Source: Planctomycetota bacterium (GTDB taxonomy: Bacteria; Planctomycetota; Phycisphaerae; Phycisphaerales; Phycisphaeraceae). From it: 64,000 bases of DNA. Positions 1 through 64,000 of the stretch are shown here, one piece after another; positions within the stretch are counted from its first letter, which is position 1; every line of letters begins with the position of its first letter. Location of the stretch: NCBI GenBank assembly GCA_024279865.1, contig JAJRRC010000109.1, forward strand, positions 17,513 through 81,512. The letters run 5' to 3'. Under the pieces are notes generated by a model that did no database searches, had not been told where the DNA came from, and saw nothing but the letters and a program-made list of their open reading frames with translations. Made by a program: the position numbers and the translations under genes.

Positions 1-650
1 CGGATATTCAAACGGCTGGCCGAGGCAGGCTTGGTCGTAGCTGGATTGCTCCCCCCGGAAGTTGTCTTTTGTTTAGTCGGGCGTGGGTGGGTCGGGCTTC
101 GGATATTGCGAGCACGATTAACCGTTTGACTTTCAGCACGGCCGTGGCGGTGGCGGTGGGCATTGAACAGGTCACGGGGCCGAACCTTCACATCAATATC
201 AAATGGCCTAATGATCTACTCATCGACGGCCGCAAGCTCGCGGGCATTCTCGTGGAAACGGTCAACCTTGGACAAGGTCAATTGGCCGCGATGATCGGGG
301 TCGGCATCAATATTAACATCAGGCCAGAAGACCTCACCTTAGACATTCCATCAGACGTGGCAGACCAGCTGACCAGCCTGTTTATGTGCGGCCAATCGGT
401 GGACCGGTTACAAGTGCTTGACTCCGTTTTGCAACAAATGAACGTGATTTACCAGGCAACCGACTTATCAACCGTGCTAGATGAATGGCGACAACGAAGC
501 CAACTCATTGGCCAAGAAGTCCGACTCCAAAACAACGGCCAACTCTATGAAGGCCAAGTCGTCGACCTAGACCTTGACGAAGGACTCATCCTTCGCACCG
601 AAACAGGCACGCTGGTTCACTTGCCCGCGGCAACGACGACGATTGTGTAA
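1..650 (+). CDS. birA: biotin--[acetyl-CoA-carboxylase] ligase BirA, 5' end cut by window edge
   Basis: The frame is open from nt 3. The translation contains QTAGRGRLGRSW and KWPNDLLIDGRKLAGILVE, which are BirA/BPL signature motifs. Stop at 648-650. Confidence 0.85.
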   Translation, partial: DIQTAGRGRLGRSWIAPPGSCLLFSRAWVGRASDIASTINRLTFSTAVAVAVGIEQVTGPNLHINIKWPNDLLIDGRKLAGILVETVNLGQGQLAAMIGVGININIRPEDLTLDIPSDVADQLTSLFMCGQSVDRLQVLDSVLQQMNVIYQATDLSTVLDEWRQRSQLIGQEVRLQNNGQLYEGQVVDLDLDEGLILRTETGTLVHLPAATTTIV

Positions 651-828
651 CGAAGCACGAACGTTGCTTTTCTCGTGGTTTATTTATCTATCGCGTCTCG
701 TAAGAATCACCCACCCCCCGGAAGTTCCCCCTGAAAATTCCCTCCCTGGAAGTTTTTATTGGGTTTTCCTCAAGTCGTCTGGCAACTTTTTTGAGATGCT
801 CCTTGCCTTCGGTCGTGGGTGATATTCA

Positions 829-865
829 GAATCCGGCCCTTCAGCAGACTTCAGGGCTCGGCGTT
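829..865 (+). repeat. 37-nt dispersed repeat, copy 1 (core CTTCAGCAGACTTCAG)
   Basis: gaatccggcccttcagcagacttcagggctcggcgtt matches 51757-51793 at about 30 of 37 positions, including an exact 16-mer. Both copies lie in convergent intergenic regions. Confidence 0.6.
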
Positions 866-978
866 AAAGAAAACGCAACCACGCCATCATATACATCCCA
901 CTTAAAAACTCGTGCGAATGGAGATTCGCCGAGACTGAATGAGATAAGGCTTGATAAAAATCGCAACGCAAATTTCTG

Positions 979-1013
979 CTCTGACTGATAGCTGATCACT
1001 GACAACTGATGAC
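979..1013 (+). repeat. CTGA-rich three-frame stop cluster, copy 1
   Basis: ctctgactgatagctgatcactgacaactgatgac carries five TGA triplets covering all three frames. The first 28 nt match 49624-49651 at about 25 of 28 positions. Confidence 0.6.
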
Positions 1014-1020
1014 TTGAAAC

Positions 1021-2217
1021 CTATTTCAGCGCCCGACCCAGTTGGCGGATTGCCTGGCGGATGCGGTGTTCATTTTCCACCAATGCCATGCGTACATAGC
1101 CTTCGCCCAATGCGCCAAAAGCAGCACCGGGGGTCATGGCGACTTCTGCCTCTTCCACCATCGCCATGCAGAAATCCTGTGAGCTATGGTTGTATCGGGC
1201 CAAATGCCTTGGGGCAACTTTAGCCCAGACGAACATGGTTCCATTGGGGGAACCGACATCCCAGCCCAATCGTCGCAAGCCTCGGACCATGACATCGCGA
1301 CGCTCTTGATAGATCAAGGCTTGTTTCTCGACGTGCTTGTCCCCTTCGCGCATGGCGAGGATGGCTGCGATCTGGACCGCTTGAAAAATGCCATAGTCGT
1401 AATAGCCCTTGAGCGTACCCAGTGCGTTGACCATCTCGGCATTGCCACAACAAAATCCGATACGCCAGCCAGCCATGTTGTAAGGCTTGCTCAGTGTGGT
1501 AAATTCCACGCCATACTCTTTGGCTCCAGCCACTTGGAGATAGCTGGGGGCTTTGTAGCCATCAAAACACGTTTCGCCATAAGCAAAATCGTGCATGATC
1601 ATGACTTGATGTTCTTGAGCCAAGGCCACGACCTTTTCAAAAAAAGCAGCGTCCACCGTCATGGTCGTTGGGTTGTGGGGGTAATTCAGGATCACCACCT
1701 TGGGCTTGGGAGTCAGATGCCTCAGCACATCCTCAACTCGTTTGAGAAACGCATCGTCATTGCCCAAAGGCACCGACACAGTACTCGCCCCTGCAAGAAT
1801 CACCGCATAGGTATGAATCTGAAAAGCAGGGTCTGCGACAATGGCAATATCCCCAGGCCCAAGCAAGGCCAAACACATATGGCTAAACCCTTCCTTGGAA
1901 CCAATGGTGGCAATCACCTCGGTCTGAGGGTCCAGTTCAACGCCCCATTTACGCTTGTATTTGTCAGCCATGTCCCGACGCAGATTGCTAATCCCTGCCG
2001 AGGCAGAGTAGCGACTGTTTCGTGGATCAAGCACCGCTTCACGAATTTTCTCAATCACCGCGTCCGGCGCAGCATCCTTGGGATTACCCATGTTCAGGTC
2101 TATGACATCACCGCCTGCCTGACGTCGTTCGTAAATCAACTGCTTGAGCTGACCAAGGACATAAGGGGGCAAACGGAGTAAACGATTCGCAGGTTCAATA
2201 TGCATCTCAAATACCAA
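1021..2217 (-). CDS. class I/II PLP-dependent aminotransferase (AlaA/DapL-like)
   Basis: 398-aa ORF with the motifs NYPHNPTT and SKPYNMAGWRIGF (PLP-lysine region). An alternative ATG lies at 2205. Confidence 0.85.
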   Translation of the reverse strand: MVFEMHIEPANRLLRLPPYVLGQLKQLIYERRQAGGDVIDLNMGNPKDAAPDAVIEKIREAVLDPRNSRYSASAGISNLRRDMADKYKRKWGVELDPQTEVIATIGSKEGFSHMCLALLGPGDIAIVADPAFQIHTYAVILAGASTVSVPLGNDDAFLKRVEDVLRHLTPKPKVVILNYPHNPTTMTVDAAFFEKVVALAQEHQVMIMHDFAYGETCFDGYKAPSYLQVAGAKEYGVEFTTLSKPYNMAGWRIGFCCGNAEMVNALGTLKGYYDYGIFQAVQIAAILAMREGDKHVEKQALIYQERRDVMVRGLRRLGWDVGSPNGTMFVWAKVAPRHLARYNHSSQDFCMAMVEEAEVAMTPGAAFGALGEGYVRMALVENEHRIRQAIRQLGRALK

Positions 2218-2254
2218 CTTCTCATAAAATCATGGCTTCAATGGCCGAGCCTGA

Positions 2255-2310
2255 TAGACCCATCGGGTATGATAATTCCCGCGATGAAAGTCGTTTGAAC
2301 GCTTAAAACA
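2255..2310 (-). repeat. conserved ~55-nt 5' intergenic element, copy a
   Basis: The reverse complement reads ttttaagcgttcaaacgactttcatcgcgggaattatcatacccgatgggtcta. It aligns with 23865-23925 and 31420-31484 and ends about 38 nt upstream of the aminotransferase ATG. Confidence 0.7.
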
Positions 2311-2388
2311 AACCGCCACGTACAAAGGGAAACGGGAAAACTCGATTGCGATTGGTATAGTTTACGACGATTCCTCAAACAGGTGTAC

Positions 2389-3990
2389 TCAGCACACTTC
2401 AAGCAAGTAATACGTCAGGGCATCGGTGATGGCTTGCCAGGAAGCATCCACGATATTTTCATTCACGCCCACGGTGCTGAAGTATTTGGGCTTTTCGTTG
2501 CCTCGGTCGGAAAACTGAGCCAATACCCGCACCTTGGCGGCCGATTCGGCAGTGGGATTCACCACGCGAACTTTGTAGTCACGCAAATGAACATGCTCAA
2601 TGGCAGGATAATGTTTGAGCAAGCATTGGCGTAATGCGCCGTCTAGGGCATTGACTGGGCCGTCACCTTCTGCGACACAATGCTCGATCTGGCCGTTGAC
2701 ATTGAGCTTGACGATTGCTTCGGTGATCGGGGGCTCACCATTTCGACGAAAAATTACACAACGATAATGTACCAGCTCCCAAAATTGCTTGCGGGTGTTC
2801 ATTGCTTCGTGCAATAACAATTCAAAGCTGGCCTCAGCCGCTTCAAATTCAAAGCCCTGATGTTCCATCTTCACCACGCGGGCGAGGACTTTTCGTTGCA
2901 ATTCTTTGTCGTCAGCAATGTTAAATTTCTCACCCAACGTCGCCACGATGTTACTCGCGCCTGAAAGCTCGCTGACTAGGATGCGACGGGTATTGCCCAC
3001 CGAGTCAGGCGTCACATGTTCATAGCTATGGGAAATCCGCTGAACTGCGTGAACGTGCATTCCGCCTTTGTGAGCAAAAGCGGCCGTCCCCACATAAGGT
3101 TGGCCTGAGGGGATGGATTGATTGGCCAATTCATAGACGTACCGGCTGATTTCAGTCAATCGGGCCAATGATCCATCTTGGAGACAGGTATAGCGATCAC
3201 CCATTTTCAATTGCAGGTTGGCTGCGATGGTGGTCAGGTCCGCGTTGCCGCAACGTTCACCGATGCCGTTGATGGTTCCTTGGACCTGGGCACAGCCCGC
3301 TTCCACAGCCGCGAGCGTATTCGCCACGGCCAAGCCTGCGTCATTATGCGTATGAACGCCTAGTTGGACTGCTTCCCCGAGTTTTTGTTGGATTGTTTTG
3401 GTCACGCGTAAGACCCATGAAGGCAAAGAACCCCCGTTGGTATCACAAAGGATCAGCCGGGTGGCCCCGCCTCCAATGGCAGCTTCAAGGGTTTGAATCG
3501 CATATTGGGGGTTCGCCCGATAGCCATCAAAGAAATGTTCTGCATCGTAGAATACTTCTGGCCCGGATTCTGCGCAAAAGCCCACCGAGTCACGAATCAT
3601 CGCCAAGTTTTCATCGCGTTCGACCCGCAGGACCTCGTCAACGTGCAAATCCCATGTTTTGCCGACAATGGTGATCACCGGAGCCTGGGACCCAACCAGA
3701 GCTTGCATACCCGCGTCTTCACGGGCATGAATCCCACGTCGTCGGGTCATGCCAAAGGCACAGACCTTGGCGTGCTGAAGGTCCAAGTCACGCACCTGTT
3801 CAAAATAGGCTTGATCCTTGGGATTCGAAAGAGGGTAGCCTCCTTCGATAAAATCCACGCCCAGAGCATCAAGACGACGGGTAATTTTGAGTTTATCGAC
3901 CAAAGACAGGGAAACTCCCTGCCCCTGCGTGCCGTCTCGGAGGGTCGTGTCGTAGATTTCTATGTGTCGTTTTTCTGTCTGTGGGGTCAT
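2389..3990 (-). CDS. cimA: (R)-citramalate synthase (LeuA-family, CimA type)
   Basis: IEIYDTTLRDGTQGQGVSLSLVDKLKITRRLDALGVDFIEGGYPLSNPKD is the CimA-type N-terminal signature, and a LeuA-like C-terminal regulatory domain is present. The start is set at ATG 3990 (MTPQTEKRH) because the TTG-extended ORF up to 4095 would run through an intrinsic terminator. Confidence 0.85.
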   Translation of the reverse strand: MTPQTEKRHIEIYDTTLRDGTQGQGVSLSLVDKLKITRRLDALGVDFIEGGYPLSNPKDQAYFEQVRDLDLQHAKVCAFGMTRRRGIHAREDAGMQALVGSQAPVITIVGKTWDLHVDEVLRVERDENLAMIRDSVGFCAESGPEVFYDAEHFFDGYRANPQYAIQTLEAAIGGGATRLILCDTNGGSLPSWVLRVTKTIQQKLGEAVQLGVHTHNDAGLAVANTLAAVEAGCAQVQGTINGIGERCGNADLTTIAANLQLKMGDRYTCLQDGSLARLTEISRYVYELANQSIPSGQPYVGTAAFAHKGGMHVHAVQRISHSYEHVTPDSVGNTRRILVSELSGASNIVATLGEKFNIADDKELQRKVLARVVKMEHQGFEFEAAEASFELLLHEAMNTRKQFWELVHYRCVIFRRNGEPPITEAIVKLNVNGQIEHCVAEGDGPVNALDGALRQCLLKHYPAIEHVHLRDYKVRVVNPTAESAAKVRVLAQFSDRGNEKPKYFSTVGVNENIVDASWQAITDALTYYLLEVC

Positions 3991-4003
3991 TCTTTTTTCC
4001 CAT

Positions 4004-4032
4004 AAAAAAAACCCTGCCTCTTGGCAGGGTTT
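4004..4032 (-). terminator. intrinsic terminator inside the cimA 5' leader (attenuator terminator)
   Basis: The minus strand reads aaa-ccctgcc-aaga-ggcaggg-tttttttt: a 7-bp GC stem, a 4-nt loop and eight T residues. It ends 13 nt before the cimA ATG. Confidence 0.75.
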
Positions 4033-4064
4033 GGCTTGATCGGTCTTAACTGACAACGCCATCC

Positions 4065-4130
4065 CTACCGCTTTGGCGGTGAAATCATAATCCAATGAAT
4101 CGCAGCAATCGCGTTAAGGGCAGTTGTCAT
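4065..4130 (-). CDS. putative Ile-rich leader peptide MTTALNAIAAIHWIMISPPKR
   Basis: This 21-codon ORF has four ATT Ile codons within nine residues. Its TAG stop lies inside the anti-terminator 5' arm. It is positioned as in classical ilv/trp attenuators. Confidence 0.5.
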   Translation of the reverse strand: MTTALNAIAAIHWIMISPPKR

Positions 4131-4138
4131 AGCGGCCT

Positions 4139-4166
4139 ATTGTATCGTTTGGCAACCGCGCAGCAA
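4139..4166 (-). promoter_or_regulatory. candidate sigma70-type promoter for the cimA leader
   Basis: The minus strand reads TTGCTG-N16-TACAAT. The -10 element ends 8 nt before the leader-peptide ATG, which would give a nearly leaderless leader mRNA. Confidence 0.25.
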
Positions 4167-4341
4167 GCAAGGTTTTGCAACCAAAGGCTAAAAACGGTAA
4201 AACTATGTGCCTCCAGACTGTGATTTGGAGGGTCTGTCTGTGCCTCTTTCCCGCTGCATGACCAAGTCATGTGCCGTCATGGATGACGGAAGGCCAGTCA
4301 GTTTTTTTGGCTTCCACTGAAATAAAAAAGTAGAGCGTCTT

Positions 4342-7300
4342 ATGCCCGTATCGACGGAAAATTTTTGGAATATCAAGAAACTTAACATTGCTTTTTTGCT
4401 CACTGCGGCATTGCTGTTCCTCGGCACGCAAATGTTTGTGGTCAAAGACTATTGGCGTAACTGGCGTACCTACCAACGCCAAGCCCGTGTCTGGAAAACA
4501 GCCATGACGCATGAAGCCATGCTCCTCGTGGACACACCCACGATGCATCGCAAGATTGCCGAGGTCCAAGCCCAAATTGAAAAACTGCAAAAAGAGTTGC
4601 CTCAGCAAGAACTCGCAGAGCTACAACGTCAAATTGATGAAGCTGTCAGTGAGCAAAACAAGCGGGCTCTCAAAATGGCGGTGGTCAAAGGCGAAATCGG
4701 CCCCAAGATTCAGATTCTCGAACGATCTGTTTTAAGCTTGGGCAAAGATCATCCGGACACGGTCAAAGTCCAAGTCGAGCTGGCAGCCATTCAAGCAAAC
4801 TATGATCAAAAGTTTGCTGCCATGTCGACCCTCACAATTCAGGTTGGTGAGCTGAGCAAAACACTACGTGACAAACAACTCGCCGTCACCAATACCCAAA
4901 AGAAACTTTCTGAGCTGACGGACCTCAAAGCAGTCCTCGTCGAAAAACTAGGCAAGTCCGATCCTCAAGGTCTGCACAAGATCGACGAAATCGCACGGAA
5001 CTTACCTCTTTTGGACTGGCTCAACCCCTCTGAAAAAGTACAACAAGTTGTGATTCCTGATGTGCTCAGCGATTATCACTTTGTGCAAATGGAAACCATT
5101 GACCGGTGTAATACCTGTCACGTCAACATTGCTGACCCCGCCTTTGAGCCAACGGCTCTGTTGAGCTTTGTCGAACGCCAGATTGCCGTCACCGAGGGAC
5201 AAGACATTGATCAGCTAGGCAATGTCAAGCCTGTGGTTCTCTTGGATTTCTGGTTACAAGCTGCCGAGCATGGCTCCCTCCAGCTCAGCAACGCGACCGA
5301 TGCCGTCGCCAAACAGGCCATGGGTCGACTCAACACCTTGCGTGAAGAAGCTGGGCTTGAAACCCTTGAGTCTGCTGAGCAAGTATTGGCCCAGTTGAAA
5401 AAGGGAATCACCAGCACGGTTGATTCCAAGCAATACGCCCAGACCCGCTACTACCTAGACGATCTCCAGGGTGCCATTGAAAAGGTGCTTGGAAAAACAG
5501 AATTTGGCAAGCTCAAAGATCTGTACCGCCAAACCGCCATCGCCCAATACAATGCTGCTCGCAGCGAACAAGGCCTCTCCCAAGTCAGCGCAGACCCGGT
5601 CCTGATGGGCCATCCCCGCATGGACTTGTTTGTGGAAGTTCAGTCCAAGCATCCCATCAACACCATGGGCTGTACCGTCTGTCATGAAGGGGCTGGACAG
5701 GAAACTGACTTTACCCATGCCACCCATACCCCACGCAACATGTGGGTCGATCAAGCGACAGGCACCCCGATCCCAGACCTGCTCGTCGGCGACCGTATCG
5801 GAACAGCCCACACCATCGCCAAAATGATCCGCGCCGGTGGAGAAGCTCAATCCCATGCGTCAGAAGGCGATCATGATAAAAGTCATGGCCAATACACCCA
5901 TGCGGACTTGAACCTCAACAACCCCGAAAACCCAGCTCCCTTTAGCCCAGTCCATGACCCCCATGGCAACACCGCAGCCTACCGAGACCCCACTTCAGGC
6001 GAACTTCGTCCTGCGGTGAAACAGGCAGACTTCTGGGGCAAAAAGCACAACTGGCATGAAGTCACCTACATGCACTGGGAAAAACCCATGCACTCACTGG
6101 ACTATGTCGAGTCTGGCTGCGCCCGTTGTCACACCAAGATTTTTGATATTCAAGACGCAGCCCCCAAACTCTTTGAAGGTCGCAAGCTCTTCGCCCAACT
6201 TGGCTGTGCCAATTGTCATGGCGTTGAAGATCTCAAAGAAGCCAAAGACACCAAGCAAGTAGGCCCAAGCCTCGTTCATGTCAAAAACAAACTCAGCTCT
6301 GAAATGATGGCCAGTTGGATATGGGCTCCCAAAGCCTTCCGACCCACCACCCGCATGCCTCACTACTTCATGCTTGAAAACAATGCCTCCTCCATCGACA
6401 TCCTGCGGACTCGCGTGGAAGTGGCCGCGATCACCCATTACCTTCAGTCCACCCCGACCGCCAAGGATGCTGCTCCGTACACGCCCCAGCAAGCTCCCGA
6501 GCAAACCGGCGATGTCGAAGCGGGCCGTCAACTGTTCAAAACCGTGGGTTGCATGTCCTGTCATGCCAACATGACCGAATTCGGCGATCAATGGATCCTC
6601 GAAGACCTCGCCACCAATCAAGGACTCTCCACCCCGCAGGCCAAAGAACGCCACCAAGCCATGTCCTACAACCAGAAGCACTGGTATGCCATGGAGCATC
6701 TAGAAGACAAGTTCTCCTTGGTGGGCCCCGAACTGTCCGGCGTAGGAACCAAGCTCAAAGCCGACCGCACCCCCGAAGAAGCCCGCGCCTGGCTGTTCGA
6801 CTGGTTACGCCATCCCAATCACTACTCCAGCTACACCATCATGCCTAGCTTCCGACTCGACGATGCTGAGGCCAATGATCTGGCTGCTTACTTGTTAACC
6901 CTTGAACGTCCGGGCTACAAAACCCAGGACTTCATGAAACTCGATGACCCCTCCAAACAAATGCTGCTCAAGCTCGTCTCAAGCCTCAAGGTCGGGCAAA
7001 TGACCATTGATGCTTCAGAAACGCTCGTCAGCGGGTCCATGAACGAACAAGAACAACTTGCCTACCTCGGCGGCAAGATGATCACCCACTACGGCTGTAA
7101 CGGCTGCCATGCAATCAACGGCTTTGAAGATGCCCCTTCAGCCTGTGCCAATCTCGATGGCTGGGGTGTCAAAGATCCGCATAAAATTGACTTTGGCTAC
7201 TTCGATCACGCCTTTGACAAACAGCGAACCAAGCCCCTCAGCATTCAAAAAGTTGACCACGAAGGACTCCAGGCCGATGCGCCGCAGATCACCGCCAACA

Positions 7301-9594
7301 GCGACAAAATCCATGAAATACTTGTGCAATGGGAACATTTGCCTGCCGCACGTCGACCTTGGCTGTACCAGAAATTGCACAACCCGCGTTTGTTTGATCG
7401 TGGCCGCACCTCCTACGATGGCAAGCAAGACGAGCAAGGCAAGCTCGATGTCGGCCGCCCTTACGACAAGCTGAAAATGCCGAAGTTCTTCCTCAAAGAT
7501 AGAGAGGCTGATGCCTTGGTGACCTATGTTACCAGTATCCGCCAGCCACTGGTCAGCCAGCGAATGCTCGATGCCACCTACTCCCCTGCCGCCAAACGTG
7601 CGGCAGAAGGACGGCAAATCGCCACGGTCTACAACTGCTACGGCTGCCACAACATCGAAGGCAATGACACCACCGTTGGCCAATTCTTTGACACGCATAA
7701 TCCAGATGGTTCATTCAAACAGGACAACCTCAACTGGGCTCCGCCTCGCCTCATTGGCCAAGGCTCTAAAACCCAGCCTGACTGGTTGTTTAGCTTTATG
7801 CAGAATGTTCAACCGATTCGACCTTGGCTGGAAATTCGTATGCCCAGCTTCCCACTTGATGGGCATGACGCTTCTGCCGTGGTCGATTACTTTTCCGGGT
7901 CCACGCAGTTGCTCGGTGAAGACCTCGCGCAAATTCTTAAACCCATTGACAAGTTCCGAGCCAATGCACCCCAGGCGCCTTGGTACGAAGTTCTTTCACT
8001 CACAAGCCCTGTCTCTAAACTACGAGACTTTGCCGTCACAGCGGACTTGACCACACAGGCCAGTCTTGACCCACGCACCACCGATGCCGACACGCTCAAG
8101 GAAAATTGGAATGCCATTTTAGCCAAGGTTCGTACCTTGACAAATGTGTATCAGACTTCCTATCCCTACACCGGTCACTACTGGCCTAAGAGCAATGAAA
8201 TGGAACTGGTTCGTGGTGAACGGCTCTTCACCCAGATGGGCTGCATGGCTGGTGCCTGTCATCGCATGGGCGACGAACAAATCCTCGGCGACGCGGGTCT
8301 GCTCGTCGGTCAACCCGTGGCTTCTGCTGACGACGACGAAGGCGATGATGACGGCTACGGCGACGACGATGAAGGCGATGACGACGGCTACGGCGATGAT
8401 GATGAAGACGGCGATGACAATTTTGCCATGGTCAGCATCGCTCCACAAAAAGCCCCAGAGGGCGCTCCCAACTTGATGCATGTCGCAGGTCGACTTCAGC
8501 ATCAATGGGTCCGTCAGTGGCTTGAGCATGCCGCCGCCATTCAGCCTGGCACCCGAATGCAGGAGTTCTGGCCTCACGGCGACTCCTTCTTCAAGCCTTT
8601 CCCCGCGGACATGCGCCAGCCCAAAGAAGCGATCTTCGGCCAGACCGGGCAGCAACAAAAAGACCTGATGCTTCAGTTCCTTTATTCTGCTGGCCCCAAG
8701 CGGATCACCTACAGCACCGATGGCTCACGACTGGGCCCGGGTAAAAGCAATGCTTCGAATATCAAACTTGAAGCCTTGAAAGTGACAGCACCCACATCCG
8801 ATGCCCCCGCGGCAAATCAGCCTGCTCCAGAAGAACCCAAAGCGGCTGTGATTGCAAAACCTCAAGCAGTCGCCCCCGTGGCTCCCAAGCCAGTGGTGCT
8901 CAAATCTGCCATTGAACTACACGACGGTTCAATCGCCACCGATACCCAAACCCGTATCGTGGGTGTGGTGAGTTATGAAGGTAAAAAATCGCGACGCAAG
9001 AAAATCCGTATGTCTGCCGACCCCATTTGTGCGAAATATCACAAAACAACTGGCATCATTCCCTTGCGTGAAGATTTCATCGTGAACAAAGATGGCTCCT
9101 TCACCAATGTCTTCATTCATGTGATCAAAGGCCCTGTCGGTTCACCAACGGTTCCCACCAAGCCCGCTGTCTTGGACCAAGTCGGCTGCGTCTACCATCC
9201 TCATGTGATGGGTGTCGTCGCTGGCCAACCCGTAAAAATTCTCAATAGTGACCCGACCTTGCACAATGTAAAGTTCACCAGCAAGAAAAATGGCAAGTTC
9301 AATGAAGGCATGCCCGTCAAAGGCATGGTCATCAACAAAGTGTTCAGTAAGCCTGAAATGAGCATGAAGCTCAAATGCGATGTTCATGCCTGGATGGGCG
9401 GAACCATCCATGTGGTGGACACCCCCTACTTTGCGGTAAGTGACGTGCAAGGACGCTTTGAAATCCGTGGCCTACCACCTGGCCAATACACCCTCAAAGC
9501 AGTGCATGAAAACAAACGAATCGCACCAGTTACATTTGATGTGACCGTCAAGCCACAAACCTCAATCCGGGCAGATATCACTCTCACACGATAA
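4342..9594 (+). CDS. membrane-anchored giant multihaem cytochrome c fused to a C-terminal cupredoxin plus CarboxypepD_reg-like module
   Basis: 1750 aa with an N-terminal TM helix and a coiled-coil region. Seven CxxCH motifs are present (CNTCH, CTVCH, CARCH, CANCH, CMSCH, CNGCH, CYGCH) plus one CMAGACH. RMP-type Met-ligand loops recur. The C-terminus carries LHNV...CDVHAWM, an amicyanin-like type-1 Cu ligand pattern. Confidence 0.85.
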   Translation: MPVSTENFWNIKKLNIAFLLTAALLFLGTQMFVVKDYWRNWRTYQRQARVWKTAMTHEAMLLVDTPTMHRKIAEVQAQIEKLQKELPQQELAELQRQIDEAVSEQNKRALKMAVVKGEIGPKIQILERSVLSLGKDHPDTVKVQVELAAIQANYDQKFAAMSTLTIQVGELSKTLRDKQLAVTNTQKKLSELTDLKAVLVEKLGKSDPQGLHKIDEIARNLPLLDWLNPSEKVQQVVIPDVLSDYHFVQMETIDRCNTCHVNIADPAFEPTALLSFVERQIAVTEGQDIDQLGNVKPVVLLDFWLQAAEHGSLQLSNATDAVAKQAMGRLNTLREEAGLETLESAEQVLAQLKKGITSTVDSKQYAQTRYYLDDLQGAIEKVLGKTEFGKLKDLYRQTAIAQYNAARSEQGLSQVSADPVLMGHPRMDLFVEVQSKHPINTMGCTVCHEGAGQETDFTHATHTPRNMWVDQATGTPIPDLLVGDRIGTAHTIAKMIRAGGEAQSHASEGDHDKSHGQYTHADLNLNNPENPAPFSPVHDPHGNTAAYRDPTSGELRPAVKQADFWGKKHNWHEVTYMHWEKPMHSLDYVESGCARCHTKIFDIQDAAPKLFEGRKLFAQLGCANCHGVEDLKEAKDTKQVGPSLVHVKNKLSSEMMASWIWAPKAFRPTTRMPHYFMLENNASSIDILRTRVEVAAITHYLQSTPTAKDAAPYTPQQAPEQTGDVEAGRQLFKTVGCMSCHANMTEFGDQWILEDLATNQGLSTPQAKERHQAMSYNQKHWYAMEHLEDKFSLVGPELSGVGTKLKADRTPEEARAWLFDWLRHPNHYSSYTIMPSFRLDDAEANDLAAYLLTLERPGYKTQDFMKLDDPSKQMLLKLVSSLKVGQMTIDASETLVSGSMNEQEQLAYLGGKMITHYGCNGCHAINGFEDAPSACANLDGWGVKDPHKIDFGYFDHAFDKQRTKPLSIQKVDHEGLQADAPQITANSDKIHEILVQWEHLPAARRPWLYQKLHNPRLFDRGRTSYDGKQDEQGKLDVGRPYDKLKMPKFFLKDREADALVTYVTSIRQPLVSQRMLDATYSPAAKRAAEGRQIATVYNCYGCHNIEGNDTTVGQFFDTHNPDGSFKQDNLNWAPPRLIGQGSKTQPDWLFSFMQNVQPIRPWLEIRMPSFPLDGHDASAVVDYFSGSTQLLGEDLAQILKPIDKFRANAPQAPWYEVLSLTSPVSKLRDFAVTADLTTQASLDPRTTDADTLKENWNAILAKVRTLTNVYQTSYPYTGHYWPKSNEMELVRGERLFTQMGCMAGACHRMGDEQILGDAGLLVGQPVASADDDEGDDDGYGDDDEGDDDGYGDDDEDGDDNFAMVSIAPQKAPEGAPNLMHVAGRLQHQWVRQWLEHAAAIQPGTRMQEFWPHGDSFFKPFPADMRQPKEAIFGQTGQQQKDLMLQFLYSAGPKRITYSTDGSRLGPGKSNASNIKLEALKVTAPTSDAPAANQPAPEEPKAAVIAKPQAVAPVAPKPVVLKSAIELHDGSIATDTQTRIVGVVSYEGKKSRRKKIRMSADPICAKYHKTTGIIPLREDFIVNKDGSFTNVFIHVIKGPVGSPTVPTKPAVLDQVGCVYHPHVMGVVAGQPVKILNSDPTLHNVKFTSKKNGKFNEGMPVKGMVINKVFSKPEMSMKLKCDVHAWMGGTIHVVDTPYFAVSDVQGRFEIRGLPPGQYTLKAVHENKRIAPVTFDVTVKPQTSIRADITLTR
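8329..8418 (+). repeat. in-frame 33-nt tandem repeat (about 2.7 units) encoding DDDEGDDDGYG
   Basis: gacgacgacgaaggcgatgatgacggctacggc repeats directly inside the cytochrome gene. Confidence 0.9.
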
Positions 9595-9706
9595 AAATTG
9601 ACCATTGATAACCCAACCATGCAGCCTAGAACCTCTTTGGGGTGTAGGGATCAATAAACACAAATACAAAACTCTCTCTTTTTAGTTCCTGAAAGGACTA
9701 CATCTG

Positions 9707-10495
9707 ATGTCAAGAAAAATAATGACCCTCACGCTGGCTCTCGTCGTGGCCACAGCCCTCATCGGCCTGTCAGCCCAGCAAGCAACCGCGAACGAAGGAA
9801 TCAACATCGGCGGCTCCACCCTTGCAGGTGGCTCGATCAAAGGCTCCGTCAAATTTGAAGGCAAACAGGTCAAGCGCCGCAAGATCAAAATGTCGGCAGA
9901 CCCTTATTGCGCCAAATCTCACGCGAGCAATATTTCTCTAAATGAAAAATTTGTCTTTGGCGACCACAACACCCTCCAAAACGTCTTCGTCTGGGTCAGT
10001 GGTGGCATTGCCAAAGGTGACTATCCTCCCATTCACACCAAACCCCTGCTCGATCAAACCGGCTGCATGTATGTCCCTCACGTCAGTGGCGTCGTGACAG
10101 GCCAAGAATTTACCATCCTCAACAATGATGAAACCCTGCATAACGTGAAAGTTAATCCCAAATTGAACAAACCCTTCAACGAAGGGATGCCTGTCAAGGG
10201 AATGACGCTGAAAAAAACCTTCACCAAAGCTGAAATGGGCGTGCACTTTAAATGTGATGTCCATGCGTGGATGAGCGCTTTTATACATGTGGTGGACCAT
10301 CCCTTCTTTGCTGTCACCCAACAGGATGGCACCTTTGAAATCCGTGGCTTGCCTGCTGGCGAGTATGAAGTAAGCGTGTGGCATGAGTTCAAACGATTTG
10401 CTCCCACAGCCAAAACGATCAAAGTCACCGTCGAAGCAGGTAAAGCAAGCGACGCATCTTTCACCTACAGTCCCAAGAAGAAGAAAAAGAAGTAA
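9707..10495 (+). CDS. secreted cupredoxin (type-1 Cu) plus CarboxypepD_reg-like domain protein
   Basis: A Sec signal ends ...SAQQATA. The protein is about 55% identical to the last ~220 aa of the upstream giant cytochrome (MSADPxCAK, GCxYxPHV, LHNVK, KCDVHAWM, FEIRGLP). It ends in KKKKKK. Confidence 0.8.
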   Translation: MSRKIMTLTLALVVATALIGLSAQQATANEGINIGGSTLAGGSIKGSVKFEGKQVKRRKIKMSADPYCAKSHASNISLNEKFVFGDHNTLQNVFVWVSGGIAKGDYPPIHTKPLLDQTGCMYVPHVSGVVTGQEFTILNNDETLHNVKVNPKLNKPFNEGMPVKGMTLKKTFTKAEMGVHFKCDVHAWMSAFIHVVDHPFFAVTQQDGTFEIRGLPAGEYEVSVWHEFKRFAPTAKTIKVTVEAGKASDASFTYSPKKKKKK

Positions 10496-10637
10496 AAGAT
10501 GATTAAGTCTTTTTAAGATCAGTAGATATAAAATTAGACAAACAACGCCAAGCAAGTCATAATTCCGTTTTATTGGACTTGAGCAGGGAAGCATCAATTC
10601 TTTGGTAGCTTCCTACACTTGGCATGGATCATGATAC

Positions 10638-10673
10638 CCAGGCCGCAGTCCATTGACTGCGGCCTGGTTTTTT
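10638..10673 (+). terminator. strong rho-independent terminator
   Basis: ccaggccgcagtc-catt-gactgcggcctgg forms a 13-bp stem and is followed by tttttt. Confidence 0.85.
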
Positions 10674-10689
10674 GTCATAGGAGCAACAT

Positions 10690-11700
10690 GTGCAAAGCAA
10701 ATTGATTTCTTATCTCATGATGATGGCTGGCGGCCTTGGACTGGTCACTTCACCCGTTTTAGCACAACAATCACCTATCACTGAATCCCAGGCTGATCCG
10801 GGCTGGTGGCTTCCAGCGGACTTTTCAACCGAAGGTCACCGAATTGATGAACTCTTCAACATCATCTTTTATCTAACCAGCGTAGTTGGACTAGCGGTCA
10901 TGCTCTGCCTAGTCGTCTTTTTGTTTCTCTACCGCTACCGAGCAGGAAGACAGGCCAAATTTGTTCATGGCAACTTAAAACTCGAAGCCGTCTGGACCTT
11001 AATTCCCACGGTGATTTTGGCCGTCATTGCCGCCTATGGCCAGTCTACCTGGTCGATGATGAAATACACTGAATCACTACCCTCTGGCGATGAAGTGATC
11101 CGCATCAATGTCACAGGCAGACAGTTCCAATGGTTCTTCCACTACCCCGGCCGAGACGGCAAGTTTGGAAAGACCCATCCCCAATGGCGACAAAATACAG
11201 GCGAACCTGACCGGGAAGTCGGCCTCATGCGTGGCGATGCTGAGGATATCTTCTCTGAAGAACAATACGCAGCCATTGCAGCAGACCCCGCTCGCAAACA
11301 CCTGCTCGAAACAGACCCCGCTGCCAAGGATGATATTGTCATTGGCCAAATGGTGGTCCCCCAAGGGAAAAAAATCCTTTGCACGCTTAACAGCATCGAC
11401 GTGATCCATAGTTTTTACTTGCCACAGTTTCGCGTCAAGCAAGACCTCGTGCCTGGCCTGCTGACCACAGCATGGTTTGAAGCCACCGCCACCAGCGGCG
11501 AATACGTCGGCCGCTCAGCAGACCAATCCCCCACGCTGGGCTATGCAAAACCTTTTGACATTGTTTGTGCTGAACTCTGTGGCCAAGGACATTTCAAAAT
11601 GCGAGGCCAACTTTTTGTCGTCACCGACGATCAATACAAAGCCTTCCTCGCTGAACAGGAAGAAGACCTAGACCTCAATTCAGAAGAAGACAGTTATTAA
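10690..11700 (+). CDS. ctaC: cytochrome c oxidase subunit II (CuA)
   Basis: GTG start preceded by AGGAG. The protein has a signal or TM region, two TM helices, DVIHSFYLPQF and the CuA motif CAELCGQGHFKM. Confidence 0.9.
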   Translation: MQSKLISYLMMMAGGLGLVTSPVLAQQSPITESQADPGWWLPADFSTEGHRIDELFNIIFYLTSVVGLAVMLCLVVFLFLYRYRAGRQAKFVHGNLKLEAVWTLIPTVILAVIAAYGQSTWSMMKYTESLPSGDEVIRINVTGRQFQWFFHYPGRDGKFGKTHPQWRQNTGEPDREVGLMRGDAEDIFSEEQYAAIAADPARKHLLETDPAAKDDIVIGQMVVPQGKKILCTLNSIDVIHSFYLPQFRVKQDLVPGLLTTAWFEATATSGEYVGRSADQSPTLGYAKPFDIVCAELCGQGHFKMRGQLFVVTDDQYKAFLAEQEEDLDLNSEEDSY

Positions 11701-11747
11701 AAGCAATCAGTAAGAAAAGAAAAAACGGCTTCGGGCCCTTGCTCTTT

Positions 11748-11770
11748 TACTCTGACTGACAACTAACAGC
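11748..11770 (+). repeat. CTGA-rich stop cluster, short variant
   Basis: tactctgactgacaactaacagc lies 40 nt upstream of the ctaD ATG. Confidence 0.4.
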
Positions 11771-11809
11771 TTAAAAAGCGAATCGCTTTTTAAAAAAGGA
11801 TATTTCTCT

Positions 11810-14716
11810 ATGAGCGACGCTGGACACCATCAAGAACCGACCAACTTCTGGCAGAAGTGGGTCTTTAGCACTGACCACAAAGTCATCGGCCTGCAATTTT
11901 TGTTTGCAGCGATCCTGTTCGTCCTGCTGGGCGGATCGATGGCCATTGCGGTTCGATATCAACTTGCCTGGCCTAGCCAGCATGTGCCTTACTATCAGAT
12001 ACTCCCTGGGGATATGACCAGTGAAGCGCCTGAAGCCAACGTGGCCCACTGGCATATTGGCGATGAAGTTCACTTCACCGCCTCGGTCCAAGGGTTGCCC
12101 ATTGGAACGGTCGCCACCATCACCGACTTCCCTCAAGGCGTTGCCGTCACCGTGCCAATCGGTACACATGTGCAAACTGCCGCCGGCCTAGTCAAAGTCG
12201 TCCGTGAAGACACCCACGCCACCGTGCCGATCTCACGCATCATGGGCGGCTACCAATATGCCCAGCAAAACGCCCTCGTCGGCCTCGGTCAACAGGTCAC
12301 ACTTGCTGATGGTGAAACATGGACCATCCTCGGCCATGAAATTCATGTCGCAACTGGAATCAACAGCGAACAGATCACCTTGAAAAAAGAACCTGTTCGT
12401 CTTCCCGTCCGAGCGGCTGACACCGTCGTGAGCATTGAAGTTCTCGATCAAGAGGTCGTCAATGACGACGGTGAATCTCAAGCCGTTCAAGGTCAAAGTA
12501 ACCTCGCCGTCAAAGCCACCGAAGTCACCGTCCTCAAAGAGGCCTTGACCACCGATGCCTATCTGCAACTGTTCACCATGCACGCCACGATCATGGTGTT
12601 CTTCGTATTGATGCCTGTGCTGTTGGGTGGGTTTGGGAACTTCTTAATTCCTTTGATGATTGGCGCTCGGGACATGGCGTTCCCCAAACTGAACATGCTT
12701 AGCTTTTGGATTTCTGTTCCTGCGAGTCTGATCATGCTACTGAGCTTCTGGGTGCTGCATGGCCCTGCTGGTGGTGGCTGGACAATGTATCCGCCGTTGT
12801 CAGGACTCGGTTTTATCAAGCCTGAACTGGGAACGACCTTGTGGCTTGTCTCCATTGCATTGGTGGGCTTTACCACGATTGTCGGCACCCTCAATTACAT
12901 CACCACCATTATCAACATGCGAGCCCCGGGCTTGGACATGTTCCGCTTGCCATTGACCGTCTGGTCCTTACTGGTCACCTCGGTGCTGGCCTTGTTTGCC
13001 ACGCCTGTGTTAACGGCTGCGGGCATCATGCTTCTCATGGACCGCACGATGGGAACGATGTTTTTCATTGCTGAAAAAGGTGGCCAACCGTTGCTGTGGC
13101 AACATCTGTTCTGGTTTTTTGGTCATCCTGAAGTGTACATTTTGATTTTGCCTCCGATGGGAATCACCAGTGACATTTTGGCCACGTTTTGCCGCAAGCC
13201 GATCTTTGGTTACAAGCCGATGGTCTTCGCCATGAGCGCGATTGCGGGTCTGGGCTTTATCGTCTGGGGACATCACATGTTCCAGTCAGGCATGAACCCC
13301 TTGTTGGGAACCACCTTCATGGCTGCCACGACCATGATCGCAGTCCCATCAGCCATTAAAACTTTTAACTGGCTCGGAACCATCTGGGGCGGCAACGTGA
13401 AATTCGAAGGACCCATGCTTTGGGCTCTTGGCTTTGTCAGCATGTTCGTCATCGGCGGTTTGTCTGGCATCTTCATGGCATCAGCCCCTGTGGACATCCA
13501 CATTCACGATACGTACTTCATCGTTGGCCATATCCATTACGTCTTCTTTGGTGGAACGATCATGGCGACCTTTGCGGGCGTTTACTACTGGTTCCCCAAA
13601 ATGTTCGGCACACAGCTCAACCAGAAATGGGTCAAAGCTCACTTCTGGATGACTCTCATCGGCCTTAACGGAACCTTCTTCCTGATGCACGTTCTAGGCG
13701 TTGCGGGTCATCCCCGTCGTTATGCCTCGATCATGGAATACCCCACGCTTGAACATTTGCAACCGATGAACGTCATCATGACGATCTGGGCGATTGCGTT
13801 GGGCATTGCACAATTACCCTTCTTTTTTAACCTCTTTGCATCGATGCCTCGGCGTGGCGGTCGTGCGGTGGCCTCTGTCTTTGTGGCCATGCTCGGCGGA
13901 ACCACCTTTGCCGGGCTGACCTACTGGAATAAATTCTCCGAAGCCCAGTCCGTACTCGGCAAACTGGCCTACGGCCTTGTCGGCTATGGAACCGACACCG
14001 GATTTAGCAATACCCAGGCATGGGTTGGCTACCTCATTCTTTTGATTGTCATGCTTTGGATCTTTGCCAGCATGGTTAAAGGCCTGGTCCCAGGCGGAAA
14101 AATTGCCACGGTCATCTGTGGTGGTCTCACCTTGGCGGGAACCCTTTACTTGATGAACAAGCGGATCACAGGCAAGCTTGCGGACCCTGATATCACTGAT
14201 ATTGTCACGCAAGCCTTGGCTGCGACGAGTGATCTTTGCATCAGCATGGGCTTTGCGTTTGTGTTCATGGCCTTGGGTGTGGCGTTGGTGTATCTCATTT
14301 GGGCCATTGGCGGTCGTTTGAAGATGGTGCGTGTTTTGAATATCGCGTTGCACATCTTCATGTTGCCGATGTTCTTGTCACCGCTGGTTCTCAAGCCTGA
14401 CCTGTGGATCATGCGTGGCATGACACAGATGCTGGACCTGCGTTGTCTGATTTTGGGTTTACTGTGTTTGCCTGGCTTGTTTTACTGGCTGATCAAACGA
14501 CCTGCCGACCAATTTGGTTATGAACCAGGGGACAACCCATGGAAGGCCAACAGCCTGGAATGGACGATTACGTCACCACCTCCGTTCATTAACTTTGAAG
14601 AAATCCCAACGGTCTACCGTGGCCCTTATGAATTCAGCAGTCCCGCTTCGGATGAAGATTACCTGACCCAGGTCACGGAATTGCCGCCAGGCGTTGTTGA
14701 ACCCAAGGGTCATTAG
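11810..14716 (+). CDS. ctaD: cytochrome c oxidase subunit I (A-type haem-copper oxidase) with two large insertions
   Basis: Canonical motifs are present: WFFGHPEVYILILP, GHHMF and HDTYFIVGHIHYVFFGG. The length is 968 aa versus about 530-560 aa for typical enzymes. Confidence 0.9.
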   Translation: MSDAGHHQEPTNFWQKWVFSTDHKVIGLQFLFAAILFVLLGGSMAIAVRYQLAWPSQHVPYYQILPGDMTSEAPEANVAHWHIGDEVHFTASVQGLPIGTVATITDFPQGVAVTVPIGTHVQTAAGLVKVVREDTHATVPISRIMGGYQYAQQNALVGLGQQVTLADGETWTILGHEIHVATGINSEQITLKKEPVRLPVRAADTVVSIEVLDQEVVNDDGESQAVQGQSNLAVKATEVTVLKEALTTDAYLQLFTMHATIMVFFVLMPVLLGGFGNFLIPLMIGARDMAFPKLNMLSFWISVPASLIMLLSFWVLHGPAGGGWTMYPPLSGLGFIKPELGTTLWLVSIALVGFTTIVGTLNYITTIINMRAPGLDMFRLPLTVWSLLVTSVLALFATPVLTAAGIMLLMDRTMGTMFFIAEKGGQPLLWQHLFWFFGHPEVYILILPPMGITSDILATFCRKPIFGYKPMVFAMSAIAGLGFIVWGHHMFQSGMNPLLGTTFMAATTMIAVPSAIKTFNWLGTIWGGNVKFEGPMLWALGFVSMFVIGGLSGIFMASAPVDIHIHDTYFIVGHIHYVFFGGTIMATFAGVYYWFPKMFGTQLNQKWVKAHFWMTLIGLNGTFFLMHVLGVAGHPRRYASIMEYPTLEHLQPMNVIMTIWAIALGIAQLPFFFNLFASMPRRGGRAVASVFVAMLGGTTFAGLTYWNKFSEAQSVLGKLAYGLVGYGTDTGFSNTQAWVGYLILLIVMLWIFASMVKGLVPGGKIATVICGGLTLAGTLYLMNKRITGKLADPDITDIVTQALAATSDLCISMGFAFVFMALGVALVYLIWAIGGRLKMVRVLNIALHIFMLPMFLSPLVLKPDLWIMRGMTQMLDLRCLILGLLCLPGLFYWLIKRPADQFGYEPGDNPWKANSLEWTITSPPPFINFEEIPTVYRGPYEFSSPASDEDYLTQVTELPPGVVEPKGH

Positions 14717-14846
14717 TTTCAACGGTCCAAGTATTGATTGTCCGTCACCTGTAAAAAGGAGAGGTCAGGCTGGGCTTTAAAAGATTCCAGAATCGACAAT
14801 TGGTTATAAGCTATCATGATTCGGATTCCCGTTTAAAGCGGCCTTC

Positions 14847-14883
14847 GTCTGATTGATCACTGAAAACCAGTCACTGAAAACTT
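14847..14883 (+). repeat. CTGA-rich stop cluster
   Basis: gtctgattgatcactgaaaaccagtcactgaaaactt ends 7 nt before the ctaA ATG. Confidence 0.45.
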
Positions 14884-14889
14884 CTTAAA

Positions 14890-15957
14890 ATGAACCAATC
14901 AACTTCCCCATCTTCTCCGGACAAAACACCCTCAAGCATCCTGCTACACAGGTTTGTCTTGGTTCTTTTAGCCATGACATTGGTTTTGCTACTGCTTGGC
15001 GGAACGGTCACGAGCCGTGACGCGGGATTGGCGGTTCCGGATTGGCCGACAAGCTATGGCTATAACATGTTCTTGTTCCCCGTTTCCATGTGGAAAGGTG
15101 GAATTTTCTGGGAGCATACCCATCGGCTCTGGGCCAGTGGGGTTGGCATGATGACCATTGTGCTGGCGGTCTGGTTGTGGGTTTCAGAAAAAAAACGACC
15201 TTGGCTACGCTGGTTCGGCGTGGGCATGCTCGCGATGGTCATTGGACAGGGAATTCTAGGCGGTTTACGCGTCACTGAAATTGACTGGCGACTGGGAATC
15301 TTTCATGGCATTTTTGCTCAAATGTATCTCTGTGGCATCGTCATCATTGCCGCTGCGACAGGTCGGGTTTGGCATCGCGATGCCCATCAGCTTGATCTGG
15401 CCCAATTGGCGGGACCACGTCGATGGATCAAAGTGCTACTGGTGGTCATGCTCATTCAATTAAGCCTAGGCTCTGCCATGCGGCACGGCGAAGCAGGCTT
15501 GGCGATTCCAGACTTCCCAACCTTCTATGGCCAATGGTATCCCCCAATGACCCATGAAGCCCTTGAAGAACGACTCCACGAAATCCCCTACGACGAAATC
15601 CATGAACAAACTGAACACGTTCAGCTCTGGCAGGTCCACCTGCACATGGCCCATCGCTTTTGGGCGCTGAGTGTGGTGGTGGCGTTGGTCATCTTGCTCG
15701 GTAGCTTAAAAAATGTTCTGGCGGACAATCGTTCACTGATTGCCCCGAGCTTAACGCTGGCGGGATTGCTGATCGTTCAGCTTGGACTGGGTGTGAGTAT
15801 CATCTGGTCCCAACGCCATCCAGAAATCGCCACCGCCCATCAGATGATCGGTGCGATCATGCTGGCGGTGGCCACCCAACTAGCGATTCGCATTGGACGA
15901 TTAACCCGTGTCCAGCCGATGATGGATACGATACCGACAAGAGGGGTGACAGCATGA
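14890..15957 (+). CDS. ctaA: haem A synthase (COX15/CtaA)
   Basis: Polytopic membrane protein with paired His motifs (WEHTHRLWA, HMAHRFWA). It lies within the cox cluster. Confidence 0.8.
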   Translation: MNQSTSPSSPDKTPSSILLHRFVLVLLAMTLVLLLLGGTVTSRDAGLAVPDWPTSYGYNMFLFPVSMWKGGIFWEHTHRLWASGVGMMTIVLAVWLWVSEKKRPWLRWFGVGMLAMVIGQGILGGLRVTEIDWRLGIFHGIFAQMYLCGIVIIAAATGRVWHRDAHQLDLAQLAGPRRWIKVLLVVMLIQLSLGSAMRHGEAGLAIPDFPTFYGQWYPPMTHEALEERLHEIPYDEIHEQTEHVQLWQVHLHMAHRFWALSVVVALVILLGSLKNVLADNRSLIAPSLTLAGLLIVQLGLGVSIIWSQRHPEIATAHQMIGAIMLAVATQLAIRIGRLTRVQPMMDTIPTRGVTA

Positions 15958-16895
15958 CCCAACTGGCCCCGGACAATTTGATGGCATCAACCCAAATACA
16001 AGATATACCCCGTTTGCCTAGCTTGGCGGACTTTCAAATCCTGACCAAGCCTCGCATCACCGTGTTGGTCATGGTCACTGGCGCGATTGGTTTTTTCATG
16101 GGGGGCTATGCTGAATCGGGCATTGCCTTTTCTGCCAATTGGCCATTGTGGACCTTGATCGGAACCCTCTTGGGAATTGGACTGTCCTGCATGGGCGCTT
16201 GTGCAATCAATCAGGTCATCGAACGCCACACCGACAGCCTCATGCACCGCACGGAAAACCGCCCCCTTCCCATGGGCCGTCTGCATCCAGCCTCGGCCAT
16301 GTGGATCGGCGGTCTCTTATCCATCATGGGAGTCGGAACCTTGTGGTTCGTCGCCAACGGGCTCACCGCTCTGCTCTCGGCTGCCACCATTCTTAGCTAC
16401 AGTTTCATCTATACGCCAATGAAACGGCACAGCAGCTTGTCCACCCTCGTCGGGGCTGTCCCTGGCGCACTTCCTCCAGTCATGGGGGCTGCGGCCATCT
16501 CCGGACGCATCGGAACTGAAGCCATACTCCTGTTTGCCATCATGTTCCTCTGGCAGTTGCCTCACTTTTTAGCCATTGCCTGGCTATACCGTGAAGACTA
16601 CGCCCGTGCGGGGATTCAGGTTTTACCCGTCGAAGACCGTGATGGCCAAAGCACCTTCCGACAAGCCGTCCTCGGATCAGCCGTCTTACTGCCACTGGGC
16701 TTGCTTCCGACCATGATGGGGATCACCGGCACGACCTGCTTTTTTGGCGCATTGGCCTTGGGTGTTGGGTTTTTAATCAGTAATTTATGGATGGCCTTCA
16801 AACAAAATCGGCAAAGTGCCCGAATCTCTTTTTTCGCATCGTTGATCTATTTGCCTGCCGTTTTTTGTTTTATGCTCGCAGACCAAATCGTCTAA
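15954..16895 (+). CDS. ctaB: protohaem IX farnesyltransferase (haem O synthase)
   Basis: UbiA-family motif NQVIERHTDSLMHRTENRPLPMG. It overlaps ctaA by 4 nt. Confidence 0.85.
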   Translation: MTQLAPDNLMASTQIQDIPRLPSLADFQILTKPRITVLVMVTGAIGFFMGGYAESGIAFSANWPLWTLIGTLLGIGLSCMGACAINQVIERHTDSLMHRTENRPLPMGRLHPASAMWIGGLLSIMGVGTLWFVANGLTALLSAATILSYSFIYTPMKRHSSLSTLVGAVPGALPPVMGAAAISGRIGTEAILLFAIMFLWQLPHFLAIAWLYREDYARAGIQVLPVEDRDGQSTFRQAVLGSAVLLPLGLLPTMMGITGTTCFFGALALGVGFLISNLWMAFKQNRQSARISFFASLIYLPAVFCFMLADQIV

Positions 16896-16913
16896 TCAAT
16901 AGGAATTTGATCT

Positions 16914-17558
16914 ATGTCCCAAACCGCCTCTCATTCGCATAACGATCCGCCCGCTGCTCCTGAAGAAGATATCATTGCTCACGGGACGGTTCTGCAAACA
17001 GGTATCCATAACGGCAAAATGGCCATGTGGCTGTTCCTCGGATCAGAAATCATGTTCTTCACCGGCCTCATCGGTGCGTACATCGTCGAACGCTTCGGCC
17101 AAGGTGTTGATAACTGGCCAGACCCCGCCCAAGCCCTCAATGTTCCGCTCACCGCAGCGAACACCTTCCTGTTGATTTGCTCCAGCGTGACCCTCGTCTG
17201 GGGATTGCAAAATATCCAACTGGGCAATCGCAGCAAAGGCAGTTGGGGGTTACTCCTGACCACGCTTCTGGGAGCGATGTTCGTCGGTGTCCAAATTTAT
17301 GAATATGTCGAACTCTATGCCACGGGCTTGACCCCCGATGTGAACATCTTCGGAAGCTGCTTCTATCTGATGACCAGCTTCCATGGCCTGCACGTTTTCC
17401 TCGGCGTTGTGGCCTTGGCGGTCTTGACCGTCATGAGCTTCAAAGGAAAATTCGGACCCGAATACCACCAGCACGCTGCGGTCGAACTGGTCGGCCTGTA
17501 CTGGCATTTTGTCGACCTCGTCTGGATCATTCTCTTCGCCATCGTCTACCTCATGTAG
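16914..17558 (+). CDS. ctaE: cytochrome c oxidase subunit III
   Basis: 214 aa with multiple TM helices and a typical COX3 C-terminus (LYWHFVDLVWIILF). Confidence 0.85.
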   Translation: MSQTASHSHNDPPAAPEEDIIAHGTVLQTGIHNGKMAMWLFLGSEIMFFTGLIGAYIVERFGQGVDNWPDPAQALNVPLTAANTFLLICSSVTLVWGLQNIQLGNRSKGSWGLLLTTLLGAMFVGVQIYEYVELYATGLTPDVNIFGSCFYLMTSFHGLHVFLGVVALAVLTVMSFKGKFGPEYHQHAAVELVGLYWHFVDLVWIILFAIVYLM

Positions 17559-17567
17559 GATAAGCCC

Positions 17568-17972
17568 ATGAATCAATCCGCCAAAAATCATCATCCAATT
17601 AATATAAAAAACTGTTTTATCATTCTTCTGGCCTTGACGGCAGGGGAAGTGGCCTTGTTTGAAATCTGGTCACAAACAGCGTTTGTCCCCAAATATGTCA
17701 TGGTTCTAATGCTCCTGGTCTTGACACTTCCCAAGGCTGCAGTTGTCATGATCTACTTTATGCACTTAAAATTTGAGAAACAATTTGTGATCGCTTTAGC
17801 GATCTTCCCGATGATCCTGGTTTTCATTTGTGTCTTGCCAACCCTTTGGGATGCAGTTCGTTTGCATAACGTTGGAAAATCACAAAACCATGTCATCGGC
17901 CTCAAAGATTGGACTCCACCCAATGGACACAGCCACGCTCGAAAAACAGACGACCCCACAGTCAGCCACTGA
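17568..17972 (+). CDS. ctaF: cytochrome c oxidase subunit IV (prokaryotic caa3/aa3 type)
   Basis: Small three-TM protein immediately after ctaE. It has a hydrophilic C-terminal tail. Confidence 0.6.
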   Translation: MNQSAKNHHPINIKNCFIILLALTAGEVALFEIWSQTAFVPKYVMVLMLLVLTLPKAAVVMIYFMHLKFEKQFVIALAIFPMILVFICVLPTLWDAVRLHNVGKSQNHVIGLKDWTPPNGHSHARKTDDPTVSH

Positions 17973-18936
17973 AGCACTTCGCGTAACAGACCTGACGCAT
18001 CACTATCCCAAACGACGCGGGGAAAATGCGCCCCAAGCGGATCGGCCCGCACTGAAAAACCTATCCTTCACCGTCAACACCGGTGAAATCTTCGGCATCC
18101 TCGGACCCAACGGCGGAGGGAAAACCACCCTCTTCAAAATCATTGCCACCCTATTGCGACCCACCGAAGGAACCGTCACCGTCAGTGGACATGATGCCAT
18201 CAAAGACCCCAGACTCGTCCGCCAACATCTAGGCGTGGTCTTTCAGTCCCCAAGCCTAGACCTCAAACTCACCGCATCTGAAAACCTCATGCACCACGGC
18301 CATCTCTATGGCATCACCGGCAAAGACCTTCAAGATCGACAAGCCCACGCACTCGACCGCGTGGGCCTCACCGACCGAGCCCATGACTTTGTTGAAACCT
18401 TCAGTGGCGGCATGAGACGACGGGTCGAAATCGCCAAGGCCATGCTCCATCAACCCAGAGTCCTGCTCCTTGATGAACCAGACACCGGGCTGGACCCTTC
18501 TGCCAGGCGAGACCTGTGGCAACACCTCAAAACACTGCGAAATGATTTCGGCGTGACGGTCCTCATGACCACCCATCTGATGGAAGAAGCTCAGAAATGT
18601 GACCGCCTCGCCATCGTCAACAAAGGGCAACTTGTCGCATTGGATACCCCCGACAATCTCAAAAGCCATATCGGCGGCGACGTGATCACCATCCACACGA
18701 CCCACCCAAGCGAATTGGTCACTCAAATTGCAGAGCAATTCAAGATGCAGCCTGACAGTGATGAACTAAAAGTCCGCGAAGACCACATCCTTGTTGAACA
18801 TCCTGATGGGCCAGCTATGGTGGCTCAACTAGGCGCTCTTTTTGGAAAGGAAATCCAACGCATCACCGTCGGTCGCCCGACCCTTGAAGACGTTTTCGTT
18901 CACATGACAGGCGATACACTCAGCGATGCCAGCTAA
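17923..18936 (+). CDS. ABC transporter ATP-binding protein (ABC-2/CcmA-like); no permease adjacent
   Basis: Walker A GPNGGGKTT, signature FSGGMRRR and Walker B LLLDEPDTGLD. The start was chosen at ATG 17923, about 18 aa before the first conserved strand, and overlaps ctaF by about 50 nt. Confidence 0.8.
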   Translation: MDTATLEKQTTPQSATEALRVTDLTHHYPKRRGENAPQADRPALKNLSFTVNTGEIFGILGPNGGGKTTLFKIIATLLRPTEGTVTVSGHDAIKDPRLVRQHLGVVFQSPSLDLKLTASENLMHHGHLYGITGKDLQDRQAHALDRVGLTDRAHDFVETFSGGMRRRVEIAKAMLHQPRVLLLDEPDTGLDPSARRDLWQHLKTLRNDFGVTVLMTTHLMEEAQKCDRLAIVNKGQLVALDTPDNLKSHIGGDVITIHTTHPSELVTQIAEQFKMQPDSDELKVREDHILVEHPDGPAMVAQLGALFGKEIQRITVGRPTLEDVFVHMTGDTLSDAS

Positions 18937-18965
18937 AGCGTGTTGCCTCATTTTTTGCCCCCTCT

Positions 18966-19010
18966 TAGACGCGCACGTAGTATGCGTGCGGCTACTTTTC
19001 AAACGGCCCA
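18966..19010 (+). repeat. REP/terminator-like hairpin element, copy R1
   Basis: agacgcgcacg-tagtatg-cgtgcggctacttttcaaacgg lies 30 nt after the ABC ATPase stop. Confidence 0.7.
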
Positions 19011-19169
19011 CCTAGTCAGAGGCCGTAAGAAATGATGCAAAATGCTCTAACGTAATAGCCTTTCACAAAAATAAGACGCGGCAAATAATCGTGCAAAAGA
19101 CGCAATCACAACGCCGAAGAGTCGGATTCCTACCCAACGCGACCGTTGGATTGATGACGCATTGACGTG

Positions 19170-19210
19170 GGTTGCCCGTTTGAAAAACAGCCACGCGCGA
19201 GCTGTTTACG
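19170..19210 (-). repeat. degenerate inverted copy of the REP/terminator-like element (R2)
   Basis: The minus strand reads aaacagc-tcgcgcgtg-gctgtttttcaaacgggcaacccac. It shares the TTTTCAAACGG tail with R1. Confidence 0.45.
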
Positions 19211-19380
19211 CCTCAACCAAACCCCCAAGCCTGTTTCAACAGGTGCATCCCCAAGGCCACCTTGTTACCATAAAGACAATCAAGAACGTGAAGGTCCGCA
19301 TCATTTGAGCCCTCCGGTGATGTCGTTCCTTGTTGTACTTCATGTTCTTCCTCTTGATTTTCCTTCCACCCTTGGGGCTC

Positions 19381-21375
19381 ATGCCCATGACCACCACGCC
19401 GGTACAATCTGATTTGGCTCTTTGGACGACGCTTCGCACGCGTCGTCGTCATGTGGAGCAGTTGCGTGGGATTGACGCGATGGCGGGTCGTTGGATCACG
19501 CGGACGAAGCATTCGCGTAAGGGGATGTCTTTTCTCAATGAGCAGGCGGATCATGTTTTGGCTTTGGGGGATCAATGGAAAGATTACACTGAAGATCAGC
19601 TTGATGAACGGGTGATGGATATTCGTCAGATTTTTGCTCGCCGCGACTATACCGACGCGCATGTGGTGGTGGCGATGGCGGCCATTCGGGAAGTGGCTCG
19701 CCGAGAGCTTGGGGAATATCCGTACAAGGTTCAGGTCATGGGGGCGATGGGTTTGTTTCATGGCCAAATTGTGGAAATGGTCACCGGTGAGGGTAAGACG
19801 TTGACAGCCGCCTTGGGCGCGAGTTTGCTGGCGTGGCTACGACGGCCGATCCATGTGGTGACGGTGAATGATTATTTGGCTCAGCGTGATGCGGACACCC
19901 GCAAGCCGATTTATCGCCGTTGTGGGTTGGCAGCTCAGGGGATTGTCAGTGATACCCCGCCTGAGGAACGTCAATCGTTGTATCGTTTGCCGATTGTGTA
20001 TTTGACACAGAAGGAATTGGTCGCTGATTGGCTCAAGGATCAACTGAAGCTGGGTCGAATTGTGGACCCGGTTTCTGCACGTTGGCGTTCGTATGCCATG
20101 GCGGGCGGTTCAAAGGCTTCGCAGGGCGTGATGATCCCGGGCTTGTTTGTGGCCTTGGTGGATGAACTCGATGCGGTGTTGATTGACGAAGCGGTCACGC
20201 CGTTGATTATCGCTCAGGCCCGGGGTGCTGACAGTCAAGGCGAGTTGTACCTGCGTGCCCGTGAGTTAGCGATGCAGCTTGTCCCCAATGAGCACTTTGT
20301 GGTGGACTTGCGGAAGCGACGTGTGAAGCTGACTGAAGAAGGTCGCTATCAGGCAGAAGATTTGCTCGGCGAGCAGGATGATATTTTCAAACGTTCTCCC
20401 CGCCGACGTGAGGAGATGTTGGAGCAGGCGTTGGTGGCGGAGCATTGTTATTTGATTGGCGACCAGTATCAGGTAGTCGAAGACGAAATTGTGATTGTCG
20501 ATGAATACACGGGTCGCTTCATGGAAGACCGTCAGTGGCAACACGGGCTGCATCAGGCAGTCGAAGCCAAGCATGCTTTGGAAGTCACCGAAGACCGTGA
20601 CACACTGGCGAGCCTGAGTTTTCAGCGGTTTTTCAAGCAATACCCTCATCTTTGTGGCATGACAGGCACTGCCGCCGAGGCCATTGCCGAATTGGAAGCG
20701 ACTTATAGTTTGCCTGTCCGGGTGATTCCGACCAATCGGCCGATGCAACGAAAAATGTTACCTGATTTGATTTTCGCGCGTTCTGAAGATCGCTGGACTG
20801 CTGTCGCCCAAGAAGTGCGACAAATGCACCAGCAAGGACGGCCCGTCCTCATCGGAACCCGGTCCATTGAGTCCTCTGAACAACTCAGTGAACTACTCAC
20901 CAAGCAAGGACTCGAACATCAAATCCTCAATGCAGTCCACCATGAAGAAGAAGCTCCCATCGTCGCCAAGGCTGGGCAACTTGGCGCGATTACCGTCGCT
21001 ACGAATATGGCTGGACGCGGAACCGACATCAAGCTCGGCAAAGGTGTCACCGATATCGGTGGACTCCATGTGATCCTCACCGAACGCCACACCGCTCGAC
21101 GGGTCGACCGCCAACTCTACGGCCGCTCCGGTCGTCAGGGAGACCCAGGCTCCGCTCGCAATATTGTCAGCCTTGAAGATGAACTACTCATCAAATTTTC
21201 AGGCAAACTTTCAGCAGCCCTGCGAACGAGGTTTGCCGCCCGCCACACCCCGCTGCCAGCATGGACCAAAAGAGTCTTTGATCGGGCACAACGCAAAGCC
21301 CAAAACCAAGCCTTCAAAAGTCGAGCCCAAGTCCTTCGCCAAGATGAAGAACTCGACCGCACCTTGCCACGATAA
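19381..21375 (+). CDS. SecA-family ATPase paralogue, C-terminally truncated (~665 aa)
   Basis: MVTGEGKTLTAAL, VVTVNDYLAQRDA, LVDELDAVLIDEAVTPLII, TNMAGRGTDIKLG and RQLYGRSGRQGDPG are present. The protein ends after the first HSD helix. The start is uncertain (19330 TTG, 19381 or 19387 ATG). Confidence 0.8.
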   Translation: MPMTTTPVQSDLALWTTLRTRRRHVEQLRGIDAMAGRWITRTKHSRKGMSFLNEQADHVLALGDQWKDYTEDQLDERVMDIRQIFARRDYTDAHVVVAMAAIREVARRELGEYPYKVQVMGAMGLFHGQIVEMVTGEGKTLTAALGASLLAWLRRPIHVVTVNDYLAQRDADTRKPIYRRCGLAAQGIVSDTPPEERQSLYRLPIVYLTQKELVADWLKDQLKLGRIVDPVSARWRSYAMAGGSKASQGVMIPGLFVALVDELDAVLIDEAVTPLIIAQARGADSQGELYLRARELAMQLVPNEHFVVDLRKRRVKLTEEGRYQAEDLLGEQDDIFKRSPRRREEMLEQALVAEHCYLIGDQYQVVEDEIVIVDEYTGRFMEDRQWQHGLHQAVEAKHALEVTEDRDTLASLSFQRFFKQYPHLCGMTGTAAEAIAELEATYSLPVRVIPTNRPMQRKMLPDLIFARSEDRWTAVAQEVRQMHQQGRPVLIGTRSIESSEQLSELLTKQGLEHQILNAVHHEEEAPIVAKAGQLGAITVATNMAGRGTDIKLGKGVTDIGGLHVILTERHTARRVDRQLYGRSGRQGDPGSARNIVSLEDELLIKFSGKLSAALRTRFAARHTPLPAWTKRVFDRAQRKAQNQAFKSRAQVLRQDEELDRTLPR

Positions 21376-21473
21376 CCGCAAAGCACCCCCCTACCAAATT
21401 AAACACTGAACCATGATTTTTATCATTGCTCCATGCCCCACACACGTCTATTTAACATGTATAATAATGGGTT

Positions 21474-22907
21474 ATGAGTACGCAACCCAATATTTTATTG
21501 TTTTTGACCGATGACCATGGCGCCTGGGCCTCTGGATGCTACGGCAACACCGAACTGCAAACCCCGGCCATGGACCGCTTGGCTGCTGAAGGCACCCGAT
21601 TTACCAATGCTTTAACCCCAAGCCCCGTCTGCTCGCCTGCAAGAGCTTGTCTGCTGACGGGCCGAACGCCCTCCCAAGTTGGAATTCATGACTGGCTCCA
21701 GGAATCACACGAAGAAATCGCCAACCATAACTGGCTTGCCGATGAAATCACCTTGCCTCAGATCCTTGGCAAAGCTGGCTACTATTGTGCATTAAGCGGC
21801 AAGTGGCATCTGGGCGGTTCGCATCAAACACCCCCGGGCTTTGATGATACGTTTGGATTGCCTGGCGCTCAGGGATCGCACAACACGCCCAATACCTATG
21901 TCCTGAACAATCAACCCCTACAAGCAGATGGCAATAAAAGCCAGCACATCACCGATCATGCCATCGACTTCCTGGAACAGGCTCCCAAAGACAAACCCTT
22001 TTTCCTGAACGTCGGCTACATTGCGACCCATTCACCCTATGAAGCCAAAGCACACGATCCTCAACTGACCCACCTCTATGAGGAGGCAACCTTTTCAGAT
22101 ATTCCGCCTTACCATCCGCACCCTTGGCATCAAAATGAAGGACTCTCAGGCGGACGCCATGCAGACCCCAAGGATCTGCGGTCTCGATACCAAGGGTACT
22201 ATGCAGCCGTCACTGAAATTGATCGAAACATTCAACGCATCACAGACTACCTCGAACAAACAGGCCAACTGGACAACACCATCATCATCTATACCAGCGA
22301 TCATGGCTGCGCGTTGGGCCATCAAGGATTCTGGGGCAAAGGCAATTCCACACGCCCTTTGAACATGTACGAAGTCTCCCTCAAAGTTCCCCTGATCATC
22401 CGATATCCAAAAAGCATTGCCCCAGGCCACGTCGAAGACCGGGCCGTCGATCATTACGATACTTTCCAAAGTATCTGTCAATGGGCTGGCGTGGATCTAT
22501 CGACCCCCGAATATGCAGACCGAGCTTATCCGGGCAATCACTACTTACCCTTGATTCAAAACAACCCAGACAACACCTTCCAATGGGACCAGACCAAGTA
22601 CGGCGAGTACGGCGACTTGCGGATGATCCGCACGCCACAATACAAATACGTCAAGCGATATCCCCAAGGCCCCTACGACTTATTCAACCTACAAGAAGAT
22701 CCAAACGAAATGCTCAACCGCGCAGGCTGGGACCATGAAGCAAACGCACAACAACAACTCGATGCGCAATTGACCCAGTGGTACAGCCAATACGAATCAG
22801 ACCAACACACAGGACTCAAGGTCAAACAAGCTCGACAGCATAATTATGGTTGTGAGGCATGGCGTGACGGCCGCCGAGAAAAACGCGGCCTACAAGTTTA
22901 CGATTAA
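21474..22907 (+). CDS. sulfatase (arylsulfatase A family)
   Basis: LLFLTDDHG and the formylglycine motif CSPARACLLTGR. Confidence 0.9.
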   Translation: MSTQPNILLFLTDDHGAWASGCYGNTELQTPAMDRLAAEGTRFTNALTPSPVCSPARACLLTGRTPSQVGIHDWLQESHEEIANHNWLADEITLPQILGKAGYYCALSGKWHLGGSHQTPPGFDDTFGLPGAQGSHNTPNTYVLNNQPLQADGNKSQHITDHAIDFLEQAPKDKPFFLNVGYIATHSPYEAKAHDPQLTHLYEEATFSDIPPYHPHPWHQNEGLSGGRHADPKDLRSRYQGYYAAVTEIDRNIQRITDYLEQTGQLDNTIIIYTSDHGCALGHQGFWGKGNSTRPLNMYEVSLKVPLIIRYPKSIAPGHVEDRAVDHYDTFQSICQWAGVDLSTPEYADRAYPGNHYLPLIQNNPDNTFQWDQTKYGEYGDLRMIRTPQYKYVKRYPQGPYDLFNLQEDPNEMLNRAGWDHEANAQQQLDAQLTQWYSQYESDQHTGLKVKQARQHNYGCEAWRDGRREKRGLQVYD

Positions 22908-22950
22908 CCCCCACCCCCACCCCCACCCCCGGCTTCCCCCGACTTCCCCC
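22908..22950. repeat. C5-tract repeat: (CCCCCA)3-CCCCC followed by GGCTTCCCCCGACTTCCCCC
   Basis: It starts directly after the sulfatase TAA stop. The complementary strand is GGGGGTGGGGGTGGGGGTGGGGG. Confidence 0.9.
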
Positions 22951-22977
22951 GGACGCGCACGCTGTAAGCGTGCGGCT
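22951..22977 (+). repeat. REP/terminator-like hairpin element, copy R3
   Basis: ggacgcgcacgc-tgtaa-gcgtgcggct is the exact reverse complement of 27972-27998. Confidence 0.85.
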
Positions 22978-23110
22978 GTGGCAAAGTCGGATTCATTTAA
23001 CCGCTACAGATAAAATCATCATGCTCTATCAAGATGAGTGCCCATGAGCTAAGCGTCCTTTCTTGGAATCAAACCACAGAACACCCTCACCAACAGCATT
23101 GCGGTGATTT

Positions 23111-23791
23111 TTATTTCAATTTTTGTGGAACCATACCCGCAGCCGGCCCGGGGACAATGCCATAGTGGCGTAGACGGCTGGCAATTTCTTGATTGTCAGG
23201 GTTGATCCAATGAGCCCGTCGCAGTGCATCAATGACCTTGGCCTTGTCACCAATCTGTTCGTAAAAAGCCACCATCGCGATATAGGGTTCTGCATCATGA
23301 TCGTCTGCAAACTGAGCTGCTTTGAGATACGCAATGTGGGCTTGATCAATTTCACCTAGTTTGACGAGGTAATTGGCTTGCCTTAGGAAGTCACTGCTCT
23401 GGCCATAAGTTTGAGTTGCGTCTTGGAGCATGGTCCGCAAGGCAAGTGAACGATGCTGCTCAAACAAACATTGAGCAAGACTGTCAAGCCACGTTGAACG
23501 CAACGCATGGTCCGGCTGAATACTCAAAACCCGTTCATAGGCATGTTGAGCATCAATCCATTGCTGCTGCTTCGTGTAATATTTGGCCATGTACGCCAAG
23601 GCTCGCCAGTCGGTGGGGTTTTGCTTCAAGGCCTGTTGGTACAAAGCCACCGCTGCGGGTTGGTCCGAACGACGCAACGCATCCACCGCTCTGGATCGCA
23701 AAATCGCATTGGTCGGTTGACAGCCTGTCAGAATCGACAGCCCCAGAAAAACGGCGATCACTACCCACAAACTTGTTCGGTTATGATACAT
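23111..23791 (-). CDS. TPR-repeat lipoprotein
   Basis: The N-terminus is a signal sequence with lipobox LSILTGC, followed by TPR-like repeats. The start is set at the internal ATG (MYHNRTSLWVV). Confidence 0.65.
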   Translation of the reverse strand: MYHNRTSLWVVIAVFLGLSILTGCQPTNAILRSRAVDALRRSDQPAAVALYQQALKQNPTDWRALAYMAKYYTKQQQWIDAQHAYERVLSIQPDHALRSTWLDSLAQCLFEQHRSLALRTMLQDATQTYGQSSDFLRQANYLVKLGEIDQAHIAYLKAAQFADDHDAEPYIAMVAFYEQIGDKAKVIDALRRAHWINPDNQEIASRLRHYGIVPGPAAGMVPQKLK

Positions 23792-23864
23792 TCGGTTGAT
23801 CCTTATTCTTTCAATGGTATGCCAATCGCGATTGAATTTTCCGTTTGCTTGTGTGCGCATCATG

Positions 23865-23925
23865 TTTTTTCAAGCATCGCGTCCAAACGGTTTTCATCGC
23901 AGGAATTCTCATACCCGATGGGTAT
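23865..23925 (+). repeat. conserved ~55-nt 5' intergenic element, copy b
   Basis: ttttttcaagcatcgcgtccaaacggttttcatcgcaggaattctcatacccgatgggtat is about 85% identical to copy c. Confidence 0.7.
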
Positions 23926-23932
23926 AAACACG

Positions 23933-24328
23933 ATGCAATGTTTACAGACGGTTATTCTACACCACCAGACGCTGAAAGACAGCCACTACGACTGGCTTTG
24001 GGTGAATCCGAACCATCAGGACCAGTTAACCGGATTTCGCATGCCAATTTCTGCCACACATTGGCAGGCTCAACAAGCATGGCCTTTGATTCCATTGCCG
24101 CCACATCGGATGATCTATTTAGACTATCAGGGGAGTATTAGTGGCAATCGAGGCACGGTGGTGCGTGTGGCTCAAGGGTGGCTCACGCCCTTGCTTTGGG
24201 CTCAAGGACGCTGGCGTTTGGAAGTCCATTTAACCGCTGCTCTGGGCAACCCTCAAGAGCTTGCTTCAGTGCAGGTATCAGGTCAATCTCTCTCAAACAT
24301 CCTTTGGCAAGCGCATGTCTGTGAATAA
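23933..24328 (+). CDS. LigD_N (3'-phosphoesterase-like) domain protein
   Basis: HHQTLKDSHYDWLW and HRMIYLDYQGSISGNRGTVVRVAQG match the HxDxxLE ... HRxxYLDYEGxxSxxRGxV pattern of small LigD_N-family proteins. The 5' part of ORF 23507-24328 is antisense to the TPR gene and was discarded. Confidence 0.55.
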   Translation: MQCLQTVILHHQTLKDSHYDWLWVNPNHQDQLTGFRMPISATHWQAQQAWPLIPLPPHRMIYLDYQGSISGNRGTVVRVAQGWLTPLLWAQGRWRLEVHLTAALGNPQELASVQVSGQSLSNILWQAHVCE

Positions 24329-24393
24329 AGTGGGCATCTTTGCTAGAATAAGTGGTTATGTGAGATACCCTTTGGACTTTTAGAGATTTAGCC

Positions 24394-24834
24394 ATGACTT
24401 GTCGAACCCGTATTCTTTTTCTCTGTACTGGCAATTCTTGCCGCAGCCAAATGGCGGAAGGCTGGGCCAAAGAGCTCAAAAGTGACACCATTGAAGCCTA
24501 TTCTGCGGGGATTGAAACGCATGGGCTTAATCCCCATGCCGTCAGCGTGATGGAAGAGGTCGGCATCTGCATCCGCGAGCACCACTCCAAAACCCTTGAT
24601 GAACTCAAACATATCCAGTTCGACTACGTGATCACCGTCTGTGGCCACGCCCATGAAACCTGCCCCGTCTTCCCCGCCAAAGCCACCATCATTCATCACG
24701 GCTTTGATGACCCACCCAAGCTGGCCGTCACCGCCTCCCACGAACAAGAAGCACTGGATCACTACCGACGTGTGCGCGATGAAATCGAAGCCTTTATCCA
24801 GACCCTGCCTCTATGCAATCCTGAAAAGTATTAA
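24394..24834 (+). CDS. arsC: arsenate reductase, LMW-PTP/thioredoxin-coupled type
   Basis: ILFLCTGNSCRSQMAEGW (CX5R P-loop), about 146 aa, with downstream Cys residues. Confidence 0.85.
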   Translation: MTCRTRILFLCTGNSCRSQMAEGWAKELKSDTIEAYSAGIETHGLNPHAVSVMEEVGICIREHHSKTLDELKHIQFDYVITVCGHAHETCPVFPAKATIIHHGFDDPPKLAVTASHEQEALDHYRRVRDEIEAFIQTLPLCNPEKY

Positions 24835-24835
24835 G

Positions 24836-24985
24836 ATTGCAGTGGCTCAAGACGAGTTTGGCGTCACGTTAAAGCAAACCGCTTACGCCTTCGACTCGGC
24901 CACGATCAATCTGTGCCTTGCCTTATTCCCATGGGCGAAGTTTCGCAAACACAAAGGCGCGATCAAACTTCATACGCTGAGTGTT
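24836..24985 (+). pseudogene. relic fragment of an IS4-family DDE transposase
   Basis: The translation FDSATINLCLALFPWAKFRKHKGAIKLHTL matches the conserved IS4-family N-terminal block. Only about 47 codons remain, and no inverted repeats or full ORF are present. Confidence 0.6.
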
Positions 24986-25074
24986 TATATATGTTTCAGA
25001 TGCATAAAAACTTGGGTCATTAAGGACCAAGTGGTTGCGACTGTCTGGCGGGGGGGGTAAACTTGGACATTACG

Positions 25075-25605
25075 ATGAGAACCAAACGTTTCAACGTGGC
25101 TCGGTGGTGCCTTTGCGGAGTAATTCTGGCGGGAGGGTTATTCGGTTGCCAGGGGCATAAAACTGCCTATCCGTTCCCTTTTTCAGATGAATGGCGATAC
25201 CTCTATCCACAGCCTGCACCAGGCGTGGTGGGATTGGCTCGCCCCCTGATTCCGGATGTGGGACAACCCATTGGATTCAAAGCATTGGTCAAGCAATCCC
25301 ATGCCACCGTCGATGGCTCAGCCCGCAAGGTGAAGCACGTCTATCAAGGACGGGCGCGTTTGCAGGATGTTATCGATTTTTACCGTCGCAACCTCACACG
25401 ATTTAACTGGAAAACAGTCAGTCAGGAACATCAGGCAAATGGCTTCGTCGTGAACAACACCAAAGGGGTGGAACGGCTGCGATTGCTGTTTTATACCGAT
25501 GGAGATCGCGTGACTGTGGTGATCATGATCGGCCCAATTCATTATCCTCCAGCCCCAGCAGCAAACTCACCGAAGCCAATTCTTGAACTCGGTGGCGTGG
25601 GCTAA
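25075..25605 (+). CDS. hypothetical lipoprotein
   Basis: Signal sequence with lipobox GGLFGC. No recognisable family. Confidence 0.5.
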   Translation: MRTKRFNVARWCLCGVILAGGLFGCQGHKTAYPFPFSDEWRYLYPQPAPGVVGLARPLIPDVGQPIGFKALVKQSHATVDGSARKVKHVYQGRARLQDVIDFYRRNLTRFNWKTVSQEHQANGFVVNNTKGVERLRLLFYTDGDRVTVVIMIGPIHYPPAPAANSPKPILELGGVG

Positions 25606-25667
25606 TACAAAATAATTGATTGACCTCACAAGAACCCCTGATCTTTTTTGCAAGAGCAACAGTACTT

Positions 25668-26525
25668 ATGGACTCGAAACACAGACACGAACTGGAACAG
25701 AACGACTTGGCAACCTTCATCGGCCATTTTGGCGAATGGTGGGCTAAATGGGGACATGTGACTTTGCTCTCCGTCTTGCTGGTGGTGGCAGCCTTTACCG
25801 CGGTACGTTTTTACAATGTGCGGGTTGATACCGCTCGTGAAACAGCATGGGGCGGCCTTGCCTCAAGCACCAGCCCTGAAGTCTACCGATCAGTGGCTCA
25901 GTCCAATGAAAACCCCGTGCGGGCTTTGGCCTATCTACGCGGTGCAGATTTGCTGTTGCAAAAAGCAGCTATTCCCGCACCCCCGGCACCCCCGGCACCC
26001 CCGGCACCCCCCAAACCCCAGGAAGTGACAGCCGAACCAGGCAAGACCGTCGATGCAACCGAGTCCACCTCCCAGGCCCAGCCAGCAACCCCAACCACAG
26101 ATACCGCTGATACAGCCGATGCTCCTGTCCAGGTTGCTTTGGCCGCTCAGAGAGAGCAGGACCCCGCGATCATGCTCGACGATGCTAAGTTGATGTACCA
26201 GGCAATCGTCGACGATAAAACGGCACCACAGATCATTCGACTCAATGCCAAACTTGGGCTTGGCGCTATTGCCGAGGCAAAAAAACAGTGGGATCAAGCT
26301 CACACCCTCTATCAGCAAGTTACTGATGAAGCGGGCGATGTCTATGTTCAGGTTGCCCTCAATGCCACGGATCGTCAAGCACGCATTGAACGCCTTAAAA
26401 CCCCGGTGCGTTTTGCCAAAGCTCCCGTGGCTCCCAAGGTGATTTTGCCTGACATGCCGATGGCAGAAATTGAAACCAAGTTGGACCTGTCCAACCCCCT
26501 CCCACAGCCCGCAGTTGCGCCATGA
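25668..26525 (+). CDS. membrane-anchored YfgM/TPR-like protein with a Pro-rich linker
   Basis: The N-terminus reads ELEQNDLATFIGHFGEWW followed by a TM helix (YfgM-like), and the C-terminus is TPR-like. The PAPPAPPAPPAPP linker is encoded by a 9-nt repeat. Confidence 0.55.
   Translation: MDSKHRHELEQNDLATFIGHFGEWWAKWGHVTLLSVLLVVAAFTAVRFYNVRVDTARETAWGGLASSTSPEVYRSVAQSNENPVRALAYLRGADLLLQKAAIPAPPAPPAPPAPPKPQEVTAEPGKTVDATESTSQAQPATPTTDTADTADAPVQVALAAQREQDPAIMLDDAKLMYQAIVDDKTAPQIIRLNAKLGLGAIAEAKKQWDQAHTLYQQVTDEAGDVYVQVALNATDRQARIERLKTPVRFAKAPVAPKVILPDMPMAEIETKLDLSNPLPQPAVAP
25977..26012 (+). repeat. in-frame 9-nt tandem repeat (GCACCCCCG)x4
   Basis: Read directly from the sequence. It encodes PAPPAPPAPPAP. 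Confidence 0.9.
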
Positions 26526-27796
26526 CCGACTCCCAGCCCCCGGAAGTTTCTCCGGACTCCCAAGATGTTTCTGAAAATCCCTCCGGAGATTCTCCAGAAA
26601 CATCGCCCCCGGCCGATCCAACGCCCGAACGCATTCTGATTAAGCGTGATGTTCACACACGCCTTGACAGCTATCTGCAACAACGGCTCAAGGGAATTAG
26701 CCGTAGCCGCGTCAAAAAAATGATCGAGGCGGACATGGTCAAGGTCAATGATAAAAAACCCAAGCCCAGCACCATGATTCGTCGGGGTGACGTGCTTGAA
26801 ATCTCACTGCCCGCACCGGCTGTGCGGACCATTGAACCCGAACCCGTGCCGATTCAAGTTCTCTATGAGGAAGATGGGTTTCTTGTTCTCAACAAACAAG
26901 CAGGCATCCTCGTCCATCCCGCCCGCAACCATCTCTCAGGCACACTGATCAACGGCTTGGCGTACCGCTTTCAACAAAAAGTCCAAGCAGAAGGGCTCAC
27001 CTTTGTGCCTCACCAAACCCGAGGCTTCAAGAAAAACAAACGCGGCGAAGTCGAAGGACTCAGTGATGTCGGAGCGGCTGAATTCCGACCGGGAATCATT
27101 CACCGACTCGATAAAAATACCACAGGTGTCCTCGTCGTCGCCAAACAAGAAGCCTCACACTGGGCCATTGCCAAGCAGTTTGAACATCGCAAAACCATCA
27201 AAGCCTATTTGGCCGTTGTTCATGGCAATTTTGATGAGCCAGGCAGTGTCGTCGAGCAGCCCATCGGCAAGCATCCCACCGTCCATGAAGCCTACTGCGT
27301 TCGCCAAGGCCATCTAAGCAAAGACGCGGTTTCCATTTACCGCGTGCGGGAACAATACGAAGGGTATAGTTTGGTCGAGGTCGAACTCCGCACCGGTCGA
27401 ACCCACCAAATCCGCGTGCATTTGTCCTATTGCGGTCACCCCATCGTCGGCGACATCATGTACGGCGGCGAGCCCGTCGGCGAACCCGAAATCCTAAACC
27501 CACCCATGGCTGCGGGCGCAAGACGTTTTCTCAATTACGCTCGCAAAAAAGATGAAGGCAAACTCCTCGAAGCAACCTCTGCCGCCCGTGAAGATATGAT
27601 TATCGCCCATCCTTCATTGCACGCAGCTCTACTTGGATTTGCCCATCCAGACACCCAAGAACCCATGCGTTTCACTGCACCCTTGCACGAACCGATGGCA
27701 ACCCTCGTCCGCAAGCTCAGAGAGCATCGTCGCCCTGATGCAATCGTCGCTGAAAATGGTACCTGGATTGACCTTGAGCAGGCGGTGCCTCAGTAA
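26522..27796 (+). CDS. rluD: RluA/RluD-family 23S rRNA pseudouridine synthase with S4 domain and an acidic/Pro-rich N-terminal extension
   Basis: HRLDKNTTGVLVVAK and GRTHQIRVHL motifs. ATGA overlap with the upstream gene. Confidence 0.85.
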   Translation: MTDSQPPEVSPDSQDVSENPSGDSPETSPPADPTPERILIKRDVHTRLDSYLQQRLKGISRSRVKKMIEADMVKVNDKKPKPSTMIRRGDVLEISLPAPAVRTIEPEPVPIQVLYEEDGFLVLNKQAGILVHPARNHLSGTLINGLAYRFQQKVQAEGLTFVPHQTRGFKKNKRGEVEGLSDVGAAEFRPGIIHRLDKNTTGVLVVAKQEASHWAIAKQFEHRKTIKAYLAVVHGNFDEPGSVVEQPIGKHPTVHEAYCVRQGHLSKDAVSIYRVREQYEGYSLVEVELRTGRTHQIRVHLSYCGHPIVGDIMYGGEPVGEPEILNPPMAAGARRFLNYARKKDEGKLLEATSAAREDMIIAHPSLHAALLGFAHPDTQEPMRFTAPLHEPMATLVRKLREHRRPDAIVAENGTWIDLEQAVPQ

Positions 27797-27901
27797 AACG
27801 TGAAGCATGAACCCCGTTGCTGCAAGTATGCAGATACGGAAAAACAATAGTCACAAAAAATACAAAAAAAACACGAAAATCAGAAGGTGGAAATAGTTGT
27901 C

Positions 27902-27932
27902 AAAATAGCTGCACACTCGAGTGTGCAGCATC
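27902..27932 (-). repeat. REP-like hairpin, copy R4 (compensated stem variant)
   Basis: aaaatagctgcacac-tcga-gtgtgcagc shares its flank and stem architecture with R5, but with paired substitutions in the stem. Confidence 0.55.
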
Positions 27933-27960
27933 AATCATTTCCATTTATGTTCGAATGAAT

Positions 27961-28000
27961 CGTTTAAAAATAGCCGCACGCTTACAGCGTGCGCGTCCGG
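27961..28000 (-). repeat. REP/terminator-like hairpin element, copy R5
   Basis: The minus strand reads ccggacgcgcacgc-tgtaa-gcgtgcggctatttttaaacg. It lies downstream of the minus-strand kinase operon. Confidence 0.85.
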
Positions 28001-28054
28001 TAGGGCAGTAAGAATTCACATTTTTGATTGGTGATAAATTTTGTCCATCTCAAG

Positions 28055-28090
28055 TCAGACACGCAAGCAAGTTTGCTTGCGGCTAAAATC
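28055..28090 (+). repeat. REP-like hairpin, copy R6
   Basis: cagacacgcaagc-aagtt-gcttgcggctaaaatcc has the same stem variant (cgcaagc/gcttgcg) as R7. Confidence 0.65.
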
Positions 28091-28198
28091 CGAATCCATT
28101 TACAAAACCAGACTTGACAACCCATATCGCCCAATCTCTATCTCTTGTTTTTAGTGTCTTTAATGGTGTTTTTCGTGGCGATTGTCTGGAATCAACCA

Positions 28199-29113
28199 TC
28201 ACGCAGCCACACTCGCCTGACGGGGCATGATCGATTCAATCAATTCGCAACTCGCTCCCAAGTCCCCCGACTCCAAACGATAGCAATCAGCATGGCGACA
28301 AATTTCAGAAAGAATATTGATCGCACGGCGACCAAAAGATTGGCGGTTAAATGACATACGGGCCAATTCAATCGCGGCTTCACTGCGAGCCATCGGCGTG
28401 AGCAACGGACGGCTCGCTGCAACATAACGTGGGAAAATAATGCGGCGAATCGTGCAAGGCTGATCCATTACCTCACGACTACGCACATTGGGACGAACAT
28501 AAGCAACCCGCCCTTTGAACGCTTTGGCGTAGTGTTGGCGTTGCCACAAGGGCAAACCCATTTTCTTTACAACGGGGAAAGACCCTTCTTTAACACACAA
28601 CGCTTTGGGAAACGCACGCAGCTGATGGGTCAACGGATCAATCAATGCAAACTCATCGCAAAGATATCGCCAATCTCGAGACATCAATCCACACGCCAAG
28701 GTCGATTTGCCAGAGCCTGATCCGCCCGCAAGAATCAATCCCGCGCCGTTTTTCTCAAGCGTTGCAGCATGCAATTGTAAAAAAGACTCGCCTCGAGCAA
28801 TGATCCGCCAATTCACCGCCCATTCCATGTAAGGCAAAATTTCGTTGGATCGCAAACAAGTGAACAACTCTTTGCCATCACCATGCACGGCAAAACGCTT
28901 GCGCCAAGGTAACTTGGATTTCCAAGGCAACGCATCCACACGGATCGTGGTTTGGGGATCAATCTCGTCCGCTGCCAAATCAGGCATGCGAAAATCCTGA
29001 TACAAATGACTTAAGTCTTCCGTGGCCTGAGGCATGATGCTTCGGACGGCCACACGCATCGGGCCAATCTGGAAATGCGTATAAAAATCAGGTTCAGAGG
29101 CAGATTGCTTCAT
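28199..29113 (-). CDS. HPr kinase-related (HprK-like) P-loop serine kinase
   Basis: LHAATLEKNGAGLILAGGSGSGKSTLACGLMSRDWRYLCDEFALID fits the HprK-related kinase architecture. Its start is coupled to the PqqD-like gene by an ATGA overlap. Confidence 0.75.
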   Translation of the reverse strand: MKQSASEPDFYTHFQIGPMRVAVRSIMPQATEDLSHLYQDFRMPDLAADEIDPQTTIRVDALPWKSKLPWRKRFAVHGDGKELFTCLRSNEILPYMEWAVNWRIIARGESFLQLHAATLEKNGAGLILAGGSGSGKSTLACGLMSRDWRYLCDEFALIDPLTHQLRAFPKALCVKEGSFPVVKKMGLPLWQRQHYAKAFKGRVAYVRPNVRSREVMDQPCTIRRIIFPRYVAASRPLLTPMARSEAAIELARMSFNRQSFGRRAINILSEICRHADCYRLESGDLGASCELIESIMPRQASVAA

Positions 29114-29433
29114 GGATTCAAAAGCCCATTGTTCGCTAGCATTGCCACCATTTGCTGAACATGGTCCGAAGCAGTGGCCCGGTCAATTTCATACTCATTG
29201 CAAACATCATCGACAAGATCAGAATACGTTCGGGTGGGCTGACATCCTTCCCAAACAATCAAGGCAGTACGATTTAATCGAAATGTTCCGCCCGTGGCTG
29301 AATCAAAAAGCAACGCTTCGTCATCTAAAATTTGTAAACTCACATCACTACGCTGGGATGGACAAGGCAACAAAGCCTCCTCCAATACCCACGGCGAGGT
29401 CAACGGATAAGAATCGGTAGATAACTGAGGCAT
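29110..29433 (-). CDS. PqqD-family (RRE-type) peptide-binding protein
   Basis: LQILDDEALLFDSATGGTFRLNRTALIVWEGC...YSDLVDDVCNEYEID...VQQMVAMLANNGLL is a typical PqqD fold signature. The start is set at the internal ATG (MPQLSTDS) so that it does not overlap the peptide gene. Confidence 0.75.
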   Translation of the reverse strand: MPQLSTDSYPLTSPWVLEEALLPCPSQRSDVSLQILDDEALLFDSATGGTFRLNRTALIVWEGCQPTRTYSDLVDDVCNEYEIDRATASDHVQQMVAMLANNGLLNP

Positions 29434-29482
29434 GGGGGCTTCTCTGTAAACATCAATCAAACGAAGACAAGCGGCAAATAAT

Positions 29483-29740
29483 TTAGGACGGAGCCCCCGA
29501 CACACTGGCAAAAGCAGTCTTGTTGGCCGTTAATGCAATGACCACAGGAGCGACATAAGCAGCTTTCTTGGCCATGCTACGCACAAACTGTCGCCGCGTT
29601 GCCGCGTTGTCCACCGGAAATTTCTCCCCCGCAAGACCCCCCGGCTCCCCCGGTTCCCCCGGTTCCCCCGAATCATCGGTTGGCCGTGGCTTGTGTGGTT
29701 TACGTGAAGGCGTGTTGGATTGATTCATAGCATTTTCCAT
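29483..29740 (-). CDS. small peptide (85 aa) with a twin-arginine-like motif; candidate substrate of the cassette
   Basis: The peptide contains TRRQFVR, the hydrophobic stretch AAYVAPVVIALTA and an AFA site, and then only SVSGAPS before the stop. It sits between the nucleotidyltransferase and PqqD genes on the same strand. Confidence 0.45.
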   Translation of the reverse strand: MENAMNQSNTPSRKPHKPRPTDDSGEPGEPGEPGGLAGEKFPVDNAATRRQFVRSMAKKAAYVAPVVIALTANKTAFASVSGAPS

Positions 29741-29794
29741 CCCATTGGATCTATCGACATTTGGACCAAGGGTCCTCAGTAAAACTTATCGGTT

Positions 29795-31165
29795 TTAGGC
29801 AGCTTTTTGTGAGATCAAAGTTGTTTGGCCCTGCTTTTTGAGTCCGGTAACGTCCGTTGAGCGTTCAAGATTCACGCAAATAGCCTCTTCAGAGCAGATT
29901 CGCTTGATGGCAATGAGCTGATAGCCGTCAAATCGGGCGTTGGGCCTGACGGAGGTGCTGACAAATCGCATCTTGCCTCGCATGGTAAATCGCTCGGTTT
30001 GGCCGTCGTTGTATTGGCGGGTGACCGAGAAGCGGCTGGAGCCGTCCCATGCTCGCACTGCATATTTGCCGATGGTTTGACCTGCGTGAATGGTGCGACG
30101 GGCAGTCAGACAGAGGCTCCCGTCTTCCTGACGCAGGACTTCGGTTTTGGATAAAAAGGCCCATAAAGGCTTGAAATATTTGGTGATTGGGCGGGTCAGG
30201 CGACACACATGGGCCGTCGGCAACCAACCCCAATGTTCATGGGCGTACCATTCACGCATGTGCTTCTGGTCTGGCACGGTTGCCGCGTAGAGATAGCCCA
30301 GTACAAAGCCGATGCCAGGCGTGGTTAACACATTGGCTAAAACATGGGCCAACGGATGCGCGTTGTCTCGCGGTGCTTGGCGAAGGCAAAGTCGGTCCCG
30401 CCAATTAACAGGGATTGTTTTGAGAGCCTCTCGCACTTGGGGAGGAATCAGTTGCTTGCCTTGGGCTGCTGCATCGAGTCCGCTCAGCACGGGCAAACTC
30501 AATCGCCACTGGCGGGCTAGTTGTAAGAACAAATCCCAGTTCATTTCACGGGAAAATTGCTTGGTCCAGCTTTGAATATCGTCACGCCATTTTTGACTGC
30601 TGTTGCCATGCACCGCCAGGTGGGCGGTGAGATGGATTAACATTCGCGCGGGTTCTGGAACCCAGACAAACGCATCATTCATAAAGACTTTTCGAGCATC
30701 GGTCCACAGTGCTTCGGTAGGCATGAATTGGGCATACCGCAAAGGACGCAGCGGCCGCACATGCACATCCATCACCACAGGCATCACATCGCCCACGGTG
30801 TATTCTGCTTCGTAATAAAACCGAGGAAAGAAATCTTCCCGCATCAAAATTTGGCTGCGATACCCACCCATCGATTCAATGATTTCAAACGCACGATCCA
30901 TGTCCGCTGGGCGAATCAGTAAATCTAGATCGCTCATCGAACGGGCCGCGGGATCGTCATAGGTGGTCAAGAGCAACGCTCCACCTTTGAGGAGCATCAG
31001 GTCAATCCCCGCCTCGTTGAATTGCAGAGCAAGCCGTCGCAGAAAGTGCATCATTCGCACATTGCGGGTCGCAACGCCAAGTCCCGCTCGGTCACTGGCC
31101 AAGGGCTTAGTAAGATGCGTAAGCGGTGTCGGCTCTTGAAGCATGTCAGATTCACAATGAGACAA
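29795..31165 (-). CDS. PF14907-type nucleotidyltransferase with a C-terminal degenerate SET-like domain
   Basis: The N-terminal half contains LLKGGALLLTTYDDPAARSMSDLDLLIRPADMDRAFEIIESMGGY (the uncharacterised nucleotidyltransferase family). The last ~100 aa (LTARRTIHAGQTIGKY ... RFVSTSVRPNARFDGYQLIAIKRICSEEAI) resemble a SET domain that lacks NHSC. An alternative start lies at 31144. Confidence 0.65.
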   Translation of the reverse strand: MSHCESDMLQEPTPLTHLTKPLASDRAGLGVATRNVRMMHFLRRLALQFNEAGIDLMLLKGGALLLTTYDDPAARSMSDLDLLIRPADMDRAFEIIESMGGYRSQILMREDFFPRFYYEAEYTVGDVMPVVMDVHVRPLRPLRYAQFMPTEALWTDARKVFMNDAFVWVPEPARMLIHLTAHLAVHGNSSQKWRDDIQSWTKQFSREMNWDLFLQLARQWRLSLPVLSGLDAAAQGKQLIPPQVREALKTIPVNWRDRLCLRQAPRDNAHPLAHVLANVLTTPGIGFVLGYLYAATVPDQKHMREWYAHEHWGWLPTAHVCRLTRPITKYFKPLWAFLSKTEVLRQEDGSLCLTARRTIHAGQTIGKYAVRAWDGSSRFSVTRQYNDGQTERFTMRGKMRFVSTSVRPNARFDGYQLIAIKRICSEEAICVNLERSTDVTGLKKQGQTTLISQKAA

Positions 31166-31419
31166 TCGAATAACTCCTGGCGGTTTTAGAGTTCCTAGTT
31201 AAACGATTTATCGGTAATGGACCCCCGGATTCGCCATACTTATAGCCAAAGCCCGATAAGGAAACGGGTTTTGGGGCATCTAAATAGGTATTCGAATTAT
31301 GATCGTACTGGTGGCTTGCCCTAAATTTTTGAGCCAATTGTGAGGAGATTCCGTCTATAACCAGTCACCATTGATTATTTCCATTTTCCCCCGGTTTTTT
31401 ACGTCTTTGGCATCTTGTT

Positions 31420-31484
31420 TTTTTTAAGCATCGCGTTCAAACGACTTCATACCGCGGGAATTTTAATGCCCGATGGGTCTAAAA
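31420..31484 (+). repeat. conserved ~55-nt 5' intergenic element, copy c
   Basis: ttttttttaagcatcgcgttcaaacgacttcataccgcgggaattttaatgcccgatgggtcta. Confidence 0.7.
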
Positions 31485-31549
31485 GAATATCTAGAGACTG
31501 CTAAAGGGAGCAATCGCAACAGATTACCCGAAATAGCAATTTATTCCTC

Positions 31550-31578
31550 TTGAAATCTGACCCTCTTCCGGGATAATT
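31550..31578 (+). promoter_or_regulatory. candidate sigma70-type promoter of the DegT operon
   Basis: TTGAAA-N17-ATAATT lies about 65 nt upstream of the ATG at 31642. An AGGAG RBS sits at 31629-31633. Confidence 0.3.
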
Positions 31579-31641
31579 CTTACAGTTGGCCTACCAGTGT
31601 GCAGGCCCTTAGTATAGAACCATCTCAAGGAGTCAATCAAT

Positions 31642-32940
31642 ATGTCTTTAACATCCACAGAATCAACTCTGGCAATTCTTGGCGGCTCACCAGCGGCCCC
31701 TCAGGATATCGTGAAACCCTGGCCTCCGATTGACGATACAGATCGCCAGATGGTGCTTGATTCACTCAACGGAACCAATCACGCCTTCGGCCCCAACTGC
31801 CAAGCCTTTTCAAAAGAAATGGCTGAGTGGAACGGTAACAAGCATGCCATCTTCACCAACAGTGGGACGGCAGCCTTGCACATGGGACTCGTCGGTTGTG
31901 GCGTGGGTGCGGGCGATCACGTGATCGTCACCGGCTACTCTTGGTCTTCAAGTGCAACCTGCATTATCCATCACAATGCCATCCCCATTTTTGTCGATAT
32001 TGACTTCGATACCATCAACATCGACGTAGACAAAATTGAAGCAGCCATCACCCCCAAAACCAAAGCCATCGTCGCGGTCCACTTGCATGGCCTGGCGATC
32101 AATATGGAAAAATTGATGGAAATAGCAAACAAACACAATCTCAAAGTGATTGAAGATGCTTGCCAAAGTCATGGTGCTGAATACAAAGGTAAAAAAGTTG
32201 GCACGATGGGTCACTGCGGTGCGTTGAGCTTTAACCAAAACAAAAGTCTTTGTGCGGGTGAAGGCGGGATGTTCCTGACCAATGATGAAGAAATTCTCGC
32301 AGGCGCTTCGAGCCTTTGGTCCTTCGGCGAAACTCGCACGCCTTCAGAAGACCGCGATTTCCATGCGTATGCATTGGGTTGGATGTACCGCGCGAACGAT
32401 CTGACGGCCGCCTTCGGCCGAGCACAGCTCAAAAAGCTCACTGGCTACATTGAAACCGAACGTTCAAATGCAGATGCGTTGCGTGCCGTACTTGAAGGTA
32501 CACATGGCCTGATCATGCCGACGGAGCCTGAAAACCATTTACATACTTATTACAACTTTAGTATTCGTATTGATATGGACGCGATTGGCTGGACGGGTGA
32601 GCCCACGCGTATGCGAGACGCATTGCTTAAAGCAATGGCCGCTGAAGGTGCTCACCCTGTTGTTTGGCAGCGATTTATTTTGCCTAGCATGACGGTGTTT
32701 CAAGCGAAGAACGCTTATGGCAAGGGCAGTCCTTGGGCTGAGCATGATGCGTTGGATGTGGATTATAACCCTGCGAATTTTCCTGTGTCCCAGCATCACT
32801 CTGATACGCACTTTGCGATCATTATGCCGTTGCGTGCCCCCAATGGTCCTGAAGTTGCTCAGGTGATGGGCCAAGGCATCCGCAAGGTTTTTGAGAATAT
32901 TGAGAAAATTGATCCCGACCAGATTCTCGACGAAAAATAA
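31642..32940 (+). CDS. DegT/DnrJ/EryC1/StrS-family PLP aminotransferase
   Basis: 432 aa with the typical family layout (FTNSGTAALHMGL ... SFNQNKSLCAGEGG containing the PLP Lys). Confidence 0.85.
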   Translation: MSLTSTESTLAILGGSPAAPQDIVKPWPPIDDTDRQMVLDSLNGTNHAFGPNCQAFSKEMAEWNGNKHAIFTNSGTAALHMGLVGCGVGAGDHVIVTGYSWSSSATCIIHHNAIPIFVDIDFDTINIDVDKIEAAITPKTKAIVAVHLHGLAINMEKLMEIANKHNLKVIEDACQSHGAEYKGKKVGTMGHCGALSFNQNKSLCAGEGGMFLTNDEEILAGASSLWSFGETRTPSEDRDFHAYALGWMYRANDLTAAFGRAQLKKLTGYIETERSNADALRAVLEGTHGLIMPTEPENHLHTYYNFSIRIDMDAIGWTGEPTRMRDALLKAMAAEGAHPVVWQRFILPSMTVFQAKNAYGKGSPWAEHDALDVDYNPANFPVSQHHSDTHFAIIMPLRAPNGPEVAQVMGQGIRKVFENIEKIDPDQILDEK

Positions 32941-32974
32941 GTTCCAACAGAAAAAAATAAAAGAAGGAAGTGCC

Positions 32975-34285
32975 ATGATTATTCACACGGGTGCGGCTTC
33001 GGTCGTCATTACCCCGCCTTTGGGAACTCAGATTCAAGGGGCGGGTGTTCCCGATCAGCCCGCCAAAGTCATTCGTGATGAGCTTGAAGCCAATGCGGTT
33101 TATTTTTGCAGCGACGATGAGGCTGTTCTGTTGGTCAGTTGTGATGTAGGGATGTTGCCGACGGATTTTGTGATTGCTACGCGAGCGGCGATAGGCGAGG
33201 CGATGGGGCTGGCTGAGTCGAACGTGATCATCAGTGCCACGCACACCCATTCGGCTCCTTCGGTATCAAGGACCAATTGGGTCAAGCCGGTGGCGGAGGA
33301 TTTCCTCAAAAATCTCCGCGATCAGTTGATGGCCGTCGCTTGTCAGGCAAAGCAGTCTGCGGTGGTGTCGAAAATCGGATGGGGGTTGGGGCACACTCAA
33401 CTTGGCTACAACCGAAGGTGCTGTTGGTCTGACGGCTCACATAGCATGTACAACCCCACGGGTCGGACTGATTTTACTGGATTTGAAGGGCCAGAAGACT
33501 CTGCTCATGTTGCGTTTTTTGCCTGTGATATGGAGGGAAAACTTCTGGCGGTGATTCATCAGAATACGGCTCATCCGACTTGTTTTTATGCAGGAGATTG
33601 CTTCTCCAGTGATTTTCCAGGCGCTGCGCGAAGCCACCTCAGAGACTCTTTTGGCGATATTCCCGTGTTGTTTTTTAATGGCGCTCTAGGCGACATTTGC
33701 AGGCAGGAAACCATGGGGATAGGTCAATCTGAAACCTCCGAACAGGTTCTCAAACGCAATGGGCATCTTCTCGCAGGTGAAACACTGCGGTTATTTCACC
33801 AGGCCCCATTGCACGATGATGTGGCCTTTGGTCATGTGTATGAAGACCTGACGGTGGACGTGCGATTGCCTGATCCCAAACGGCTCGCTTGGGCGAGAGA
33901 GGTGGTCGCTTTGGCTCAGTCGGGCAAAGCGAGCAAGCCTGAAAATTATATTGCAGCATGGGGCATCGCGTTACTGCAAGATGAGTTTGGCGAGAATCCG
34001 GTTGACACGCTGCGTTTGCATGTGGTTCGTCTCGGTGATGTGGCTTTGGTGACTCAGCCGTGCGAGCTTTATTGTCAGTTTGGCTTGGATATCAAGCGTC
34101 GCAGTCCCGCTCCGATTACCAGTGTTTCATCCCTGACCGATGGCTACGGAGGCTATTGCCCGACGATGTATGGCATTTTGGGCGGTGGGTATTCCGGTGA
34201 GTCTTACCAATGGTGTCGCCTCGCTCCCGAAGCGGGCTACCTGCTTGTGGATGTGGCTTCTCGTATGTTACGCCAACTTTGGTAA
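32975..34285 (+). CDS. short neutral/alkaline ceramidase-like amidohydrolase, paralogue 1
   Basis: ITPPLGTQIQGAG ... LLVSCDVGML ... ISATHTHSAPS matches the ceramidase N-terminal domain pattern. At about 437 aa it lacks the ceramidase C-terminal domain. Confidence 0.7.
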   Translation: MIIHTGAASVVITPPLGTQIQGAGVPDQPAKVIRDELEANAVYFCSDDEAVLLVSCDVGMLPTDFVIATRAAIGEAMGLAESNVIISATHTHSAPSVSRTNWVKPVAEDFLKNLRDQLMAVACQAKQSAVVSKIGWGLGHTQLGYNRRCCWSDGSHSMYNPTGRTDFTGFEGPEDSAHVAFFACDMEGKLLAVIHQNTAHPTCFYAGDCFSSDFPGAARSHLRDSFGDIPVLFFNGALGDICRQETMGIGQSETSEQVLKRNGHLLAGETLRLFHQAPLHDDVAFGHVYEDLTVDVRLPDPKRLAWAREVVALAQSGKASKPENYIAAWGIALLQDEFGENPVDTLRLHVVRLGDVALVTQPCELYCQFGLDIKRRSPAPITSVSSLTDGYGGYCPTMYGILGGGYSGESYQWCRLAPEAGYLLVDVASRMLRQLW

Positions 34286-34335
34286 AATCAGTCAACAAAG
34301 AAATAAAATAAACAACCCCGAAAGGTTTTTAACCC

Positions 34336-35163
34336 ATGAAACTATCCATGATGTCCTACACGATGAGCCGCCAGCCCAAGTTTTTTGATTTGGCCCAGAT
34401 GTTTGATCTGACCGCAGAGCTGAAACTTGATGGCATTGACATGGTGACCCTGCACGGCAGCACTGCCAAAGAATTGCGGAAAATGGCCGACGATCGCGCC
34501 ATTCCCGTGGTCTGTCACACTTTTATAGCGGACCTGAACTTTCCCACGACTGCCGAGCGAAGTAAAACTGTGGATGACGCTCGCCGTGGGATTGATGCGG
34601 CAGTGGAACTGGGCGCTCCGACGGTCATGATCCCCACCCCCGCCAAAGCAGGCGTGGACCGTGATGTCTCTCGCAAAAACTGGATCGCCGGTTTACAGGA
34701 GGTGATCCCTTACGCCAATGAGGCAGACATCATCTTAACGGTGGAAAATTTTCCCGGTGCGGGTAGCCCCTTCGTCATCGCCACCGATCTGCTCCAAGCG
34801 GTGCGAGAAGTGCCAGGCATGAAAATAACCTATGACAACGGCAACGCCTTCTCCGGCGAAGAACCAATCCAGTCCTTCAAGGATGTGGCGGAGCATACCG
34901 TGCATGTCCATTTCAAGGATTGGGATATCGTCGAAGAAGGCCAGGGCATGGCCATGCTTAACGGCACAACCATGGCCTCCGCCTTGATCGGCGAAGGCGA
35001 TATAGATACCAAAGGTTGTCTCAAAGCTCTGACTGATGCCAACTATGATTTCTGCATCAACCTTGAATACGAAGGCAACAAATACAATCCCACCGAAGGC
35101 GTTCGCAAAGCAACCGAATATCTTCGAAACGCCTATGCAGAATTAACCGCGACATCGGTCTGA
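34336..35163 (+). CDS. sugar phosphate isomerase/epimerase (xylose isomerase-like TIM barrel), copy 1
   Basis: 275 aa. It is a tandem paralogue of the next gene. Confidence 0.75.
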   Translation: MKLSMMSYTMSRQPKFFDLAQMFDLTAELKLDGIDMVTLHGSTAKELRKMADDRAIPVVCHTFIADLNFPTTAERSKTVDDARRGIDAAVELGAPTVMIPTPAKAGVDRDVSRKNWIAGLQEVIPYANEADIILTVENFPGAGSPFVIATDLLQAVREVPGMKITYDNGNAFSGEEPIQSFKDVAEHTVHVHFKDWDIVEEGQGMAMLNGTTMASALIGEGDIDTKGCLKALTDANYDFCINLEYEGNKYNPTEGVRKATEYLRNAYAELTATSV

Positions 35164-35193
35164 CTTTAAAGTCAAACAAGAAAGTTTTAGCTC

Positions 35194-36030
35194 ATGAAAT
35201 TGTCCATGATGTCGTTTACGATGAGTTTGCAGCCGGAGTTTTTTGATCTGACGCAGATGTTTGACCTAACGTCCGAACTGAAACTCGACGGCATTGATCT
35301 GGTCACGCTTCACGAAACCCCCGCAAGCGAATTGCGGAAAATGGCGGATGATCGTGGCATTCCCATTGTGTGCCACACTTTTCGGGCGGACTTAAATTTT
35401 CCCACTGCCGCGGAACGACAGCCCGCTGTGGACCTTGCTCGTAAAAGTCTTGACGCAGCCGTCACGCTGGGCGCTCCGACGGTGATGATTCCCACGCTTC
35501 CCAAAGCAGGTGTGGATCGTGATCTATCTCGCAGAAACTGGATTGCCGGTTTACAGGAACTGATTCCCTATGCCAATGACGTGGGAGTCGCTTTAACCGT
35601 GGAAAATTTCCCCGGCGAGGGGAGCCCCTTCGTCATCGCCACTGATTTGCTCCAAGCGGTACGAGAAGTGCCAAGCATGAAAATAACCTATGACAACGGC
35701 AACGCCTTCTCTGGCGAAGAGCCAGCCCAGTCATTTAAAGATGTCGCTGAGCATACGGTGCATGCCCATTTCAAAGATTGGGATATCGTCGAAGAAGGCC
35801 AAGGCACAAAAATGCTCGACGGTCGCACCATGGCCCCCGCTCTGATCGGTGAGGGAGCCATTGATACCAAAGCCTGTCTCAAGGCTCTGGCTGATGCGGG
35901 TTATGATCGCTATATCAACATTGAATACTGTGGCAGAAAATACAATCCCACCGAAGGCGTTCGCAAAGCAACCGAATATCTACGTCGGATAAATGAAGAA
36001 CTGACAACCGCGACGCCTGTGGTGAAATAA
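35194..36030 (+). CDS. sugar phosphate isomerase/epimerase (xylose isomerase-like TIM barrel), copy 2
   Basis: 278 aa and about 70% identical to copy 1. The two copies share exact nucleotide runs of 36 nt or more. Confidence 0.75.
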   Translation: MKLSMMSFTMSLQPEFFDLTQMFDLTSELKLDGIDLVTLHETPASELRKMADDRGIPIVCHTFRADLNFPTAAERQPAVDLARKSLDAAVTLGAPTVMIPTLPKAGVDRDLSRRNWIAGLQELIPYANDVGVALTVENFPGEGSPFVIATDLLQAVREVPSMKITYDNGNAFSGEEPAQSFKDVAEHTVHAHFKDWDIVEEGQGTKMLDGRTMAPALIGEGAIDTKACLKALADAGYDRYINIEYCGRKYNPTEGVRKATEYLRRINEELTTATPVVK

Positions 36031-36114
36031 AGATGGCGCTTGGGTTGAATTACAATAGACATGCCCATACTTATTGATGAAATAAGGGGCTCTTTTCAAA
36101 AGAGATAGATAAAG

Positions 36115-37437
36115 ATGATTACCGTAGGAAGCGCTTCTGGAATTATTACAAATGAATTAGGTACCGATATCCAGGGCGCAGGATGCGGCGGGAAAGCTGC
36201 CTACATTCGAGACGAATTAGAAGCTAGCGTGATGTATATCAAGCAGGGAGATACCGAAGTCATGTTCGTTAGTTGTGACTTGGGAGGATTGGAATCTGAC
36301 ATCACCGTTGCCACACGAAATGCCATGGCTGAAGCCTCTGGGATCAATCCACGGTCCATCATTATTGGTGGTACACACACAGGAGGCCCTTCGGTCCTTC
36401 CCTCTAACCGTCAAAAACCGGTCGATCTAATATACCTTGAAAAACTAAAAAACATACTCACGGACTTGGCGAAAAAAAGTGTGCAATCCATGGTCCCCGC
36501 CACGTTAAGTGTGTCTCAAGGTCATGCGAAAATTGGTTACAACCGAAGGACCTGCTGGAGTAATACAAGCCATCAAATGTACGGCAAGGCACAGGGAAAA
36601 ATAACGTTCACCGGCAACGAAGGGCCCGAAGACCCCCAGCAATTTGTCTTGTATGCGGTGGATGAAAACAATCAGATTTTAGCAGTGTTGCATCAAAATA
36701 CATCCCACCCATGTACTTTTTTTGGTGCTGATTTTTACTCAGCAGACTATCCCGGACTCGCACGAACTTACCTTCGGGAAGCACTGGGCGATATCCCCGT
36801 TCTCTTCTTTAACGGTGCTCTTGGCGATATCGGGCAAAGTCTAACAAATGAAAACTCATTTGGGGGAACTGACAAAGAAATGATGATCAGGCGATGCGCA
36901 CTGTCGTTGGCGGGAGAAACACTGCGTTTGATTCATGAAAATCCACCCACAGCAAACAATCGCCTTCAACACATCTGTCAGGATTTAGAGGTGGCTGTCC
37001 GATTGCCAACACCACAAAAACTGGCATGGGCAGAAGAAACCATCGCCAAAATAGATGCGGGAGAATCGCTTCCTCCTTTTGATCAAATTTTTTCCCATGG
37101 TGCCAGCTTACTTCAAAAGCGTTTTGGTGATCACCCAATGGACTCTCTTCCAATTCATGCGATTCAAATTGGACCTGCAGCAATCATTACTCAACCCACA
37201 GAACTTTTTTGTTATTTCGGCCTTGAAATAAAACGTCGTAGTCCATTTGCCATTACCAGTGTCTTCAGTCTCTGTGATGGGTATGCGGGATATTGTCCCA
37301 CCTACGATGCAATTGTTGGAGGGGGCTATTCTGGAGAGCCGATCTATTGGACTCGTTTTACGCCTGAAACAGGCTATCAAATGGTTGATGAATCATCTCG
37401 CTTGTTGTTCCAGATGCAACAAGAAAACGAGGGATGA
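36115..37437 (+). CDS. short ceramidase-like amidohydrolase, paralogue 2
   Basis: Colinear with paralogue 1 (IGGTHTGGPS, VLFFNGALGDIG, GYAGYCPTYDAIVGGGYSGE). Confidence 0.7.
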   Translation: MITVGSASGIITNELGTDIQGAGCGGKAAYIRDELEASVMYIKQGDTEVMFVSCDLGGLESDITVATRNAMAEASGINPRSIIIGGTHTGGPSVLPSNRQKPVDLIYLEKLKNILTDLAKKSVQSMVPATLSVSQGHAKIGYNRRTCWSNTSHQMYGKAQGKITFTGNEGPEDPQQFVLYAVDENNQILAVLHQNTSHPCTFFGADFYSADYPGLARTYLREALGDIPVLFFNGALGDIGQSLTNENSFGGTDKEMMIRRCALSLAGETLRLIHENPPTANNRLQHICQDLEVAVRLPTPQKLAWAEETIAKIDAGESLPPFDQIFSHGASLLQKRFGDHPMDSLPIHAIQIGPAAIITQPTELFCYFGLEIKRRSPFAITSVFSLCDGYAGYCPTYDAIVGGGYSGEPIYWTRFTPETGYQMVDESSRLLFQMQQENEG

Positions 37438-37490
37438 AAACGTAGAGCCTGCTGGTTATTTTTTAATGAACAAAGGATCAAAAATAAACC

Positions 37491-38900
37491 ATGAAGCAAC
37501 CTAATATTTTATTTGTGATGACCGACCAACAACGAGGTGACTGTCTCGGCGTGGAAAACCACCCAGTTCTGATGACGCCTGTGATGGATGATATGGCTGC
37601 TCGTGGCGTGCGGTTTACCAAGTTTTATTCTGCTTGTCCTAGCTGTATTGCCACCCGACGCGCGATCCTCTCAGGCATGTCACCTCAACGCAACGGCATG
37701 GTTGGGTACAACGGCAACGTTGAATGGCATCCGCCTACCACCCTGCCTGGCATCCTTGCTGATCACGGCTATCAGACCGGCCTTGTGGGGCGTTCGATGC
37801 ACCAATATCCGCCTGAAAAACATTTTGGCTTTGGAGACATGACCAGTAATCAATACGCGACCATCCCAGGAGATGACTACAACAGTTGGCTCGAAAAAAC
37901 AGGTCCCCAAGGCAATGGTGGTTGGTTCGGCGGCGGGGTGATGCACAATGACCACACCGCCCGGCCATGGCCTCTAGAAGAACACCTGCACATGACCAAT
38001 TGGACCATGACGCGATCCCTGCAATGGCTCCAAGAACGAGATCGAAGCAAGCCGTTCTTTCTCAACGTTAGTTTTATTGCACCCCATCCGCCACTTCAGC
38101 CACCGGAATTTTATTTTGAACGTTATATCCGCACCGGTGTACCTGAGCGGTTTCTTGGTGATTGGGCTTCTCCGCCGGAGTTTGGCAGTGCGATAGACGT
38201 TGTGTCGGCAAGCTGTATGGATCTCAAAGGTGAAGCCTTGCTCAGCGCTCGGGCAGCTTACTATGGGTTGATCAATCATGTGGACAATCAGTTGCGACGA
38301 TTGTTTAACCCTGTTTTGGGCATGGATCAAGAGACACGTAAAAATACCATTGTGATCTTCACCAGTGATCATGGCGAAATGCTTGGCGATCATTATCGCT
38401 GGCGTAAAAGTTTAGCCTATGAAGCCTCTGCGCGTGTGCCGTTTATCATGTATGCTCCTGAGCGGTTCGGCATTAAGCGGACGTCCACCATTGATGCGGT
38501 GGCGACCCATGCGGACATTATGCCGACGTTGTTGGATATGGTGGGCATTGATATTCCGGATCATTTGGATGGCCAAAGTTTGATGCCGTTGATTCATGGC
38601 GAACAAACGCAATGTCGGGAGTATTTACATATTGAACACTCACCAGAGCAACAGGCGTTGACTGATGGTCGTGAAAAATTCATTTGGATGCCTGCCGACG
38701 GCCGTGAGCAATTTTTTGATTTAACCATCGACCCCAATGAATGCAAGAATTTGGTGGCTGATTCAAATTATGCCGATCGCGTGACGTTGTGGCGTGAACG
38801 AATGATCAATGCATTAGCAGATCGACCAGAAGGTTTTACCGATGGAAAGTCTTTGATTGCCGGGCGGCCGTATGGTTCAATGATCCCGGGGCGTTCTTAA
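37491..38900 (+). CDS. sulfatase (C-x-A-x-R variant)
   Basis: ILFVMTDQQRGD, CIATRRAILSG and SDHGEMLGDH. Confidence 0.85.
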   Translation: MKQPNILFVMTDQQRGDCLGVENHPVLMTPVMDDMAARGVRFTKFYSACPSCIATRRAILSGMSPQRNGMVGYNGNVEWHPPTTLPGILADHGYQTGLVGRSMHQYPPEKHFGFGDMTSNQYATIPGDDYNSWLEKTGPQGNGGWFGGGVMHNDHTARPWPLEEHLHMTNWTMTRSLQWLQERDRSKPFFLNVSFIAPHPPLQPPEFYFERYIRTGVPERFLGDWASPPEFGSAIDVVSASCMDLKGEALLSARAAYYGLINHVDNQLRRLFNPVLGMDQETRKNTIVIFTSDHGEMLGDHYRWRKSLAYEASARVPFIMYAPERFGIKRTSTIDAVATHADIMPTLLDMVGIDIPDHLDGQSLMPLIHGEQTQCREYLHIEHSPEQQALTDGREKFIWMPADGREQFFDLTIDPNECKNLVADSNYADRVTLWRERMINALADRPEGFTDGKSLIAGRPYGSMIPGRS

Positions 38901-38940
38901 TTTTTTCACCATCATCTTTTTACAAAGAAAGTTTTTTCAA

Positions 38941-40392
38941 ATGGCACCGAATATTTTATGGATTTGCACTGACCGACAACGCTGGGACACCCTTGGCTGT
39001 ATGGGCAATCCCCACGTCAAGACGCCGAACCTGGATCGCTTGGCAGCCAACGGCATTCTTTTTCGTAATGCCTTTTCTCAATGCCCGGTGTGCAGTCCCA
39101 GCCGAGCCTCTTTTTTAACTGGACGCTATCCCAGCACCACCAGGCTCAACCGAAACGGGCAAACGATTCCCTCCAGCGAACGGCTCATTTCCCGTTTACT
39201 CGCGGATAATGATTATATCTGTGGCCATGCAGGGAAAATGCATCTGTCCGCCAGTTCACCCAATAGTGTTCAATGGTCCGAAAAACGAATTGATGATGGA
39301 TACAGTGTGTTTGACTGGTCGATGCATCCCCCGGATGTGCCGATTTGTGCCTATACCGCCTGGCTGATGGAGCATGATATTGAGTTTAAGCGAACGCCTG
39401 TGGGTGATAGCAAGCATATTACTTTTGGGATGCCCAAAGAAACCAACAACACGACATGGATTGCGCAGCGTGCGATTAATTTTATGAAGTGCAATGAGCC
39501 ATTGGATCGCCCGTGGTTTTTTACGTGTGACATTGAAGACCCGCATGCGCCTTATGATCCGCCGCAAGAATTTCTTCAGCCCTATCTTGATAAGCTTGAT
39601 GAGATTGAGTTGCCTCATTACACCGATGGCGAACTAGAGAACAAACCTCCATTCCAGATGACTGATCGGCACGGGGTTTACGGCAGCGGTGGTGGACATT
39701 TTGCAGCAGCGGATATGACCGACCAAGAACACCGTCTTATTCGTGCAGCCTATTGGGCGATGATTGACCATGTGGACTATCAAGTTGGACGCATGATCGA
39801 AGCACTCGAACAAAGTGGCCAATTGGACAACACATTGATCCTTTTTATGTCCGACCACGGCGACATGCTGGGCGATCATGGCATGTACATGCAAGGCCCC
39901 TATTTTTACGATGAAATGGTCCATGTCCCACTGATTATGCACTACCCGGACAAAATTAAAGCGGGGCTCGATAGTTCTGCCATGGTTGAGCTGACCGATA
40001 TCTCGCCGACCCTGATGCAAGCGGCTGGCCTTGATGTTTACGAGGGAATGCAGGGGAAAAGTTTTTGGCCATTAATGACGGGCGACGCAGATCTCCAAAC
40101 ACACCGTGATTCGGTCTACCATGAATACCATCAGGCCATCCCTCCTGTGGTATGCCATCAAAAAACAGGGGGCGCGTATATCACCGGCGTTCGCAATGAA
40201 AATTATGCACTGAGTTGTGTTCATAACTTTGATGATGGCGAGTTGTACGATCTGAAAAAAGATCCGGGCATGATCCAAAACCTTTGGCATGATCCAACAA
40301 GAGCTACCGAACGGGCTCAGATGTTACAACTATTATGTCAACGCATGGCAGGGACCATTGATCCCTTGCCGCCGACCACAGATTCCTATTGA
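38941..40392 (+). CDS. sulfatase
   Basis: ILWICTDRQRWD, CSPSRASFLTGRYP and SDHGDMLGDHG. Confidence 0.9.
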   Translation: MAPNILWICTDRQRWDTLGCMGNPHVKTPNLDRLAANGILFRNAFSQCPVCSPSRASFLTGRYPSTTRLNRNGQTIPSSERLISRLLADNDYICGHAGKMHLSASSPNSVQWSEKRIDDGYSVFDWSMHPPDVPICAYTAWLMEHDIEFKRTPVGDSKHITFGMPKETNNTTWIAQRAINFMKCNEPLDRPWFFTCDIEDPHAPYDPPQEFLQPYLDKLDEIELPHYTDGELENKPPFQMTDRHGVYGSGGGHFAAADMTDQEHRLIRAAYWAMIDHVDYQVGRMIEALEQSGQLDNTLILFMSDHGDMLGDHGMYMQGPYFYDEMVHVPLIMHYPDKIKAGLDSSAMVELTDISPTLMQAAGLDVYEGMQGKSFWPLMTGDADLQTHRDSVYHEYHQAIPPVVCHQKTGGAYITGVRNENYALSCVHNFDDGELYDLKKDPGMIQNLWHDPTRATERAQMLQLLCQRMAGTIDPLPPTTDSY

Positions 40393-40509
40393 TCTGATGC
40401 GTGGCCCGCGTATGTTAAAGTCATGATGCGGTATTAAAAACAATCGAACCGCAAGCCGCTTTAAGACGATTTGTTTCTCAAACTTTTCCCCCTTAGAAAG
40501 AATTAGACC

Positions 40510-41952
40510 ATGGATAAGAAACGCCTGAAAATTGGTTGGAACACGCAAGATATCACACCTCAAGGGAAGGTCTCTTTGCGGGGGCAATTTTATATCAGGA
40601 TCACCGATGAAATTAATGATCCGTTGACGACCACCGCCATGGCGATGGAATCTGAAGATGCCAGCGAGCAGGCCATTGTTGTTTCACTCGCAGCGATTGC
40701 GGTGAGCGATTACATCTTGGCTGGCTGTCGAGAAATTCTAGCTGAAAAACTCGAGGGTTTTAACCCTGAAAAATTGTTGATCAGCACGACACATCCACAC
40801 ACCGCACCGGAATATGCCGTTCCTGAAATGCTAGGGAAAGGCCTTCCCCTAGACGATGATGTAATGACGGATCAAGCGTATGGCAAATTGCTGATTGAGA
40901 AGATCAGTCTCGCAGCAATCAATGCTTGGAATAGCCGTCAGTTGGGTGCTTTGAGCTGGGGGTGTGGTCATGCGGTGGTTGGGTTCAACCGGCGAATTAC
41001 CTATTTTGACGGCACATCGAAGATGTATGGCCAAACTGACACGCCTGATTTTTCTCATATTGAAGGCCACGAAAACCACGGCCTCGACATGCTTTTTACC
41101 TATGACACCGAACATCGTCTGACGGGAATTTTGATCAATGTGCCCTGTACCGCTCAGTGTTCTGAGGGACGAAACTTCATCTCTTCAGACTATTGGCATG
41201 AAACCTGCCAATTGATTCGCCAACGTCATGGTGAACATATCCACATCTTGCCCCAATGCGCTGCGGCTGGTGACCTTGTGCCTCGGCCTATGATTGGCTC
41301 CCGCGCGGCTCGCCGTATGTTGGACTTAAAAGGCTATAGCGAAAAAAATGACATGGCATACCGCCAACATATTGCAGATAAACTTGCTGGAGCGGTGGAT
41401 GAAATTCTGCCACTGGCGTCCAAGGAAATTCACGATGAGGTGGCTTTTGGTCATGAAGTCATCCAAATCAGCGTGCCGCGTCGCCTTGTCAGTGAAGAAG
41501 AACTCCTCGCGGCTCAAGCTGAAATTGCTTCGGTGAATCAGAAGCTAGAAGAAATAAAGGACATGGACCCTTACTCCGTTGAATATTCGGGAACCTTCCG
41601 CCGTGGTAATTTTAACCAACTGACGGTCGATTGGTATCAGGATCAACAGCAAGGCAAGCAACTTTCCAGACCTGTTGAACTGCATTGTTTGCGGATTGGG
41701 GACATTGCGATGTGTACCAATCCATTTGAGTTTTATATCGACTTTGCGGCACGCATCATGGCTCGCAGCAAAGCGTTGCAAACTTTCGTCGTCGAACTCG
41801 CTGGCAGTGGAACCTATTTACCAACCGAGCGAGCCAAACAAGGCGGTGATTATAGCGCTTTTGTCGCGAGTTGCCCGGTTGGGCCTGAAGGTGGTCAAAT
41901 AATCGTTGAAGAAGAAATCAAAGCGATTAACCAGATGTTTTCAGAGAATTAA
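40510..41952 (+). CDS. ceramidase-like amidohydrolase, divergent paralogue 3
   Basis: The same N-terminal layout is present (ITPQGKVSLRGQF ... LISTTHPHTAPE), and the C-terminus AGSGTYLPTERAKQGGDYSA parallels the other paralogues. Confidence 0.55.
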   Translation: MDKKRLKIGWNTQDITPQGKVSLRGQFYIRITDEINDPLTTTAMAMESEDASEQAIVVSLAAIAVSDYILAGCREILAEKLEGFNPEKLLISTTHPHTAPEYAVPEMLGKGLPLDDDVMTDQAYGKLLIEKISLAAINAWNSRQLGALSWGCGHAVVGFNRRITYFDGTSKMYGQTDTPDFSHIEGHENHGLDMLFTYDTEHRLTGILINVPCTAQCSEGRNFISSDYWHETCQLIRQRHGEHIHILPQCAAAGDLVPRPMIGSRAARRMLDLKGYSEKNDMAYRQHIADKLAGAVDEILPLASKEIHDEVAFGHEVIQISVPRRLVSEEELLAAQAEIASVNQKLEEIKDMDPYSVEYSGTFRRGNFNQLTVDWYQDQQQGKQLSRPVELHCLRIGDIAMCTNPFEFYIDFAARIMARSKALQTFVVELAGSGTYLPTERAKQGGDYSAFVASCPVGPEGGQIIVEEEIKAINQMFSEN

Positions 41953-42065
41953 TTTTTTTTGTTTGCTGCGATCACAACGCAGAAATCGGAGATTTACCGA
42001 AGAGTCTGTTTTTTTTCAGACGCTACGCTTGGATTAAAAATGCTCTAAATGCACGAGCCTTGAAA

Positions 42066-43208
42066 TTAAACCGTAACGGTTGATTGCTGTGCTTGGGATT
42101 CCAATGCTGCGGTAAACAGGCGATGGCTTAAAGCCACTTCATCAAGGGTCACACAACCGCCGAATTTGGTGATGGGTTTGCCATGTTCGAGTTCGTATAA
42201 AAAGGCAGCCCACATTTGCTGGATGGCATCTGAGAATCCAAATTCAAAGATGCCGCCGGTGATACTGGGGTAAGCAGTGTCGATTCCCATGTCGATTTGG
42301 CCCCAGGTTTGTTCGCTGCCGTCGTATTTCATGACTTCGAGCAATTTGGGGTTTTTGGTGGAGAATCGCACGGAAGTTTTCGTTCCCAGAATTCTGACGT
42401 ACCAGGTATTTTTTTCTCCGGGGGCGATGCGGAAGCTCTTAAACGTCCAAGGGAACGTGGCATCGGTCGCGGGGTCGTGCATATCACACAAGAGGGTTCC
42501 GTTGTCCCATGTTTCACAAGGGACGGTGTTGCCTTGGCCATCAGGTCTTGTTGGCACGAGGTTACTTAAAATCGCGCGAACGTTTTTAGGCTTCCATCCT
42601 GCACGGAACGGCACATGACATGCGTGCATGCCCAGATCGCCCAGCACACCATATTCACCATTAAATTCAATCATCCGTTTCCAGTTGATCGCTTTGTCGG
42701 TGTTCATGTCACTTGAATGCAGGAAGCCGGTTTCGACTTCAATGATCTGTCCCAGTTCGCCGGACTCAATGATCTGGCCGATCTTCTGAACGCCTGGGAA
42801 AAACGGCATCTGTGAACAACAACGCACAAACACGTCAGGGTGTTCTGCGGCACAAGCGGTGATTGCTTCGTTGGCAGCCTTGTCGATGCCAAAAGGCTTT
42901 TCACCCATCAGATGCTTGCCCGCTTTGATGGCATCGGTGTAGATCGCTTCATGCTGATCGTGAGGCACAGCAATGTAAACCGCATCCACTTCTTCATTGG
43001 CGAGCAATTCACGGTAATCGTTGGTGGTCTGCTTGATTGAAGGAAAGTTGGACGTGAACCACGCAAAGGGTTTGTCCGAACGATTGCAGATCGCGACGAT
43101 TTCAGGTCGTGCAGGCATGTCATTGAGATGACACCAGCGTGCTGCTGACGAGGCAAATTCGCGACCCATCAGGCCGCAACCAATAATTCCAAAGCGAATG
43201 GTTTTCAT
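42066..43208 (-). CDS. Gfo/Idh/MocA-family NAD(P)-dependent oxidoreductase
   Basis: MKTIRFGIIGCGLMG Rossmann N-terminus and EKPF motif (LMGEKPFG). Confidence 0.85.
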   Translation of the reverse strand: MKTIRFGIIGCGLMGREFASSAARWCHLNDMPARPEIVAICNRSDKPFAWFTSNFPSIKQTTNDYRELLANEEVDAVYIAVPHDQHEAIYTDAIKAGKHLMGEKPFGIDKAANEAITACAAEHPDVFVRCCSQMPFFPGVQKIGQIIESGELGQIIEVETGFLHSSDMNTDKAINWKRMIEFNGEYGVLGDLGMHACHVPFRAGWKPKNVRAILSNLVPTRPDGQGNTVPCETWDNGTLLCDMHDPATDATFPWTFKSFRIAPGEKNTWYVRILGTKTSVRFSTKNPKLLEVMKYDGSEQTWGQIDMGIDTAYPSITGGIFEFGFSDAIQQMWAAFLYELEHGKPITKFGGCVTLDEVALSHRLFTAALESQAQQSTVTV

Positions 43209-43339
43209 AGTGATATTCACATCAATTCAAGTACAAAATTCAAATAAACTCAAAGCAAAAAAAGAAAAAGTGCAGAAGAAAAGAGTGTCCACCCCCCATA
43301 TCCTCCAAAGGCCCTGGGGGGATGCTCCACTTCCGGGGG

Positions 43340-44719
43340 TTATGCCATTCCCAATTCACGGGCAGTTTCACCGATGGCTTCATCGATCATATCTAGGCCC
43401 TTGAGAAGTGTTTTTTCATCCATCACAATTGGAGGACTCATACGCAAAATATGGCCCGCAGGAATCCAGGCCAAGCCCTTGGCGAAAGCTTTCTGATAGA
43501 TCAAAGTGCCAGCTTTGTCGAACGGCTCTTTGGTGATGCGATCCTTGACCAATTCGATGCCCATGAGGCAACCCTTGGCACGAACGTCGCCGATGATCTT
43601 GTGTTCAGCTTTCATCTGTTCCATACGCTTAAGTGCGACTTCACCGAGATGAACAGCATGATCCAAGAGGTTTTCTTCTTCGATGACTTCGGTGGATGCC
43701 AGTGCTGCTGCACAAGCCATGGGATTACCGCCATAGCTGCTTGAAGCGCTGATGGATTCAAAGCTTTCTTTGTATTGGTCACGCACTGCCACACAGGTCA
43801 CAGGGAAACCGTTACCAAAACCTTTACCCAAAGTCACGATGTCCGGAACCACATCCCAGTGTTCCATGCAGAGCCATTTGCCAGTACGACCCCAACTGCA
43901 AAGCACTTCGTCGATCATCATCAGAAGACCTTTGTCGTCGCAATACTGACGCAGCTTGGGGAAGAAGTCATCGGGAGGCATGACCGAACCGCCCCAGCCC
44001 TGAATGGGTTCAAGGACAAAACCAGCGACGTTTCCGACGGTTCCCTTGTTGATGTATTCATCGTAAAAAGTAATGTATTTGTCGGTATCAATGGTGCCAT
44101 CTTCTTTGGACCAGACTGGACGATAGGTGTCTGGACGTGGGACCATGTGTGCGCCGGGGGCGCGAACTGCACCGTAGACAGGAGAGCGAATGTGTCCCAG
44201 TGACACGCCGCCATAGGTTTTGCCATGATAGTCGTAGAAACAACTGATCATTTCGTTTTTACCCGTGGCAGCCCGCAAAACGCGGAGTCCAGCTTCGACG
44301 GCCGTGGTGCCTGAATCATAGAACTGAAAGCCGTTGAGGTCGCCTGGCAAAACTTCAGCGAGTTTTTCGACCAGGGCAGTCTTGATCGGGGTGGTGAAGT
44401 CATGAGCGTTCATCAGTTGGCTGGCATGCTTGGCGATTGCTTCACTGATCTTTGGATGGCAATGGCCCAGGGTGGTAACGTAGATCCCTGAGCTGAAGTC
44501 GATATAGCGATTGCCATCGACATCGGTCAAGACGCAGCCTTCGCCACTTTCAAAGGCCACGGGGAACAGTTTGACCTGGCCGGAGAGACCTTTGAAGTAT
44601 TTAGTGCAACGTTTGTGATAACTACGAGATTTCTCGCCTGGCACAGAGGTCATCATGTTTGGAACTTGGTCGAGGTCCACAGAGCCCCAGTCAAGTGTGG
44701 AAAAAGTAGCAGTGCTCAT
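43340..44719 (-). CDS. class III (omega-type) PLP aminotransferase
   Basis: 459 aa with FDSGTTAVEAGLR, MIDEVLCSWGRTGKW and TLGKGFGNG (PLP Lys). Confidence 0.85.
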   Translation of the reverse strand: MSTATFSTLDWGSVDLDQVPNMMTSVPGEKSRSYHKRCTKYFKGLSGQVKLFPVAFESGEGCVLTDVDGNRYIDFSSGIYVTTLGHCHPKISEAIAKHASQLMNAHDFTTPIKTALVEKLAEVLPGDLNGFQFYDSGTTAVEAGLRVLRAATGKNEMISCFYDYHGKTYGGVSLGHIRSPVYGAVRAPGAHMVPRPDTYRPVWSKEDGTIDTDKYITFYDEYINKGTVGNVAGFVLEPIQGWGGSVMPPDDFFPKLRQYCDDKGLLMMIDEVLCSWGRTGKWLCMEHWDVVPDIVTLGKGFGNGFPVTCVAVRDQYKESFESISASSSYGGNPMACAAALASTEVIEEENLLDHAVHLGEVALKRMEQMKAEHKIIGDVRAKGCLMGIELVKDRITKEPFDKAGTLIYQKAFAKGLAWIPAGHILRMSPPIVMDEKTLLKGLDMIDEAIGETARELGMA

Positions 44720-44722
44720 GGT

Positions 44723-45655
44723 TTAATATCCTTTATCCCATGTGTCTTGAATATCAGCAGCGATATTCTCGGTAATATAACAGTCTGTACGAAGTATTTG
44801 GTGAATGCTAGAGGGGAGTTTGGGGGTGACTGGGCCGTGGTAGCAGAGTCGTGCGATCATGCGTTCCCAACTGACGTCGGTTCCAGCGACCCCAATAGGG
44901 GCGACTTCAATTCGGTGTCTGGCCGCGATGACTTCTTTGGGTCCGATGGTGGCCGCCTTGGGCGGGACCGCAGCAAGGTCACCGCTGAATCCCATGCTGC
45001 CATGGAGTGAATTTTGTGCAATGGTAAAAGGGCTGAGCGTGGAAATCCGAGCGCCCATGGTTTTCCACTCTTCGAGCGGTGCGTCAAATTCAGGCGCGTC
45101 AGGATCGACAAAGGCCAAATGTCCCGTCCAACCCGGCCCGGTGTAGCTGATGTCCAGTCCGCCAGCCTCTTGCATGAGGTCGTAATAATGATCGAGGTTG
45201 TCATTGTTAAGGCCGAAAACCTGGCTTCGTGGCGGGCGCAGTTCTTCGTCCACTTCACTCCACAAAAACCGAAGCATGGCATAGGTAAACCCGCGAGGCC
45301 AATCTTCTGGCGCCACGCGGCCGTCTTGGTCGGCATACTCGTCCATGGCAAACCACCACACATGCTTACATGACAGTTTGGCTCGATTAATCATGCGTGC
45401 CAAATTGCAATAGCCAGGCCAAGGGTTTGGCATCAGCATCACGCAAGGCTTACCCGCATCGCGTGCTTCTTTCATGCGCCAGAACATATCGCCGAGCCAG
45501 ATATGCACAAAGTCTTCATCTGGGACCACGCGGATTTGAAAATCGGGGTTGGGATGATTCTCTATTTCAGAGCGTTTGATTGCTCGGCAACGCGCAATTT
45601 CCGCTTTGTCACGAAAAGGAACGCAAGGGGATGGATCATAATCAAAGTGACTCAT
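44723..45655 (-). CDS. NagB/6-phosphogluconolactonase-superfamily protein (glucosamine-6-phosphate deaminase-like)
   Basis: WWFAMDEY and GPGWTGHLAFVDP resemble the NagB motifs. Confidence 0.6.
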   Translation of the reverse strand: MSHFDYDPSPCVPFRDKAEIARCRAIKRSEIENHPNPDFQIRVVPDEDFVHIWLGDMFWRMKEARDAGKPCVMLMPNPWPGYCNLARMINRAKLSCKHVWWFAMDEYADQDGRVAPEDWPRGFTYAMLRFLWSEVDEELRPPRSQVFGLNNDNLDHYYDLMQEAGGLDISYTGPGWTGHLAFVDPDAPEFDAPLEEWKTMGARISTLSPFTIAQNSLHGSMGFSGDLAAVPPKAATIGPKEVIAARHRIEVAPIGVAGTDVSWERMIARLCYHGPVTPKLPSSIHQILRTDCYITENIAADIQDTWDKGY

Positions 45656-46476
45656 GAACAGCGACCTCCAGCATGCTGTGCCTTTTTGGTAGACGAAAGC
45701 ATGATTGGGATTTTGTGGGTTTCTAATTTTTGTTTGAATAGCGAGCTGATTTTTTCATCACAAATCAGGCCGTCCCAATCCTTGAGATTGGCGTATCGGT
45801 AAAGCTCATGGCGATCGAGCTTGGTATGGTCTGCGGTGGCGTAAACGCGGGTGGCGGCATTGGCCATGCGTGCGAGCATACACCCGATTTCGGCACTGAC
45901 ATTGTAAAGATTGCCCTGGGCATCAATGGCATCCGCCCCGATGAAGGCCACGTCTGCTCGCAAGTTTTCAAGGTTGCTATCGGTAATTGCGCCCATGAGG
46001 TCGGGGGTGTTTTGTCGCAGTACCCCGCCGAGTAGTAGGACGGTGACATTTTCCTGGCCAAACAGTTCTGATGCAATGGGGAGTGAGCCGGTAATAACGG
46101 TGATATTGTTTAGAGTTTTGAGTTGGCGGGCAATGGCCAGAGTCGTCGTACTTGAATCAAGCATGACGGTATTGCCATGGGAGATTAGGCTTAGGGCGGT
46201 CTTGGCGATTTGTTTTTTTTCTTCAGCTTGCTGTCGAGCTCGTTCAAGGAATCGAAATTCAAAGCTGACACGGGTGGCGGCGGTTGCGCCGCCGTGGGTG
46301 CGAATCACTTGGCCGTCATCGGTGAGGTCTTGGAGGTCTCGGCGAATGGTCATCCCGCTGACCCCGAAGTGGTCTGCAAGCAGATCGACGGAACATTCGC
46401 CATTGGCATCGAGCCATTGGACCATTTTCGCTCGACGCGAGGCAGGACTGAGGGTTGCAAGAGGCTGTTCATTCAT
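45652..46476 (-). CDS. DeoR/GlpR-family transcriptional regulator
   Basis: N-terminal HTH (VDLLADHFGVSGMTIRRDLQDL) plus a DeoR C-terminal sensor domain. It overlaps the downstream gene by 4 nt. Confidence 0.85.
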   Translation of the reverse strand: MNEQPLATLSPASRRAKMVQWLDANGECSVDLLADHFGVSGMTIRRDLQDLTDDGQVIRTHGGATAATRVSFEFRFLERARQQAEEKKQIAKTALSLISHGNTVMLDSSTTTLAIARQLKTLNNITVITGSLPIASELFGQENVTVLLLGGVLRQNTPDLMGAITDSNLENLRADVAFIGADAIDAQGNLYNVSAEIGCMLARMANAATRVYATADHTKLDRHELYRYANLKDWDGLICDEKISSLFKQKLETHKIPIMLSSTKKAQHAGGRCS

Positions 46477-46534
46477 GTTAATATATGTTTATATTGAACA
46501 CGCAGGCTTTTGTCAACTCTTTTGAGAAGGAATC

Positions 46535-47872
46535 GTGAAAATGGCTGATTCTGTGAAACAAACCTTGATTGCGGGGGCATCAGAGGTTGATATTACGCCT
46601 GACAAATCCATGTTTCTGTTTGGCTATCCCCATGTGCAGCGGATGAGTACGGGGGTTCACGATCCACTTTTAAGCTCAGCGTTGTATTTGCACAACGGTT
46701 CGTCAGGCATTTTGTTCATCGCCCATGATTTAATTTGGGTTCCACGAGATGTTTCTGAGCGGGCACGTCAAAGGATTGTGCAAGAAGTCCCGGTCACGGC
46801 CACAGAGATCATGATTACCGCGTCTCACACCCATTCGGGACCGATTACCGTTTCGGTGCTCAGCAATGAGGCAGACCCGGTTGTTCCCAAGCCAGACCTT
46901 TCATACCTACAGATGCTCGAAGACAAGATTGTCGAAGCTGCGGTGCTGGCGTACCGCAATGCCAAGCCCGCAGAAGTGGGGCTCGCTTGCGTGGATGGCT
47001 CGATGGTGGGAACCAACCGTCGTTCGCCCGAGGATATGAGTATTCCGCAAACACCTGTCATGGCGGTGCGGGACGTGGAATCGGGATCATTGGTTAGCCT
47101 GATGGTGATTGCGAGTATGCACCCGACGGTGCTGCACGAAGACTCGACATTGATCAGTGGCGATTGGCCGGGCTTGATGCGAAGGTATTTACAGGAAGAA
47201 GTCGTTGGCGCGTCTTGCCCGATTGTTTATCACATGGGAGCTTCAGGCAACCAAAGCCCCCGACATGTGACCCAGTCCAATACCTTTGCTGAGGCAGAAC
47301 GGCTTGGCATTGCTTTGGGCAAAGCAGTGGAAGAGGCGTTGCCTGGGATGAATTATCTCAATGAGGTTGATCTAAAAAGTAAGTCCACCGCCATTGAGAT
47401 ACCTCTGCGTCGTTTCCCCAGTATTGAAGATGCCAAGAGAGCGTTCGATGCTGCACAAGCAAAATTTACAAATCTCCAAGCCTCAAATGCTCCGGCAACG
47501 GAAGTCCGAACTGCCGAGTGCGATGTTTTTGGAGCTGAAGAAACATGGACGCTCGCCAAAGCAGCCCAAGCGGGGCGATTGCAGGAGGTCGCTCAGTCCT
47601 ATTTGCCGATGGAAGTTCAGGTTGTGCAAGTTAGCGATTGGCGATTCCTTGGCTGGTCTGGTGAAGTGTTTGTTGAATTTGCTCTCCAAATCATGGCCAA
47701 CCACCCTGATACCTTTATCATCACGCTCGTCAATGGCGACATGCAAGGCTATATCGTCACCGAACAAGCGGTAGCAGAAGGGGGCTATGAAGCTTCTAAC
47801 GCGCTGTTTGAAAGCCCCGCCAGTGGTAATCTTCTGGTAAAAGCTTCTGAGCAGCTCTTGACAAATCTATAA
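46535..47872 (+). CDS. ceramidase-like amidohydrolase, paralogue 4
   Basis: ITPDKSMFLFGYP ... ITASHTHSGP. It is divergent from deoR. The start is GTG 46535 or ATG 46541. Confidence 0.65.
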   Translation: MKMADSVKQTLIAGASEVDITPDKSMFLFGYPHVQRMSTGVHDPLLSSALYLHNGSSGILFIAHDLIWVPRDVSERARQRIVQEVPVTATEIMITASHTHSGPITVSVLSNEADPVVPKPDLSYLQMLEDKIVEAAVLAYRNAKPAEVGLACVDGSMVGTNRRSPEDMSIPQTPVMAVRDVESGSLVSLMVIASMHPTVLHEDSTLISGDWPGLMRRYLQEEVVGASCPIVYHMGASGNQSPRHVTQSNTFAEAERLGIALGKAVEEALPGMNYLNEVDLKSKSTAIEIPLRRFPSIEDAKRAFDAAQAKFTNLQASNAPATEVRTAECDVFGAEETWTLAKAAQAGRLQEVAQSYLPMEVQVVQVSDWRFLGWSGEVFVEFALQIMANHPDTFIITLVNGDMQGYIVTEQAVAEGGYEASNALFESPASGNLLVKASEQLLTNL

Positions 47873-47969
47873 CTTATCATCGGCAAGGCAATTGGGTTTA
47901 TCGGACGAGTTGCAAACAGGGATGCTTTTAGGGTCAATTAAATTCCACCCATTGGCCGATATCTCCTGC

Positions 47970-48914
47970 ATGGGCTGGTTTTTGAAAAAGCCGAAAAGGG
48001 GGGCAACGAGCAAGAAGGTCACTCCTCGGTTGGCCTTATGTTCAAAGTCTAAGCCTCTGTCGAGTCGATTGCCCAGCATCAAAGCCCGTTGGAGCATGCT
48101 CGCGTGCTTGGGCCTGATGACTTTGGGGGGGCTGGGTTGGCAGTTCACCCAGAAATCTTTGGTTGCTTATGTTGCCAGACAGCACACCGAGCCACTCAAT
48201 TCACAACAAGTTCAGCTCATCGACATGCCCACATGGATGAGTCCGCTTCTACAAGCTCAATTACAGTCATTGATTGTCAGGGAATTGGCTTTAAGTCCGA
48301 TGAATGGGTCGAGTTTGGAGTCGACGGTTGATTTGTTGGCGGCAAATCCTTGGGTCGAGCAGGTCCATCGTCTTAGTCGCACGTCTGATGGCCAAATTTG
48401 GGTTGCTGCCACTTACCGTGAACCCGTTGCGATGGTTCGGTCTGCGGGAGCTTACCATTTGATTGATAATCATTGCCGAAGGCTTCCGGGACGATATTCT
48501 CAAAAACAAATGATTCAAGTGGGTTTGCCATTGATCGAGGGCGTTGGGGAGAAGCTTCCTGGGGTTGGAGAAATTTGGCGTAGCGATTCACTTCAGAGCG
48601 GCTTATCGTTGGCGCATTTGGTGGATCATCAGCCCTATACGGATCAGATCCGGGCGATTGACGTGAGCCAACGTGATCGTCGCGGGCGATTGCGGATGCA
48701 ATTGGTAACCCATCGGGGTGGCCAAGTACGCTGGGGGCGTGCTCCGGGCCGAGGCTATCCGATTGAATCAACCGATGAGGTGAAATTGCAATCCTTACAA
48801 AGCCTTTTTGAACGATGCGGCCAGATCGACGCTGGGGGGAAAAAAGTAGATGTTTTCAGCAAAACAGTCCTCATTCATCAGCCGGTGCAGGTTCAAACCG
48901 CACTGGCTCGCTAG
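47970..48914 (+). CDS. FtsQ/DivIB-like POTRA-domain membrane protein
   Basis: Basic N-terminus, one TM helix and a POTRA-like block NPWVEQVHRLSRTSDGQIWVAATYREPVAMV. Confidence 0.45.
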   Translation: MGWFLKKPKRGATSKKVTPRLALCSKSKPLSSRLPSIKARWSMLACLGLMTLGGLGWQFTQKSLVAYVARQHTEPLNSQQVQLIDMPTWMSPLLQAQLQSLIVRELALSPMNGSSLESTVDLLAANPWVEQVHRLSRTSDGQIWVAATYREPVAMVRSAGAYHLIDNHCRRLPGRYSQKQMIQVGLPLIEGVGEKLPGVGEIWRSDSLQSGLSLAHLVDHQPYTDQIRAIDVSQRDRRGRLRMQLVTHRGGQVRWGRAPGRGYPIESTDEVKLQSLQSLFERCGQIDAGGKKVDVFSKTVLIHQPVQVQTALAR

Positions 48915-48959
48915 CCTGATGGCGGGCCTTTTCGTGACTGGGGGGTATACTATCTATCC

Positions 48960-49583
48960 TTGAGTGAACCAACTTCCAACGAGCCGCCTTCGCCACGTTT
49001 TCTCGTGCTTTTGTGGTGCCTGTATTTGCTGGGCATTTGGTTGCTATCACTTCAACTGGACAATCCGCTTTGGGCGGGGCGTTGGATGTTCTGGTGTTTG
49101 TTGGCAGGATTGATTCTTTTGTGGCCTGCGTTGCGATTAAGCCAGCCGATCATGTCTCCTGCTCGCATTTGGGTTGACTGGGTTTGCTTGGCCTTTGTCT
49201 TTGAGACGGTTTGTTGGCCTTTGAAAATTATTTTAGAGTGGACGATTCCGCAGATGCTTTGGCTCAATGGGGCGGTTCTTGCCTGGAGCTTGCTGGCGGG
49301 TTTGTTTACCGCTGCGGGGGCTCGGTCGTCTTATAGCCGTCATCGGTCAGCAGCCATACTCTTGTGTGTGGGTGTACTTCTGGGGGAACCCTTACTCCAA
49401 ATCATCTTGGGGATTCCTTGGACCATGCGGGTAAGCCCGATTCAAACCGTCTGGGCTTTGCTCCAAGGCAACATCACCGCCACGATCAAAGTTCACATTC
49501 TAAGCGTCGCCATCGGCAGCTCAATCGGCTGGCTGCTACTGTGGCATCATGACTGCAAGGTCAAACGCCAACGGCCTGCGTAA
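48960..49583 (+). CDS. hypothetical polytopic membrane protein
   Basis: 207 aa with about six hydrophobic segments and a TTG start. Confidence 0.45.
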   Translation: MSEPTSNEPPSPRFLVLLWCLYLLGIWLLSLQLDNPLWAGRWMFWCLLAGLILLWPALRLSQPIMSPARIWVDWVCLAFVFETVCWPLKIILEWTIPQMLWLNGAVLAWSLLAGLFTAAGARSSYSRHRSAAILLCVGVLLGEPLLQIILGIPWTMRVSPIQTVWALLQGNITATIKVHILSVAIGSSIGWLLLWHHDCKVKRQRPA

Positions 49584-49623
49584 AGACTGGCCCCGCTGAT
49601 TCCACCTCTCTATTCTGCTTCCC

Positions 49624-49665
49624 CTCTTACTGATAGCTGACCACTGATAACTTAAAACTGATCGC
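49624..49665 (+). repeat. CTGA-rich three-frame stop cluster
   Basis: ctcttactgatagctgaccactgataacttaaaactgatcgc ends 10 nt before the mutL ATG. Confidence 0.6.
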
Positions 49666-49674
49666 TTTGTTACA

Positions 49675-51723
49675 ATGGCTCCGATGCCAATACGTAAACT
49701 CCCCTTACTTTTAATCAACCAGATCGCGGCGGGCGAAGTGATTGAACGGCCAGCCAGTGTCGTCAAAGAACTCGTTGAAAACAGTCTCGATGCCCATGGG
49801 ACCCAAATCGATATCCAAATCGAAGAAGGCGGCCGTCAACTGATCCGAATCAGCGACAACGGCACAGGCATTCCCGAAGACGAACTCCCCCTCGCCATCG
49901 ACGCTCATGCCACCAGCAAATTGCAAACCGTTGACCAGCTCGAAGCGATCAATACCATGGGCTTTCGCGGCGAAGCGATTGCGTCCATCGCCAGCATCAG
50001 CCGTTTACGTATCACCAGCAAAGCAACGCTCAACGGCATTGCCTGTGAATCCGGGGCCATGCTCGAAGTTCATGGCGGACAGATACAACCCATCACCCCC
50101 GCAGCCTGTGCGCCGGGGACCACGCTTGAAGTCCGCGACATCTTTTTTAACACCCCTGCAAGGCTTAAATTCATGCGGGCTGCCAGTACCGAGTTTGGGC
50201 ATATTTCCAGCATCATCAGCCAAATCGCAATGGTTCAACCTCAAGTTGGATTCACCTTGACCCACAACGGCCGCAAGACGCTGGATGTGAGCCCTGATAG
50301 TTCACACCGAAGGCGATGTATTCAATTGCTAGGTAAAGAGCTTGATGATGCCATGCTCGAGTTTGAGCATGTCGACCCACCCACCGAAAACGCGTCGCCG
50401 AATAGCCCCCCACCTCCGAGGTTGTGGGGTTTGGCGGGCATGCCTGCGGTCGCTCGCGCGACGACAAAATTTCAGTATGTCTTTATCAATGGCAGGCCCA
50501 TCAAAGACCGCAGTCTCAACCATGCGATCAAAGAAGCTTACCGCGGCCTCATCCCTCATGACAAACATCCCATGGCCATTCTCTGTATCGAAATCGACCC
50601 CACCACCGTGGACGTCAATGTCCATCCCACCAAATCACAAGTCCGCTTTCGTGAACCTTCACGCATGCATGGGCTAATCCTCCATTCACTGCGACAATGT
50701 TTACTTGCCAATGACCTCACCCCCCAGGCAAGCTTGGGAGGATTTAACAGAGCCGGAGCGATGACCGGCGGAGGCATTGCCGGGAGTGGAACTTCCGGGG
50801 GGGCCGGGAAAATTTCCTTCTCACGGTCGGGGGGGTCGTCAAGTTCATCGGGAACAAGCCCTTCTGCTTTTGTACAACATTTTCGGGAAATGGATGCCGC
50901 TCAAAAAGGCTTCATCTACCAACAGATCAAAGAAGCCCTCCCCCCGGTTCCCCCGGCCCCCCCGGAAGCTACCCAAGGGCTTCTCCCACAAAATGCAGCC
51001 CAGACCACCGACCCAAGCAACCCGGAGGCCTCCAACGGACCACCCTCTGAACTTCCGGGGGGGCCGGGGGCATGGGAATTGGCACAGCGAAATTCTCCAG
51101 GCGGCGCGCCGGCTCTGCCGATCCTTCAGCAATACAATATTTTGCAAGTGCACAATAGCTATCTCGTTACCCAAGACGACCAAGGGATTCTCATCATCGA
51201 CTAACATGCTCTGCATGAACGGGTCATGTTTGAACAACTCAGAAATCGCATCCTGGGCCAAAACAAAAACCTTGAAAGCCAGCGTCTGTTAATGCCTGCG
51301 ACGATGCCTGCTTCGCCTGGTCGTCTGGACCTTGCTGAGCAACTGGGTCCTCTCTTTGAGCGCATTGGGATTGAAGCTCAGCCCATTGGCAAAGAGAGCT
51401 TGGCGATTCATGCGTTCCCCACGTTGTTGTTTGACCGCAAGGTAGACCCGATTACCTTCATGGAAGAGCTTCTTGATGAAGCTGAAGATGGCAAGGTGGA
51501 TCTGACCAATCCGAATCTTGACGAAGCGGTGCTTCACAAGGTTCTGGACATGATGGCCTGCAAGGCAGCGGTCAAAGGCGGCGATGCCATGACCCAGGCG
51601 GAGCTTGCAGCCCTGCTCGCCAAGCGAGATGAGATTGAACGGTCGAGCAATTGCCCCCACGGCCGGCCCACGAGCCTGAGGTTGAGCCTTGCGGATCTTG
51701 AAAAGCAATTCATGCGAACGTAA
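49675..51723 (+). pseudogene. mutL: DNA mismatch repair endonuclease MutL interrupted by an in-frame TAA at 51202-51204
   Basis: The N-terminal GHKL ATPase is present (INQIAAGEVIERPASVVKELVENSLDA). The two ORFs 49675-51204 and 51226-51723 are in the same frame. The stop replaces Q in ILIID-*-HALHERVMFE (the DQHAX2EX4E motif). CPHGRP is retained downstream. Confidence 0.85.
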
Positions 51724-51756
51724 ACCAAGTTCGAACGCAAGCATTGGACCGGGGAA

Positions 51757-51793
51757 GAATCCGTCGCTTCAGCAGACTTCAGCATCCGGCATT
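51757..51793 (+). repeat. 37-nt dispersed repeat, copy 2
   Basis: gaatccgtcgcttcagcagacttcagcatccggcatt. Confidence 0.6.
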
Positions 51794-51912
51794 GTGATCA
51801 CAACAAGCAAACTTTCACCCCCGAGGACAAGTCTGTCTGTCTATCCATCCATCACAAACGCGATTGCTGAATTCACAAGGGTCTGACAATCATCAATCAG
51901 CAACGGATTGGT

Positions 51913-52629
51913 TTATCTGCCGTGGCGGATCACGCGGCCGTTGGTTTTTTGTAAATCACGGGCATTGTCAAAAGAAAACAAGGATTGAAAAGCCTTGATT
52001 TGCTCGGATGAAACCGTGAGGGGTTCGTCAAGAACGGTCCATAACACACCTTCGGTACAGGGTGGCATGGTCAGTGAGCCGTAGTATTGATAGCGTGTGA
52101 GGTTCGTTGGCAATAGCCTAGCGGGGTTGATTAAAACGTCCTTGGTCTGGTACTGCTTCCCTTCGGGGGGAATGCAGTTCCAGATTTTTTCCAGCTCGGC
52201 ATTGGCCTCACCTTCGACAAAAAAAACGCCTACCACCGCAAGACGACAATCGGCATGTTGATGTACCAAGTGCATTTCCAAGGGGTGACGAATACCCTTG
52301 ATCGCATGTTCACTAGGCGTATGAAAGTGGAATTGAAGAAGTTTGAACGGCTCGTGATTGAGTTGAAAGTGGCCGCCTGCATTAACCTGAATCGTGCGGC
52401 CGTTGTTGAACAAGTCCAATACAACAGGCTGATAGTCAAAAGAAATGACATCAGGTTGACCCTTTGCATGCTCATTACATAAGTCAATAGGAGATTGGTT
52501 CTGGCCTGTCTGGCCAGGCCAAGTCGAGGGTCCGGTTGGGCCGTCATAGCTCCAGCCGGGAATTTCACAGTTTGAACAACACTTACCTGCCAAGAGTGAA
52601 TTCAACATTGTGGTGTCGGTTCCTTTCAA
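51913..52629 (-). CDS. alpha-class carbonic anhydrase
   Basis: QSPIDL, LLQFHFHTPSEH and LEMHLVH provide the zinc-binding His triad context. Confidence 0.85.
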   Translation of the reverse strand: MKGTDTTMLNSLLAGKCCSNCEIPGWSYDGPTGPSTWPGQTGQNQSPIDLCNEHAKGQPDVISFDYQPVVLDLFNNGRTIQVNAGGHFQLNHEPFKLLQFHFHTPSEHAIKGIRHPLEMHLVHQHADCRLAVVGVFFVEGEANAELEKIWNCIPPEGKQYQTKDVLINPARLLPTNLTRYQYYGSLTMPPCTEGVLWTVLDEPLTVSSEQIKAFQSLFSFDNARDLQKTNGRVIRHGR

Positions 52630-52684
52630 AAAAGAGTGGTATTCCCCTGATCATATCAAAAAAGAATACTTTTATATCTTTTTG

Positions 52685-54730
52685 TTATCCATATCCCAGC
52701 CAAGCGGCTGTTTGATAAACCGTAAATGCAGCGGAGTACGCCAGCACGGTCATGTATGTAAATTGGAAGGCAGCCCATTTCCAGCTACCTGTGATGCGGC
52801 GGGTGACCACCTGTGTGGGCAAGCATTGCATCGCCAAAACATAAAAGGTCAGCAAGCTCAAGCACGTCGCGGTGGTAAAGACGACCGAGCCGTCGGCACG
52901 CTTGGATTGACGCAAACGTTCTAAAAGAGCTGCATCGTTTTCTTCAATCGCATCCTCGCCCACGCCATACACAATCGCCAAGGTGGACACGATCACTTCG
53001 CGGGCGGCAAAAGAACTGACCACGCCGATGCCGATCTGCCAATCAAATCCCAACGGCCTGACCACGGGTTCAATGGCTTTGCCCAGGCGACCCGCGACAG
53101 AATAAGCCAACGCATGACGATTGCTTAATAATTCTGCTTCATGCAAAAGCTGGTTGGAGCCTGCGATATCACCGGCTTGTGCAAGGATCGCTGCTTGGGA
53201 CTGCATCTGGACCACTTCTGCCGGTGGCGAACTTTTGGGATAGGTGGCCATGGCCCAAAGCAGAACTGAAATCATAAGAATGGTGGTCCCAGCTTTATGA
53301 ATAAATATTTTGGCGCGTTCAAGCGTTGTCAGTAAAGCGGTCCGCAAACTGGGGATTTTATAACTTGGCAGTTCCAGGATCAGCGGCTTGGGTTGGCCTG
53401 GCAAAATGGTCCGTTTAAAAACAAACGCACAAGCGAGAACTGCAAAGATACCCATACAGTAAGCTGCGGTGAATAGAAGAGCTGCTTCAAGAGGTTGCTC
53501 GCCAAACAGGAGGCCGATGACCATGGCATAGACAGGCAAACGGGCTGAGCAGGTTAACAACGGCAAGGTTAAAATGGTGATCAACCGGTCGCGTTTATCT
53601 TCAATGGCTTTGGCGGTCATGATGCCTGGGATCGCACAGGCGTGAGCAGAGAGCATGGGAACAAACGCTTTGCCTGGCAGGCCGACGTGCTGCATCAGCC
53701 GGTCCATGACAAAGGCTGCTCTGGCGAGATAGCCTGTATCTTCGAGCAATGACAGAACAAAAAACAAGATGCATATCTGAGGCAAAAAGACCAGTACCCC
53801 GCCGATGCCGCCGATGATGCCATCGACCACAAGGCTGTTCACTTCACCTTCGGGCAACCACTGACTCACCAAGGCCTGTGCATAGCCAAACCCTGCGTCA
53901 ATCAAGTCCATCGGCACACTGGACAGCGAAAAGATCAACCAAAACACGCCTAGCATAATGGTGAAAAATCCAAAGACGCCCGCAATGGGATGGGTCAGAA
54001 TTTGGTCCAGCTTTTCAGTCTGACGACCAGCCTGGACCGCATGAGAAGAAGCCAGACAGGTATCAGCCACCTGCTCAGCCCAGTCATATCGCCCCTTAAA
54101 CGGACAACTGCACCCCGCACAGGAATCTTGCAATTTCATCGGCGGCTCTGCTGTTACTTCAGCATCCTGATGCAACGTTAGATGAATCAATTGGCGAAGT
54201 TGTTCAACCCCACGACCCGTACGGGCAGAAACCGCTTCAACCGGACAGCCTAGCTCTTGAACCAAAGCATCCACATCAATCTGAATGCCAGAGGATTCAG
54301 CAAGGTCGATCATGTTCAAAGCCACGATCACAGGAACCTGCAACTGAATCACCTGACTCACCAAAAACAAATTTCGCTGTAAGTTTGTTGCATCCAGCAC
54401 CACCACCACCGCAGCAGGCTTGGCAAGACCCTTGGATTGCCCAAGAAGCACATCACGACTGACCCGCTCCTCATCGGTCGCCCCAGCCACCGAATACAAC
54501 CCAGGCAAGTCTACCAGATTCACTTCCTCGCCATCGGCAAAGGACATGATTCCTTCGGTGCGTTCAATGGTAATGCCAGGAAAATTGGCGGTCCTGGCCC
54601 GCAAACCTGTCAAACGGTTAAAAAGAGTCGTTTTGCCTGCATTGGGATTGCCAATCATTGCAATGATTGGCCGACGATCAGAAGATTGAAGAACCGGCAA
54701 GCCTATCGATCTAGACGTGGAGGTACTCAT
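52685..54730 (-). CDS. feoB: ferrous iron transporter FeoB
   Basis: G-domain GNPNAGKTTLFN followed by a polytopic C-terminal region. ATGA overlap with feoA. Confidence 0.9.
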   Translation of the reverse strand: MSTSTSRSIGLPVLQSSDRRPIIAMIGNPNAGKTTLFNRLTGLRARTANFPGITIERTEGIMSFADGEEVNLVDLPGLYSVAGATDEERVSRDVLLGQSKGLAKPAAVVVVLDATNLQRNLFLVSQVIQLQVPVIVALNMIDLAESSGIQIDVDALVQELGCPVEAVSARTGRGVEQLRQLIHLTLHQDAEVTAEPPMKLQDSCAGCSCPFKGRYDWAEQVADTCLASSHAVQAGRQTEKLDQILTHPIAGVFGFFTIMLGVFWLIFSLSSVPMDLIDAGFGYAQALVSQWLPEGEVNSLVVDGIIGGIGGVLVFLPQICILFFVLSLLEDTGYLARAAFVMDRLMQHVGLPGKAFVPMLSAHACAIPGIMTAKAIEDKRDRLITILTLPLLTCSARLPVYAMVIGLLFGEQPLEAALLFTAAYCMGIFAVLACAFVFKRTILPGQPKPLILELPSYKIPSLRTALLTTLERAKIFIHKAGTTILMISVLLWAMATYPKSSPPAEVVQMQSQAAILAQAGDIAGSNQLLHEAELLSNRHALAYSVAGRLGKAIEPVVRPLGFDWQIGIGVVSSFAAREVIVSTLAIVYGVGEDAIEENDAALLERLRQSKRADGSVVFTTATCLSLLTFYVLAMQCLPTQVVTRRITGSWKWAAFQFTYMTVLAYSAAFTVYQTAAWLGYG

Positions 54731-55038
54731 GAAACTTCTCCACCAGTCTGACAACCGGGCTTCTCACAAGGATCAACCACAATTTGCTTGGCAAGACGCC
54801 TGGCGAGTCCCAGACGAGACCCGAACACACGAATAATCAAAGGGTTACCTTGTTTGATCAACTCAATCTGACGGCCAGTGCAAAGCCCAAGAGATTTCAT
54901 GCGGTCGGCCTGAACCGGGTCCGTTTCACGAACATCAAGAATCACACCCACCTGGCCGGGACGAAGATCGCACAACGAAACTTTTGAGTCAGATTCCTGA
55001 AGAACCGTCAGAGGATTGCAATCAATAGGTTGTCCCAT
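54727..55038 (-). CDS. feoA: FeoA-family protein
   Basis: SH3-like FeoA pattern (LCDLRPGQVGVILDV ... LGLCTGRQIELI). It lies directly upstream of feoB. Confidence 0.8.
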   Translation of the reverse strand: MGQPIDCNPLTVLQESDSKVSLCDLRPGQVGVILDVRETDPVQADRMKSLGLCTGRQIELIKQGNPLIIRVFGSRLGLARRLAKQIVVDPCEKPGCQTGGEVS

Positions 55039-55226
55039 AGTCTGTCTCAATATTCCAAATGACGTTCAACACAAGGTATCCTACCTTACTTTTAATTGCG
55101 ACACAATATCAATTACGCAATGATTCCAAGTAGTATTTTTTGTTGAACCACCACCCCCATCCCAATCAAAGAACAAGCGACTTGTCGATTCTTGCTCCCT
55201 GTTTGGTCTTGTGTCACCCGCCATCA

Positions 55227-56216
55227 CTAAATTTGATAGGGCACAGATCGCATCAAGCCCGTCGCCCGCCACTTCAGCCATGCCATGGTGAGAAACGCAG
55301 CGAGGAATAAAAACACATGCACTGCCGCCATCACCCATTGCCCCGCACCAAGCATCCAGCCAGCATCGTAAAGGATCAGCCAAAGGGTCGAAATTCGTAA
55401 AAACTGATGGGCTGCCTGGCGGCGAGTCCGAAAATTCCCTGCATGTTGATACAAAAAAGCGGTGGCTCCCACGCCAAAAACCACCAATGCCGCAAACGGC
55501 CACACCCACAACTTGGGATACGCATGAAGCACCAACGTGCCACGCCAGCCCATAAACATCACCAGCAAGGTTGTCCAGAACAAGGAACCGGCCACCACTT
55601 GAGCCAATTCAAACCCATGCAGACGCGGCCGTCGCCCTTCCATCACATACGCCACCGCAGAACAAACCATCACATGCCCCATTGCCAGACACACCGGCCA
55701 AGCGTAGCCGAGCTTGGGCACTGCGATAAACATCAACATAGCCCGAATCAATGCCATGCTGATAATTCCCGTCGCAGGCAGGAACTTGCCAAACACATTA
55801 AAAAAAAGAATTGCCCCGGCCGTGAAGACACACATAAAAGTAGAATGTTCTCCTAAGAAGGTGGCTGCCCCAATCGCTCCAAGCACACTGACCAAAGCCA
55901 GCGTGATGGCGGTCGGGACCGCGATTCGCCCCGTTGATAAAGGGCGATTGGGACGAAACGCCCGGTCATGCGTCATATCTAATATATCGTTGAGGCAAAT
56001 GCCATACACACACAAACCCGTTGCGATCACCATCGTCAGCCCCATCGCAAACCAGACAGGCCACTGCATCAAATATTCATTTTGGCGATCTGCCGACTCA
56101 AGCCCAATGGATAACGCCACCACCAGCCAACTGTTGCTGATGGCTGAAATTACATACTCAGGCCGAAACAGCCTCAAAAAATCAACCATGCCAGAACGTG
56201 TCATCAGAATATTCAA
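55227..56216 (-). CDS. UbiA-family prenyltransferase-like membrane protein
   Basis: NDILDMTHDRAFRPNRPLSTGRI (NDxxDxxxD motif) in a polytopic protein. Confidence 0.6.
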   Translation of the reverse strand: MNILMTRSGMVDFLRLFRPEYVISAISNSWLVVALSIGLESADRQNEYLMQWPVWFAMGLTMVIATGLCVYGICLNDILDMTHDRAFRPNRPLSTGRIAVPTAITLALVSVLGAIGAATFLGEHSTFMCVFTAGAILFFNVFGKFLPATGIISMALIRAMLMFIAVPKLGYAWPVCLAMGHVMVCSAVAYVMEGRRPRLHGFELAQVVAGSLFWTTLLVMFMGWRGTLVLHAYPKLWVWPFAALVVFGVGATAFLYQHAGNFRTRRQAAHQFLRISTLWLILYDAGWMLGAGQWVMAAVHVFLFLAAFLTMAWLKWRATGLMRSVPYQI

Positions 56217-56315
56217 TCATACCCACTTAAGCGCATGCTGAAAACCAGAGCCATTTTCCACACACACAAAATGAACTTCTAGCCCGCCATCTGCGTACAA
56301 CCAATAGATTAACCC

Positions 56316-56990
56316 ATGAATCAAGTGAGAAACATCATGCAAAAAGCATTCTACTGTACCCTGCTCATTTCCATTGGCCTTCTAGGAGCCTGCGATCCGT
56401 TCAACAACAATCAAGCCAGCACCTCCTCGACAGCAGGCTCTATCGCCGTGGTAAACCTTGAGCAAGTCGCCCAAGCCATTGGCCAAAACAAGCTATTCGA
56501 ACAAAAAATGCAAGAAGTTCAAGAGCAAACCACCAAACAACTTGACGCTCTCAAACAACAATTCAATCAACAAATCCAAGAAAAGCAAAAGAGTTTGGGC
56601 GAAAAACCCACGCCTGCCCAGCGTCAAGAATTGATCAATCTGTCCACTCAATTGCAACAACAGTATCGCCAGGGCCTTGCTCAGGCACAAGAGCTCCAAG
56701 GCCGCACGCAAGTCAATCTCATTGGTGAATTCCGACGTAAAATTAAACCCGTCGCACAAAAAATCGCACAAGACCAAGGCTATACCGTGGTCCTGATTCG
56801 CAGTGAAGTGATCCTCGTGGCCATCCCCGCTGTAGACATCACCACACAAGTCATCGCACAACTCCAACAAGTTCACACCAGCGAGAAAAGCCCTCTAAAC
56901 TTCGGCCAATCCCTCCTCGGAACCCCCACCCCCGGAAGTGCCCCCGAAAGCGCCCCCGCGGTTCCTACCACCGCACCGGCTGTCCAGTGA
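56316..56990 (+). CDS. OmpH/Skp-like periplasmic chaperone (lipoprotein)
   Basis: Lipobox LLGAC, a Gln-rich coiled coil and QGYTVVLIRS ... DITTQVI, which is a typical OmpH-family end. Confidence 0.65.
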   Translation: MNQVRNIMQKAFYCTLLISIGLLGACDPFNNNQASTSSTAGSIAVVNLEQVAQAIGQNKLFEQKMQEVQEQTTKQLDALKQQFNQQIQEKQKSLGEKPTPAQRQELINLSTQLQQQYRQGLAQAQELQGRTQVNLIGEFRRKIKPVAQKIAQDQGYTVVLIRSEVILVAIPAVDITTQVIAQLQQVHTSEKSPLNFGQSLLGTPTPGSAPESAPAVPTTAPAVQ

Positions 56991-57065
56991 CCCCTCACTT
57001 TGGTTCATAAAGCGATGAGCCTACTAGAACACTTCGCACAAATAATCTCCTGTCCGATTCAAAAA

Positions 57066-57104
57066 CCGGACGCGCAAGCTGTAAGCTTGCGTCTATTTTT
57101 AAAC
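57066..57104 (+). repeat. REP/terminator-like hairpin element, copy R7
   Basis: ccggacgcgcaagc-tgtaa-gcttgcgtctatttttaaac lies 76 nt after the skp-like stop. Confidence 0.8.
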
Positions 57105-57195
57105 AACAAGTGGAGATGACTCATGCGAAATGCCCTAGAACGCTGTCCGTTCTGATTTGGTGACTATCTCACCCCACCACCACAAGCCACACGCT

Positions 57196-58725
57196 CTAAG
57201 CATGAGCAATGCGTGGCTGACGGGTAGGCTCGCGGCATAATTCCGCATTGATAAACTGATGCAAAAGCGTGGCCTTGATTGATGCGAATTCCGGATCATC
57301 CCAGTGATTGATCATTTCATCCGGATCGTTTTTCAGATCGTACAATTCGCCATAGGGCTGATCTCGGTAGACCGTCATTTTATATTGCTCGGTAATAAAG
57401 GTTCGTAGATGAAACTCGGTGGGCTGATGACGATGCTCGCAGATTATGTTGTTGCGTGCCTGTTCAGAATCACCACGCCACACATCTAATTGATCCACGC
57501 CTTGCATTTGGCCAGGAATCTTAATTCCCGCAGCACGAAGAAATGTTGAGGGCAAATCGATCAATCCCTGCATGGCTTGATTGGTCACCCCCGCAGGAAT
57601 TTGGCCAGGCCAACGAACAAGAAACGGTAAACGCAAGAGGTCTTCATACAAATGGCACGCCTTCTGCCACAAGCCATGTTGGCCGAGGAAGTGGCCATGG
57701 TCTGTGGTAAAGACCACGATGGTGTTGTCGGCGAGTCCTTGTTCGTCTAGTGCATCGAGAATACGGCCGATTTGTTGGTCCATGAAACTAACCATGCCGT
57801 AGTAGACCGCCATGTTTTTACGAGCCTGGTCTGGATCGGTGACCTGATAGTTTAGGCCGTGATTGGCGAAGGGAGTTTCTTGATAGACAGACCAGTCGGC
57901 ATTGGGGTCTTGGGTCATTGCAAAATGCGGGGGTTTATCGTCAAATTCACCTAGCTGGTGCTGGCCGATTTGCATCTCCTTTGGATCGTACATGTCTGAC
58001 CAAGGCGAGGGAACCAAGTAAGGCGGGTGTGGATCGTGAAAACTCGACCAACAGAAAAACGGTTGATCGCTGTCAGCCGCTTGCTTGATTGATTCAATGG
58101 TTTTCTCGGCAGTCCAGACGTTGTAGTGATACTCCTCGGGCAAATCCCAACGATGTTCACGCTGAGGAGCCTCTGGATTCGGCGGATAGTCCTGGAAATA
58201 ATCCTGCCACTGGGTCAATCCCTTTTCTTCCATCCACAAAGCGTAATGCCCACCCACATGGGCTTCATCTGTGTGCATACGAGCTGTTTCGATATGGTCA
58301 AAGCCATACCAAGGGCCATGAAAATCTCGCCAAAAGTCCAAGTCTCGCAACGTGGGCTGACTTTCAATCGAAGGGGCTTCTTCGCGTGAAACCAATGGTT
58401 GAAAATGTGCTTTGCCGACCAAGGATGTTGCATAGCCTTGCTTGGAAAAGGATTCCCCCACCGTCGGTACATCCTCTGGCAACTTCATCCCAATCGTCCA
58501 ACAACCATGCCAAGATGGATATTGACCGGTAATCATCGTCGCCCGCGAGGGACTGCACACCGGGTTGTTGCAATAGGCCCGCGTGAAGTGGGTTCCTTCA
58601 CGGCCAAGGCGATCCAACGCGGGCGTTTGAATCCGTGGATTGGCAAAGCCCAGCGTGCTGTAGTGTTGTTGGTCTGAAGTAATCAGTAATATATTCGGCC
58701 GCGATGGCGAGGAGGAATTTTTCAT
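57196..58725 (-). CDS. sulfatase
   Basis: NILLITSDQQH, CSPSRATMITGQYP and TDHGHFLGQHG. The start is set at MKNSSSPSRPN, because the longer ORF would overlap the upstream ABC gene. Confidence 0.9.
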   Translation of the reverse strand: MKNSSSPSRPNILLITSDQQHYSTLGFANPRIQTPALDRLGREGTHFTRAYCNNPVCSPSRATMITGQYPSWHGCWTIGMKLPEDVPTVGESFSKQGYATSLVGKAHFQPLVSREEAPSIESQPTLRDLDFWRDFHGPWYGFDHIETARMHTDEAHVGGHYALWMEEKGLTQWQDYFQDYPPNPEAPQREHRWDLPEEYHYNVWTAEKTIESIKQAADSDQPFFCWSSFHDPHPPYLVPSPWSDMYDPKEMQIGQHQLGEFDDKPPHFAMTQDPNADWSVYQETPFANHGLNYQVTDPDQARKNMAVYYGMVSFMDQQIGRILDALDEQGLADNTIVVFTTDHGHFLGQHGLWQKACHLYEDLLRLPFLVRWPGQIPAGVTNQAMQGLIDLPSTFLRAAGIKIPGQMQGVDQLDVWRGDSEQARNNIICEHRHQPTEFHLRTFITEQYKMTVYRDQPYGELYDLKNDPDEMINHWDDPEFASIKATLLHQFINAELCREPTRQPRIAHA

Positions 58726-58763
58726 AATCCCTTCATCGTAATTTATTTGCAGTAAATGGCAAA

Positions 58764-59810
58764 TTAAGCCGTCGTCGAGACAGGCGGGATATCCGCAAGC
58801 GAGGCGTTCCCTTGATCGCAGCCCGTTCCATGCCAGCAGGCTGCCCAATGACGTGGGAAAACCTCTTGCAACGGTGGAACCGCTTGGGCGCATTGCACAT
58901 CTTCTTGCCAATCTCGACAGCGTGGATGAAACGGACAACCCGACGGCAAATTGCCCGGGTCTGGAACGTTCCCTTCAATGGTACGCAAGCGGTGTTTTTC
59001 TTCACCTAGCCGTGGCATCGAATCGAACAAGCCTCGCGTGTAGGGATGTTGCGGCCGATCAAAAACATCATGCACCGAGCCATACTCCACCACGCGGCCG
59101 GCATACATCACCGCCACCACATCAGCGTTCTGAGCCACCACACCCAGGTCATGTGTAATGAGCATGATCGACATGCCTCGCTTGATTTGTAACTCACGCA
59201 ACAGTTCTAAAATTTGTGCTTGGATCGTCACGTCCAACGCAGTGGTCGGTTCATCAGCAAGCAATAATTTAGGTTGGCACGCCAAAGCCATCGCGATCAT
59301 GACCCGTTGGCGCATGCCGCCGGACAGTTGATGGGGATAGGTTTTAAGTCTACTACGTGCGTCGGCAATGCCGACATCTTCCAACGCGGTCACGGCAATT
59401 TCAATCGCCTGGGCTCGCCCCACTGCCTGATGCAAAAGAATCGCTTCGAGAATTTGCTCACCCACGGTGTAAACGGGGTTGAGGCTTGTCATGGGTTCTT
59501 GAAAGATCATGGCAATATCGTTGCCACGGATCGACTGCATTTGTTTTTCAGTCTGGGTCAGCAGATCCACGGGCGGTTCACCCTTGGCGGACCACCAGAT
59601 TTTGCCTCGTTCATAACAGCCCGGCGGCGTGGGGACCAACTGCAATGTCGACAACGCGGACACACTCTTGCCACACCCTGATTCCCCCACCACGCCAAGC
59701 GTTTGGCCCGGATAGATCGATAGATGAACGCCATTGACAGCCTTGACCACGCCACTGGGCGTATCAAAATTCACCGCCAGATCTTCAATTCGTAACAGAG
59801 GTTCGGTCAA
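58764..59810 (-). CDS. Opp/Dpp-type ABC transporter ATP-binding protein
   Basis: [28 protein letters not shown] and a C-terminal oligopeptide-ABC extension with Cys residues. Confidence 0.85.
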
Positions 59811-61003
59811 AGGTGTGATGCCTTTTTCAAATGGGGATCAATCGCGTCGCGTAACGATTCACCCACGAGGTTGTATGCAAAAACAGTCAGAAAAATCGCC
59901 AAGCCCGGATAAATCCCCATCCACCAGAAAAACGAGCCGCCTAACCCACGGGTCTCATTGAGCATCTGCCCCCAACTGGGTTCTTCAACGAGTCCCAATC
60001 CCAAAAAGCTCAAAGTGCTTTCACTGAGGATCGCCCCTGCGACCCCAAAGCTCGCACTGACCAACACAGGGGTAATCCCATTGGGCAACATGTGACGAAA
60101 CAAAACCGACCGCAACGGTAAGCCACACGCAATAGCAGCCTGCACAAAGTCCTGTTGACGTAGTTTTAAGAATTCAGCCCGCACAAAAACCGCATAGCCC
60201 ACCCAGCCGGTCAGGCCCAGAATCACCATGATGAGGTATAAATTCCTGCCATAGAACGCCACAAACGCGATCAGCAAAAAGATCGTGGGAATCGCACTAA
60301 AAACTTCCACCAATCGCATCCCAAGTAAATCGACGATACCTGAAAAATAGCCCATCAACCCGCCAATCGTCACACCCAAAACCAACGCAATCCCCGTGGC
60401 AATAAAACCAATCGCCAACGCAATGCGGCAAGCGTGAATCATGCGGCTTAACAAGTCTTCCCCCGATCCCGTCGTCCCCATCCAATGTTCACCACTGGGC
60501 GAAAGCAATCGCATCTCTTCAACACGTTCACGAAACCGGTCCGTCGGCGAATAAGGAACCACTGCAAAAAAAGCATACTGAGCATCCCCACTAGCTAAAA
60601 TTTCGCGGTAATGGCTATACACAATCGCTTTGGGAGGCTTCACAAAAGACAAGCTCAACACCGTCAGTACGAGCAAGCTAAAACACCAAATTTTAAACCA
60701 CGGATACTTCACCCACATTCGAACAATTAAAAGCAGCCCCGTCCAAAAGGTCATCACCAGTAAAATCACATCGACCGCAGAGAGATGACGCAACATGGGA
60801 CTGGTCCATTGACCATCAGCCGTCTGCAATAAAATGGGATGACTTGAGGCAATCACCGGAGCAAAAATAGCGCAAAACGCCACAATACCAATCCATAACA
60901 ACCCCGCTCGTGCGCCCCAACGCCCCATCGTGTCCAGCAAAATACGGGCAGCGTAACTTCGCGGCAAAGCTGAATCGGATTTTGTTTGTAGGTCTTTTGT
61001 CAT
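59807..61003 (-). CDS. Opp/Dpp-type ABC permease (OppC/DppC-like)
   Basis: Contains the EAA-loop region and has a long N-terminal extension. It overlaps the ATPase gene by 4 nt. Confidence 0.8.
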   Translation of the reverse strand: MTKDLQTKSDSALPRSYAARILLDTMGRWGARAGLLWIGIVAFCAIFAPVIASSHPILLQTADGQWTSPMLRHLSAVDVILLVMTFWTGLLLIVRMWVKYPWFKIWCFSLLVLTVLSLSFVKPPKAIVYSHYREILASGDAQYAFFAVVPYSPTDRFRERVEEMRLLSPSGEHWMGTTGSGEDLLSRMIHACRIALAIGFIATGIALVLGVTIGGLMGYFSGIVDLLGMRLVEVFSAIPTIFLLIAFVAFYGRNLYLIMVILGLTGWVGYAVFVRAEFLKLRQQDFVQAAIACGLPLRSVLFRHMLPNGITPVLVSASFGVAGAILSESTLSFLGLGLVEEPSWGQMLNETRGLGGSFFWWMGIYPGLAIFLTVFAYNLVGESLRDAIDPHLKKASHL

Positions 61004-61006
61004 CTT

Positions 61007-62374
61007 TTATTCGTAACTCACACGCGGGTCCGCTGCTGCATAACAAATATCACGCAGCAATTCACTGGCCAACCCCAACAGGCCACCTAGCAAAGTGGTT
61101 CCCATGACCACTTCACGGTCCTTCATAAAAGCAGCTTCCACGCCGAGCTTGCCCATGCCTGGGATACTGAAAATATTTTCCACCACCACCGAACCCACAA
61201 ACAACGCAGGCAAAATCGAGGCTGATACCGTAATCAAAGGCAGCAAACTATTACGCAACACATGACGGAATAAAACCGTGTGCTCGCTCACGCCTTTGGC
61301 TCGAACGGTTCGCACATAATCGCAACTGATGTTGTCTAAAATTGAGCCACGGGTCAGTTTGGATAACACCGCAAAGCCCCCATAGGTCAAACACAAAATC
61401 GGCAAAGCCAAATGCCACGCAGCATCCAAAAGCCAGCCCCGCTCAAAACCTTCAGGTCCAAACGAAGGCAAAAAACGCATCGTATCGGCTTCTAACGCAT
61501 GGAGGCCATCGGTTGGAAAAAACTTCCAATATTGTGTGTTGGCAAAATAGCCGATGAGCATCACACCCACCCAGATCACCGGCAAACACCACAGCCCCAG
61601 CATGATAAAACCACTGATAATATCAAACGCGCGGCCGCGATATCTTGCCGCCAGAATCCCCGTCACCAAAGCAATACTGTAAATAATCGGAATCGTAATC
61701 AGATTCAATAGCAACGTGATCGGCACCGCCTCACCAAGCAACTGCGTGACCCGCCGACCTCGCAAACTTTGCCCCAGATCAGGCATCTTCACCGCAGGAC
61801 GAGCAAATAAAATCCGCTGACGGCCCGCCAATTCCAATAAAAGCAACGCGGCCGTCGTCTTGGCTGTAAGCGGAGATTTAATCTCCACCTCAGGATTGAT
61901 CTCTTTGAGCAAGTTTTCACCTGCCGAGGCCTCGCCCAAAGCATCATTGAGTAAACGCGTGGCCTCTAAAGGAGAAATATCCTGATACTTGGCGAGCATT
62001 TCCGCCAAAGCGAGCATGTGACCAGGCCTACCTTTGAGGCTGCCAAACAAGGGATCTGCATCAATGGCGGTCTGGGCCTCGGCCAACTGTTCGTGGGTGA
62101 ATTGGATCTGTGAAGATGTTAAAAAACCCACGGGGGAAACTTGATTCAACCAGCGGCCGTATTGAATGATTGCAGGTTGATCGAGGCCATATCGGCGATT
62201 GAAATATTCACGGATACGACGAGATTCTTCGCCTTCGTTTTGAGAGCCCTGTTCATTGAGAACCGACCCACCAAAGCCCCCCGGGGCCAAGGCCATGATA
62301 AAAAACACCACAGCCGTCACGCCGACAAGCGTGGGAAGCATCAAGGCCAATCTGCGAAAGATGTAAGTCAGCAT
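61007..62374 (-). CDS. Opp/Dpp-type ABC permease (OppB/DppB-like) with an enlarged periplasmic loop
   Basis: MLTYIFRRL N-terminus and DYVRTVRAKGVSE EAA motif. It has about 130 extra residues after TM1. Confidence 0.8.
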   Translation of the reverse strand: MLTYIFRRLALMLPTLVGVTAVVFFIMALAPGGFGGSVLNEQGSQNEGEESRRIREYFNRRYGLDQPAIIQYGRWLNQVSPVGFLTSSQIQFTHEQLAEAQTAIDADPLFGSLKGRPGHMLALAEMLAKYQDISPLEATRLLNDALGEASAGENLLKEINPEVEIKSPLTAKTTAALLLLELAGRQRILFARPAVKMPDLGQSLRGRRVTQLLGEAVPITLLLNLITIPIIYSIALVTGILAARYRGRAFDIISGFIMLGLWCLPVIWVGVMLIGYFANTQYWKFFPTDGLHALEADTMRFLPSFGPEGFERGWLLDAAWHLALPILCLTYGGFAVLSKLTRGSILDNISCDYVRTVRAKGVSEHTVLFRHVLRNSLLPLITVSASILPALFVGSVVVENIFSIPGMGKLGVEAAFMKDREVVMGTTLLGGLLGLASELLRDICYAAADPRVSYE

Positions 62375-62418
62375 GAAAAAGTAATATCACCAAAAGACAA
62401 AGACACAGGGAAACGACG

Positions 62419-64000
62419 CTATTCACTCCAATGTTGAAGTGCTCGCGGGACGTACCATTCTTCGATGCCGTTGAGGCCTGTCTTGACGCGTTGAATGTTT
62501 TTGAAACGTTTGTCGACGAACATAACCGCCCGGGAGGTCCACAGAAAAGTGTACGGTTGATCTTCGTGCAAGATGCTATGAACCTGATGCCAAATTTTCA
62601 TTCGTGTATCTTCGTCCATGGTCACTCTGGCCTGATCGATCAGACGGTCAAGGTCTTTGTTGATGTAGTGGACATAGTTGTCGCCGCCGTCGGAAACTTG
62701 ATCCGAATGGAAGATTTGAAAGGGATCGCCCTCGACGCTGCCGCTCCAACCGAGGGTCATGGCATCAAATTTTCGTTGGCCGATCCGCTGCAACATGATC
62801 GTCCATTCCAGCGGGTCGGGTTCCATGACAATCCCCGCGCGGGCGTAAGCATCTTTGAGATAAAAGGCCATCTGTTGATAGTTTTTACTCGATGCGGGGT
62901 AGATCAACTTAAATTCAAAGGGTTCGCCTGTCGCGCTTTCGATGATGCCGTCGCCGTCACGATCTTTGAAGCCAGCCTCAGCCAGCAATGCTTTGGCCTG
63001 CTTGGTATCGTAAGGCCACAGCTGGACATCCGGGTTCGCCTGTGGGCCAAGCCTGTGAAAAGGACTCGACGTGGGTGTTGCCAGGCCAACCATCAACCGC
63101 TTGGCCATTTGCTGACGATTGGTCAGTAAGGTCATCGCACGCCTCACACGCTTATCTGCAAAACGGGTGGGCACGCCCTCTTTCATCTGATTCCAAGCCA
63201 AGTAACGGTAGCCACCGGTAATGGTTTCATATTCAAAAAACTGTTTTTGCTTGCGAAGCTGAGGGTCTTTTTTCAAAGCCAAGTATTGTTCAGGTGTTGG
63301 GTTGTACCGATCCAGTTCGCCGTTGCGGAAAGAAACCAGCCGAGCTGTATCATCGGTAATTTCTCGATAGACGATTCGGTCCATCGCCGGCTGCACGCCC
63401 CAGTATTGATCATTGCGAACCAGTTCAACCTTGCCTGTGCCTGGCTTCCACTGTTTGGGATTCACCGATAGTTTGTAAGGGCCACTGCCAAAAAGCAGAC
63501 CCGGCGATTCATTGAACTGTTCTTCAGTAAATTGGTTGTAAAAATGCTTGGCCATCACACTCAAGCCCCCACAAATATCAAAGCCTTTGAAGTAGGCTTC
63601 TTTGAGTGTGAAGACCACGCGATATTTGCCCTCAGCTTTGACGGTCGCGAGCTTGCTGTAATAGGCTCGGTCACGGGGTGCTGCAATTTTGGGATTCATA
63701 ATCCAGTCATAGGAAAAGACAATATCCTCGGCTGTCAAAGAGACGCCATCAGAAAAATGAACGTCCTCACGCAGTTCAAATGTGATGGTTAAACCGTCCT
63801 CACTGACCGTCCAGCTCTTGGCGATCCAAGGCTTCCACGCCAGCGTGACCGGGTCACGGACTGCCAAGCTTTCGAGAACCTGACTGGCAATCACACTCTG
63901 ATACACATCAGCCGAAACCAACGGCGTCAGCTTCCCCACCGTTGAACCAAAGGGATACACAAACCAGTCACCCTGCGAGAAATCAGGCTTCGCCCGAACT
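62419..64000 (-). CDS. ABC substrate-binding protein, family 5 (OppA/DppA-like), N-terminus beyond window
   Basis: Family-5 SBP pattern. The frame stays open past the GTG at 63960 through nt 64000. Confidence 0.8.
   Translation of the reverse strand, partial: VRAKPDFSQGDWFVYPFGSTVGKLTPLVSADVYQSVIASQVLESLAVRDPVTLAWKPWIAKSWTVSEDGLTITFELREDVHFSDGVSLTAEDIVFSYDWIMNPKIAAPRDRAYYSKLATVKAEGKYRVVFTLKEAYFKGFDICGGLSVMAKHFYNQFTEEQFNESPGLLFGSGPYKLSVNPKQWKPGTGKVELVRNDQYWGVQPAMDRIVYREITDDTARLVSFRNGELDRYNPTPEQYLALKKDPQLRKQKQFFEYETITGGYRYLAWNQMKEGVPTRFADKRVRRAMTLLTNRQQMAKRLMVGLATPTSSPFHRLGPQANPDVQLWPYDTKQAKALLAEAGFKDRDGDGIIESATGEPFEFKLIYPASSKNYQQMAFYLKDAYARAGIVMEPDPLEWTIMLQRIGQRKFDAMTLGWSGSVEGDPFQIFHSDQVSDGGDNYVHYINKDLDRLIDQARVTMDEDTRMKIWHQVHSILHEDQPYTFLWTSRAVMFVDKRFKNIQRVKTGLNGIEEWYVPRALQHWSE

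Follow-up and report, generated by a model that had tools for sequence, protein, structure and literature searches.

Background

The trp, ilvGMEDA (ilvL) and ilvBN (ivbL) operons of Escherichia coli and Salmonella are the classical leader-peptide attenuators, and in the same gammaproteobacteria the E. coli pheST operon (pheM) carries a leader-peptide attenuator before an aminoacyl-tRNA synthetase gene, which senses phenylalanine. The polycysteine ORFs of mycobacteria, to which we return below, reportedly act without a canonical intrinsic terminator. Few genetic tools exist for the Planctomycetota, and to our knowledge almost no gene regulation has been described in that phylum. In Mycobacterium tuberculosis, ilvB1NC is governed by a two-state switch, in which a ribosome at the stop codon of a uORF masks the antiterminator and stalling at branched-chain amino acid codons frees it, a model backed by 3'-end sequencing and reporters (PMC13236596). 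Leaderless short polycysteine ORFs of mycobacteria are described as attenuating downstream biosynthetic genes (Canestrari et al. 2020, as cited in PMC13236596). Finally, T-box leaders precede ileS and ilv-leu genes in Firmicutes and Actinobacteria, and leuA in Geobacter (PMC1262725; PMC2700814).

Here we describe an element upstream of cimA, whose product catalyses the opening step of the citramalate route to isoleucine, in a 64-kb stretch of planctomycete DNA (hereafter the window). The element is very probably an isoleucine-responsive, ribosome-mediated transcription attenuator controlling cimA, judging from the comparative sequence evidence set out below. The mechanism is a textbook one, and the assignment of the element to the ribosome-mediated transcription attenuators is strongly supported by sequence criteria. 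As in trp, ilvL and ivbL, it combines a run of codons for the end product, mutually exclusive 1:2, 2:3 and 3:4 pairings and a terminator before the first structural gene, and the ribosome would decide between the outcomes. It differs from these systems in its phylum and in its target, cimA; in its leader ORF, which has no Shine-Dalgarno sequence and probably lies at the 5' end of the RNA; and in its stop codon, which is itself a paired triplet of the predicted antiterminator. Furthermore, the cimA element of this clade appears to sense isoleucine only, whereas ilvL is multivalent for isoleucine, leucine and valine. With ilvB1NC it would share the masking of the antiterminator by a ribosome at the stop codon and antiterminator formation upon stalling, but the M. 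tuberculosis system has a different target (ilvB1), mixed codons (LVVI) and an actinobacterial host, shows no sequence homology to the present element, and its leader is not described as leaderless in PMC13236596. Like the polycysteine ORFs, the leader is a short ORF rich in the codons of one amino acid that would act as an attenuator, its leaderless status being read from promoter geometry only; the mycobacterial ORFs, in contrast, sense cysteine. Copies of the element before ileS recall pheST in that an attenuator would precede an aminoacyl-tRNA synthetase gene, with isoleucine rather than phenylalanine sensed. T-boxes likewise allow terminator read-through in response to poor charging of the cognate tRNA, but bind uncharged tRNA directly, with no need for translation.

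We find no similarity, in sequence or by covariance model, between the element and curated leader families. No Rfam family matches anywhere in the 64-kb window at gathering thresholds, and a permissive scan returned sub-threshold matches to generic leader and sRNA families only, the best being Phe_leader (26.1 bits against a gathering threshold of 55). The T-box model gave no match between positions 3900 and 4400 at E-values up to 10. Moreover, within the literature covered, searches on cimA leader peptides, attenuation in Planctomycetes and ileS leader peptides found no description of the element, nor did a search on leaderless transcripts in Planctomycetes. The first-pass annotation had suggested that attenuation of this kind was undocumented for this gene and this type of organism, with which these searches are consistent.

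Anatomy of the cimA leader

The anatomy of the element can be read directly in the window sequence (Table 1). On the minus strand, the leader ORF runs from an ATG at 4130-4128 to a TAG at 4067-4065, and four ATT isoleucine codons (4109-4107, 4100-4098, 4091-4089 and 4085-4083) fall within nine residues. The leader TAG sits within GGUAGGG, the partner of the terminator 5' arm CCCUGCC, and the antiterminator, in using that arm, excludes the terminator. The terminator core, CCCUGCC-AAGA-GGCAGGG, occupies 4029-4012 and is followed by T8 at 4011-4004; the consensus scan gives it 10 pairs, of which 6 are G-C. The cimA ATG at 3990 lies 13 nt past the end of the T run, and alignments of cimA orthologs begin within residues 1-10.

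Table 1 Features of the cimA leader region (positions in the window)
Feature	Position	Strand	Basis
Predicted -35 hexamer, TTGCTG	4161..4166	minus	sole match to relaxed pattern; orthologs comparable
Predicted -10 hexamer, TACAAT	4139..4144	minus	read from sequence; geometry shared with orthologs
Leader ORF, 21 codons plus TAG, MTTALNAIAAIHWIMISPPKR	4065..4130	minus	read from sequence
Region 1a, GACAACUGCC, 5' strand of stem enclosing the Ile codons	4119..4128	minus	MFE structure
Hairpin 1 (1b:2), AUUUCACCGC-CAAA-GCGGU-A-GGGAU	4061..4085	minus	MFE structure
Region 2, GGUAGGGAUGGC, 5' strand of antiterminator, with leader stop UAG	4058..4069	minus	complementary to region 3
GGCGUUGUC, 3' strand of enclosing stem, overlapping 3' end of region 2	4052..4060	minus	MFE structure
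Region 3, GCCAAACCCUGCC, 3' strand of antiterminator	4023..4035	minus	complementary to region 2; its final 7 nt double as terminator 5' arm
Intrinsic terminator, AAACCCUGCC-AAGA-GGCAGGGUUU plus U8 (4011-4004)	4004..4032	minus	consensus scan
cimA, (R)-citramalate synthase, 533 aa	2389..3990	minus	TIGR00977, 626.9 bits (cutoff 450)

All positions that the first-pass annotation had given for the ORF, its isoleucine codons, hairpin 1, regions 2 and 3 and the terminator match on the minus strand, as does the 13-nt distance from terminator to cimA, and its naming of the gene as citramalate synthase is upheld by TIGR00977. Hairpin 1 had been drawn too short: its core (ACCGC-CAAA-GCGGU, 4080-4067) stands as described, but the extended form has 10 bp with one bulge and spans 4085-4061, its 5' arm starting at the last isoleucine codon and its 3' arm containing the stop codon. 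The scheme of 1:2, 2:3 and 3:4 pairings was also sound, although it needs refining by a second 1:2 stem, which encloses the isoleucine codons and pairs GACAAC.GCC (4128-4119) with the strand at 4060-4052, and by the observation that 2:3 outcompetes 1:2 when no ribosome is present. In computed energies the antiterminator (7+4 bp) reaches -17.8 kcal/mol and extended hairpin 1 -10.1 kcal/mol, making 1:2 thermodynamically weaker than 2:3, and the terminator is placed at -14.5 kcal/mol as a 7-bp and -17.5 kcal/mol as a 10-bp helix.

A strict promoter scan did not pick up the predicted window promoter, because TTGCTG fits just 3 of the 6 positions of TTGACA; it was recovered by a relaxed scan together with comparison of orthologs. 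A search for TTGnnn-N15-19-TAnnnT on the minus strand between 3950 and 4345 gave a single match, at 4166-4139, in which the two hexamers are spaced 16 nt apart and the -10 ends 8 nt 5' of the leader ATG, giving a predicted transcription start at about 4133-4130 (from the -10 position). The same in silico scan of the same interval revealed no promoter-like site between terminator and cimA, in keeping with the earlier proposal that cimA is reached by read-through only.

Taken by itself, the evidence from the window exceeds chance only moderately: folding gives a z-score of -2.35, with 3 of 200 shuffles folding equally well, and four isoleucines in 10 residues occur in 9 of the 873 ATG mini-ORFs of the window (about 1%). 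The window leader is a weak example, with four isoleucine codons that are interspersed, and its preference for ATT is not significant alone, because the genes of the window use 110 ATT to 144 ATC codons. The leader-plus-terminator design occurs here once, the scan of the 64-kb window finding no other, and its terminator is the strongest in the window. Decisive evidence comes instead from conservation and covariation in related loci.

Conservation in planctomycete relatives

We compared 79 planctomycete cimA upstream regions, with shuffled sequences and the reverse strand as controls. Mini-ORFs with at least five isoleucines in 10 residues were found in 19 of the 79 regions, compared with 0.2 in shuffles and 1 on the reverse strand, and the relaxed threshold of at least four gave 31 regions, compared with 2.4 and 7, respectively. 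No other amino acid showed a comparable excess in these 79 regions. An isoleucine leader and a terminator occur together at 28 loci, in nearly all of which the stop codon lies 22-42 nt 5' of the terminator, and three loci with the element belong to the Gemmataceae (L064, L065 and L067); a recognisable leader plus terminator is missing at about 40% of 80 cimA loci. Codon choice in the leaders (91 ATT, 53 ATC) departs strongly from that in the cimA genes themselves (148 ATT, 534 ATC; Fisher p = 1e-20). Fold z-scores of the leader ORF region alone are mostly unremarkable.

Promoter geometry is similarly conserved. Orthologs carry TTGCC or TTGACC as the -35 at the spacing seen in the window, and a TANNNT motif whose end falls 6-10 nt 5' of the leader ATG is present in 14 of 31 loci from genomes and in 35 of 45 leaders from metagenomes, such a motif being rare at other offsets in both sets; of the 35 metagenome leaders with a -10 so placed, 33 also have a TTGnnn -35. 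With a -10 hexamer that usually ends this close to the leader ATG, the RNA from which the leader ORF is translated is probably leaderless or nearly so, a reading drawn from promoter geometry only.

Covariation of the alternative helices

Strands 2 and 3 are complementary in 24 of the 28 loci, and a permutation test of helix 2:3 gives Fisher p = 4e-13. Nearly all loci place the stop codon within strand 2 or no more than 10 nt ahead of it. Indeed, the stop codon itself covaries with the terminator arm, as GG-UAG-GG:CCCUGCC, CC-UGA-GG:CCUCAGG and G-UAG-GGC:GCCCUAC. For pair counting we used an alignment whose anchors, the stop codon and the point at which the terminator arm ends, do not depend on the pairing. 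In it, 71.4% of helix 2:3 cells are paired (58.1% in shuffles), and covariation scores 0.40, compared with 0.22 in shuffles and 0.10-0.20 in slid controls; neither value was reached by any of 500 shuffles. A MAFFT alignment across all classes (A1) was set aside for counting, as it put strand 2 of the TAG and TGA classes out of register.

Because the search pattern fixed the 7-bp helix cores of the metagenome copies, only the flanks are informative in that set; flanking pairs of helix 2:3 outside the pattern are paired in 46 of 50 cases, against 35.4 expected, and the partner in these flank pairs is a terminator loop base that is unpaired within the terminator itself. When 50 leaders are aligned with MAFFT, helix 2:3 is paired in 96% of cells, compared with 33-60% in slid controls. 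Homologs of hairpin 1 also exceed their controls on alignment A3 (71% paired versus 63%; covariation 0.27 versus 0.17; 0/500 shuffles). Support from relatives for the enclosing stem is modest: an equivalent is present with a median of 7 bp (Fisher p = 2e-7), and its covariation on A3 (0.23 versus 0.19) was reached by 6 of 500 shuffles. Comparison thus documents conservation and covariation of three helices, beside the specificity for isoleucine and the promoter geometry. The RNAalifold consensus of the 50 leaders contains the terminator only, which is to be expected of helices that exclude one another.

Folding with the ribosome placed at different positions agrees with the proposed logic: a ribosome stalled at the isoleucine codons lets region 3 pair with region 2, and one placed at the stop codon releases region 3. 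Without a ribosome, nascent RNA from most loci folds into 2:3 in preference to 1:2, and the off state would therefore require that a ribosome arrive at the stop codon. In these models the default without translation would be read-through, and repression would rely wholly on tight coupling. The first-pass annotation had made its model depend on the presence of the Ile-rich ORF and the alternative pairings in related genomes; both are found there, and its attenuation logic is supported by the conservation of the elements in Planctomycetota cimA leaders, by helix covariation and by these ribosome simulations.

Copies before ileS

A metagenome scan for the core with an isoleucine leader returned 54 copies, 36 of them before cimA and 11 before ileS (the latter assigned by a TIGR00392 match of 871 bits); ileS is absent from the 64-kb window. 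The element is always adjacent to, and points toward, cimA or ileS. The ileS and cimA copies are alike in design and core sequence, which suggests a small isoleucine regulon. Since ileS is tied to cimA only via isoleucine, the ileS copies lend independent support to the attenuator model. We consider it an even question whether this extends to a phylum-wide isoleucine regulon of the Planctomycetota, comprising at least cimA and ileS and built on leaderless attenuators whose stop codon is paired in the antiterminator.

Proposed mechanism and alternatives

Under the proposed mechanism, a sigma-70-type promoter (TTGCTG-16 nt-TACAAT) would start the transcript at or near the leader AUG. When Ile-tRNA is plentiful, the ribosome would reach the UAG in region 2 (GGUAGGG) and cover this region, leaving region 3 (CCCUGCC) to pair with region 4 (GGCAGGG), so that the terminator and its U8 form and RNA polymerase would stop 13 nt before cimA. 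A ribosome stalled at the isoleucine codons would instead melt the stem around these codons together with the 5' arm of hairpin 1, region 2 would stay exposed and pair with region 3, no terminator would form and cimA would be transcribed. Termination, stalling and leaderless initiation are inferred from the trp/ilv paradigm, as is the part of hairpin 1 in pausing or as an anti-antiterminator.

Several alternative hypotheses might explain the arrangement. That it is a chance coincidence might be entertained from the window, given the frequency of comparable mini-ORFs (about 1%) and a fold z-score of just -2.35, but this is effectively refuted by the comparative data, namely conservation, covariation and recurrence before two isoleucine-related genes in more than 80 independent sequences. 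The mini-ORF and terminator could also form an independent small gene, encoding a micropeptide or small RNA, with cimA transcribed from a separate promoter; the unit does own a promoter and a terminator, the distance of 100-240 nt from terminator to cimA in some orthologs leaves room for a second promoter, and the ileS loci share a conserved extended -10-like motif after the terminator. We regard this as very improbable: the leader peptides vary freely in length and sequence and keep only the isoleucine run and the RNA-pairing segments, the 13 nt between T run and cimA ATG in the window contain no promoter-like motif, and a small gene explains neither the invariable position of the element facing cimA or ileS nor the covariation of the stop-codon region with the terminator arm.

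Two further possibilities accept a regulatory role and alter its agent. Conservation of the switch helices on their own would suit a switch that answers to some signal other than ribosome stalling, such as uncharged tRNA, a small ligand or a protein, and in which the ORF is incidental; yet the roughly 10- to 100-fold excess of isoleucine codons is confined to the correct frame and strand, the stop codon always falls in or just before strand 2, the leaders have a strong ATT codon bias and the promoter is positioned on the leader AUG. Moreover, no T-box or riboswitch family was matched, and the sequence that separates the helices lacks conservation and therefore offers no candidate aptamer, such that there is little likelihood of a switch of this kind. 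Alternatively, the leader might act mainly through translation (reinitiation) or through Rho and polarity rather than intrinsic termination. For short leader genes near structural genes, a boost to translation through reinitiation has been proposed, Planctomycetes included (PMC4833913), and the window terminator lies very near the cimA start. However, the distance from leader stop to cimA ATG (74 nt in the window, 60-290 nt in orthologs) far exceeds the 10-16 nt reinitiation peak (PMC4833913), the canonical terminator of G+C-rich hairpin and U run is conserved in orthologs, and the terminator hairpin leaves the cimA start region unsequestered; a mainly translational or Rho-dependent mode of action thus seems highly unlikely.

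Implications for planctomycete biology

As far as we have found, no amino-acid-sensing RNA regulator has been described before in Planctomycetota, nor any attenuator for citramalate synthase, and the element would be the first of each. The link between cimA and ileS lends support to a role of the TIGR00977-type enzyme in making isoleucine in these organisms, and the promoter geometry predicts routine leaderless translation in the phylum. The family is defined well enough for an Rfam entry and for use in genome annotation.

A spatial segregation of translation from transcription has been proposed for Planctomycetes (Gottshall et al. 2014, as cited in PMC5394234). Attenuation needs coupled transcription and translation, and the element consequently provides a handle on this disputed separation in compartmentalised planctomycetes. 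Given that the switch needs a ribosome close behind RNA polymerase, its conservation, Gemmataceae included, would argue for transcription-translation coupling, and, if the mechanism proposed here is true, the element would constitute a natural reporter for testing the claimed separation.

Organisation of the cimA leader

Comparative evidence strongly supports the attenuator interpretation advanced in a first-pass annotation for the leader of the citramalate synthase gene cimA (TIGR00977, 627 bits; cutoff 450), and from the sequences compared it is very likely that the leader works by such a mechanism. The leader ORF, hairpin 1, regions 2 and 3 (the antiterminator strands), terminator and cimA spacing described in that annotation match the minus-strand sequence exactly, although for hairpin 1 this holds for the core and not for its full extent, which folding lengthens; folding also adds an outer stem enclosing the Ile codons that had not been listed. 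Regions 2 and 3 are complementary over 7 + 4 bp, and the terminator stem comprises 10 pairs in the consensus scan. The calculated energy of the terminator is -14.5 to -17.5 kcal/mol, that of the antiterminator -17.8 kcal/mol and that of extended hairpin 1 -10.1 kcal/mol.

Coordinates of leader features (window positions unless stated otherwise)
Feature	Position	Strand	Description
Promoter-like site	-35 4166-4161; -10 4144-4139	minus	TTGCTG, 16-nt spacer, TACAAT; TTGnnn-N15-19-TAnnnT pattern
Leader ORF	ATG 4130; TAG 4067-4065	minus	21 codons, encodes MTTALNAIAAIHWIMISPPKR
Ile codons of leader ORF	4109 to 4083	minus	four ATT; from sequence
Hairpin 1	4080-4067	minus	ACCGC-CAAA-GCGGU
Extended hairpin 1	4085-4061	minus	AUUUCACCGC-CAAA-GCGGU-A-GGGAU; from folding
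Outer stem around Ile codons	4128-4119 with 4060-4052	minus	GACAAC.GCC with GGCGUUGUC; from folding
Region 2	4069-4058	minus	GGUAGGGAUGGC; includes leader stop codon
Region 3	4035-4023	minus	GCCAAACCCUGCC; final 7 nt are the terminator 5' arm
Terminator	U run 4011-4004	minus	CCCUGCC-AAGA-GGCAGGG, then eight U; from sequence
cimA start	ATG at 3990	minus	13 nt past U run; from sequence
Metagenome locus L098	leader 4128-4237; ileS 4270-7071 (L098 contig)		

Taken alone, the evidence from the window rises no more than moderately above chance. Of 200 shuffled versions, 197 fold less well than the leader (z = -2.35), and 9 of the 873 ATG mini-ORFs contain four or more Ile within ten residues. A scan of the whole 64 kb found no leader-plus-terminator design other than the cimA leader, whose terminator is the strongest in the window.

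The promoter-like site directly 5' of the leader ATG is the sole pattern match in the cimA intergenic region; the in silico scan of the window found none between leader ORF and cimA, and hence none between terminator and ATG, where, according to the first-pass annotation, a promoter would undermine the model. In relatives, TANNNT ends 6-10 nt 5' of the leader ATG in 14/31 genome leaders (0-5 in each other 6-nt bin of offset) and in 35/45 unique metagenome leaders, 33 of the latter 35 with a TTGnnn -35 (mostly TTGACC or TTGACG) at 16-17 nt spacing, and the 8-nt gap between -10 and ATG in the window is in line with this pattern. The leader AUG lacks a Shine-Dalgarno sequence. From this promoter geometry, the transcript probably begins at the AUG or no more than about 3 nt away, which would make the start leaderless; leaderless leader ORFs rich in one amino acid are known from mycobacteria (Canestrari 2020, as cited in PMC13236596).

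On the same strand, 183 nt 3' of cimA, 1021-2205 encodes a class I/II aminotransferase that resembles alanine transaminase or LL-DAP aminotransferase. As the terminator scan of the window found none between the two genes, co-transcription is possible, and the aminotransferase may be co-regulated with cimA. Divergent from the leader, 4342-9594 (+) encodes a protein of 1750 aa in which haem-binding CxxCH motifs are numerous and an acidic DDDEGDDDGYGDDDE repeat is present; further along, 11810-14716 (+) encodes one of 968 aa that resembles cytochrome oxidase subunit I and has a large insertion close to its N-terminus.

Conservation of the leader peptide and RNA helices

Comparison of the CimA protein puts the window within Planctomycetota, with the closest matches in Phycisphaerae MAGs (70-75% identity), and 80 orthologous loci from Phycisphaerae, Tepidisphaerales, Planctomycetia and Brocadiia were compared. 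Within 450 nt 5' of cimA, mini-ORFs with at least 4 Ile per 10 residues (e.g. MTTANASIIAIAIIITYPM, MLNSTPIIIESIIITSPPTR, MFFATSIIAISIIIGTGKA) are present at 31/79 loci, against 2.4 in shuffled sequences and 7 on the opposite strand, and those with at least 5 Ile at 19/79 (0.2 and 1, respectively); no other amino acid has a comparable excess in these 79 regions. An Ile leader is followed by a terminator at 28 loci, in almost all of which the stop codon lies 22-42 nt 5' of the terminator arm. Approximately 20 more loci share this layout with mixed Ile/Val leaders, while about 40% have nothing recognisable, part of these on contigs that end early. Leader ORFs of Gemmataceae (L045, L047, L058, L064, L067, and a variant in L065) share an internal hairpin 5' of cimA, GCGCA-GGGAG-UGCGC, which encodes AQGVR and is flanked by segments rich in Ile/Val; it is a candidate pause or 1:2 element specific to this lineage.

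The strand able to pair with the terminator 5' arm contains the leader stop codon at most loci, and it co-varies with that arm (GG-UAG-GG:CCCUGCC; CC-UGA-GG:CCUCAGG; G-UAG-GGC:GCCCUAC; GCCU-UAG-GGC:GCCCUGAGGC). A permutation test of this antiterminator helix (2:3) over a 23-nt span centred on the stop codon gave Fisher p = 4e-13. Because MAFFT misregistered the TAG class relative to the TGA class, its alignment was dropped for pair counting; all 28 sequences were instead anchored at two points independent of pairing, the leader stop and the position where the 5' arm of the terminator ends. On this alignment 71.4% of cells are paired, against 58.1% when shuffled (0/500 reach this), and covariation scores 0.40, compared with 0.22 when shuffled (0/500) and 0.10-0.20 with a slid partner. 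Two-sided changes occur in 7/8 pairs, including stop-codon positions 2 and 3 (A-U to G-C, and G-C to A-U). Thus both features that the first-pass annotation expected in related genomes, an Ile-rich ORF and covarying alternative pairings, are present. When 50 full leaders were aligned with MAFFT, pairing across the 9-bp helix reached 96%, compared with 33-60% for slid controls, although the search pattern had fixed the cores in 38/50 rows.

The counterpart of window hairpin 1 in relatives is a homologous CCCG...CGGG hairpin immediately 5' of the stop codon, with a 3' arm that overlaps strand 2. Across the 50 aligned leaders this hairpin covaries: it is 71.2% paired against 63.1%, with covariation of 0.27 against 0.17 (0/500 shuffles) and double changes in 5/6 pairs. 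In many leaders an enclosing stem also pairs the start of the Ile run with sequence just past the stop codon (e.g. ATCGGCC with GGCCGAT; median 7 bp; p < 0.05 in 18/78; Fisher p = 2e-7), although its column-wise support is modest.

Metagenome copies and probable isoleucine sensing

A metagenome scan with GGTAGGG-N18-45-CCCTGCC-N3-8-GGCAGGGTTTT matched 54 loci. At the positions flanking these cores, which the pattern left free, the base 5' of GGUAGGG pairs with that 3' of CCCUGCC in 46/50 unique sequences, against 35.4 expected (G-C 39, C-G 4, U-A 2, G-U 1); as the partner, a terminator loop base, pairs within the terminator in only 4/50, these sequences argue that helix 2:3 is selected for in its own right. 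Almost all copies with enough upstream sequence have a leader whose Ile run is read in the frame of the TAG (e.g. MRKTATIIGRIIITPRNPG), the exceptions being L095, with upstream sequence cut off, and L120, not clearly Ile-rich.

The core precedes cimA at 36 loci (these cimA genes share 72-83% identity with MAG loci from Tepidisphaeraceae and Phycisphaerae), the isoleucyl-tRNA synthetase gene ileS at 11 (L082, L084, L086, L089, L098, L099, L105, L107, L121, L124, L127; for L098, TIGR00392, 871 bits), another gene at 2 and a contig end at 5. These 11 copies suggest an Ile regulon that includes cimA and ileS at a minimum, and since the two genes are linked only via isoleucine, their common leader is independent evidence of Ile sensing. 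A conserved TTTGCTAMACT, resembling an extended -10 (TGnTAnACT), lies 10-20 nt 5' of the ileS ATG (loci L086-L127; about 4240-4269 in L098), and may be a second, constitutive promoter yielding leaderless mRNA for basal expression of this essential gene. Downstream of the core, L095 encodes a small membrane protein resembling CrcB and L120 a 234-aa protein, neither being cimA nor ileS. The gene following leader L100 (...IIIIPPEQRG) shares only ~28% identity with cimA across 435 aa, which points either to a divergent LeuA/CimA-family paralogue or to a contig rich in errors.

Leader Ile codons are 91 ATT, 53 ATC and 5 ATA (61% ATT), against 148, 534 and 14 in the adjacent cimA genes (77% ATC; Fisher p = 1e-20). 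Such a bias towards the rarer, wobble-read ATT would suit a sensitively tuned sensor; alternatively, it may reflect selection for weak structure.

Proposed mechanism and implications

Attenuation through alternative 1:2, 2:3 and 3:4 helices is a textbook mechanism, and the cimA leader follows the same scheme. The ribosome logic proposed in the first-pass annotation was reproduced by constrained folding of the nascent RNA while it still lacks the terminator 3' arm, with the ribosome modelled as masked RNA: when the mask ends 11 nt beyond the final Ile codon (a stalled ribosome), region 3 pairs with the stop-codon strand at most loci, whereas masking through the stop codon plus 11 nt leaves region 3 free. 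Helix 2:3 still forms at most loci with no ribosome, from which an untranslated leader is predicted to read through, unlike that of trp; repression would require a ribosome to reach the leader stop codon. This two-state picture resembles that described and tested for the ilvB1 attenuator of M. tuberculosis (PMC13236596).

No Rfam family matches the element at gathering score (best Phe_leader, 26 bits against 55), and searches across 8 million papers yielded no cimA leader peptide, planctomycete attenuator or ileS leader-peptide attenuator, consistent with the earlier claim that the element was undocumented. While the mechanism itself is known, its targets (cimA and ileS), the phylum, a probable leaderless start and a stop codon paired within the switch are distinctive.

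A separation of transcription and translation has been proposed for Planctomycetota (Gottshall et al. 2014, as cited in PMC5394234). The layout of a ribosome-dependent switch is also found at Gemmataceae loci, and its conservation, Gemmataceae included, would argue for coupled transcription and translation in Planctomycetota.

Follow-up and report, generated by a model that had tools for sequence, protein, structure and literature searches.

A probable lasso-independent, RiPP-like peptide-modification cassette in a Planctomycetota genome

Four co-directional ORFs occupy positions 28199-31165 on the minus strand of the window, the 64-kb stretch of planctomycete DNA analysed here. In the direction of reading, they encode a nucleotidyltransferase, a small peptide, a PqqD-like protein and an HprK-like kinase. 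The ORF list and the sequence agree with what a sequence-only reading had described, namely four clustered genes with gaps of 54 nt and 49 nt and with the PqqD stop and the kinase start overlapping in ATGA; the ORF list shows no frameshift or internal stop. All four genes are also called in the publicly available annotation of this contig (GCA_024275395.1), where the peptide has 81 aa. The features are as follows:

27908..27993, minus strand: two terminator-like hairpins 3' of the kinase gene (consensus scan and inverted repeats)
28199..29113, minus strand: HprK-related kinase A, 304 aa (TIGR04352)
28700..28726, minus strand: Walker A P-loop of the kinase, G130-GSGSGKS-T138 (alignment A1)
29110..29433, minus strand: discrete RiPP recognition element (RRE) of the PqqD family, lasso-B1-like, 107 aa from the ATG (PF05402)
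29483..29740, minus strand: precursor peptide gene, 85 aa, or 81 aa from the second Met (conserved slot, coding signature, fusions elsewhere)
29486..29506, minus strand: predicted core, S79-V-S81-G-A-P-S85 (variable region after the AxA motif)
29507..29599, minus strand: conserved leader module T48-A78, with TRRQF, nine residues, Y62-V-A-P65-V-V67 and a hydrophobic run to A76-F-A78 (alignment A2)
29795..31165, minus strand: protein of two domains, from N- to C-terminus a PF14907 nucleotidyltransferase and a degenerate SET domain
29870..30112, minus strand: SET-fold domain without catalytic motifs, residues about 352-432 (PF00856, alignment and fold search)
30464..31078, minus strand: nucleotidyltransferase catalytic domain, residues 30-234, with LKGG and DLD (extent of the Pfam match)
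31166..31641, no strand: intergenic region between the transferase gene and a divergent DegT-family aminotransferase gene (gene layout)

The hairpins lie at 27993-27975 and 27929-27908 on the minus strand, and the first of them is one copy of a palindromic element present four times in the window, which lends some support to the "REP-like" terminator cluster proposed earlier. On the other side, the 476 nt upstream of the transferase are shared with the divergent DegT-family gene, and the cassette promoter presumably lies within them. The divergent layout anticipated by the sequence-only reading is there, but promoter-like matches in this region do not exceed the level in shuffled sequence.

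The kinase passes the equivalog cut-off of TIGR04352 (HprK_rel_A; 201.9 bits against 200), which bears out its assignment. Its precomputed Pfam family is PF27840, named ScmC, and its relatives in the PDB, by sequence, are HprK structures only. Residues G133, G135, K136, T138, H115, D153 and E154 are invariant in alignment A1. The PqqD assignment is supported by PF05402 (E 2e-14), while the score on TIGR04353 (33.3 bits) is 1.7 below the cut-off of 35. The closest solved structures are those of the lasso proteins TbiB1 (5v1u, E 5e-7) and TfuB1 (6jx3). N54 aligns with the conserved Asn of B1 proteins (in TfuB1 only, TbiB1 having Asp there) and D90 with their conserved Asp (in both). Among the RREs paired with YxxP leaders, the Asn is kept in 12 of 13 and an Asp or Glu in 11 of 13; these positions are retained where the leader has the Tyr and variable where the Tyr is absent.

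The third enzyme has 456 aa from a TTG start, or 449 aa from an alternative ATG at 31144, and its match to PF14907 (E 2e-33) confirms that it is a nucleotidyltransferase of this type. K53, G54, D72, D74, D126 and H128 (P0266 numbering) are invariant among the 43 homologues of alignment A4. In fold searches with the AlphaFold model (mean pLDDT 87.6), the N-terminal domain resembled MenT1, TglT, ANT(2'')-Ia and LnuA, and the C-terminal domain vSET, MLL1 and PRDM. The SET fold, which scores 15.2 bits on PF00856 against a cut-off of 22.4, was found by the structure search (3kma, TM 0.69, rmsd 2.7). Intact SET fusions carry GxGVFA, NHSCxPN, ExTxxYG and CxC, whereas the aligned window version has GSLCLTA, STSVRPN and ICVNLER; judged from its sequence, this SET domain is catalytically dead.

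The small ORF is a genuine gene. Its homologues sit in the slot between transferase and PqqD in at least 15 other Planctomycetota loci in independent genomes, and at the nucleotide level they differ mostly in third codon positions (8/5/21 and 3/1/14 differences at positions 1, 2 and 3 in two of the comparisons); the peptide is, by this kind of comparison, under purifying selection. The ORF is, moreover, fused in frame to one of the enzymes in 14 protein clusters: in 11, leader plus core are joined to the kinase, and in three to the transferase, whether or not this carries SET. Fusions of kinase with transferase and of transferase with PqqD occur as well. The linked leader-bearing proteins matched no Pfam or NCBIfam family in profile searches.

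Two informative features had been overlooked in the sequence-only reading: the degenerate SET domain and a leader in which YxxPxV sits inside a signal-peptide-like segment. Across homologues, this leader follows the pattern [ST]RRxF, nine residues, YxxPxV, then AxA, with a variable core after it. R49, R50, F52 and P65 are invariant in alignment A2, and Y62, V67 and A76 nearly so; the spacing from RR to Y is 13 wherever the regular expression was anchored on the leader's own RR. The motif fits [Y/W]xxPx[L/V/I/A/F/Y], its Y, P and V lying at -17, -14 and -12, the spacing known from lasso leaders, and YxxPxV is the experimentally defined RRE-binding motif of lasso and LPP (linear polyphosphorylated peptide) leaders (PMC13381572; PMC10368454). 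The same leader resembles a secretion signal, with a twin arginine, basic residues, a 13-residue hydrophobic stretch and AFA. It does not match the curated Tat-signal models, and a six-residue basic spacer, unusual for Tat signals, separates RRxF from the hydrophobic run. The fusion proteins carry the leader internally, behind a 300-aa cytoplasmic domain, so it cannot serve there as a conventional N-terminal signal.

The predicted core, SVSGAPS, has seven residues and no Asp or Glu; a macrolactam is therefore impossible, in keeping with the earlier remark that the peptide has no lasso-compatible core. Such a core is very small for a bioactive RiPP, which counts against a biosynthetic pathway. 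The peptide does end in Ser, as had been pointed out, but a C-terminal Ser is not a feature of the family: the last residue of related cores is G, A, N, C, D, L or P, and LppK and BsfK phosphorylate core Ser3. Elsewhere, the core is often a six-cysteine, knottin-like peptide. Wherever cores are cysteine-rich, VKOR-DsbA genes lie inside the cassette, which was counted as an indication of export; for one cysteine-rich member of the family (L090/L091), the 3-5-kb contig carries no trio.

A scan of all ORFs of about 180 aa or more revealed no lasso cyclase, B2 peptidase, signal peptidase or ABC exporter in the window, and the AsnB PP-loop motif was found nowhere in it. The claimed absence of an Asn-synthase-like cyclase and a transglutaminase-like peptidase thus holds for the window, and among related cassettes an AsnB-like gene lies within 10 kb in only 3 of 88 loci.

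The transferase-peptide-PqqD-kinase order recurs amid unrelated flanks, as expected of a portable module. In 72 of 84 non-redundant loci, the leader profile picks out an ORF with a leader no more than 1.5 kb from the trio, and it has no match elsewhere in the flanks of about 20 kb; 23 of the positive loci were not used in building the profile. At a transferase identity of 51-61%, at least six distinct genomes retain the window's reduced layout, in which a short Ser/Gly core goes together with a degenerate SET domain. Most Proteobacteria have the order (protein), PqqD, kinase, transferase; their linked proteins (110-290 aa) have canonical-looking RRxLLK signals, with sub-threshold matches to Tat models, followed by C-x-x-SG-xx-SGN-x-S. 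Sugar-nucleotide genes adjoin the cassette, namely DegT in the window and epimerases and GT2 in loci L003 and L092.

Taken as a whole, the cassette is likely to be a self-contained, lasso-independent, RiPP-like peptide-modification pathway of the type represented by the LPP system in Bacillota. The sequence-only reading's lasso independence is supported by the missing cyclase and leader peptidase and by the core, and its view of the small ORF as the modified peptide by the reality of the gene, the fusions and the RRE-type leader motif. The product of 29483-29740 is very probably the RRE-guided substrate of kinase and transferase. The PqqD-type RRE would bind its leader at Y62-x-x-P65-x-V67, as the identity of the motif and the homology of the RRE to lasso B1 proteins suggest, and would present the peptide to the P-loop kinase for phosphorylation of a serine in SVSGAPS. 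We favour serine phosphorylation, with some reserve, as the primary modification. Both LppK (PMC13381572) and BsfK (PMC10368454) phosphorylate core Ser3 in an RRE-dependent manner, and by this analogy Ser81 (core position 3) would be the first candidate, a tentative choice, with Ser79 and the C-terminal Ser85 as alternatives. The PF14907 enzyme might then add a nucleotidyl or sugar(-phosphate) group at the phosphorylated site, by analogy with pseudomycoidin, where a transferase of this type puts hexose on phospho-Ser; the LPP transferase was inactive in a heterologous host (PMC13381572). The dead SET domain would probably be a docking module only. With neither a peptidase nor an exporter encoded in the cassette, the simplest model is that the general export machinery and a type I signal peptidase, cutting after A78, would release the modified heptapeptide. 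The LPP leader is removed by an enzyme of the signal-peptidase-I type (PMC13381572), but for the present cassette we hold export with such cleavage to be plausible rather than probable.

The earlier statement that systems of this kind have not been characterised is partly out of date, given that the lasso-independent LPP pathway, with its RRE, HprK-like kinase and NTP transferase, was published and partly characterised in 2026 (Popov et al., Nat Commun, May 2026; PMC13381572). In both systems, the RRE is discrete and of the lasso type and is accompanied by an HprK-like kinase and by an NTP transferase that is itself uncharacterised (the enzymes being likened by published description), and neither has a macrolactam cyclase. 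Both have a precursor with YxxPxV in the leader and a highly variable C-terminal part, as well as polysaccharide or sugar genes often adjacent, and signal-peptidase-I-type cleavage, known for LPPs, is proposed here. Phosphorylation falls on Ser at position 3 of the LppA core, which begins with AQSN; fused planctomycete cores begin with xxSN, and the window core with SVS, where the site would be the equivalent Ser. The differences are also clear. The window lacks a SipW-like peptidase and an MsbA-like exporter. Its type of leader lacks the remainder of the LPP consensus, LxHQxIxFETxxS, and instead has the upstream [ST]RRxF and the secretion-signal-like run to AxA. The transferase carries a SET domain (dead here, intact elsewhere), and cores are either 6-10 Ser/Gly residues or knottin-like with six cysteines and VKOR-DsbA. 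Finally, LPPs are reported as restricted to Bacillota (PMC13381572), whereas this cassette is from Planctomycetota, with related forms in Proteobacteria.

By its profile matches, the cassette belongs to the computational HPr-rel-A family of TIGRFAMs/NCBIfam, in which the same three families (TIGR04352, TIGR04353 and a nucleotidyltransferase) are adjacent; that library has no substrate model, the gene order in most Proteobacteria differs from the window's, and the window PqqD falls just short of the TIGR04353 cut-off. The phosphorylated or phosphoglycosylated lasso peptides (paeninodin, pseudomycoidin, Bsf) likewise combine a B1-type RRE, an HprK-like kinase with the linear precursor as its substrate, a phosphate-decorating nucleotidyltransferase and a leader with YxxPxL at -17 to -12. 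BsfK phosphorylates Ser3 in a B1-dependent manner (PMC10368454), whereas in paeninodin the site is the C-terminal Ser; the window differs from all of these in having no cyclase, B2 cysteine peptidase, ABC exporter or lasso-capable core. SynChlorMet ScmC/ScmD (TIGR04249/TIGR04248) and HprK-related kinase B cassettes also pair an HprK-like P-loop protein with a PqqD-like protein. They include radical SAM enzymes, which the window cassette lacks, and membership was rejected on scores far under the cut-offs (38 against 125 and 35 against 200 bits). RiPP precursors fused to a modifying enzyme are known as the borosin type, and bufferins are RiPPs with secretion-signal leaders. Relatives of the cassette resemble the former in fusing leader plus core to the C-terminus of kinase or transferase, and the window-type leader resembles the latter, but the window cassette is unfused and the enzymology unrelated.

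Other explanations must be weighed. One, which we regard as unlikely, is that the trio modifies or proofreads a secreted protein: a small protein would be targeted to Tat or Sec, with PqqD as a signal-peptide chaperone masking the hydrophobic core until modification near the cleavage site, and the relevant object would be a modified exported protein or peptide, such as a glycan-bearing envelope component, and not a natural product. The RR, basic residues, hydrophobic run and AxA of the leader fit this, as do the Proteobacteria partners with their RRxLLK signals, VKOR-DsbA alongside cysteine-rich cores, the lack of a dedicated exporter or peptidase and the adjoining sugar-nucleotide genes. However, only seven residues follow the predicted cleavage site in the window peptide, curated Tat models do not match it, and the leader is internal in fusions; this explanation also overlaps largely with the pathway, differing mainly in what the product is. 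A lasso pathway with its cyclase and B2 peptidase elsewhere in the genome, of which these would be the tailoring genes, is the sort of origin that the B1-like RRE brings to mind, HprK-like kinases and PF14907-type transferases being known lasso tailoring enzymes. This is scarcely credible, given that the 64 kb hold no Asn-synthase-like or transglutaminase-like gene, AsnB-like genes are so rare nearby, the core cannot close a macrolactam and related cores are disulfide-type peptides.

Decay would account for the loss of all SET catalytic motifs, the minimal core and the absent VKOR-DsbA gene if the locus had descended from a larger cassette of VKOR-DsbA, a transferase whose SET was active, a cysteine-rich precursor, PqqD and kinase, its core had since shrunk to seven residues and it now yielded no useful product. 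We consider this quite improbable in view of the conservation of the reduced layout in several genomes, the purifying selection indicated for the peptide, the intact catalytic residues of kinase and transferase and the undisrupted frames. It is similarly hard to accept, and even less probable, that the substrate of the trio is not a peptide, or lies elsewhere (an envelope polysaccharide, say, or another protein), and that the small ORF encodes an unrelated secreted peptide, placed among these genes by chance. The transferase fold does resemble enzymes nucleotidylating small molecules or RNA (ANT(2'')-Ia, LnuA, MenT), and sugar-nucleotide genes are adjacent in some loci; against this stand the in-frame peptide fusions, the confinement of leader-profile matches to the neighbourhood of the trio and the RRE itself, since such domains bind peptides and the peptide here carries the matching motif. 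The RiPP-like pathway thus remains the preferred reading, and the cassette would then be a relative of the LPP pathway, new in both phylum and layout.

The cassette consists of four co-directional genes, whose arrangement, as proposed in the sequence-only reading, is borne out by the ORF list and the sequence:

28199-29113, minus strand, HprK-related kinase A gene, 304 aa
29110-29433, minus strand, PqqD-type protein gene, 107 aa
29483-29740, minus strand, precursor peptide gene, 85 aa
29795-31165, minus strand, PF14907 transferase gene, 456 aa from a TTG start (alternative ATG at 31144)

Gaps of 54 nt and 49 nt separate the genes, save the PqqD and kinase genes, which overlap by ATGA. All four genes are likewise annotated in GCA_024275395.1, the public metagenome-assembled genome that contains the window. 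The same order (transferase, an ORF of 62-97 aa, PqqD, kinase) is found in independent genomes with different flanks, and this change of flanks suggests that the four genes act as a portable unit. The closest homologues of the kinase all come from Phycisphaerae or Planctomycetota.

Two terminator-like hairpins lie downstream of the kinase gene, one of which is part of a palindrome with four copies in the window. This GC-rich palindrome, GGACGCGCACGCTGTAAGCGTGCGGCTATTTTTAAAC, is located directly past gene ends at 27975-27993, 22956-22974, 18972-18990, and 57073-57091, and one copy carries compensatory stem changes (CGCAAGC...GCTTGCG). Only 0.02 matches would be expected by chance versus the four present, and the recurrent palindrome resembles a REP-like element or a shared intrinsic terminator. 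A promoter scan gave matches at chance level and was uninformative.

The assignment of the three enzymes held in profile searches with PF14907, PF05402, and TIGR04352 and fell short only with TIGR04353. The kinase scores 201.9 bits against TIGR04352 (HprK-related kinase A, an NCBIfam equivalog; cut-off 200) over residues 13-294 of 304. The PqqD protein reaches 53.8 bits with the general PqqD model PF05402 (cut-off 23.4, E 2e-14) and 33.3 bits with TIGR04353, below the cut-off of 35. The transferase matches PF14907 with an E value of 2e-33, and only the peptide gene lies between it and the PqqD gene; its MdcG-domain matches were weak (E 0.009-0.02) and were given no weight. The kinase family has retained its Walker A residues along with a group of invariant polar ones, and the transferase family has kept hG[GS], DxD, and a third Asp; both enzymes look active.

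Structure prediction gave a confident two-domain model (mean pLDDT 87.6) for the window transferase. Its N-terminal domain is similar to nucleotidyltransferases of the polymerase-beta type (MenT1, TglT, ANT(2'')-Ia, and LnuA), and its C-terminal domain to SET domains (vSET, TM 0.69, rmsd 2.7 Å). Around half of the closest 120 transferase homologues have a Pfam-significant SET domain, and the SET domains that lie beside cysteine-rich cores score 25-40 bits on PF00856 and keep GxGVFA, NHSCxPN, ExTxxYG, and CxC. In the window transferase and its nearest relatives, which all adjoin short Ser/Gly cores, every one of these motifs has been lost. The window protein retains the fold but lacks the features of a SET-domain lysine methyltransferase (GxG, NHxCxPN, ELxF/YDY), and its 15.2 bits on PF00856 are under the cut-off of 22.4; its SET domain does not look active.

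Neither Pfam nor NCBIfam has a family for the precursor peptide or for its proteobacterial counterparts, a word-indexed search with the window peptide returned only the peptide itself, and a metagenome scan with a six-sequence peptide alignment returned only four loci. Instead, 80 loci (one genome per species) were fetched with a kinase alignment, and the family was recovered from the six-frame ORFs by iterated profile searches as well as by position. Nearly all of the 88 related loci have the trio of enzymes, and peptide homologues were found in the Planctomycetota loci. Of 84 non-redundant loci, 72 have an ORF with the leader, as detected by the leader profile, no further than 1.5 kb from the trio, and the profile found none elsewhere in the flanks of ~20 kb; 23 of the positive loci had contributed nothing to the profile. 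Conotoxin and spider-toxin matches of one cysteine-rich core were sub-threshold (16 versus 27 bits) and are descriptive of the cysteine pattern only.

That the small ORF is a real gene, as the sequence-only reading had supposed, is confirmed by its conserved slot in independent genomes and by its coding signature. In the leader module, differences between homologues fall mostly at the third codon position (for example, 8/5/21 and 3/1/14 at positions 1/2/3), and 10-14 of the 32 codons are synonymously changed. This bias and these synonymous changes indicate that the ORF is translated and under purifying selection.

Further evidence comes from fusions among homologous protein clusters (P numbers):

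kinase fused in frame to linker, leader, and cysteine-rich core, 11 clusters: P0086, P0090, P0097, P0104, P0113, P0116, P0122, P0123, P0126 (the protein of the related locus L010, 8331-9569), P0127, P0210
transferase, with or without SET, likewise fused in frame to linker, leader, and cysteine-rich core, three clusters: P0278, P0323, P0357
kinase fused to nucleotidyltransferase, 687-743 aa, metagenomes: P0136, P0158, P0221, P0229
nucleotidyltransferase fused to PqqD, one, metagenomes: P0341

The cores fused to the kinase mostly start with xxSNPSG-C. The enzyme fusions are the strongest tie of the peptide to the enzymes, beyond adjacency, and the kinase-transferase and transferase-PqqD fusions likewise link the three enzymes in a single pathway. 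Two related loci, L090 (885-1154) and L091 (1192-1461), have a precursor-family member rich in cysteines beside a LuxR-type response regulator and a histidine kinase, on contigs of 3-5 kb without the trio; this precursor may be an orphan copy.

The N-terminal 20-50 residues of the peptides have little in common. They are followed by a fixed module that opens with [ST]-R-R-x-F-[LVI]; after nine further residues come Y-x-x-P-x-V, then a hydrophobic run, and then a motif of the type small-x-small. This leader module, like the SET remnant, had escaped the sequence-only reading. In the peptide alignment, R49, R50, F52, and P65 (numbering of the window peptide) are invariant, and Y62, V67, and A76 are nearly so. 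Where the regular expression anchored on the leader's own RR, as it did in 14 distinct sequences, the spacing from RR to Y is 13; values of 57, 86, and 89 in three sequences come from an upstream RR, and three relatives lack the motif. After the leader, the sequences diverge. The core of the window peptide is SVSGAPS, those of its closest relatives are SGSGVS, SGGSGVS, SGASGVS, SGSAPS, and ESGASGASGG, and many others have ~30 residues with six cysteines in the pattern C-x6-C-x5-CC-x3/4-C-x4/6-C. Precursors of ribosomal natural products are usually built in this way, with a hypervariable core behind a conserved leader.

Among solved structures, those of the lasso B1 proteins TbiB1 and TfuB1 come closest to the PqqD protein. 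These two proteins, together with LppB from the LPP (linear polyphosphorylated peptide) system, bind the motif [Y/W]xxPx[L/V/I/A/F/Y] (PMC13381572), and in lasso leaders the RRE-binding motif occupies positions -17 to -12 (PMC10368454). A predicted cut after A76-F-A78 (between A78 and S79) puts Y62, P65, and V67 of the window peptide at -17, -14, and -12. On the side of the RRE, the column of N54 (window numbering) has a conserved Asn in TfuB1 and an Asp in TbiB1, and that of D90 has a conserved Asp in both. Among 13 RREs paired with YxxP leaders, Asn is found at N54 in 12 and Asp or Glu at D90 in 11; in the RREs of Proteobacteria, which are paired with leaders that have no Tyr, the two residues vary freely. 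We infer from these sequences that the PqqD protein recognises the peptide through its leader.

Like lasso systems, the cassette has a YxxPx motif at -17 to -12 (with V at -12, where the lasso motif YxxPxL has L) and a B1-like RRE, for which binding is predicted. A lasso pathway is nevertheless judged very unlikely, since neither cyclase nor peptidase was found among the scanned window ORFs and just 3 of 88 loci have the AsnB motif. No Asn_synthase-type macrolactam cyclase was found among window ORFs of at least ~180 aa or next to the cassette in annotated neighbourhoods, no transglutaminase-like leader peptidase (B/B2) among the scanned window ORFs or in annotated neighbourhoods, and no SGGxDS motif (the AsnB PP-loop) in the window or in 85 of the 88 loci. 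Moreover, SVSGAPS has seven residues, none of them acidic, and lacks the Asp or Glu that the lasso core rule places at 7-9, behind an N-terminal Gly, Ala, Ser, or Cys.

The sequence-only reading, which proposed that the cassette modifies a peptide of its own independently of any lasso pathway, was right in outline. Its description of such a system as uncharacterised is outdated, since Popov et al. reported in May 2026 the LPP family of Bacillota, which has no cyclase and is restricted, according to its authors, to that phylum (PMC13381572). LPP precursors have 35-200 aa, a YxxPxV-containing leader, and variable C-termini; Ser3 of the core is polyphosphorylated, and the leader is removed by a signal-peptidase homologue in a cleavage that depends on the RRE (PMC13381572). 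The clusters encode a SipW-like (archaeal-type) signal peptidase I and an MsbA-like ABC exporter, and the LPP transferase was inactive in a heterologous host (PMC13381572). The window cassette shares with them the RRE, kinase, and transferase, YxxPxV, a cleavage context of the AxA type, and a Ser at what is predicted to be core position 3. It differs in having a secretion-signal-like leader and a SET-domain appendage, and in having no dedicated peptidase, exporter, or rest of the LPP leader consensus: of YxxPxVLxHQxIxFETxxS, the YxxPxV part is present and conserved, and the remainder is absent from the window leader. No S24/S26 (SipW-like) signal peptidase was found among window ORFs of at least ~180 aa or in annotated neighbourhoods, and no MsbA-type (ABC_membrane) exporter near the cassette in the window or in those neighbourhoods; the only ABC genes in the window encode an ABC_tran ATPase (17830-18936) and an oligopeptide importer (58764-63960). 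The cassette would then be a variant akin to the LPP pathway, a comparison made by gene content and motifs rather than by LppK or LppN sequences. A sequence search of solved structures retrieved no LppK or LppN structure, two papers on RRE genome mining (PMC7470986, PMC12710340) do not mention a kinase/transferase context, and nothing relevant was found in the literature on PF14907, TIGR04352, PF27840, or twin-arginine together with RiPP.

The modification would, by analogy, be serine phosphorylation of the core. In paeninodin, an HprK-like kinase phosphorylates the C-terminal Ser of the lasso precursor, and in pseudomycoidin a nucleotidyltransferase adds a hexose to the phosphate on the C-terminal Ser (review PMC8498205); the kinase of the Bsf lasso system phosphorylates core Ser3 and requires the B1 protein (PMC10368454). 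The C-terminal Ser, taken by the sequence-only reading as the key feature and conserved target, does not hold as a family rule: it is common among the short cores, and many related cores end otherwise. Ser81 may be the site by the two Ser3 precedents, or Ser85 by that of paeninodin. The group added by the transferase, export, and cleavage after A78 are speculative.

The leader also resembles a secretion signal. The parts of a Tat signal ([ST]RRxFLK, an uncharged hydrophobic region, and AxA) have counterparts in TRRQFVR, AAYVAPVVIALTA, and AFA, but a basic spacer of six residues stands between the motif and the hydrophobic region, the motif has 47 residues before it, and in the fusions the module is internal. 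The curated Tat models TIGR01409 and PF10518 do not match the window peptide at E up to 1, and the proteobacterial relatives score sub-threshold on Tat models (13 versus 16.7 bits, and 11 versus 22.7 bits). The lack of a Tat-model match, the basic spacer, and the internal position of the leader in fusion proteins all weaken a simple Tat-signal reading, as does the cysteine-rich precursor on a short contig without the trio. Export itself is suggested by the VKOR-DsbA fusion gene that is usual in cassettes with cysteine-rich cores, and which is absent from the short-core variant of the window. This gene lies inside the cassette in the following related loci:

L011, 8244-9626
L013, 509-1843
L014, 8543-9646
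L016, 2927-4426
L017, 296-1537
L018, 7931-9496
L096, 5257-6687
L097, 5283-6650

The core is six-cysteine and knottin-like wherever the precursor was identified (none was found in L014 and L016), and this association points to oxidative folding outside the cytoplasm and hence to export.

Another possibility, which we consider rather unlikely, is a leader with two functions, in which YxxPxV lies inside the hydrophobic core of a working export signal. The PqqD protein would hide this signal until the kinase and the transferase had modified the serine(s) just past the cleavage site, after which general export would follow, with the general translocon and signal peptidase I doing the work for which other RiPP pathways have a protease and an exporter of their own. 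The product released would be a phospho-(nucleotidyl or glycosyl) heptapeptide in the case of the window cassette and a modified knottin-like or larger protein in that of the relatives.

Several other genes of the window may be described here. At a distance of 7 kb from the cassette, 19330-21375 encodes a short SecA-like ATPase of 681 aa, which is probably a second paralogue of SecA. Sugar-nucleotide genes adjoin the cassette in the window and in two related loci, L003 and L092 (epimerases and a GT2 glycosyltransferase), and their bearing on function is only suggestive; in the window the gene is

31642-32940, divergent, DegT aminotransferase

Just past it lie tandem xylose-isomerase-like TIM-barrel (AP_endonuc_2) paralogues (34336-35163 and 35194-36030), and two distant ceramidase-like paralogues are found at 32891-34285 and 46535-47872; a link of these neighbours with sugar metabolism is possible. 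Four consecutive genes for proteins of 440-483 aa occupy 36115-41952, with sulfatases at 37491-38900 and 38941-40392 and, flanking them, two genes without a Pfam match (36115-37437 and 40510-41952). The gene at 4342-9594, for a multihaem cytochrome c of 1750 aa that includes a CarboxypepD_reg domain, adjoins a cytochrome oxidase cluster, whose COX1 subunit (11810-14716) is unusually long (968 aa), which suggests a fusion.

In the proteobacterial relatives, the partner is a protein of 110-290 aa with an N-terminus made up of RRxLLK, a hydrophobic run, and [ST]RPV[LW]A, often followed by C-[ST]-I-SG-xx-SGN-x-S. Proteins of ~220 aa with a Tat-like N-terminus and, after it, this C-[ST]-I motif, sometimes in two copies of the protein, flank the trio in loci L022-L080 (e.g., L031 8965-9636); they have no Pfam or NCBIfam match and probably serve the classical 'HPr-rel-A' cassette as substrates. 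The conserved neighbours hemA, prfA, prmC, grxD, ntrBC, and glnA were considered as parts of the system and judged to be lineage synteny.

The trio, which a profile search (E up to 1e-30) places at ~1,170 clusters at 50% identity, has for years been a named computational family with no function. The window and its relatives give it the missing substrate, in the form of leader-bearing peptides and proteins that have no curated model and are tied by fusion to both enzymes, and the cassette links the family to the LPP pathway of 2026. Beyond LPP, there are the secretion-signal-like leader, the transferase-SET fusions, the knottin-like cores with a VKOR-DsbA gene, and the enzyme-precursor fusions. 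With four genes and a seven-residue core, the cassette of the window is the smallest form and so a convenient construct for probing the function of the PF14907 transferase. If the leader did have two functions, the orphan 'HPr-rel-A' system of Planctomycetota and Proteobacteria would gain both a substrate class and a mechanism, and LPP-type chemistry would extend beyond Bacillota.

Follow-up and report, generated by a model that had tools for sequence, protein, structure and literature searches.

Gene organization of the locus

The small open reading frame (ORF) analyzed here lies in a 64,000-nucleotide stretch of planctomycetotal DNA (hereafter, the window), on whose minus strand the genes follow each other in the order NTP_transf_5 transferase, small ORF, PqqD-type recognition element, and HprK-related kinase A (Table 1). 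The first-pass annotation of the window had translated the ORF correctly: its 85-aa product is matched exactly on the minus strand, and the elements named at that stage (TRRQFVR, AFA, and SVSGAPS followed by the stop codon) fall at the residues given in Table 1. The true start is probably ATG 29728 rather than ATG 29740, since the public annotation of the ORF (P0001, 81 aa) begins there and the N-termini of homologs (MNQNQ.., MDQK..) agree with it. An alternative start at MAKKAAY, also raised in the first pass, did not hold up, as the invariant twin-arginine (RR) region is situated upstream of MAKKAAY and is under purifying selection.

Table 1. Features of the small ORF and its neighborhood in the window.
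Feature	Position	Strand	Remarks
Small ORF (proposed precursor peptide gene)	29483..29740	minus	85 aa from ATG 29740
Variable polar N-terminal region, residues 1-47	29600..29740	minus	homologs differ freely
9-bp tandem repeat CCCCCGGTT x3.7	29638..29670		encodes the GEPGEPGEPGG tract in the variable region
Conserved leader T48-A78, TRRQFVRSMAKKAAYVAPVVIALTANKTAFA	29507..29599	minus	HMM region matching 70 loci
Twin-arginine motif TRRQFVR, residues 48-54	29579..29599	minus	R49 and R50 invariant
YVAPVV, residues 62-67	29540..29557	minus	[Y/W/F]xxPx[L/V/I] RRE-binding motif
AFA, residues 76-78	29507..29515	minus	signal-peptidase-type AxA; predicted leader/core boundary
Putative core SVSGAPS, residues 79-85	29486..29506	minus	followed by stop codon
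PqqD-family RiPP recognition element (RRE), 107 aa	29110..29433	minus	PF05402, 53.8 bits
HprK-related kinase A, 304 aa	28199..29113	minus	TIGR04352, 201.9 bits (cut-off of 200 passed)
NTP_transf_5 nucleotidyltransferase, 449 aa as annotated	29795..31144	minus	PF14907, 116.4 bits
Two terminator-like hairpins beyond the kinase gene	27908..27993	minus	consensus scan only

Neither the length nor the sequence of the N-terminal region is conserved among homologs, and at some loci a PqqD or kinase domain is fused here. The tandem repeat within this region is missing from close homologs of the precursor (63–66 aa) and is a lineage-specific expansion. Repeats of the CCCCCGGTT type also occur at 25980–26004, 50941–50965, and 51055–51070, where none would be expected by chance.

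The PqqD and kinase genes share 4 bp where the stop codon of the former meets the start of the latter. The PqqD protein has its best NCBIfam match in lasso_PqqD_Strm, and the solved structures nearest to it are the lasso B1 proteins TbiB1 (E-value = 4.8e-7) and TfuB1. NCBIfam also describes an HPr-rel-A system that consists of a TIGR04352 kinase and a TIGR04353 PqqD chaperone. In the window, the kinase passes the TIGR04352 equivalog cut-off, the PqqD protein matches TIGR04353 with 33.3 bits, just short of the 35 that this model requires, and no precursor model of that system matches the peptide. A reading of the peptide as a PQQ precursor was considered and rejected. The P-loop of the kinase (GSGSGKST) is intact, with G135, K136, and T138 invariant in 36 homologs, and the likeness of the kinase to solved HPr kinases is confined to the P-loop region. 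The nucleotidyltransferase is longer in the ORF list than in the annotation, with a TTG start at 31165. Its C-terminal 132 aa show a weak match to SET (15.3 bits against a cut-off of 22.4) and may represent a degenerate SET-like domain; the canonical NHSCxPN of this domain is found only in relatives from the Cys-class loci described below. The operon probably ends at the hairpins that follow the kinase gene.

Each member of the kinase/PqqD/nucleotidyltransferase trio is present in 72–84 of 84 related loci. Beyond the trio, the only same-strand families that recur in at least 19 of the 84 loci are GT2 and GT4 glycosyltransferases (the VKOR–DsbA fusion discussed below was found via a separate profile search, not via this recurrence count). 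No peptidase, exporter, or cyclase is among the conserved neighbor genes of the 84 loci. Within the window, a scan of approximately 14.9–45.7 kb found no Asn-synthase-like cyclase, transglutaminase-like peptidase, S24/S26 peptidase, or adjacent ABC exporter; the sole ABC ATPase in the scanned part (17830–18936) is located 9 kb away on the opposite strand.

Conservation of the small ORF

The peptide has no match in Pfam or NCBIfam, and a single-sequence database search returned only the peptide itself, while a phmmer search against 1.84 billion representatives returned about eight real small relatives. A scan of a genome collection that holds one genome per species gave no match with the kinase as a single sequence; a kinase profile scan then supplied the loci, of which 80 were kept from 119 kinase matches. 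The precursor family is detectable via genomic context only. The cassette is present in at least 80 Planctomycetota species genomes. Literature searches on twin-arginine motifs with RiPPs and on RiPP kinases of Planctomycetes yielded no account of it, and searches on the HprK-related kinase and PF14907 gave nothing useful on it.

An HMM of the conserved leader region was run against 87 related loci, of which 70 have a homologous small ORF on the same strand as the kinase. Among the 18 loci without a match (with the window counted as source), at least three (L022, L025, and L052) end just upstream of the kinase, and a relaxed regular-expression search of the 18 retrieved no credible divergent peptide. 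The linkage of the precursor to the kinase, PqqD, and transferase genes is kept in every gene order seen, of which there are at least four, and at six loci the precursor is fused behind a PqqD or kinase domain within one ORF. Across the 33 conserved codons, diverged close relatives differ by 11.5–16 synonymous versus 1–3.5 non-synonymous changes (pN/pS 0.02–0.09), and comparisons of the window with its relatives give pN/pS of 0.19–0.43. The small ORF represents a genuine gene that has been conserved, and strong purifying selection acts on these 33 codons.

The first-pass annotation would have discarded the ORF had it been lost or disrupted in relatives, or had its codons been conserved no better than intergenic DNA. 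Neither is the case, given a homolog in 70 of 87 loci and pN/pS values down to 0.02. The same two results refute the view that the frame is open by chance within an intergenic spacer, to which the missing Pfam and NCBIfam matches and the low-complexity N-terminal half with its tandem repeat would have lent some color, and they leave this explanation with a negligible probability.

Architecture of the leader

In 56 non-redundant homologs, three residues never vary, namely, the two arginines of the RR pair and the Pro in a [Y/F]xxP motif. This motif, YVAPVV in the window, conforms to the RRE-binding motif [Y/W/F]xxPx[L/V/I] defined in PMC13381572 and is embedded in a 13-residue uncharged hydrophobic stretch (AAYVAPVVIALTA; 13–14 residues across the family). 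The RR pair and the aromatic residue are spaced by 12–13 residues in 65 of 67 precursor sequences, and an AxA-like site follows the aromatic residue at a distance of 16–17 residues in 59 of 67 homologs. In the window, the Tyr is located at −17 from AFA (the family mode is −16/−17), and cleavage is predicted after AFA.

In the PqqD alignment column that corresponds to the Tyr-binding Asp of TbiB1, Asp is found at 31 of 46 loci with a Tyr leader and at 0 of 18 loci with a Phe leader (kinship ignored). This covariation of an RRE helix-3 residue with the leader aromatic is suggestive of docking of the leader on PqqD. The PqqD protein of the window has His, not Asp, in this column. In an AlphaFold2 model of a natural PqqD–precursor fusion (P0152), both domains are folded well, and the leader is a free, low-confidence helix (pLDDT 54–62) that is undocked on the recognition element.

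Short peptides freed from signal-bearing precursors have a precedent in the Phr type, and the signal-peptide-like shape of the leader would be in keeping with an ordinary small exported peptide resembling Phr of Bacillus, next to an enzyme neighborhood without function. We consider this very unlikely, because the linkage to the kinase, PqqD, and transferase survives at least four gene orders as well as fusions, the invariant [Y/F]xxP is a recognition-element motif and not a signal-peptide feature, and a recognition-element residue covaries with the leader aromatic.

The near-consensus twin-arginine translocation (Tat) motif claimed in the first pass is upheld in part. The RR pair is invariant in the 56 homologs, but neither of the Tat HMMs (TIGR01409, PF10518) recognizes the peptide of the window at E ≤ 10; when searched against the 56 relatives, TIGR01409 gives 4 weak matches (best E-value = 0.32) and PF10518 none. 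With Tat signals, the precursor shares the pattern T-R-R-x-F-V-R, a moderate hydrophobic stretch, a basic c-region residue (ANK), and AxA; unlike them, it has a gap of five residues (SMAKK, with KK) between the motif and the hydrophobic stretch, a very long n-region that places RR about 45–49 residues from the N-terminus (residues 49–50, or 45–46 when counted from the annotated start), and no folded passenger. From generic signals, it differs by the conserved [Y/F]xxP inside the hydrophobic stretch. The invariant RR suggests a Tat route for the precursor, and a Sec route would also suit the KK and the hydrophobic stretch. Because the Tat HMMs gave no match, we make no choice between the two.

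The putative core

The tails behind the leader in the short class, to which the window belongs, are 5–13 aa long and rich in S, G, A, P, T, and V. Ser ends 22 of the 28 distinct short-class tails, compared to a Ser content of 27.6 per cent elsewhere in the tails (binomial P-value = 3e-8, kinship ignored). The candidate sites for phosphorylation in SVSGAPS are S79, S81, and S85, the last being C-terminal.

Comparison with known systems

The closest known system is that of the Linear Polyphosphorylated Peptides (LPPs) from Bacillota (Popov et al. 2026, Nat Commun, PMC13381572), of which the cassette would be an undescribed cousin. Neither the LPPs nor the phosphorylated lasso peptides treated below were named as a precedent in the first pass. 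Both combine a discrete PqqD-type element, an HprK-like kinase, and an uncharacterized NTP transferase with the lack of a macrolactam cyclase. In both, the N-terminal part of the precursor is conserved and the C-terminus is variable, the Tyr of YxxPxV precedes the cleavage site by 16–17 residues, a serine is among the first three core residues, and the leader is removed (predictedly, in the case of the cassette) by signal-peptidase-type cleavage. The leader matches the geometry of LPPs (Y−16, P−13, pSer+3) and of lasso peptides (Y−17, P−14). Ser3 is the residue that is polyphosphorylated in LPPs; their transferase had no activity in a heterologous host (PMC13381572), so that its chemistry is uncertain even in this best-studied relative.

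Unlike LPP clusters, the cassette has neither the SipW-like signal peptidase I (LppS) nor the MsbA-like exporter (LppD), its kinase is of the TIGR04352 type, and the core in the window comprises 7 aa, compared to 45 aa in the studied LPP. From the LPP leader motif YxxPxVLxHQxIxFETxxS, the window has YxxPxV, with Y at −17, without the remaining VLxHQxIxFET; with its invariant RR, hydrophobic stretch, and AxA, the leader of the cassette instead looks like a general export signal. Finally, the cassette is found in Planctomycetota, whereas LPPs have been called restricted to Bacillota (PMC13381572).

Phosphorylated and phosphoglycosylated lasso peptides (paeninodin, proteobacterial polyphosphorylated lasso peptides, and pseudomycoidin) likewise have a B1-type element and a [Y/W]xxPxL leader motif. 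Their HprK-like kinase acts on the C-terminal Ser of the linear precursor, and in pseudomycoidin an NTP_transf_5-type transferase adds a hexose to the phosphate (PMC8498205). The peptide of the window is also Ser-ended, but the cassette is without cyclase and B2 peptidase, the core is short and has no acidic ring-closing residue, and the leader is signal-peptide-like. Lasso cores have at least about 13 residues, and lasso precursors carry an Asp or Glu at core position 7–9 and a leader Thr at −2. We therefore consider it extremely improbable that the ORF encodes the precursor of a lasso peptide, with the genes for a cyclase and a B2 peptidase at some other place in the genome: the YxxPxV at −17/−14/−12, the likeness of the PqqD protein to lasso B1 proteins, and the presence of a kinase and a transferase known as lasso tailoring enzymes would all fit, but the seven-residue core offers no Asp or Glu for ring closure, position −2 is Phe and not Thr, and cyclase and B2 are absent from the scanned part of the window and not conserved in the 84 loci.

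Bufferins are RiPPs with Sec signal peptides (PMC11626156) and resemble the proposed precursor in general-pathway export, the signal-peptidase cut, the absence of a dedicated exporter, and, in some members, Cys-rich cores. The bufferin signal peptide is dispensable for modification (PMC11626156), whereas the signal-like region of the precursor holds the presumed recognition-element docking motif. The enzymes are unrelated (MNIO and DUF2063 in bufferins versus kinase and nucleotidyltransferase in the cassette).

Cys-class sister precursors and export

In a sister class of precursors, the same leader is found ahead of knottin-like cores with six Cys residues. None of these Cys-class cores ends in Ser, and a C-terminal Ser therefore cannot be a universal kinase target. 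A fusion of a membrane VKOR with a periplasmic-type DsbA is encoded at 23 of 33 Cys-class loci versus 0 of 33 short-tail loci. GT2 and GT4 glycosyltransferases are located near Cys-class clusters and at none of the 33 short-class loci, the window included. Since Cys-rich cores behind the same leader co-occur with the VKOR–DsbA oxidase, there is indirect support for the leader really directing export.

The Cys class also bears on the proposal that the leader is for recognition by PqqD and the enzymes only, with the RR pair, the hydrophobic stretch, and AxA serving in binding or processing instead of export, and that the product stays in the cytoplasm or exits via a peptidase and a transporter encoded elsewhere. 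Such a role would account for the failure of the Tat HMMs, and the fixed RR-to-aromatic spacing of 12–13 residues is more in line with a structural recognition element than with a generic signal. Moreover, the segment expected to form a beta-strand on the recognition element is precisely the hydrophobic one, the peptide is situated behind a cytoplasmic PqqD or kinase domain at six loci, and the leaders of LPPs are removed by a peptidase that depends on the RRE, not during export. Nevertheless, knottin-like six-Cys cores and a membrane VKOR–DsbA are hard to explain without export, most members have AxA behind the hydrophobic stretch at a distance that suits signal peptidase, and none of the 84 loci has a conserved peptidase or exporter nearby. 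On balance, we find a recognition-only leader rather unlikely.

Lower still is the probability that we assign to an uncleaved signal-anchor, with the N-terminus inside and the tail outside, that would display a phospho-modified Ser-rich tail on the outer face of the membrane, for example as a glycan primer or attachment point. AxA is kept at the right distance, which suggests cleavage, a stable transmembrane helix would usually be longer than the 13–14 residues of the hydrophobic stretch, and no glycosyltransferase is found near the short class (0 of 33 loci). In its favor, a released product of 7 residues would be unusually small, the long polar N-terminal region tolerates fusions to cytoplasmic domains, the leader is one long helix in AlphaFold2, related Cys-class clusters have GT2 and GT4, and the LPP clusters of Bacillota are housed in polysaccharide loci (PMC13381572).

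Proposed pathway

RiPP clusters normally bring their own leader peptidase and exporter. In the cassette, which has neither, the motif for docking on the recognition element seems to form part of a general export signal. That the ORF encodes a RiPP precursor, as proposed in the first pass, has gained support: the ORF is kept beside the PqqD, HprK-related kinase, and NTP_transf_5 genes, [Y/F]xxPx(V/I/L) is found at the distance known from lasso peptides and LPPs, and natural ORFs fuse the peptide to a PqqD domain or a kinase. We hypothesize, as the somewhat favored explanation, that the ORF is the precursor of a self-contained four-gene cassette for a linear serine-modified ribosomal peptide, which would be exported and cut at AxA.

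Specifically, the PqqD protein would bind YVAPVV in the cytoplasm, as lasso B1 proteins and LppB do with their leaders, and would thereby present the segment approximately 17 residues downstream to the kinase. The ATP-dependent kinase would phosphorylate a serine of SVSGAPS, possibly several times, the target being either a serine near the boundary (cf. Ser3 of LPPs) or the C-terminal serine (cf. paeninodin). The phosphate may then receive a sugar or a nucleotide-derived group from the nucleotidyltransferase (cf. PsmN in pseudomycoidin). The modified peptide would leave by a general pathway, and signal peptidase I would cut after AFA and release a modified heptapeptide; we propose this exit because the cassette is without a leader peptidase or exporter and the leader has the n-h-c/AxA shape of a signal. 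Several observations count against this explanation, namely, the failing Tat HMMs, the SMAKK gap, the undocked leader in AlphaFold2, the His in PqqD, the sub-cut-off TIGR04353 score, the Cys-class cores that never end in Ser, and the LPP transferase that is inactive in a heterologous host.

A more specific possibility, which we regard as doubtful, is that the 31-residue leader is at once a true twin-arginine signal and a docking strand for PqqD, and that PqqD acts as a chaperone similar to those of Tat proofreading, with a 7-residue phospho-modified peptide as the released product. PqqD would keep the signal covered while the kinase and nucleotidyltransferase assemble a sugar or nucleotide, linked via phosphate, on the serine tail. 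Export of the finished product would fall to Tat, a pathway tolerant of bulky cargo, and the peptide freed by signal peptidase could be a diffusible signal or a small peptidyl-phospho-conjugate. In the sister class, the same route would serve the delivery of phospho-glycosylated bacterial knottins.

If the four-gene cassette does make an exported, serine-modified peptide, the phosphorylated-peptide chemistry of Bacillota would reach another phylum, and the cassette would provide a first case of a signal-peptide-like leader doubling as an enzyme-recruiting leader. A mining rule for precursors would also follow: RR, 12–13 residues, [Y/F]xxP, 16–17 residues, AxA. Owing to its small size, the heptapeptide core could be synthesized directly and tested by mass spectrometry. 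Additionally, the sister class directs attention to knottin-like peptides of bacteria that are accompanied by a dedicated disulfide oxidase and by glycosyltransferases.

The precursor and its cassette

Re-translation of the window reproduced exactly the 85-residue product that the first-pass annotation had given for the small precursor ORF. Its second ATG, at 29728, is the start chosen in the public annotation (GCA_024275395.1, JAJRZF010000205), which yields an 81-residue protein (P0001); precursor homologues have similar starts (MNQNQ.., MDQK..). TRRQFVR occupies residues 48–54 and is followed downstream by SMAKK and a 13-residue uncharged stretch (AAYVAPVVIALTA), and AFA (residues 76–78) is followed by SVSGAPS and the stop codon. 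The four cassette genes are tightly packed on the same strand, with a 4-bp overlap between the kinase start and the PqqD stop, and terminator-like hairpins lie 3' of the kinase gene. Another such hairpin (5 bp, then a T-rich run; weak, of chance-level strength) overlaps the precursor's last codons and stop, and could dampen transcription continuing into the enzyme genes.

Coordinates of the features discussed, in the window or in related genomic loci (L handles)
Feature	Position	Strand	Remarks
NTP_transf_5 nucleotidyltransferase (NT)	29795-31144	-	PF14907, 116 bits
SET-domain-like extension of NT	29795-30200	-	C-terminal ~130 aa; 15.3 bits (cut-off 22.4)
Precursor (PEP)	29483-29740	-	85 aa
9-bp tandem repeat in precursor	29638-29670		encodes GEPGEPGEPGG
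Terminator-like hairpin	29485-29497	-
PqqD-family protein	29110-29433	-	PF05402, 53.8 bits
HprK-related kinase A (Kin)	28199-29113	-	TIGR04352, 201.9 bits (cut-off 200)
Further 9-bp repeat	25980-26004		inside ORF 25620-26525; encodes PAPPAPPAPP
Further 9-bp repeat	50941-50965
Further 9-bp repeat	51055-51070
SecA-like ORF	19330-21375	+	681 aa
DegT/DnrJ/EryC1-type sugar aminotransferase	31642-32940	+	divergent from cassette
Cys-class precursor	L020:1810-2253
VKOR-DsbA fusion	L020:2257-3603; L035:2121-3608		and 21 other Cys-class loci
PqqD-precursor fusions	L030:1660-2334; L036:1601-2494
Kinase-precursor fusions	L044:3689-5128; L045:3169-4272; L047:3887-5146; L066:3908-5113
GT2/GT4 glycosyltransferases	L068:6353-7468; L068:7359-8861		same strand as cassette

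As read from their sequences, the kinase and the transferase keep their catalytic signatures: the kinase P-loop GSGSGKST is intact and invariant among homologues, with likeness to solved HPr kinases confined to the P-loop surroundings, and the transferase has the G-G...D-L-D motif. Among NCBIfam models the PqqD protein matches the lasso PqqD chaperone best; TIGR04353 scores 33.3 bits against a cut-off of 35. Its nearest relatives of solved structure are TbiB1 (E = 4.8e-7) and TfuB1, both lasso B1 recognition elements.

The other ORFs scanned, at approximately 14.9–45.7 kb, are unrelated (among them a DegT aminotransferase, sulfatases, xylose-isomerase-like proteins, RluD, a SecA-like protein and cytochrome oxidase genes), and none encodes an Asn-synthase-like cyclase, a transglutaminase-like peptidase, an S26 peptidase or an adjacent exporter. 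At 681 aa, the SecA-like ORF falls short of canonical SecA in length; it contains the DEAD, preprotein cross-linking and P-loop domains of SecA. In two related loci (L002 and L005), a nucleotide-sugar epimerase/dehydratase gene and a TatD-family gene lie upstream of the cassette in place of the DegT-type aminotransferase; the cassette therefore has no constant sugar-gene neighbour.

Conservation of the precursor gene

A direct search with the window peptide returned only the peptide itself, and homologues were therefore sought through genomic context. The kinase has many homologues in Phycisphaerae and other Planctomycetota, and all four homologue loci that we looked up have a 63–76-aa ORF between the transferase and PqqD genes, with a C-terminal half clearly homologous to the window precursor. 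Scanning one genome per species with a profile added 80 loci, nearly all planctomycetal by title and none assigned to another phylum. An HMM of the conserved part located a homologue on the kinase strand at 70 of 87 loci, across at least four arrangements of the genes (NT-PEP-PqqD-Kin, PEP-PqqD-Kin-NT, NT-PEP-X-PqqD-Kin and PqqD-Kin-PEP). Over 33 conserved codons, diverged close relatives show 11.5–16 synonymous versus 1–3.5 non-synonymous differences (pN/pS 0.02–0.09), and the window precursor compared with its relatives has a pN/pS of 0.19–0.43. Because it is retained so widely and its pN/pS is low, the ORF is a conserved coding gene; these figures speak against the grounds for rejection named in the first-pass annotation, namely absence or disruption of the ORF in relatives, or codon-level conservation no better than that of intergenic DNA. 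All database homologues are annotated as 'hypothetical protein'.

One leader, two core classes

The only invariant columns among 56 non-redundant precursors are both Arg residues of RR and the Pro of [Y/F]xxP. The RR-to-aromatic distance is 12–13 residues in 65 of 67 sequences, and the best AxA-type site lies 16 (44 sequences) or 17 (15 sequences) residues after the aromatic; relative to AFA|S, the Tyr, Pro and Val of the window leader are at -17, -14 and -12, respectively. The N-terminal part varies freely in length and sequence.

What follows AxA falls into two classes. Short-class precursors (32 non-redundant full-length sequences, the window's included) end in 5–13 residues of S/G/A/P/T/V, and Ser is terminal in 22 of 28 distinct tails, compared with 27.6 per cent Ser elsewhere in the tails (binomial 3e-8, a value that ignores shared ancestry). 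Cys-class precursors (34 non-redundant sequences) have cores of 28–72 residues with six or twelve Cys in the pattern C-C-CC-C-C, never with a C-terminal Ser; weak matches to conotoxin and inhibitor-cystine-knot Pfam models make it possible that they are bacterial knottins.

Loci of the Cys class include L020, L027, L028, L031, L035, L041 (with two such precursor genes in tandem), L042 and L053. In 8 of 27 Cys-class relatives the SET-like extension of the transferase carries NHSCxPN and ITIDYG in canonical form; in the window it is degenerate (STSVRPNARF...ICVNLE), and it is apparently absent from the transferases inspected (unquantified) in PEP-PqqD-Kin-NT loci. Four metagenomic homologues (P0122, P0124, P0130 and P0138) are precursors of 180–202 aa with a doubled Cys-rich core and an extra K-[LI]-[AP]-F-V-P-P-V segment, lacking RR, about 60 residues upstream of the regular leader, possibly serving as an additional docking motif.

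Proposed enzyme recruitment by the leader

The leader element [Y/W]xxPx[L/V/I/A/F] is bound by discrete lasso recognition elements and by LppB, the recognition protein of the Linear Polyphosphorylated Peptides (LPPs); in lasso and LPP leaders the Tyr occupies -16 or -17, about 17 residues upstream of the position that is modified or cleaved (PMC13381572). Planctomycetal precursors share both this motif and its spacing. Single ORFs fuse the precursor to the PqqD domain at two loci and in proteins P0152 and P0159, and to the kinase at four loci. The PqqD helix-3 column aligned to the TbiB1 Asp, which precedes the pocket-dividing hydrophobic residue by four positions (compare D70/F74 of LppB), is Asp in 31 of 46 Tyr-leader loci versus 0 of 18 Phe-leader loci, and a neighbouring column has Gln in one leader set and Arg in the other, both being raw counts that ignore shared ancestry. 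The fusions and this covariation point to a physical interaction. The fused ORFs have no intervening stop codon, and their RR lies internally, over 100 residues in from the N-terminus. AlphaFold2, applied to the natural fusion P0152, gave a folded recognition element (pLDDT 83–96), a folded Cys-rich domain (83–86) and a leader in the form of a free, low-confidence helix; the model is neutral on docking.

Export

Between the peptide and PqqD genes, 23 of 33 Cys-class loci versus 0 of 33 short-class loci encode a membrane VKOR (PF07884) fused to a DsbA-like thioredoxin domain (PF01323). A dedicated VKOR/DsbA disulfide oxidase acts outside the cytoplasm, so the Cys-class cores would have to cross the membrane; given this co-occurrence, the shared leader very likely functions as an export signal in the Cys class. 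Since the same leader precedes short-class tails, it is probably, by homology, an export signal there too. Glycosyltransferase genes 3' of the cassette (GT2 in 15 and GT4 in 13 Cys-class loci, none in the short class) hint at glycosylation of the Cys-class product; this arrangement was seen in about 20 PEP-PqqD-Kin-NT loci.

As to the route, we rate Tat as slightly less likely than not. RR is invariant in an S/T-R-R-x-F/V context, but neither TIGR01409 nor PF10518 recognises the window peptide, and only 4 of 56 relatives give a match, a weak one. The c-region often contains a basic residue and Tat suits cargo already modified in the cytoplasm; however, the motif and the hydrophobic stretch are five residues apart, including two Lys, RR lies 45–49 residues from the N-terminus, and KK-AAYVAPVVIALTA-NKTAFA alone resembles a Sec signal. 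Given its fixed distance to the aromatic, RR could equally be part of an enzyme-recognition surface.

Relationship to known systems and proposed order of events

The searchable literature yielded no description of the planctomycetal cassette or its precursor. Among described systems the LPP family, reported in May 2026 and restricted to Bacillota according to its authors (PMC13381572), comes closest. Both systems have the enzyme trio, the YxxPxV motif with its geometry, linearity, a serine target near the boundary (a candidate in the planctomycetal precursor) and signal-peptidase-type leader removal (predicted in the latter). In contrast, LPP clusters include a peptidase of the SipW type and an exporter of the MsbA type, and LPP leaders have another extended motif and lack the RR/hydrophobic/AxA architecture; the core of the LPP studied is 45 residues long. 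Bufferins are a precedent for RiPP precursors with a general signal peptide, which is dispensable there for modification (PMC11626156).

Lasso-cluster HprK-like kinases act on the linear precursor, phosphorylating its C-terminal Ser, often repeatedly (PMC8498205), the LPP kinase LppK polyphosphorylates Ser3 of the core (PMC13381572), and the NTP_transf_5 enzyme of pseudomycoidin extends the phosphate by one or two hexoses (PMC8498205; PMC13381572). Because this homologous chemistry is known and the catalytic signatures are kept in the window enzymes, we infer, beyond the firm points of gene reality, linkage and motif geometry, a route of docking, modification, export and cleavage. The PqqD protein would bind YVAPVV, the kinase would phosphorylate a serine of SVSGAPS, and the transferase would possibly elaborate the phosphate. 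Candidate sites are S79 and S81, the positional counterparts of LPP Ser3, and S85, the counterpart of the paeninodin site, which the enrichment of C-terminal Ser favours in the short class. Export would follow, and then cleavage after AFA by a housekeeping signal peptidase; general machinery is suggested because no dedicated peptidase or exporter is present among the window ORFs scanned or conserved in 84 related loci.

The GEPGEPGEPGG tract of the window precursor is a lineage-specific insertion in the variable N-terminal part. Its 9-bp repeat type (CCCCCGGNN) has three further sites in the window versus none expected by chance and, being triplet-compatible, seems to expand within coding regions of this genome.
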